DNA of 20,000 nt from the IMG/VR virus record IMGVR_UViG_3300005099_000288; one strand, written 5' to 3'. Within the stretch, counting starts at the first letter, position 1, and each line of letters begins with the position of its first letter. Shown piece by piece: positions 1 through 20,000 of the stretch. The notes beneath the pieces are model-generated. The model had not been told where the DNA came from. It saw only the letters and a list, made by a program, of their open reading frames with translations, and did not search any database. The DNA is from an uncultured virus (IMG/VR IMGVR_UViG_3300005099_000288) (Duplodnaviria; Heunggongvirae; Uroviricota; Caudoviricetes). A program made the position numbers and the translations under genes.

Positions 1-1
1 T

Positions 2-169
2 AAAGCTTTGAGAGATTCAGGATTGATTGAGAAAAAAGGTCGTTCGTATGTTTTGACCAAAAATGGTCACAGAATTTTGTCTAAAATGGAAGATTTGAAG
101 GAAGATCTCGCTAGTACCGCAAAGAGAGCTCTCTACAGGAGGTTAGGGGAAGAAGAGTTTAAAAATTAA
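2..169 (+). CDS. 3' end of a winged helix-turn-helix protein (partial)
   Basis: Frame 2 reads KALRDSGLIEKKGRSYVLTKNGHRILSKMEDL...EFKN*. The L-x-x-x-GLIEK-x(3-4)-Y-x-LT-x-x-G pattern is typical of the wing of archaeal wHTH regulators. Confidence 0.7.
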   Translation, partial: KALRDSGLIEKKGRSYVLTKNGHRILSKMEDLKEDLASTAKRALYRRLGEEEFKN

Positions 170-187
170 AAGTAAAAATATGATTTG

Positions 188-1204
188 ATGGTTATAATAA
201 TTTGGAGAGGTCCAGGAAGAGGAACTGAAAGTGCAGTTGAATCCTTAATTACAGGACTTCGCAGGTATAATGTGGATTTTATGGATGTTTCGAGTGTAGC
301 AGATAAATTTTTCAAAGATCAGCCAGATAAAATATATAGACTCGAGAAATTCTCACCTGATCTTATACATACACATAGTATAAATTTTTGTATAAATGCT
401 CTGAAAAAGCCTCTCTACGTACCTACAGTATTGACTGTACATGGTTACATGTTCAGAATTCTAGAACCTAAAAAGAGAATTGCTGGTTTTATAAGAGATT
501 CCTTTTTTTCTGCAGATGCAATAATTGCACCTTCGATAGAATTGAAGAATCAAATAAAAAAAGAAGGATTTGACAACGTTTTTTATATTCCAAATATGAT
601 AGATCCTAATAAATTCACTCCTGAACTTGCAGAATATACCGGGATTTTAGAGGAGATCAGAAAAGATCTAAAGATATCAGAGAAAGACACAGTTGTCGCA
701 AGTGTTGGTAACATGCACTGGTATAAAGGAGTTGATACTTTTCTAGAAGCAGGGAAGATCTTACAGAAGAGTGTCGATAACTTAAAATTGTTGTGGATAG
801 GAAAGGACATGGGGTGGACAAGATTGAGTAAATTTTTAGAACCTGTTAAAGACATTTTTAAATTAGTTGAAATTAGGGATTATAATTTGATGCCTTTTGT
901 ATATCATTTGATAGATGTGTATTGTCATTTTTCAAGATGGGATGCTTGTAGTATGAGTTTTCTCGAGGCGATGTCTTCGGGTATTCCAGTTGTACATACT
1001 CCAGTTGGAGAACATTCTAGAGTAAATCTGTGCACGGGAAGAACCCCTGAAGAACTCGCTGAGTTAGTCCTTAAATGTATCGATAGAAAGAGCGTTTATG
1101 GTAGACTTTTTAGAGAAGAAGTTTTGAAGAGGTATTCGATAGATGCAGTAATGCCTCGAGTATTGAGACTTTATATGAATCTGATAGAAGATCCGTTCTA
1201 CTGA
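188..1204 (+). CDS. Glycosyltransferase family 4 (GT-B)
   Basis: Motifs PDLIHTH, VLTVHG, IPNMID, VGNMHWYKGVD and D/E-x7-E-like DACSMSFLEAMSSGIPVV. A TATA-like tttaaaaa lies about 25 nt upstream. Confidence 0.9.
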   Translation: MVIIIWRGPGRGTESAVESLITGLRRYNVDFMDVSSVADKFFKDQPDKIYRLEKFSPDLIHTHSINFCINALKKPLYVPTVLTVHGYMFRILEPKKRIAGFIRDSFFSADAIIAPSIELKNQIKKEGFDNVFYIPNMIDPNKFTPELAEYTGILEEIRKDLKISEKDTVVASVGNMHWYKGVDTFLEAGKILQKSVDNLKLLWIGKDMGWTRLSKFLEPVKDIFKLVEIRDYNLMPFVYHLIDVYCHFSRWDACSMSFLEAMSSGIPVVHTPVGEHSRVNLCTGRTPEELAELVLKCIDRKSVYGRLFREEVLKRYSIDAVMPRVLRLYMNLIEDPFY

Positions 1205-1213
1205 GGTGAGAAA

Positions 1214-2164
1214 ATGAAGAAAATGCGACTTGTTGGATGGTCAGACCCATATGGTAGTGGAGCAACAATAGTTTTAGAAGCACTGGCAGAGACATTATCC
1301 AAGTTTTTTGAAGTTGAAATAGTAACTGACGAAGATATGAAAAACCCTATGACCTACTTAAAATTTGATGGTGATGTGATATACACTTCAGATTATTTTA
1401 CACTTTCAAAAATTCCACCAAATCTTCTGAGAAAGAGAAAATACAAAATTGTTTTAGAATTCCGAGGATATTCTGTAGATAAGATAAAAAATCCGAATTG
1501 GGAAAATATCACAAAGAACGCGGATATCATTACAGCAGTAGATCCTACATTAGCAGAATGGGTCCGTAGTAATACAGGGATAAAGGATATTCCAATTCTG
1601 CCTCCTTCTTATAACAAGGATTTATTTAGATTTAAAGGGTTCGACAGGACTCCTTATAAAATAGCGCTTTTCGGAGAGAAAAATGAAACTCATTTACTTT
1701 ATCCATATTTGTATTCTCCTGTTAAAAAACCACAGAACTTCGTTGAAATCTGTAATAAACTTGGAGTGAAGGGAATAATGTTCCGATATCCTTTAATGTT
1801 AATGTCTAGTCCATTGAATATTTATCTCGTGGATTTCTTACCTCAATATCAAATGGTTAATTATTATTATGCATGTGATATTGTTTGTGCATATACTGAA
1901 ATTGAAGGTATGCCAAAGGCACCCTTAGAAGCAATGGCAACCGGAAGGCCCATTATAATGCATTTCGTCCCAGGATTACTCAGGGATTCCCCTGTAATAG
2001 CCGTTAAGGATATTGAAGAAGCGTGTGACAAAATAAAAGAATTACTGGAGGATGAAGATAAGTATAAATCTCAGGTTACGAAACAATTAGAGTTTGTATC
2101 TAAATGGTATTCATGGGAAGATAAAGCACGTCAAATTTATGAAATCATCGAAAGAGCTCAGTAA
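1214..2164 (+). CDS. Glycosyltransferase family 4 (GT-B)
   Basis: EGMPKAPLEAMATGRPII (E-x7-E), YYACDIV and C-terminal YSWEDKARQI. SD GAGGTGA precedes the ATG. Confidence 0.85.
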   Translation: MKKMRLVGWSDPYGSGATIVLEALAETLSKFFEVEIVTDEDMKNPMTYLKFDGDVIYTSDYFTLSKIPPNLLRKRKYKIVLEFRGYSVDKIKNPNWENITKNADIITAVDPTLAEWVRSNTGIKDIPILPPSYNKDLFRFKGFDRTPYKIALFGEKNETHLLYPYLYSPVKKPQNFVEICNKLGVKGIMFRYPLMLMSSPLNIYLVDFLPQYQMVNYYYACDIVCAYTEIEGMPKAPLEAMATGRPIIMHFVPGLLRDSPVIAVKDIEEACDKIKELLEDEDKYKSQVTKQLEFVSKWYSWEDKARQIYEIIERAQ

Positions 2165-2726
2165 AGTTGTTGATGGAATACCGGAAGTGGGATTCCCGAC
2201 AAAACAGAAGATTGAGTGGATTATTCGTAAATACTCTATCGCAGAAAAACTTTTACGGTGGTTTAAGAAAAAGGAAATTGTCGATATAGGGTGTGGGTAT
2301 GGTATAGGCACAAAATTTTTACATGATCAAGGATACAGTGTTGTCGGGGTCGATTACTGGAAACCTCTGGTAGAATACTGTCGTTCGAAGTATCCTAAGA
2401 TTCCTTTTATACATGCAAGAGCTGAAGAATTTGACATTTCTAAGTTTGACGGAATCGTTGCAATAGATGTTGTAGAACATTTCAAAGATCCTAAGGGCGT
2501 TTTAAAAAAATGGTATTCTGAAATGAAATCGGATTCTATATTAATTGTTAGGACACCACATCGTGAGATAAAAGAAGGTAGATCGAGGGATTATAACCCA
2601 CACCACCATTATGAATTAACTCCAGAAGAAGTGGTAGAATGTTTACCTGGAGTCGTTTTATATAAACCTGATGTCCCGCAGACTCCTCACGTTTTTTGGT
2701 TTTATCTATATAAAGGTCTTCGTTAG
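2139..2726 (+). CDS. Class I SAM-dependent methyltransferase
   Basis: Motif I VDIGCGYG, VVGVD, DVVEHF and LIVRTP...NPHHHYE, as in glycan-locus methyltransferases. Start uncertain (ORF is open from 2094). Confidence 0.88.
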   Translation: MKSSKELSKVVDGIPEVGFPTKQKIEWIIRKYSIAEKLLRWFKKKEIVDIGCGYGIGTKFLHDQGYSVVGVDYWKPLVEYCRSKYPKIPFIHARAEEFDISKFDGIVAIDVVEHFKDPKGVLKKWYSEMKSDSILIVRTPHREIKEGRSRDYNPHHHYELTPEEVVECLPGVVLYKPDVPQTPHVFWFYLYKGLR

Positions 2727-2769
2727 ATGGGGCAAAATTTAAATCCAACTATGCAAAGAAAGACTGAAG

Positions 2770-2934
2770 ATGACTGATACTAATCCAAGAGGCCTACCAC
2801 GTCCTCATGATGGTAGAGGCAGAGGAATCGGAATGCCAGGAGGTCGACGTGCTGGCAGAAATACAAGACCATGTCCTTCTGGAGGACCTGGTTACGGCAG
2901 AGGAGGAGGACGTGGTAGAGGTAGAAACAGGTAG
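2770..2934 (+). CDS. Arg/Gly-rich basic microprotein (54 aa)
   Basis: MTDTNPRGLPRPHDGRGRGIGMPGGRRAGRNTRPCPSGGPGYGRGGGRGRGRNR*. TATA tttaaat at ~2738 precedes a leaderless ATG, and the stop abuts the next gene. Not in the ORF track. Confidence 0.75.
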   Translation: MTDTNPRGLPRPHDGRGRGIGMPGGRRAGRNTRPCPSGGPGYGRGGGRGRGRNR

Positions 2935-3126
2935 GTGATAGCAGTGGATAATAAGGGGTTAGGGATTTTACTATTATTAGGAGTCGGAGCAGCAGTGATT
3001 TATTACATTTTGACCTCAGAAGAAAAACCTACTGTGAGATTTTTTGAAGGTCGTTTCCCACCACTAAGTGAACAACAGTTTCTCAGAAAACCCTTAAGAG
3101 GTTATGAGTATTTAGTAACTCCATGA
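2935..3126 (+). CDS. Small membrane-anchored protein
   Basis: N-terminal hydrophobic segment GLGILLLLGVGAAVIYYIL; tightly packed between neighbours. Confidence 0.7.
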   Translation: MIAVDNKGLGILLLLGVGAAVIYYILTSEEKPTVRFFEGRFPPLSEQQFLRKPLRGYEYLVTP

Positions 3127-3136
3127 GGTGACTATC

Positions 3137-4267
3137 ATGGCAGTTAGTGTTGGCCAGTTTGAAATGATACCTGGAGTAAAGTATCCAGTGACGATAGCTC
3201 AGATTAAAGAGATAATAAAAACACTGTACAGGAGTGGTCCCGAGAAAGCTCCAGCGATCTTTATATGGGGAAAAATGGGGGTCGGGAAGAGTAGTAGTGT
3301 TAGACAGTGTGCGCATGAACTAGGGATTGAATTCATAGATCTTCGTCTGTCTCAGTTAGATCCTACGGATTTAAGAGGCCTTCCTTCTATAGCAACAGGA
3401 GAAGTTAAGTGGGTCCCTCCTTCGTTTCTTCCTAGGTTCGGCAAGGGAATACTTTTCCTAGATGAATTAAATTTAGCTCCACCTGCAGTACAGGCAGCAG
3501 GATATGAATTACTTCTTGATAGAAGAGTAGGCGAATATGAACTTCCTGAGGGCTGGATGATTGTAGCAGCAGGGAACCAAGAAGAGCTCTCCCCGTATAT
3601 TTATGAAATGGCTCCACCACTAGCTAACAGAATGGTGCATTTAGTTGTAAAGTTAGATCTAGATATATGGAAAGAGTGGGCATATCGTGCTGGTATAGAC
3701 ACTAGCATTATTGCATTTTTGACAAAAAATCCACAATACTTATTTTACTATGATCCCACAAAACCTGTGAAGGCGTATCCAACACCAAGATCGTGGGAGT
3801 TCGTATCACGAATATTAGGATCTGGGTTAGTTGGAGCTGAACTTGAAGCAGCAGTTTTCGGAACAATTGGTCAAGCAGTAGGTATAGAGTTCTTGACTTT
3901 CAGGAGACTACAAGAAGAAATGCCAGATCCGTTAAAGGTAATAAGAGGAGAAGAAAAACCTATAATTACTGGAAAACCTGATGTGATGTATTTATTAATA
4001 ACTTCGTGCGTAGCATGGATACCCAGATTACCTCCTGAAATTTCGGTACAAAAAGCTGTCGATAATCTTATAGACTATGCAAACTATTTATATAAATATG
4101 GGAAAGAGCAAGGTAGAACAGAATTCGTTGCTACATCTGTAGTTCTAATTAGAGACATGGTAGATGCAGGATTTGATGACTATCTAATAAAATCAGAAAA
4201 GATGGAAGAATGCGTCGAGACGGGTCCTTGTTCAGAGACTTTGAAAACTTTCAAGAAAGTCGGTTAA
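3137..4267 (+). CDS. MoxR-family AAA+ ATPase
   Basis: Walker A GKMGVGKS, Walker B ILFLDELN, AAGN, LANR and TPRSWE. SD GAGGTGA before ATG 3137 (ORF track starts at 3128). Confidence 0.92.
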   Translation: MAVSVGQFEMIPGVKYPVTIAQIKEIIKTLYRSGPEKAPAIFIWGKMGVGKSSSVRQCAHELGIEFIDLRLSQLDPTDLRGLPSIATGEVKWVPPSFLPRFGKGILFLDELNLAPPAVQAAGYELLLDRRVGEYELPEGWMIVAAGNQEELSPYIYEMAPPLANRMVHLVVKLDLDIWKEWAYRAGIDTSIIAFLTKNPQYLFYYDPTKPVKAYPTPRSWEFVSRILGSGLVGAELEAAVFGTIGQAVGIEFLTFRRLQEEMPDPLKVIRGEEKPIITGKPDVMYLLITSCVAWIPRLPPEISVQKAVDNLIDYANYLYKYGKEQGRTEFVATSVVLIRDMVDAGFDDYLIKSEKMEECVETGPCSETLKTFKKVG

Positions 4268-4650
4268 AAATTTCTATTACAGAGGAAGAATGGAATAGAA
4301 TTACAGAAGAGTTTTACAAAAGATTAAAATTTCCTTTGAGAATAAAACTAGAATGTCAGCTGGAATTTGACCCAAAATACGTTGTATCCTTGGGATTTTC
4401 GCCAGAGCCCTATTTATACATAAACACAATTAGCAGAGTCTATGTAAATATAAACAAGGACGGATCTATTTATTTTTATAGAGAAACAGGAAAAAAGACA
4501 AGGCTTTTGGATCCACTAGAATTCTACTTTTTGCAAGGAATTTTAGAGGAGAAACTATATGAATTTCTAAAAGAATATATAGCAACATCCAGTAAATATC
4601 TCAAAAGAATATTAAAAGAATATTTTGTGAGGAGGCTAAAAAATGAGTGA
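4210..4650 (+). CDS. Hypothetical protein between the MoxR and VWA genes
   Basis: 146-aa ORF with native composition that overlaps the VWA gene start. True start uncertain. Confidence 0.65.
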   Translation: MRRDGSLFRDFENFQESRLKISITEEEWNRITEEFYKRLKFPLRIKLECQLEFDPKYVVSLGFSPEPYLYINTISRVYVNINKDGSIYFYRETGKKTRLLDPLEFYFLQGILEEKLYEFLKEYIATSSKYLKRILKEYFVRRLKNE

Positions 4651-5848
4651 AGACTACAAGGAAAAATTTATAACAGCATTGACACAACTTACATTTGCAC
4701 ACCCTTTTTTTGCAACAATCTCTATGTATTTGAATCCCATCTACAGTAAATTTGTCCCTACAGCAGGCGTAAACGTCGTAACTCTTGATTTATTGATAAA
4801 TCCGGAACTTATTAGGAAACATTCTTTGCAGGAATTACAGTTTATTTTAGCTCATGAAGTAATGCACGTTGTTTTGGCAGATGAACGCAGAAGACTCGGC
4901 AGAAATCCTGAATTGTGGAATGTTGCAATGGATTATGAAATTAATTGTATTCTCACCGAAGCAGGGATAGGCGAGAGACCGAACTGGGTCCTTTATGATA
5001 ATTCTTTCTGTGGAAAATCTGCAGAAGAAATTTATGAAATTCTAAAAAGGGAAACTCCCGTGATTAAAGTCATCCAACCTACAAAAATACCTCGTGCCCC
5101 GAAAGGAGGACTTCCAGGAGGGGCTGTTTATGAAACTCCAACAGGGATGACAGATGTACACGTAGACATAGAGGATCTCGAGAAAGAATATGGAAAAAGT
5201 AAGGTAGATGATGCAATAAGGCGAAATACGGGGATTACCGTTAGAGCCGAACAAATGGCAAGAGCTGCAGGTTTATTGCCACTAGGAATACAGAGGATCA
5301 TCGAATCTATGTTTGCTCCGAAAATTCCATGGCAAACTCTTTTGAAGAAATATGTTAAATCATTCGCAGGTCGAGGAGATTATAGGTGGGTACCTCCATC
5401 TAGAAGATATCCTTCAATTGGAATTTATTTACCCGGAACGAGATCAGAGTACATAGAACTTGCAGTGGCTATAGACTCTTCTGGATCTGTGTCAGATAAA
5501 GAGATGTCTGAATTTGTTGCAATAGTCGAAGATTTAATGAAAGAACTCAGAGATTTTACAATTCATTTAATTATCTGTGACGCTAAAGTACATTCGTATC
5601 AGAAACTTACAAGAGGTTCAAGTATTGACAAGTCAAAGATAAAAGGATACGGAGGAACTAATTTTATGCCAGCTTTTAATTTTGTTAAGGATCGTGGAAT
5701 AAGGCCAGATTTGTTTATTTATCTCACAGATGGATTTCCAAATAAATGGCCAGAAGAGCTTCCTTCATATCCTGTGATATGGGTAATTAATAATAATCGT
5801 GCTAAAGTTCCTTGGGGACATGTAATAAGGCTTACTGAATTTAGGTGA
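4643..5848 (+). CDS. DUF2201-type zincin-like metallopeptidase + VWA domain protein
   Basis: HExxH (AHEVMHVV), WNVAMDYEIN, WxxPSRR, MIDAS DSSGS, GYGGTNF, YLTDG and PVIW. Confidence 0.9.
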   Translation: MSEDYKEKFITALTQLTFAHPFFATISMYLNPIYSKFVPTAGVNVVTLDLLINPELIRKHSLQELQFILAHEVMHVVLADERRRLGRNPELWNVAMDYEINCILTEAGIGERPNWVLYDNSFCGKSAEEIYEILKRETPVIKVIQPTKIPRAPKGGLPGGAVYETPTGMTDVHVDIEDLEKEYGKSKVDDAIRRNTGITVRAEQMARAAGLLPLGIQRIIESMFAPKIPWQTLLKKYVKSFAGRGDYRWVPPSRRYPSIGIYLPGTRSEYIELAVAIDSSGSVSDKEMSEFVAIVEDLMKELRDFTIHLIICDAKVHSYQKLTRGSSIDKSKIKGYGGTNFMPAFNFVKDRGIRPDLFIYLTDGFPNKWPEELPSYPVIWVINNNRAKVPWGHVIRLTEFR

Positions 5849-5853
5849 AAAAA

Positions 5854-6462
5854 ATGAATGAACTCTACTGGGTTCTATTCAAAGGTCGCAGCATTTATTT
5901 TGTTGATACTAGAAATACTGTATACGGGTTAGCTGATGATATTGCGAATTTTTTGGTGAAATACGAACTTTACAAAGGAAGCGTATATGGATTTGCATTC
6001 AAAGAAAAAAGTACAATGAAAAAATTATGTTTCTTCATTTCGATGTGTAAGGATCCTGAGGGAGAATTTCACGCTCAATTTTTTAGTCTTACTGGAGAAG
6101 AATCTGTGTTTAGGAAATTCGGACCTGGTAGTGTTATCGAAAGGGTGTTTAGAGAAAATTTTGTTGTTAGATCCTCTTTTGATTTGGGCATTAGAAATGG
6201 AGGAAGTTATATGCTTGTGATGATAGATTTCAGGAACGATATTTTGTTGTCTTATAATTATTGTGGAGAGCAAAAACTTCCTTCAGATGCTACTCATATT
6301 GTTGGAGGAAAATGTAATAGTTTCATGGTTTATACACCTTCAGGAGCAGAGGTACCTGATTTTAGTTCTGAAAGTAATCCCGAAATAAGAGATTGGATAT
6401 ACTTAGGAATCGAAGAATTATACAAGAAATTGTCAGAAAAGTTAGGGATCCCAGAACGGTGA
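5854..6462 (+). CDS. Hypothetical protein, paralog family A (pair with 6467-7096)
   Basis: Shares W(V/I)LFKGR, DTR-x-TV-x-GLA, GFAFK, FGPGSV, YCG(E/D)QK and C-terminal LSE-x-(L/M)GIP with the next ORF. Confidence 0.8.
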   Translation: MNELYWVLFKGRSIYFVDTRNTVYGLADDIANFLVKYELYKGSVYGFAFKEKSTMKKLCFFISMCKDPEGEFHAQFFSLTGEESVFRKFGPGSVIERVFRENFVVRSSFDLGIRNGGSYMLVMIDFRNDILLSYNYCGEQKLPSDATHIVGGKCNSFMVYTPSGAEVPDFSSESNPEIRDWIYLGIEELYKKLSEKLGIPER

Positions 6463-6466
6463 GAAA

Positions 6467-7096
6467 ATGAGCAGATTACACTGGATTTTATTTAAGGGTA
6501 GGAATGTTTATTTTATTGATACTCGAGATACAGTATTTGGATTGGCCGAAGATGCTGCTAATTTCTTGACAAAGTATGAGATTTATAGAGGTCTTCGCGA
6601 AGAGGAAGAAGGCGTGACAGGATTTGCATTTAAAAAAGGAGATACTTTGAAAAAATTATATTTTGTTGTATCGATGTATAGAGATCCAGAATCAGAATTT
6701 TATATTCAATCCCATAAACTAACAGGGGAAGAACTCGCCCCTTCTAGATTTGGTCCTGGAAGTGTTGTAGAACAAATATTCAAAGAGGATTTTGTTTTAG
6801 ATTCTTTTTTCGTTCCAGGAATTACAGATAAGAAATTTCTCTTGATGACAACTATTACTTTTAGGAATCAAATCACAATGGTATATTATTATTGCGGAGA
6901 TCAAAAAATAGATCCAAGAGAAGTACAACATTTTACTGGGATAAGGTGCCATGAATTCTTGACCTATAGACCTACTGGTGAAAGGGAAAAAATGTTAAGC
7001 TCTACAAGTACTCCAGGTTTAAGAGAATGGATATATTCAAGTGTTCACGATTTATATAAAACTTTATCAGAACTTATGGGTATTCCAGTGGTTTGA
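6467..7096 (+). CDS. Hypothetical protein, paralog family A (pair with 5854-6462)
   Basis: End-to-end similarity to the preceding ORF; GGTGA SD overlaps the upstream stop. Confidence 0.8.
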   Translation: MSRLHWILFKGRNVYFIDTRDTVFGLAEDAANFLTKYEIYRGLREEEEGVTGFAFKKGDTLKKLYFVVSMYRDPESEFYIQSHKLTGEELAPSRFGPGSVVEQIFKEDFVLDSFFVPGITDKKFLLMTTITFRNQITMVYYYCGDQKIDPREVQHFTGIRCHEFLTYRPTGEREKMLSSTSTPGLREWIYSSVHDLYKTLSELMGIPVV

Positions 7097-7113
7097 AGAA
7101 AATATTTAAAATA
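7095..7113 (+). promoter_or_regulatory. Archaeal BRE-TATA promoter for the leaderless 7139 gene
   Basis: gaagaaaata-tttaaaata about 27 nt upstream of ATG 7139. Confidence 0.55.
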
Positions 7114-7138
7114 CAGGATCAAATTTTTAAATGATATC

Positions 7139-7645
7139 ATGGAGTATATTGTAATTTATTCAATTCCACAAATGCGTTTATTCGAAAAGCGAAAAATCTC
7201 AGGAGATTTTGTTTCATTACTCAAGTGGTTCTATCAGAGTTTTCCGAAATCGTATAATAGAGCTGCTTTGGTTTACGATGAGGAGGCGAAAACTTTATAC
7301 GAAAAGTACGTATTTTTAAAAATTTTAAGGGGCGATATTACTAACGTTCCAGGAGAGACATATCTCGAGATGATGTATTTTTCTGATACAACCCGTGCAC
7401 AAAAATTAGAAGGACCTATATGTCAGGGACTTTTATTTGTTTTTTACTACAGTGTTAGATATAAACCTACTGTTAGAATCAGATGTGTGATAGATCCCGA
7501 AAAGAGTATCATTCTTCTTTATAAACCTGCAAGGGGAGAGTATTTGACGTTGAGACATCGTCCTAAAATACGTTTAAGCTTCGAAGAATTGAGAGGATTA
7601 TCACGACCTGAAGAGATAGCAAGGTATTTAAATATGTTAGTTTAA
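7139..7645 (+). CDS. Hypothetical protein, distant member of paralog family B
   Basis: ISGDFVSLLKWF, YEKYVFLKILRGD and RGLSRPEEIARYL match VEGDLYDLFKYL, FEKFVFVKGLRTD and RGIYTPEELAKVL of 13374-13997. Confidence 0.75.
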   Translation: MEYIVIYSIPQMRLFEKRKISGDFVSLLKWFYQSFPKSYNRAALVYDEEAKTLYEKYVFLKILRGDITNVPGETYLEMMYFSDTTRAQKLEGPICQGLLFVFYYSVRYKPTVRIRCVIDPEKSIILLYKPARGEYLTLRHRPKIRLSFEELRGLSRPEEIARYLNMLV

Positions 7646-7654
7646 GTAATAAAT

Positions 7655-7768
7655 ATGCGAGTCCTGAGAACTTTAGCGTTATTCACTTTATTAGGAGGAC
7701 TTAGTTTCGTATCCTGGAATCTACTTTCAATGATACGAGAAGAACTCACGGCGTCTTTGGAGACTTAG
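7655..7768 (+). CDS. Small membrane peptide (37 aa)
   Basis: MRVLRTLALFTLLGGLSFVSWNLLSMIREELTASLET*; fills an intergenic gap. Confidence 0.5.
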   Translation: MRVLRTLALFTLLGGLSFVSWNLLSMIREELTASLET

Positions 7769-7808
7769 GGAGAAATTTTAATTTTTTATTCGGTCCTTAT
7801 TTTTTATA

Positions 7809-7979
7809 ATGGCAGATAATAGAATATATCGGGAATTTGCGGATTCGACAGCTTTTAAGAATTTTTACATAAATACGAGAATCTATGGAACGGGGACTCT
7901 GTCAATACAGCTGATTACACAAAGGCCCTTTAAGAAACAAATAGCAATTTTTAAAATTCCTTGTTGGGAGGTCTTGTGA
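7809..7979 (+). CDS. Hypothetical microprotein (56 aa)
   Basis: MADNRIYREFADSTAFKNFYINTRIYGTG...WEVL*. Upstream TATA-like tract; TGATG overlap with the next gene. Confidence 0.55.
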   Translation: MADNRIYREFADSTAFKNFYINTRIYGTGTLSIQLITQRPFKKQIAIFKIPCWEVL

Positions 7980-8560
7980 TGATTCTCAGAAGTGTAGACA
8001 AATTGTTGAATCTTTTGGGATATTATAAAATAAGGTGGGTACCATATTTGTCAGAGGAAATATTCCACCATTTTATTAGATGTAAGTATATGGGGTATTG
8101 GAAAGGAATATACAACAAAGACGGAAAATTAATAGACGAATCCTGCGGTTATGGATCTTTTTATCCTCGAGAATTGTGGGAATATTATATAGAGTGTAAT
8201 CCACTGCGTGCGAAAGAAGTTGACACCATACAAATAAAATATTTCATCCAGGCAATATGTGTTACCGATAAAGCTCTACACACCCTAATCTATGAGGCAA
8301 ACGTTACTGAGAAAAAGAAATGGTGGACATATGGCCAACCGATAGATTTTGATAGATTGGAGGATCCAAGATGGGCTGTGGTTGTTCCATTTAAGAAAAA
8401 AGACAGGATTATTCGATGGCTCGCTAGGGATAATGTATATCCAGGCTATAACATTCACTGTCACAACAGGAGATTTCCGATTTTCTCACCAGACATGAGC
8501 GGAACTCAATATTTCGTGAAGGAACATTCTTTTGAGGTTGTAAGAAGTGAGAGTCTGTGA
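7979..8560 (+). CDS. Hypothetical protein
   Basis: Long aromatic-rich ORF with SD GGAGG upstream; no recognisable motif. Confidence 0.7.
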   Translation: MILRSVDKLLNLLGYYKIRWVPYLSEEIFHHFIRCKYMGYWKGIYNKDGKLIDESCGYGSFYPRELWEYYIECNPLRAKEVDTIQIKYFIQAICVTDKALHTLIYEANVTEKKKWWTYGQPIDFDRLEDPRWAVVVPFKKKDRIIRWLARDNVYPGYNIHCHNRRFPIFSPDMSGTQYFVKEHSFEVVRSESL

Positions 8561-8684
8561 TATTTGTCCTATTAGAGAGGCATGTGAAAAGTATTTTTGG
8601 ACATGTGAATTATCTGCTGGAATGGTGAGAGAATCGGAAATAAAATTAGGAGGGCTAGAAAATGAGAACCAAAAAGTTAGTTGA
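8547..8684 (+). CDS. Cys-rich microprotein (45 aa)
   Basis: GTG start after GAGG: MRVCDICPIREACEKYFWTCELSAG...; overlaps both neighbours. Confidence 0.55.
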   Translation: MRVCDICPIREACEKYFWTCELSAGMVRESEIKLGGLENENQKVS

Positions 8685-8949
8685 AAAGGAAGTAGTAATA
8701 TGTGACTTCTGCGGGAAAGAAACGGAGTGGGCTTCTGCAAAATGCCTAATATGTGGAAAAGAAGCGTGTGACGAGTGTAGGGTACAGCATTTTCCCTATA
8801 TTGTGTCGGTGTGGAGAAGAAAAGAGCAAGCGTGGAGTGAAGATTCTTATATCTGTGATCAGTGTGCAAAACGAAAAGTAACAGGCACGTGGTCAGATCT
8901 CCTTGATAATCTGTATCATAAGGGAGAATTTGGCGAAAACCTTGAATAA
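8662..8949 (+). CDS. Multi-CxxC zinc-finger protein
   Basis: CDFC, CLIC, CDEC and CDQC; SD GGAGG. Confidence 0.75.
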   Translation: MRTKKLVEKEVVICDFCGKETEWASAKCLICGKEACDECRVQHFPYIVSVWRRKEQAWSEDSYICDQCAKRKVTGTWSDLLDNLYHKGEFGENLE

Positions 8950-9276
8950 ATGACAATGAAAGGAGGTGGTTTAGTGGAGGTTGCCGGTAACTTAAACAAG
9001 TTGGTAGAACATGCGAGAAAAACTTCTCCGTATTTCTACGATGAAGAAAAGAATACCCTAAATATATGGTTCGATCCTTTCTATAAATTGCCTAAAGACG
9101 TTAAAAGGAAAATTAACAAACCGATAAAAGTTAAACGTATTATCAAAGAAAAGGAAGAATTTTACTGTGATAAAAAAATTAGAGTGTATATACTTGACAC
9201 GGAAGAAGGAAAATTTGAGTGTGCACTCGGAGCTTGTTATAGAGTTAAGGAGTCACGTCATGAATGTGACAAGTGA
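8950..9276 (+). CDS. Hypothetical protein
   Basis: ORF in operon; likely start GTG 8974 after AGGAGGTG. Confidence 0.65.
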   Translation: MTMKGGGLVEVAGNLNKLVEHARKTSPYFYDEEKNTLNIWFDPFYKLPKDVKRKINKPIKVKRIIKEKEEFYCDKKIRVYILDTEEGKFECALGACYRVKESRHECDK

Positions 9277-9364
9277 AACTTTCGATGCAGTATTGGGCAT
9301 ATTAATTGCATTTACACTAGGATATATACTCAGCGGGTATATCTTGTGGATTTTGAGGAGGTGA
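9260..9364 (+). CDS. Small membrane peptide
   Basis: MNVTSETFDAVLGILIAFTLGYILSGYILWILRR*; AGGAG SD. Confidence 0.55.
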   Translation: MNVTSETFDAVLGILIAFTLGYILSGYILWILRR

Positions 9365-9606
9365 AGCTATTGGAAAAAGGATCGTGGATAAAATGTAATG
9401 TAGAAGAGATCTTAAATCTACGCCGTGAGAGCATATACATGATATTCGAAGAATGGGCATTTATGTTAATGCCAGTGGAACGCATTATTGGTAGACGCGT
9501 ATTTTACAAGGATGGAACGTCTGAAACAGTAGAGCTAGACAGAGAATTTTATGTATTGTTGCGGGGAGAAAGAGGAAATTCGGAGGAAAATATTAAAAGT
9601 TTATGA
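9346..9606 (+). CDS. Hypothetical protein
   Basis: 86-aa ORF in operon; start uncertain. Confidence 0.6.
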   Translation: MDFEEVKLLEKGSWIKCNVEEILNLRRESIYMIFEEWAFMLMPVERIIGRRVFYKDGTSETVELDREFYVLLRGERGNSEENIKSL

Positions 9607-9636
9607 ATGGATTAATAATTTAAAGGTGGTAAATAA

Positions 9637-10011
9637 ATGAAACTGAAATACAAATCTTCTATAGAAAAGTGGGAGGATCTAACGAGAATTGCATTGTTTC
9701 AGCTTAACGATGAAAAACTTGCATGGCTCTGTCAAGATATCGCTGATTACATAAAATCAAAATGTGATACCAAACTTAAATTTACCATTGAACTAGATAT
9801 TGAGAATTTAGAGGATTTTGTAGATGCTATATATGATGATAGTGCCACTGATCGAAAACATCCATGTCCTCATTGCTATAAATATAGAGGTGATTGTCAT
9901 AAGTGCCCTTTGAGAGGAAAGAAAATAGGTTATTGTTGTGATGGATTATGGATTAAGGTTATGAAATATTTGAATATAAAGAGAGCACATGAATATTTAG
10001 ATACTGAGTGA
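9637..10011 (+). CDS. Cys-cluster protein, paralog of 10494-10865
   Basis: KYKSSIEKWEDLTRIALF...DEKLAWLCQ...HPCPHC-x6-CHKCPLRG-x5-CCDG-x-W. Confidence 0.8.
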   Translation: MKLKYKSSIEKWEDLTRIALFQLNDEKLAWLCQDIADYIKSKCDTKLKFTIELDIENLEDFVDAIYDDSATDRKHPCPHCYKYRGDCHKCPLRGKKIGYCCDGLWIKVMKYLNIKRAHEYLDTE

Positions 10012-10040
10012 ACACATTATAGAAGGAGGTGATTGAAACT

Positions 10041-10220
10041 ATGAAAGTAGGAAAACTCGAGATGGTAAAAGAACTCAAATGCGAATGTGGAAGTAAAGAT
10101 TTTTTAGTAGGTCCTAGAGGAGGACTAAGCGTAAATATTAAATGTGTGAAATGTGGAAGGATAATGAATGTAGTTTGTGGTCCTAACGGAAAATATTTAG
10201 TAGAAAGAATATACGAATAG
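10041..10220 (+). CDS. Zinc-ribbon microprotein
   Basis: CECGS...GPRGG...IKCVKCG; SD GGAGGTGA. Confidence 0.7.
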   Translation: MKVGKLEMVKELKCECGSKDFLVGPRGGLSVNIKCVKCGRIMNVVCGPNGKYLVERIYE

Positions 10221-10227
10221 AGTAAAA

Positions 10228-10497
10228 ATGGTGTTCGAACTGGTAGTTCCTAGAATTCAAAAGAATGTAATAAATATGTGCAAGAAATGTGTATACTTCA
10301 GGGGAATTAGAAATCATAGAAAAAATCCCAATTTGGTCGTTATACGTTGTGATGTTCCTAAAGAAATTTGGTACGGTGATATGAAATGTCTCAGGGAAAG
10401 AACATTGAGAGTTTATCAACCCTGTCGCAAGAAGACAAACGTTCTCAATCAGGAGGGGAGATTACAAGAGAAAAAATTGAGAGGAGGTGGAAAATGA
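10228..10497 (+). CDS. Cys-containing basic hypothetical protein
   Basis: CKKCVYF...RCD; ATGA overlap with the next gene. Confidence 0.6.
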   Translation: MVFELVVPRIQKNVINMCKKCVYFRGIRNHRKNPNLVVIRCDVPKEIWYGDMKCLRERTLRVYQPCRKKTNVLNQEGRLQEKKLRGGGK

Positions 10498-10865
10498 AAC
10501 TGGAATATAGATCTTCGGTTGAAAAGTGGGAGAGTCTAACCAAAATTGCTCTATTCGAGTTTGATGACGAAAAATTGGCATGGCTTTGTCAGGAAGTCGC
10601 AGATTATATAAAATCGAAGGGTGATGTCTCCTTACCGTATATTGTCGAATATAACATAGAGACTATAGAGCATTTCATTAGAGCGATATATACCTCCTAT
10701 AGACATCCGTGTCCTCACTGTGTTAGGTTTTGTAACAACTGCCGGATATGCCCTTTACGGGGGGATAGAGGATTATGCTGTGATGGTAAGTGGCGTGACG
10801 TCGTGGTGTACTTGAAGTCTATATTAGAAGATTGTAGAAGAGTACGCCGAGGCCGACTTGGATAG
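10494..10865 (+). CDS. Cys-cluster protein, paralog of 9637-10011
   Basis: ATG 10494 after GGAGGTGG matches the paralog N-terminus MKL(K/E)Y; HPCPHC-x6-CRICPLRG-x4-CCDG-x-W. Confidence 0.8.
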   Translation: MKLEYRSSVEKWESLTKIALFEFDDEKLAWLCQEVADYIKSKGDVSLPYIVEYNIETIEHFIRAIYTSYRHPCPHCVRFCNNCRICPLRGDRGLCCDGKWRDVVVYLKSILEDCRRVRRGRLG

Positions 10866-10965
10866 CGAAGAAGTTTTAAATATTACCATAGTAAAAACAG
10901 AGTGCGGTAAGTATTATAAATGTAGTGAGTGTGGATGTGCGGAGGTGAGGAGGAGCCAGAAATGA
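10858..10965 (+). CDS. Possible zinc-ribbon fragment or microprotein
   Basis: LDSEEVLNITIVKTECGKYYKCSECGCAEVRRSQK*; ATGA overlap with 10962. Confidence 0.4.
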   Translation: MDSEEVLNITIVKTECGKYYKCSECGCAEVRRSQK

Positions 10966-11330
10966 ACGTTCTGGTACCGTCTGAGTGGAATATTACGATT
11001 AAAAAGACACAAGAAGATTCTGATAAGTATGTTTTGACTTATAGGGAAGTGTGTTCCAGACTGGAGACAATGAGTCCTGAAGATTTTGCAAAGGCTGTCG
11101 AAAATACAGTAAAACTTCTTCACGAACTGACAGAAAAATTCGGAGTAAAATCTGAATATAGTGTCGGAAGTGATGGTTTCGAAGTAGAATTAACAGTAAC
11201 AGACAGACTAGAAAAAATCGCAAATACGATAGTCTCAGAATTTCTGCCATTCAGTACTTTAGGGAACATGAGCATCGGTCAGATCTTTCTTAATATTATG
11301 TACAGGTCTGTCACAGAGGAGGCGAAATAA
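10962..11330 (+). CDS. Hypothetical protein
   Basis: ATG 10962 after GGAGGAG; acidic alpha/beta-like composition. Confidence 0.7.
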   Translation: MNVLVPSEWNITIKKTQEDSDKYVLTYREVCSRLETMSPEDFAKAVENTVKLLHELTEKFGVKSEYSVGSDGFEVELTVTDRLEKIANTIVSEFLPFSTLGNMSIGQIFLNIMYRSVTEEAK

Positions 11331-11638
11331 TGGAATGCCGACTTAATATCATTTTAGAACCTACTATTACCGAGAGTGAATTCGGAGAAAGCTCTAAACT
11401 GGTGAGATGCGCAAATTGTGGTTCCTCGCTGTTAAGAGCAGTGGTGGAAAAATCCCCTTATAATATGAGTATCAGAGGAAAGCCCGAAGAAAACTGTGAC
11501 GAAATTACAATTGAAAAGAATTTACTGGAAATGGAAATCTACTGTGCAAAGTGTGGAGATCGCGTCTGTGGAGTGACGTATTACGTTGAAAAGAAAGCAG
11601 TTGTAAAAGACACTGAGTTAAATTTTGAGGAGGTGTAA
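11330..11638 (+). CDS. Zinc-ribbon protein
   Basis: CANCGS...CAKCG; TAATG coupling with the upstream gene. Confidence 0.7.
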   Translation: MECRLNIILEPTITESEFGESSKLVRCANCGSSLLRAVVEKSPYNMSIRGKPEENCDEITIEKNLLEMEIYCAKCGDRVCGVTYYVEKKAVVKDTELNFEEV

Positions 11639-11642
11639 AAAG

Positions 11643-11918
11643 GTGCCGATTAGAGTTATTAAACTTGAAGGAAAGGATCTGAGTTTTGATTTTAATATAT
11701 ATGGAGCTGAAGAAAAAGACTCCCTAGATGCAGAGATCAAAATTGACGGAGAATTCAAGCATGGGGATTTTATTAATTTCATGAAGGAACTTTTGTTAGA
11801 AAACAAAAACTACTATGACTATGATAAAACGTGGGAAATTACTATTAAATTAGTTGCAAAAAAGAAAGTACAAACTACAATTTCTCAATATATAGAGGGA
11901 GGAAATAGAAATGAGTGA
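11643..11918 (+). CDS. Hypothetical protein
   Basis: GTG after GGAGGTG; in operon. Confidence 0.65.
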   Translation: MPIRVIKLEGKDLSFDFNIYGAEEKDSLDAEIKIDGEFKHGDFINFMKELLLENKNYYDYDKTWEITIKLVAKKKVQTTISQYIEGGNRNE

Positions 11919-12093
11919 ATTAGCAAGAATGTTAATAGAAAGGATAAATATTATAGATTCGGGAAATTTCACAGAAAATGATGTAAGAGATGCAGTGACC
12001 TTGCTAAAAGTATTGATCCAAGAGAGAAAACAGAAAAAGGAGAATATTGTAGAGGAAATCGAGAATTTTGACGAAAAAAAATATTTTAAGTAA
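11911..12093 (+). CDS. Hypothetical microprotein
   Basis: GGAGG SD; helical charged composition. Confidence 0.6.
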   Translation: MSELARMLIERINIIDSGNFTENDVRDAVTLLKVLIQERKQKKENIVEEIENFDEKKYFK

Positions 12094-12105
12094 AAGGAGA
12101 GACAA

Positions 12106-12450
12106 ATGACCGAAACTATTCGAATAGTGTATTACATAGACCCAAAAAAATTAAAAAAATTAGCTGAGGAAGAAAACGAAAATGTCAGAGTTCTCAAAGA
12201 ACCTTGCGATCTTTTTATTATTTCTCCCAGTTTCTGGAATAAAAACCATGTGGAAATAGATCTAGGCCAGGGTAAAATTATCGTTAGCAGAAAACTTTTT
12301 GAGAAGGAATTGTTGGAGTATAGGAAAAAATTACAGGAACTCGAAGTGGAGTCTCATCTTAATTTTATTATAGACAAATTGAAACACGGATCAGAAGAAG
12401 AAAGACAAAAAATAATATCTACCCTGAGAGACGTACTAGTCCCTGCGTAA
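12106..12450 (+). CDS. Hypothetical protein
   Basis: AGGAG SD; last gene of the small-gene operon. Confidence 0.65.
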   Translation: MTETIRIVYYIDPKKLKKLAEEENENVRVLKEPCDLFIISPSFWNKNHVEIDLGQGKIIVSRKLFEKELLEYRKKLQELEVESHLNFIIDKLKHGSEEERQKIISTLRDVLVPA

Positions 12451-12477
12451 ATTGGCAGGGATGAGTATTTCAGAAAT

Positions 12478-12496
12478 AAAGGAAATACTTAAAAAG
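12478..12496 (+). promoter_or_regulatory. Putative BRE-TATA for the Rit1-like gene
   Basis: aaaggaaata-cttaaaaag in the intergenic gap, followed by a GGTGA SD before GTG 12535. Confidence 0.45.
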
Positions 12497-12534
12497 TGTA
12501 AGTGGAAACCGTAGATATACAACAGGTGAACGCA

Positions 12535-13092
12535 GTGATATATCAGAGGAATAAAATTCTACGAGTAGCAAATGCTTCTAACGGGTTAGCATTTCCTCCA
12601 TACGATGAAATCTCAATGTTTTTGAGTCAGCACGGGCATCACATAAAGACTGGATATTTTAGAATAGATGCAATGCCACATACAGTAACTGCACATTTAT
12701 TACAGGGAGGGAAAATCGTTGTAGTTGATGCTACACGTAAAAGCCACGGATTGCCCGATGGTATAAAGAAAGGACTGACTACATGGTGTCTTGTATTTAA
12801 TAGAGCAATAGGTTATCGGAGAATAAGAGTCGCAGAATGGGAAACTCCTGAAATGCGAAGAGTCGCTTTTAGCAATACACACAAAAAGACAGTTCAAGCA
12901 ATAAGGAGATTAGCAAGGATTCTAGGGGATTGCGGTCCTGTATGGATAGGAAAAGATGCACCTGTAATGCTGGAAATCCATCATAATTTCAGGTTGGACG
13001 ACAAACCACACGAGATTTCTAAAGCCCTGGAGATATCTAGATTTTTCAAAGTAAAACACTATGACCCCATAAGGTTTTCAGGAAATTCTTAG
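12535..13092 (+). CDS. Rit1-like protein (tRNA A64-2'-O-ribosylphosphate transferase N-terminal domain homolog)
   Basis: Collinear motifs VANASNGLAF / MFLSQHGH / GGKIVVVDATRKSHGLPDGIKKGLTTWCLVFNRAI / GPVWI versus recalled Rit1 VAN(L/E)RCGLWY / YFKSTDGH / GGxIIVDSTR(K/R)GKRxPDxxSKTIPxWxxVLNR / RPLWV. ORF is open from 12502. Confidence 0.75.
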   Translation: MIYQRNKILRVANASNGLAFPPYDEISMFLSQHGHHIKTGYFRIDAMPHTVTAHLLQGGKIVVVDATRKSHGLPDGIKKGLTTWCLVFNRAIGYRRIRVAEWETPEMRRVAFSNTHKKTVQAIRRLARILGDCGPVWIGKDAPVMLEIHHNFRLDDKPHEISKALEISRFFKVKHYDPIRFSGNS

Positions 13093-13102
13093 AATAACAG
13101 TA

Positions 13103-13120
13103 ATTTACTTTTATTTTTTT
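13103..13120 (+). terminator. Oligo-T archaeal terminator after the Rit1-like gene
   Basis: atttacttttattttttt just after the stop codon. Confidence 0.5.
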
Positions 13121-13373
13121 GAATAGAGCTCAAACAGAGCTTAACTGAAATAAGATTAGAACGAGCTTATTTTCCCGAAAAAAGCGTAGAATCCTCGTAT
13201 TTTATGATCCGTGTAAAGAAAAACCTCACTCGAAGCAGTTTTTTCTAAGTAAGATATAGATCTACGGAGGAAAATTTATCATCGAAAAGGGGGCTTGATA
13301 TTTTCAAGTTAAAAAGTGTCATCATTAATCGGGAGAGAACATTTTTTTATAAAAGAACTACCAGTTATATTTG

Positions 13374-13997
13374 ATGAAATATTATGGTCTGAAGATATCC
13401 AAAATTACAGCACCTGAAGTATATCTTCCTCCAGAAGTCGAAAAATTCTCAGTGGAAGGAGATTTGTATGATTTATTCAAATATTTAGCACGTGGGTTGG
13501 AATATCCTGCACAATTTTATTTCATGGCAGGATTTTCTAAAGAACCTATTGTAAAATTCGAGAAATTCGTGTTTGTAAAAGGTTTAAGGACTGATGTTAA
13601 AGAAACAATGTTCAAATATTTAGACAAGGCTTACTTTTATCTCGATTCTCTTTTAGTAGAAGAACCGCTAGAGGAAGACATAAAATATTATGAGAAGTTT
13701 TATCCGTGTTTATTGGAAATAAGAAATTATCTTGCAGAAATTGAATTTTTTGGAAGTTCTTCCTATGGTCGTCACAGGAAATTTATTTCTTTATATGGTA
13801 TCAGAAACGGTAAAATCCTAGTAAAGTGTACAGTAAGTGGACTGTTGAGAGGAGAGTTTGACGAATTCAAGATAGGTATCAAAGGACATAAGAAGATGTT
13901 CCCTATTAAAATCATACGAGGAATTTACACTCCTGAAGAACTGGCAAAGGTTTTAATTCTCCGTACTATATATAAACGCACGAGGAAAGAAAGATGA
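13374..13997 (+). CDS. Hypothetical protein, paralog family B (1 of tandem triplet)
   Basis: GDLYDLxxYLxRGL, EPIVKxxKxVFVKGL, PxLLxIxNY, CTV and GIYTxEEL are shared with the next two ORFs. TATA ttttataaaa upstream. Confidence 0.82.
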   Translation: MKYYGLKISKITAPEVYLPPEVEKFSVEGDLYDLFKYLARGLEYPAQFYFMAGFSKEPIVKFEKFVFVKGLRTDVKETMFKYLDKAYFYLDSLLVEEPLEEDIKYYEKFYPCLLEIRNYLAEIEFFGSSSYGRHRKFISLYGIRNGKILVKCTVSGLLRGEFDEFKIGIKGHKKMFPIKIIRGIYTPEELAKVLILRTIYKRTRKER

Positions 13998-14620
13998 AAT
14001 ACCACATACTAAAAGTCTGTAGGATCCTATCATGGAAAGAATTTCCCAAATCAGAAATCGAAGAATCTTCCATCGACGGGGATTTGTATGATTTGATAGA
14101 GTATTTAACTCGTGGTCTGAGGAGATCTAAAAAGATCTACTTTGTCGTGAGTCTTTCAGAGGAACCCATAGTAAAATTTAAAAAACTCGTGTTTGTAAAA
14201 GGATTGAGTGAGGGTATTGAAAAAACAATGTATTATTATCTGTCGGGAATTACTACTCATCTTGAGATCCTCTTAGCGAGAGAAATTTCAGAAGATTACA
14301 AAAATTATTTTGATGAACATTACCCAGGTTTGCTGAAAATAAAAAATTACATTGCCATGGCAGAATTTGCAGGTTATTCTTCTGGAAGTGGTTCTGAAAA
14401 CTGGATATCCTTGTTTTGTATTAAAAATGGCAGAGTGCTGGGAATTTGTACAGTAAAAGCTCCAAGAGGTAGAATGAAGGCTCCTAGAGAAGTTGAGTTT
14501 CGCCATTTCGAGATAAATTTAAAGTATTCGAGAAAAAAATTTCCTGTTGAATATATGAGAGGAATTTACACTTCTGAAGAATTGATAAAATTCCTACGTT
14601 TACTTCTTGAGACGGGGTGA
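13994..14620 (+). CDS. Hypothetical protein, paralog family B (2 of triplet)
   Basis: Same motifs; ATGA overlap with the upstream gene. Confidence 0.82.
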   Translation: MKYHILKVCRILSWKEFPKSEIEESSIDGDLYDLIEYLTRGLRRSKKIYFVVSLSEEPIVKFKKLVFVKGLSEGIEKTMYYYLSGITTHLEILLAREISEDYKNYFDEHYPGLLKIKNYIAMAEFAGYSSGSGSENWISLFCIKNGRVLGICTVKAPRGRMKAPREVEFRHFEINLKYSRKKFPVEYMRGIYTSEELIKFLRLLLETG

Positions 14621-14625
14621 GAAAA

Positions 14626-15213
14626 ATGAAATATTACGGATTAAAAGGAAGGGTTGTATCTTCGAGAATATCTTCAGATTCAGAGAGAGTCGAAGAATTT
14701 TCAATAGATGGAGATCTGTATGATCTGGCAGAATATCTGACACGAGGTTTGGAAGAATCTAAAAAAATCTACTTTATTGCAAGTTCTTTCAGAGAACCGC
14801 TGATAGAATTAAAAAAACTCGCATTTGTGAAAGGATTAGGTTCGAAGATTGAAAGTACAATGTTTAACTATTTATACGGAACTGTTGTTTATTTCGATGA
14901 TTTCTTAGCGAAGAAGATCCCGTCCTATCGGAGAAATTGTATTGATGAGCACTGTCCAGGATTGTTAAAAATAAAGGATTACATTTCTATGGTAGAGTTT
15001 TTAGGTTATTCATCTGCAGATAGTTATAGCGTGTGGATCATTCTATACTGTGTTAAGAATTGCAGATTATTGGGGACTTGCACAATAAAAGTTCCGAAAG
15101 GGGAGTATAAACTCAGAATAAATATCAGGTATGCAAGGAAAGGAATTCCTATAGAGGAAATTAAAGGCCTTTATACGGCTGAAGAATTAATAAATATCCT
15201 ACGTTCCTTATAG
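14626..15213 (+). CDS. Hypothetical protein, paralog family B (3 of triplet)
   Basis: Same motifs; MKYYGLK start identical to 13374. Confidence 0.82.
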   Translation: MKYYGLKGRVVSSRISSDSERVEEFSIDGDLYDLAEYLTRGLEESKKIYFIASSFREPLIELKKLAFVKGLGSKIESTMFNYLYGTVVYFDDFLAKKIPSYRRNCIDEHCPGLLKIKDYISMVEFLGYSSADSYSVWIILYCVKNCRLLGTCTIKVPKGEYKLRINIRYARKGIPIEEIKGLYTAEELINILRSL

Positions 15214-15222
15214 TGAGGAAAA

Positions 15223-15750
15223 ATGAAAAAAATGAAATATTACATTTTCTACCAAAGAGGGAATTTTTACGAAATCGAAGAAAAAGAATTTTTAGACTTA
15301 GAAGAACTTTTCCGACATTGTTATTATATGGGTGAAGATGTACTTGTTGTTGACAGATCGGGAGAAGAAAAAAGTGTACTGAAAAAATTGAAGAAATACC
15401 TTTTCCTTTGTTCAATTCATGGAAAAAAAGACGTGATATCAAGAATTGTCGAATGTGTTGCACATAATCTTGGACTCGAACGAGATCTCCGAAAAACAGT
15501 GCAGGGAATTTTTGCGTCAGTTTCGAGAATGGGTGGGAGAGCAGTTAAAATTTTCGTTATTTACATTCCTCCAGAAGAAAGATACTATAGTGTGTGGAGA
15601 TACAAATATTCTCTGAAAACGAGACAACTGACTGTGTATAGAACTGGTTATCCCATTCTTTTTTATTCAGTTCATTTGCAATTTCTTGTGACATTAACTA
15701 AATATCCCAAGGCGGGGATAAAATTCGTAATTAGAAAAAGAAGGAAATGA
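15223..15750 (+). CDS. Hypothetical protein, possible distant family B member
   Basis: MKYYIF start; DLEELF and LKKYLFLCSI resemble DLYDLF and FEKFVFVKGL. Confidence 0.7.
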   Translation: MKKMKYYIFYQRGNFYEIEEKEFLDLEELFRHCYYMGEDVLVVDRSGEEKSVLKKLKKYLFLCSIHGKKDVISRIVECVAHNLGLERDLRKTVQGIFASVSRMGGRAVKIFVIYIPPEERYYSVWRYKYSLKTRQLTVYRTGYPILFYSVHLQFLVTLTKYPKAGIKFVIRKRRK

Positions 15751-15759
15751 TTCTAGAGG

Positions 15760-16227
15760 TCATTTTTCTAGAGTTTTTTTGCTATATTCACCGCCGAGTA
15801 TTCGTATGACTCGTAAAAGTTCTTCACCGTTGTATATATCACGCAGACGTGTTGAATAGAATCCTCTACCACGAGATAGTACTTCGTAGCGAGGTTTTAG
15901 GTATATCTTCATTTCACCACGTCCGAGCTGAAACCTATATTCTGCTAAATTCTTGGGGTCGAAGACTGACAAAATATCTTCCCAGTGATGTTCCCATATA
16001 CATGCAACTGCTCCGGATACATATTTAGGGGGATGGAAGTCCTTTTTTACATAGAAGACAAAAGCGGGTCTTTTATCATCGAAAATGTATGAACTTTTAT
16101 AGAACCCTATTGGTGTTTTAAGAGCAAAGAGAAGATGGTGGAAGTCACATTCATATTTAACAAATTTATATAACGGAGTTAGGGGAGGTTTCGTTCTGTA
16201 TTCACGAACTATGAGATACCACGACAT
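15760..16227 (-). CDS. Hypothetical protein, probable distant family B member
   Basis: YECDFHHLL and C-terminal RDIYNGEELLRVI resemble GDLYDL and RGIYTPEELAKVL. BRE-TATA cgaaaaac-tttttaata precedes a leaderless ATG on the minus strand. Confidence 0.75.
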   Translation of the reverse strand: MSWYLIVREYRTKPPLTPLYKFVKYECDFHHLLFALKTPIGFYKSSYIFDDKRPAFVFYVKKDFHPPKYVSGAVACIWEHHWEDILSVFDPKNLAEYRFQLGRGEMKIYLKPRYEVLSRGRGFYSTRLRDIYNGEELLRVIRILGGEYSKKTLEK

Positions 16228-16312
16228 ATTTTTAAAATTTCCCTTTTTTATATTAAAAAGTTTTTCGGAATTCGAAGAAAAATAGAAGGTCTAGAAATTC
16301 TACTGAGTGAAA

Positions 16313-16403
16313 ATGACTTGGTTTGTGGTTTGTGAGGAATATACAAAAGAACGATTTTTAATTTCATTCAACAGACACGATTGTGATTTTTACAATTTGC
16401 TCA
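16313..16403 (+). pseudogene. Truncated paralog of 15760-16227, ending at the IS right end
   Basis: MTWFVVCEEY...FNRHDCDFYNLL aligns with MSWYLIVREY...FVKYECDFHHLL; beyond 16403 the frame runs into antisense tnpB sequence. Confidence 0.65.
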
Positions 16404-16560
16404 GTGACCTACCCGCCCTAAAGGGCGGAGCTTCAAGAGGAATTTGGCCATTCCTTAACGGAACGACCCTTATCCTCCTTGGCGGGGTCACACCGCCACT
16501 ACCCCTTATCCTTACGGATTCGGGGGCTACTTTCTTTAAGATATTCAAAGCACCGTTAAC
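16384..16560 (-). ncRNA. TnpB omega-RNA (reRNA) scaffold plus flanking guide; 5' boundary approximate
   Basis: Hairpins at 16480-16498 (loop GUGACC complementary to terminal GGUCAC, pseudoknot), 16446-16468 and 16413-16428. Predicted guide UGAGCAAAUUGUAAAAAUCA. Confidence 0.6.
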
Positions 16561-16863
16561 GTCGGCATTCACAACGAAACCACACTTCCTGCAAACGAAC
16601 AGTCCTCTATGTTTTCTGTTGTTTTTATTTACGTCTCCACAGATTGAGCAAGTCTGAGACGTGTAAGCTTCATCAACTTCGATGTAATTAATCCCGTAGT
16701 ATTCGCACTTCGATTTGAGTTTTTGTTTGAACAAACCGTAAGGAATGTCTCTGTTTTTTGGATAAATTTCAAAATCTACCTCTATGTCTACATTTATCTC
16801 TACCTCGGTCCCACACTTGGGACATGTTACCTTTAATTTTTCTACCTTTAGTCCTTCTTTCAT
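16390..16863 (-). CDS. tnpB: Chimeric ORF: host CPxCG microprotein (34 aa) fused in frame to the TnpB C-terminal fragment
   Basis: IPYGLFKQKLKSKCEYYGI, YTSQTCSICG...FVCRKCG (zinc finger) and NADVNGALNIL (RuvC-III). RuvC-I/II and the REC/WED regions are absent. Confidence 0.8.
   Translation of the reverse strand: MKEGLKVEKLKVTCPKCGTEVEINVDIEVDFEIYPKNRDIPYGLFKQKLKSKCEYYGINYIEVDEAYTSQTCSICGDVNKNNRKHRGLFVCRKCGFVVNADVNGALNILKKVAPESVRIRGSGGVTPPRRIRVVPLRNGQIPLEAPPFRAGRSLSKL
16404..16761 (-). mobile_element. Internally deleted, non-autonomous IS200/IS605 (tnpB) element
   Basis: Locally higher GC. Right end GAAG-CT-CCGCCCT-TT-AGGGCGG-GTAGG-TCAC; encodes the TnpB C-terminus; preceded on the minus strand by TTTAT (TAM-like); no target duplication. 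Confidence 0.8.
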
Positions 16864-16866
16864 GTT

Positions 16867-17127
16867 CTACCTCCTATTTCTCAATTCAGCGTAGCAATTT
16901 TTACAAATTTGATGTGCATCTTCTATTTGTATTCCTAGGAATCGTGAAAGTTTTTCTTCTAATCCTAGGATGTGATAAATTGCACTGCATATTTTTCGAA
17001 AATTCTCCATTTTTTTGGCTGCTGTTTCTTCATCACAGAGTGTCAATAATTGATTCCATACCTCTATGTCGAGGGATATGAACAAGTTGAAGAGTTCGGA
17101 TTTCTCCTCTTCTGTCAGATTTCCCAT
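16867..17127 (-). CDS. Helical hypothetical protein, paralog of 17990-18277
   Basis: EKSELFNLFISLD, DEETAAK, HILGLE and ICKNCYAEL versus EKKELAQIFVDLD, DDETAGK, HKIGIE and TCEKFYKKL. SD GGAGGT. Confidence 0.72.
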   Translation of the reverse strand: MGNLTEEEKSELFNLFISLDIEVWNQLLTLCDEETAAKKMENFRKICSAIYHILGLEEKLSRFLGIQIEDAHQICKNCYAELRNRR

Positions 17128-17139
17128 ATTTCTACCTCC

Positions 17140-17375
17140 ATTTTTTATTTTTAAATACAATTTAAATCTAAATCCTAAAAATAAAAATATTCCTCCCTTT
17201 TTTTATTTTTTTTATTTTTTAAAAAAATTTTTTTTAAATTTTGATAATTTATTATTATCATAATTATTTAACACTAAAAAAGAAATTTTTTAAAATTTTT
17301 TATTTTTTTTAAAATTTTTTTAAATTGTTAAAATTCTCTCATAAAAATGCTCAAATTGAAAAAATTAAAAAATTT
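17140..17375. promoter_or_regulatory. Extremely AT-rich divergent intergenic region (candidate origin / divergent promoters)
   Basis: Almost only A/T tracts, two imperfect direct repeats (~17208-17240, ~17296-17326) and the inverted repeat TGATAAT-n5-ATTATCA (17242-17260). Confidence 0.5.
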
Positions 17376-17387
17376 GGAGGTGAAGAA

Positions 17388-17645
17388 ATGGGAGAAAATA
17401 CCCTTAAGGAGGTTTTGAAAAAACTAGATAAGGGGAATAATCCCCCCAAGAAGGGACCTTCGACAAAAAAGAGGATAACATTCGATCTCCAATCCAAGAA
17501 CGACCTCGAGAGATGGACAAAGGTGTGCAAACTTTTCGGAATTGATTCGAAAGCAAGAGATGCACCATCTCAAATCAAAAATAAACTAGTGAGACTCGCA
17601 GAATTAGAACAAGAAGGAGTAATTAAATGGGAAATTAAGAAATAA
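17388..17645 (+). CDS. Small basic protein, possibly ribbon-helix-helix DNA-binding
   Basis: SD GGAGGTGA; KRITFDL beta-strand pattern followed by helices. Confidence 0.55.
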   Translation: MGENTLKEVLKKLDKGNNPPKKGPSTKKRITFDLQSKNDLERWTKVCKLFGIDSKARDAPSQIKNKLVRLAELEQEGVIKWEIKK

Positions 17646-17678
17646 ACTCCATTTCTCTTCTTTTTTTTGGTGGTGAAA

Positions 17679-17891
17679 ATGGAGAAGAAAAAGGAGAATT
17701 TGTGGTCTTCTCGAGTTGAGGAGTTGATTAATGAAGGATACGACTTACTACACAAGAAGATATTTCCCAGAAAAATACCTGATGAATTGTGGAAAGAACT
17801 ATTCCACGCAATTAAGGAAGAAGGATATAGGAAAACAGTTCTTGTTCCTAGAGGGAAAGATGGAAGTTTCGTTCTATTAGCGAAAAAATAG
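17679..17891 (+). CDS. Hypothetical protein
   Basis: GGTGGTGA SD; flanked by T-rich tracts. Confidence 0.65.
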   Translation: MEKKKENLWSSRVEELINEGYDLLHKKIFPRKIPDELWKELFHAIKEEGYRKTVLVPRGKDGSFVLLAKK

Positions 17892-17989
17892 ATCCTTTAT
17901 CTTCTCTCTTATTTTTAGGGGAAAAATAATTTTAATTTAAAAAAATTAGATTATATTGTGAATATTTAAAAAATTTTCAGGTGGTGAAA

Positions 17990-18277
17990 ATGGAAAAGAA
18001 AGAATTAGCACAAATATTTGTTGATTTAGATGAAACTATTTTCAAGGAGGTTTTTCGAATTGTAAAAGAAATATTAGTAGATGATGACGAAACAGCAGGG
18101 AAAATCGCAAGTTCAGCGATTTCCGAGAAGATAAGACCTATTTGGGCAGCTGCAATTCACAAAATCGGGATTGAATCCGAGATCGCAGAAATCCTTGAAA
18201 TCCCTGAGAAAAATATTGCGGAGACTTGTGAGAAATTCTATAAAAAATTATATGGAAAAATAGAAGTGAGCTGCTAA
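17990..18277 (+). CDS. Helical hypothetical protein, paralog of 16867-17127
   Basis: Shared motifs as listed for 16867-17127; GGTGGTGA SD. Confidence 0.72.
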   Translation: MEKKELAQIFVDLDETIFKEVFRIVKEILVDDDETAGKIASSAISEKIRPIWAAAIHKIGIESEIAEILEIPEKNIAETCEKFYKKLYGKIEVSC

Positions 18278-18469
18278 TATGGGACATCGAGAGCGTACGG
18301 TTTTATGGAACCTATGAATTGCAACCATTCTCAATAGTGTCCATTTTTAAATTTTTTCTTCTCCAAATAAATTTTTTGTTCTTTTTTCGAAGAGATTACA
18401 GGAGAATTTTTAAAAATATTTTAATCGAATTTTATTTAACAACAATTCAGTTTAAAGGAGGCGAGAATT

Positions 18470-18973
18470 ATGAAAATGTGGGTAAACGAAGAGGAAATTC
18501 CTGCATGCTATTGTAAAAAATGCGATCTTGTTTTTCCTACCCACGAAGAAACTATTAGGTTCGGTGACAGAGTTGTTAAGTTTTCGCGTTGTCCAAAATG
18601 TGGAGAAGGAATCGTAACAAGTGGAGTTTTACCTGTATCTCCCACAAAAATCAAAGTTCGAACAAAAAAGGAAAAGAAAAAACTCACAGATAAACAAAAA
18701 GAATTTATGGTTCAGGAATTCTTTGCTAGACATCCTAAAATTGAAGCAAGAAGTGAACGTTTTATTTTGCAGAGGATTTTTGGGAGTGACAGTACTCACA
18801 TGTATGAGACTCTCAGAAGGTATGAAGGAAAATTTTACACAAAAGAAGAAGTAGGGAATACGTTCGGAAAGGGGAAATTGTATAATTGGAAGAGCCTAGT
18901 AGCTGAAGTACCAAATAAACAAAAAAATGGGGCCAAAGAATTCCGCAAATATTGGAAAGATCTAATAGATTAG
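18470..18973 (+). CDS. Zinc-ribbon-containing basic protein
   Basis: CYCKKC...RCPKCG followed by a Lys-rich linker and a helical domain; AGGAGG SD. Confidence 0.72.
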   Translation: MKMWVNEEEIPACYCKKCDLVFPTHEETIRFGDRVVKFSRCPKCGEGIVTSGVLPVSPTKIKVRTKKEKKKLTDKQKEFMVQEFFARHPKIEARSERFILQRIFGSDSTHMYETLRRYEGKFYTKEEVGNTFGKGKLYNWKSLVAEVPNKQKNGAKEFRKYWKDLID

Positions 18974-18986
18974 GAGAGAGAATTCT

Positions 18987-19163
18987 ATGTCTGAAAAATT
19001 CTGTCCCTTGGTTAAGTATGAAGATGGAAGAGTAGTAAAAACTGCAAAGTGCATCGACGAAAAATGTGCTTGGTGGGACTCAGAAGAAAAGAAGTGTGCA
19101 ATTCTAGTTATAGCTGAGAATCTCAAACCGTTGGGGATGAAAGGAAATGACTTCCAACAATGA
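18987..19163 (+). CDS. Cys-rich microprotein (58 aa)
   Basis: MSEKFCPLV...KCIDEKCAWWDSEEKKCAILVIA; AGGAG SD. Not in the ORF track. Confidence 0.7.
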   Translation: MSEKFCPLVKYEDGRVVKTAKCIDEKCAWWDSEEKKCAILVIAENLKPLGMKGNDFQQ

Positions 19164-19962
19164 AACATCTAATGAAAGCATAATACATAAAATCAGAGAG
19201 TATTATAGTTCAACTATTTGGGACTATACAAGAGCGTGGTCTGTAGAACACATGCACATGGGTTTATGGTTAAATGGGACAAAAACTTTACAAGAAGCAT
19301 GGGAAAATACTGTTCTGAATGCAATATCATGTGGGAACTTCAGAGAAGGAGATTTAGTACTTGATGCAGGATGTGGAACTGGCGGAACTGTTAGAATGCT
19401 GAAAAGAGCTGGAATCAGGGCAGTTGGAATAAGTATTGTTCCAGATCATCTAAAAATCGCAAAATCTTATGGTAATGATGAATATTATATAATGGATTTT
19501 CACAGAACTGGTTTTAGAGATAATACCTTCGATGGAATAGTCGCAATAGAGAGTTTTTGCCATGCAAAACCTAAGTATAGTTTTCTTCGAGAAATGTACA
19601 GAATTCTAAAACATGGAAAGAAACTTGTAATAATTGACGCCTATCGGAAAAAAGACACTTTCTTCTATAGAAAATGGAAAGAGTGCTTCGCAGTACCTGA
19701 ACTTCCTACTGTAGACGAGATGTTGTGTGACCTCAAGAATGCAGGATTTCTAGTAAATTTCATAGATATGACAAAATTTGCTGCTAAATCTTCGAGAATC
19801 CTCTTCATAAGATCCTTAGTATTTCCTATAGTTTGGCTGTTATACAAAGCAGGAAAATTCAACGAATGGCAATTCAAAAATTGTTTGGGAGGATTTTTAC
19901 AATACCTTACAAAATTAACAGATTCTTGTGGATATGGAATTTGGATAGGGCTGAAGAGGTGA
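19147..19962 (+). CDS. Class I SAM-dependent methyltransferase (tocopherol/sterol/RebM-like)
   Basis: IREYY...HMHMGLW, VLDAGCGTGG, IESFCH and EMYRILKHG. Confidence 0.88.
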   Translation: MTSNNETSNESIIHKIREYYSSTIWDYTRAWSVEHMHMGLWLNGTKTLQEAWENTVLNAISCGNFREGDLVLDAGCGTGGTVRMLKRAGIRAVGISIVPDHLKIAKSYGNDEYYIMDFHRTGFRDNTFDGIVAIESFCHAKPKYSFLREMYRILKHGKKLVIIDAYRKKDTFFYRKWKECFAVPELPTVDEMLCDLKNAGFLVNFIDMTKFAAKSSRILFIRSLVFPIVWLLYKAGKFNEWQFKNCLGGFLQYLTKLTDSCGYGIWIGLKR

Positions 19963-20000
19963 AGAAGAATGAAAACGTTTAGAGTCTCTGGAACTGCATA

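Follow-up and report, generated by a model that had tools for sequence, protein, structure and literature searches.

The window, by which we mean the whole 20-kb stretch of DNA that was analyzed, carries on its + strand an open reading frame at 12502-13092 that encodes a small Rit1-like protein. Two in-frame GTG codons are candidate starts, one at 12502 giving 196 amino acids and one at 12535 giving 185. We treat the stand-alone coding sequence as 12535-13092 (+ strand; ~21 kDa, pI ~10), with its TAG stop codon at 13090-13092. Since 44 other proteins match the window protein at E values of 1e-30 to 1e-53, far beyond chance, this open reading frame is a real gene, and every motif listed in the preliminary description of this DNA was found in its translation. 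Homologues mostly start at a position equivalent to residue ~19-20 of the 196-amino acid form; at that point the window offers none of the codons ATG, GTG and TTG. A Shine-Dalgarno-like AGGTGA (12524-12529, + strand) lies 5 nt before the GTG at 12535, and GGAGG or GGTGA motifs stand ahead of many + strand genes in the window.

Further upstream lies a TATA-like or promoter-like 11-mer, TTAAAAAGTGT (12489-12499, + strand), a candidate promoter element. An exact copy lies at 13309-13319 and a copy with one mismatch at 16253, and all three stand 46-62 nt ahead of a + strand gene. If TTAAAAAGTGT were a TATA box, then transcripts would start near 12520, which would favor the start codon at 12535. 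Downstream, a T-run, TTTTATTTTTTT (13109-13120, + strand), begins 17 nt past the TAG stop and may serve as a hairpin-less oligo-T terminator. Neither a hairpin terminator nor a sigma-70-type promoter is conspicuous around the Rit1-like gene, and the counts of both kinds of signal in the window equal those in shuffles. The gene had been described as having its own TATA box, Shine-Dalgarno sequence and oligo-T terminator. A candidate for each was located, but the count of TTAAAAAGTGT taken alone is not significant (at least three matches occurred in 43 of 200 shuffles), and a separate transcription unit is only plausible, on account of intergenic gaps that measure 84 nt on the upstream side and 278 nt on the downstream side.

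The remainder of the window gave few leads. None of its 36 other open reading frames contains an RNA ligase domain, no tRNA gene is present in the 20 kb, and Rfam gave no match in the window. A MoxR-like ATPase and a DUF2201 protein have bacteriophage relatives that are only 31-42% identical, no close relative was found for a glycosyltransferase, and a downstream paralogue in the window had no phage match and no lead in the ESM Atlas. Apart from the Rit1-like gene itself, no open reading frame of the window has a relative at any related locus. The element had been labeled archaeal, a label that is neither demonstrated nor excluded. For relatives with readable context, the setting is either a tailed phage (showing sigma-70-like factors, structural genes of HK97 or T7 type, or PolA modules) or a bacterial metagenome-assembled genome (MAG) chromosome. 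The signals in the window fit an archaeal host only loosely.

Homology to Rit1 and the small family

The window protein matched the Pfam profile of the Rit1 N-terminal domain (PF17184) with an E value of 7e-9 and 35.9 bits against a gathering cut-off of 27, in an alignment spanning profile positions 18-130 of 271 only. When the small family to which it belongs (alignment A1) was compared by hhalign with 30 canonical Rit1 proteins, the probability was 99.2% and the E value 1.6e-19 over 89 columns. A search of 1.84 billion proteins with the small-family profile retrieved 289 at E≤1e-3, canonical Rit1 proteins of 400-600 amino acids among them. Longer matches outside the core family were scanned (n=18, 279-1514 amino acids); all 18 had strong PF17184 matches (200-290 bits), and 8 of the 18 also matched PF04179 at E≤1e-3. 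In the ESM Atlas, the clusters nearest to the window protein were Rit1 N-domains (0.95). As judged from these sequence comparisons, the protein is solidly homologous to the N-terminal domain of Rit1, as the preliminary description had proposed from motifs and their spacing.

Compared with eukaryotic Rit1 (PF17184 plus PF04179, as in yeast RIT1), this homology extends over the first ~90 core residues. The small protein, with genes in phages, a virus-like element and bacteria, has ~160-185 amino acids (up to 196 in the window form), whereas the Rit1 of eukaryotes has 400-600. The DUSP-like domain had been reported as missing, and indeed PF04179 was found neither in the protein, nor in the 36 other open reading frames of the window, nor in the scanned neighbors at related loci. 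A word-based search, which is weak evidence, found no longer fused forms of the small protein. The full-length N-domain of ~270 positions is likewise absent, the window protein having 185-196 amino acids and the family consensus ~160. The window protein is thus no full Rit1; ~100 residues of the N-domain are missing from it, as are ten residues that are invariant in Rit1.

The window protein belongs to a rare, uncharacterized family of basic stand-alone proteins of ~160 amino acids. The family comprises ~45 sequence clusters of uncultivated origin, from tailed-phage contigs and a few bacterial MAGs, and a narrower alignment (A3) added one new viral locus to the set. Among cultured sources, tblastn gave no match in 50,697 phage records or 72,556 plasmids. 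A pI above 8 was calculated for 35 of 36 members (median 9.45), a basic charge that fits nucleic-acid binding. NCBIfam and PHROGs hold no family for the window protein, and PADLOC models matched neither it nor its L017 and L002 homologues. Searches of the open literature found no characterized prokaryotic or viral homologue of Rit1, in agreement with what had been stated for archaea and viruses. In a quick unrooted tree, one long branch (SH-aLRT 100) sets the small family apart from eukaryotic Rit1. Because of this branch, the tree speaks against a recent capture from a eukaryote; being unrooted, it would give no direction of descent.

Conserved residues and predicted fold

We compared 36 members of the small family with 61 canonical Rit1 pieces, residue by residue, using the numbering of the 196-amino acid form of the window protein. 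The motif V22-A-N24-x3-G28-L (12565-12588, + strand) lies at the end of strand 1; N24 and G28 are invariant in the small family, and the Rit1 pieces have N in 97% and G in 100%. F40-x-S42-x-x-G-H46 (12619-12639, + strand) has its F, S and H in common with F-K-S-T-D-G-H of Rit1. The loop D76-A-T-R-K-S-H-G-L-P-D86 (12727-12759, + strand), between a strand at residues 71-77 and a helix at 86-102, is the counterpart of Rit1 D-x-T-R-x-G-K-x-x-P-D and forms the end of a fuller motif, G69-G-x-I-x-x-V-D76-A-T-R-K-x4-P-D86. P-D86 is followed, after an interval of eight residues, by W95-C-L-V98-F-N100-R-A-I (12784-12810, + strand; pattern W95-x-x-V98-x-N100-R-A-I), which is common to Rit1 W-C-x-V-x-N-R. 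An L137-A-R-I-L-x4-P146-V-W-I motif follows, and D166-D167 (12997-13002, + strand), after a strand at 155-160, aligns by MAFFT to the D-D of Rit1 G-A-x-D-D; this pair lies outside the local hhalign alignment. The N, the G, F-x-S-x-x-G-H, D-x-T-R-x-x-K-x-x-x-D and W-x-x-V-x-N are thus common to both proteins, and D-D is probably so.

Residues dominant in both sets are A23, N24, G28, F40, S42, H46, F53, D76, T78, K82, D86, W95, V98 and N100. The window protein has all of the core motif residues except K82, which is found in 94% of the small family; it has H82 instead, with a lysine at position 80. Nineteen columns are invariant over the 36 members, which are 43-58% identical to the window protein. 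These columns are mainly polar or acidic (N, S, H, D, D, N, R, R, D), and most of them are also invariant in Rit1. The ten Rit1-invariant residues that the small family (n=36) does not keep are R71, W75, K89, D92, R104, N106, T138, P140, E283 and W285 (numbered as in P0099); three are basic, and in the small family the ten columns are gapped or occupied by different residues. Across 43 full-length Rit1 proteins, all columns conserved at 85% or more lie within the N-domain, while the DUSP-like domain has a full C-x-x-G-x-x-R loop in 4 of the 43 and C-x-x-G in 19 of the 43. The part kept in the small protein is therefore the part that is under constraint.

A confident AlphaFold2 (AF2) model of the window protein (pLDDT 90.6) has an alpha/beta fold, and this core is likely the same as that of Rit1. 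In the model, N24, D76 and T78 sit at or just past strand ends, and S42/H46 and D166/D167 lie in segments after strands 2 and 4. These positions of conserved residues may mark the location of an active site, and N24, S42, H46, D76-D86 and D166/D167 are predicted from the model to surround a single pocket. Foldseek returned nothing at E≤1e-3 from PDB or BFVD, and no solved Rit1 structure was found by sequence search of the PDB. Against 48,161 chains, VIA-align gave as its best row the PTP-fold phosphatase Siw14 (Z 5.0, rmsd 3.4 over 107 residues), with further PTP-fold rows for DUSP15 and PtpB (both Z 4.0) and CDC14 (Z 3.9). Several HGPRT and UPRT chains (type I phosphoribosyltransferases, PRTases) scored Z 3.0-3.8, and Z values of 5 or less are below the level described by VIA-align itself as common for unrelated folds. 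The ESM Atlas also lists a cluster of DSPn, the non-catalytic domain of Cdc14, at 0.81. No Pfam PRTase domain matches the window protein. With Foldseek empty at E≤1e-3 and a best Z of 5.0, we make no fold assignment. Designed TIM barrels appeared as PDB relatives and were discarded as spurious, having only the string GG-x-I-x-IVDAT in common.

Genomic neighborhoods of the relatives

The preliminary description had proposed that the neighborhoods of homologues be collected, and these turned out to include operons with RNA ligases in two phage lineages that are unrelated to each other. In the first, an RtcB gene lies directly downstream of the Rit1-like gene, with stop and start codons within a few bases (L012, L013, L017 and L033, which are one phage seen four times). 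In the second, a complete 46.8-kb podovirus-like phage (L002/G002), the Rit1-like gene overlaps the start of a gene for a PF09414 ATP-dependent RNA ligase. RNA ligases are the only translationally coupled partners seen. By our own grouping, and as a raw count, an adjacent RNA ligase was found in only 2 of ~14 lineages with readable flanks; on a 179-kb contig (L005), RtcB is encoded ~10.7 kb away from the Rit1-like gene. The complete phage G002 has no Pfam-recognizable kinase, phosphatase or Tpt1. tRNA genes occur within 8 kb at 4 of 13 loci scanned, with 11 of them in L001, where a NADAR gene and a radical-SAM gene also lie a few kb away.

Elsewhere the gene keeps other company. It stands between UDG and PolA, followed by primase, at L034; ahead of UDG/exo and PolA at L031; and between SSB and HNH at L025, in the order DUF2800, SSB, gene, HNH, PolA, SNF2. 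In three Bipolaricaulota MAGs its neighbors are a cysteine-desulfurase-like gene on one side and a rhodanese-MBL gene on the other.

Candidate functions and their significance

Rit1, the tRNA A64-2′-O-ribosylphosphate transferase, is treated as a eukaryotic specialty, and discrimination of initiator tRNA against eEF1A on the basis of A64 is a eukaryotic matter. No other enzyme is known to make 2′-O-ribosyl-phosphate in RNA. The pertinent section of PMC7694415 describes the product as Ar(p)/Gr(p) at position 64, made from PRPP; this modification of purine 64 in initiator tRNA is known for the eukaryotic enzyme only. Our tentative reading, held at a little less than even confidence, is that the window protein is a PRPP-dependent RNA 2′-O-phosphoribosyltransferase that takes part in virus-host conflict over tRNA. 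Rit1-type chemistry would move 5-phosphoribose from PRPP to a ribose 2′-OH of RNA, most likely of tRNA, and the bulky group on the 2′-oxygen would remove the nucleophile needed by anticodon nucleases and other ribotoxins. Given the loss of this nucleophile, the most likely viral role would be to shield tRNA of the virus itself or of its host from cleavage, or else to place a mark on a repaired junction. We infer that catalysis by Rit1 resides in its N-domain, and for the small protein we presume PRPP as donor, RNA as acceptor and protection as the role; no experiment locating catalysis in one Rit1 domain was found. The RNA-directed role in a mobile element that had been suggested earlier gains context from the RNA-ligase operons in two lineages of relatives, while PRPP use, the RNA target and the role itself are presumed. 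Standing against the favored reading are the missing DUSP-like domain and ~100 N-domain residues, the ten invariants that are not kept, H82, a window free of ligase and tRNA genes, the mixed contexts, and the lack of a Pfam-recognizable kinase, phosphatase or Tpt1 in G002.

Among the alternatives, the one that fares best is a Rit1-fold enzyme acting on a substrate other than RNA, such as DNA, ribonucleotides or primers in DNA, free nucleotides, or metabolites derived from NAD, ADP-ribose or PRPP, for example in DNA modification or in the destruction or rebuilding of a nucleotide signal. The replication modules around the gene at L034, L031 and L025 and the NADAR and radical-SAM genes in L001 would fit such an enzyme, as would the absence of the ten Rit1-invariant residues, of which the three basic ones could bind tRNA. 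We nevertheless consider this unlikely: co-location is weak evidence given the mosaic make-up of early and replication regions in phages, the sole coupled partners are RNA ligases, and the only characterized homologue, Rit1, acts on RNA.

If the chemistry were the same but served as a toxin or for host takeover, then host tRNA (e.g. the initiator or one isoacceptor) or rRNA would be phosphoribosylated and translation shut down or reprogrammed, with the virus supplying its own tRNAs. The nearness of several relatives to phage tRNA genes or clusters agrees with this, as do early-region contexts beside a sigma-70-like factor and the natural effect of Rit1, which keeps a tRNA out of one translational step, according to the relevant passage of PMC7694415. 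Such a role does not account for the close operonic pairing with RNA ligases, whose business is repair, and a toxin is hard to reconcile with stable chromosomal copies in the three Bipolaricaulota MAGs, which have no visible antidote gene, or with the lack of a match to any PADLOC defense or toxin model. We regard it as distinctly unlikely.

The weak structural rows, together with the DSPn cluster, raise the idea of a phosphate-handling enzyme for end healing or an RNA-ligase accessory, that is, instead of a glycosyl transferase, a 2′- or 3′-phosphatase or a phosphate-binding helper derived from a degenerate PTP/DUSP-like fold and D76 at the site of the catalytic Cys loop. The strand-loop-helix of D-x-T-R-x-x-K-x-x-x-D may have P-loop topology, and RNA ligases adjoin the gene in two lineages. 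This idea is improbable, since the scores (Z 3.9-5.0) lie in the noise range of the tool with PRTases nearly equal (Z 3.8) and with no support from Foldseek, Cys-x5-Arg is absent from the window protein, no sequence relation to these phosphatases was detected, RtcB needs no end-healing partner, and the conserved residues are common to Rit1, a transferase. Least probable is a protein that binds RNA or another protein without catalysis, such as a decoy or regulator keeping the Rit1 fold only. This would suit a small basic protein with no second domain and with K82 lost in the window copy, but 19 invariant, mostly polar or acidic columns across 36 members are a pattern typical of an active site.

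For the favored phosphoribosyltransferase, two known systems offer comparison. Hen1 of bacterial Pnkp/Hen1 2′-O-methylates the broken end before ligation, and the repaired RNA resists recleavage. An adjacent ligase and Rit1-like enzyme would form a pair with the same logic of repairing and immunizing. The likeness is in the proposed logic only, a modifier of the ribose 2′-OH in an RNA-ligase operon; fold and donor are unrelated (SAM for Hen1, presumably PRPP here), no kinase or phosphatase partner was seen in G002, and the window has no ligase. Tpt1/KptA is an NAD-dependent RNA 2′-phosphotransferase whose site of action is the 2′ position of a ligation junction, and its homologues occur in organisms without the known substrate. 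Both would be RNA 2′-position enzymes tied to RNA ligation, which for the Rit1-like protein is proposed, and structure and Pfam searches found no sequence or fold relation between them.

A bolder version, which we think doubtful as a whole, is that prokaryotic viruses use a minimal catalytic Rit1 core to place phosphoribose from PRPP on the 2′-OH of tRNA as armor against host anticodon nucleases. Paired with RtcB or else an ATP-dependent RNA ligase, this core would make up a two-gene 'repair and immunize' module, a second counterpart of Pnkp/Hen1 that differs from it in chemistry. Eukaryotic Rit1 would have been assembled from an ancient relative, the prokaryotic and viral family, through the gain of a DUSP-like domain.

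If the protein is inactive or has another substrate, then what has been found amounts to a modest widening of a Pfam family to include viruses. The compact version of 160-185 amino acids would be a small, tractable protein for studying the fold and mechanism of Rit1 chemistry, and it would show that function is carried by the conserved N-domain and not by the DUSP-like domain. The RNA-ligase neighbors of the relatives hint at an unstudied viral way to modify or protect RNA, and should the association with RNA ligases prove true, the conflict between phages and tRNA-cleaving defenses would gain a new kind of RNA modification.

The Rit1 core and its losses

The Rit1-like gene lies in a plus-strand open reading frame at 12502-13092 that encodes 196 amino acids from a GTG codon and encloses the 185-amino-acid gene (12535-13092) of the preliminary description, and every motif named there was found in the translation. 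That description had also proposed homology to the N-terminal domain of Rit1, which proved correct. In Pfam, the window protein matched PF17184 (Rit1 N-terminal domain) with an E value of 7e-9, scoring 35.9 bits where the cut-off is 27; residues 5-115 of the protein aligned with positions 18-130 of the 271-position profile. Alignment of the small family with 30 canonical Rit1 proteins in hhalign gave a probability of 99.2% and an E value of 1.6e-19 across 89 columns, corresponding to window residues 19-108. Retrieval was reciprocal: past its 44 strongest matches the family profile recovered mainly longer proteins, and all 18 of these that were scanned (279-1514 aa) contained PF17184 at 200-290 bits, eight of them together with the DUSP-like domain PF04179. 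PF17184 was itself detected at E<=1e-3 in 13 of the 22 small-family representatives scanned, and the nearest clusters in the ESM Atlas were Rit1 N-domains (0.95). The gene product represents a known enzyme family in minimal form; Pfam labels it automatically, yet it is uncharacterised.

Among 5.8 billion clustered proteins, the search returned 45 family matches of 132-200 aa out of 93 candidates, with non-self E values of 1e-30 to 1e-53. All 45 originated from metagenomes or MAGs, the window protein itself being carried on a 78,604-bp contig, and 35 already bore a precomputed PF17184 label. The small family is rare, since an exhaustive scan of 1.84 billion representatives with the family profile yielded 289 proteins at E<=1e-3, 44 at <=1e-10 and 25 at <=1e-30. 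Neither 50,697 deposited phage genomes nor 72,556 plasmids contained a family match. The alignment of 36 members contained 19 invariant columns, and the family was uniformly basic (median pI 9.45, 35 of 36 members above 8). Some members, including P0049 and P0050, had C-terminal extensions of 50-110 residues with paired, zinc-ribbon-like Cys motifs, with a weak PF08274 match in P0050; these extensions may be an added nucleic-acid-binding part.

We compared the 36 members residue by residue with 61 N-domain pieces from canonical Rit1. Positions A23, N24, G28, F40, S42, H46, F53, D76, T78, K82, D86, W95, V98 and N100 were dominant in both groups, the window protein having H in place of K82, and R101 was common to the family and 66% of the Rit1 pieces. 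D166/D167 aligned with the Rit1 D-D motif, in a region beyond the local hhalign alignment. Among 43 full-length Rit1 proteins, all columns conserved at >=85% fell in the N-domain, and the DUSP-like domain kept a complete C-x-x-G-x-x-R loop in only 4 and C-x-x-G in 19. Because conservation is concentrated in this way and the DUSP-like loop is rarely kept, we infer that the Rit1 catalytic site lies in the N-domain and that the small proteins retain exactly the constrained part. In contrast to canonical Rit1, the small family lacks PF04179, about 100 N-domain residues and ten invariant residues (R71, W75, K89, D92, R104, N106, T138, P140, E283 and W285 in the numbering of a canonical Rit1, P0099), losses that count against full Rit1 membership, as does the H of the window protein at the K82 position. 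In a quick unrooted IQ-TREE phylogeny of 35 small and 31 canonical sequences, a single branch of length about 2.8 parted the two groups (SH-aLRT 100). Such a long branch argues against recent capture from a eukaryote, while the unrooted tree gives no direction.

A confident AF2 model from a 36-row alignment (pLDDT 90.6, pTM 0.85) showed an alpha/beta fold with strands at residues 19-24, 36-38, 71-77 and 155-160. In the model, N24, D76 and T78 lie at or just past strand ends, S42/H46 in the segment after strand 2 and D166/D167 after strand 4, predicted positions that match the usual active-site places of such folds. Foldseek with the model gave no match at E<=1e-3 in PDB or BFVD, and no sequence relative of the window protein was found in PDB. 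The best VIA-align hit among 48,161 chains was the PTP-fold enzyme Siw14 at Z 5.0, a level typical of chance resemblance; further DUSP/PTP-fold chains, as well as type I PRTases, reached Z 3-4, likewise in the chance range.

The window and its host

An SD-like AGGTGA (12524-12529, plus strand) precedes the GTG at 12535, and GGAGG or GGTGA motifs stand ahead of many plus-strand genes in the window. A plus-strand T-run after the stop codon (13109-13120) is a possible terminator signal. The TATA-like plus-strand 11-mer TTAAAAAGTGT at 12489-12499 has an identical copy at 13309-13319 and a copy with a single mismatch at 16253-16263, all three 46-62 nt upstream of a plus-strand gene. It may act as a promoter in this virus-like element; its copy number is not significant, being reached in 43 of 200 shuffles. 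Neither sigma-70-type promoters nor hairpin terminators were prominent near the gene, and window-wide counts were 65 promoter-like sites versus 67.7 expected and 8 terminator-like sites versus 10.4 expected. An archaeal host is compatible with the TATA-like motif, with the oligo-T run and with the missing bacterial signals, but all relatives with interpretable context sit in bacteriophage-type or bacterial loci, so that the label "archaeal" in the preliminary description is unproven.

The window is rich in small orphan ORFs, and the related loci contain no relative of any neighbour of the gene. Directly downstream, three tandem paralogous ORFs of 198-208 aa (13371-15213, plus strand, 38-52% mutual identity) gave no lead in Pfam, PHROG, PADLOC, phage genomes or the Atlas, and two further plus-strand tandem pairs without family match lie at 5845-7093 (50% identity) and 9637-10862 (57% identity). 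The plus-strand segment 3128-5848 holds genes for a MoxR-like AAA ATPase (phrog_1297, E 3e-84) and a DUF2201 metallopeptidase/VWA protein (phrog_1314, E 6e-89), together with a 146-aa ORF; relatives of the ATPase/DUF2201 pair, all bacteriophage and from hundreds of genomes, reach only 31-42% identity. A 157-aa minus-strand ORF at 16393-16863, overlapping a plus-strand ORF at 16307-16657, has matches to TnpB/Cas12f that are confined to the C-terminal TNB/zinc-ribbon part (Pfam E 1e-25; PADLOC Cas12 models) and looks like a TnpB gene fragment. Two GT4 glycosyltransferases and two SAM methyltransferases are also encoded. No ligase domain occurred among the 36 other window ORFs, and the 20-kb window contained no tRNA gene and no Rfam match; the window itself offers no link between the gene and RNA repair.

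Genomic settings of the relatives

Collecting the neighbourhoods of homologs, a check put forward in the preliminary description, revealed RNA-ligase operons in two phage lineages and mixed settings elsewhere. Near-identical loci were merged by hand into lineages, about 14 of which had readable flanks; association counts are raw. In one phage, seen as loci L012, L013, L017 and L033 (L017 and L033 being 99.6% identical), RtcB (E 1e-109) starts within a few bases of the Rit1-like stop codon. The other is a complete 46.8-kb podovirus-like phage with terminal repeats (L002/L026/G002); its genome encodes a single PF09414 RNA ligase, and the Rit1-like gene extends into the beginning of that ligase gene. 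Two lineages thus show translational coupling to two unrelated RNA ligases.

A sigma-70-region-2 protein lies downstream of the gene in L001/L004/L011, L005, L032, L014 and the RtcB phage, a jumbo-phage-like group. L005 is a 179-kb contig binned in a Borrarchaeum MAG, with RtcB about 10.7 kb from the gene; since it also encodes a sigma-70-like factor and tRNA-Lys, it looks like a phage rather than an archaeal chromosome. There, a NUMOD3 and HNH homing-endonuclease frame reads without a stop into the Rit1-like gene (2165-3244, a 359-aa ORF) whose Rit1-like part has its own Met at about the relatives' start, which is either a gene fusion or the result of an in-frame endonuclease insertion. Transfer RNA genes occurred within 8 kb in 4 of 13 loci scanned (raw count), with 11 in L001 and single genes in L002, L005 and L034. 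L001 is a fragment of a jumbo phage (CheckV completeness 19%); near the Rit1-like gene (5731-8123 and 14800-18802) it has, besides the 11-tRNA cluster, genes for a NADAR domain (E 2e-31) and a radical-SAM protein. One tRNA gene of the cluster has a 4-base anticodon call.

Elsewhere the gene adjoins PolA, UDG, SSB, primase or SNF2 of DNA-replication modules (L025, L031, L034) or HK97-type capsid genes (L003). In two Bipolaricaulota MAGs (L006, 8835-11886; L007, 8669-12292) it stands between a divergent, cysteine-desulfurase-like class-V aminotransferase and a rhodanese-MBL gene, with a sulfur-transporter ORF next in L007 and homologous flanking ORFs in a third MAG (L008). The L006/L007 setting looks chromosomal, and this cellular sulfur-handling neighbourhood is unexplained by any functional reading proposed here.

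A possible mark on RNA

With PRPP as donor, Rit1 converts position 64 of initiator tRNA to Ar(p)/Gr(p), a mark that keeps this tRNA from eEF1A (PMC7694415). The small proteins appear to retain the acidic and phosphate-binding residues of the Rit1 site. Given these residues, the basic character of the proteins and the coupling of the gene, in two lineages, with RNA ligases unrelated to each other, the most economical reading is that a PRPP-dependent enzyme phosphoribosylates a 2'-OH of RNA. A Rit1-type enzyme acting on a substrate other than RNA is unlikely, though it deserves a hearing; the same chemistry turned to host shut-off is distinctly unlikely. We consider an end-healing, phosphatase-like role improbable, and a non-catalytic binder very improbable.

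In the open-access literature, which the search covered, nothing connects Rit1 to phages or to RNA repair, and the testable link between a Rit1 core and RNA ligases was not found in print there. Ribotoxins and anticodon nucleases cleave via the RNA 2'-OH, and in Pnkp/Hen1 repair 2'-O-methylation by Hen1 blocks re-cleavage. Since such nucleases need the 2'-OH, a phosphoribose placed on it by the small Rit1-like proteins would block cleavage or re-cleavage of the RNA. We tentatively favor, by analogy, this Hen1-like logic, in which RNA 2'-O-phosphoribosylation would keep RNA from being cut, or from being cut again after repair.
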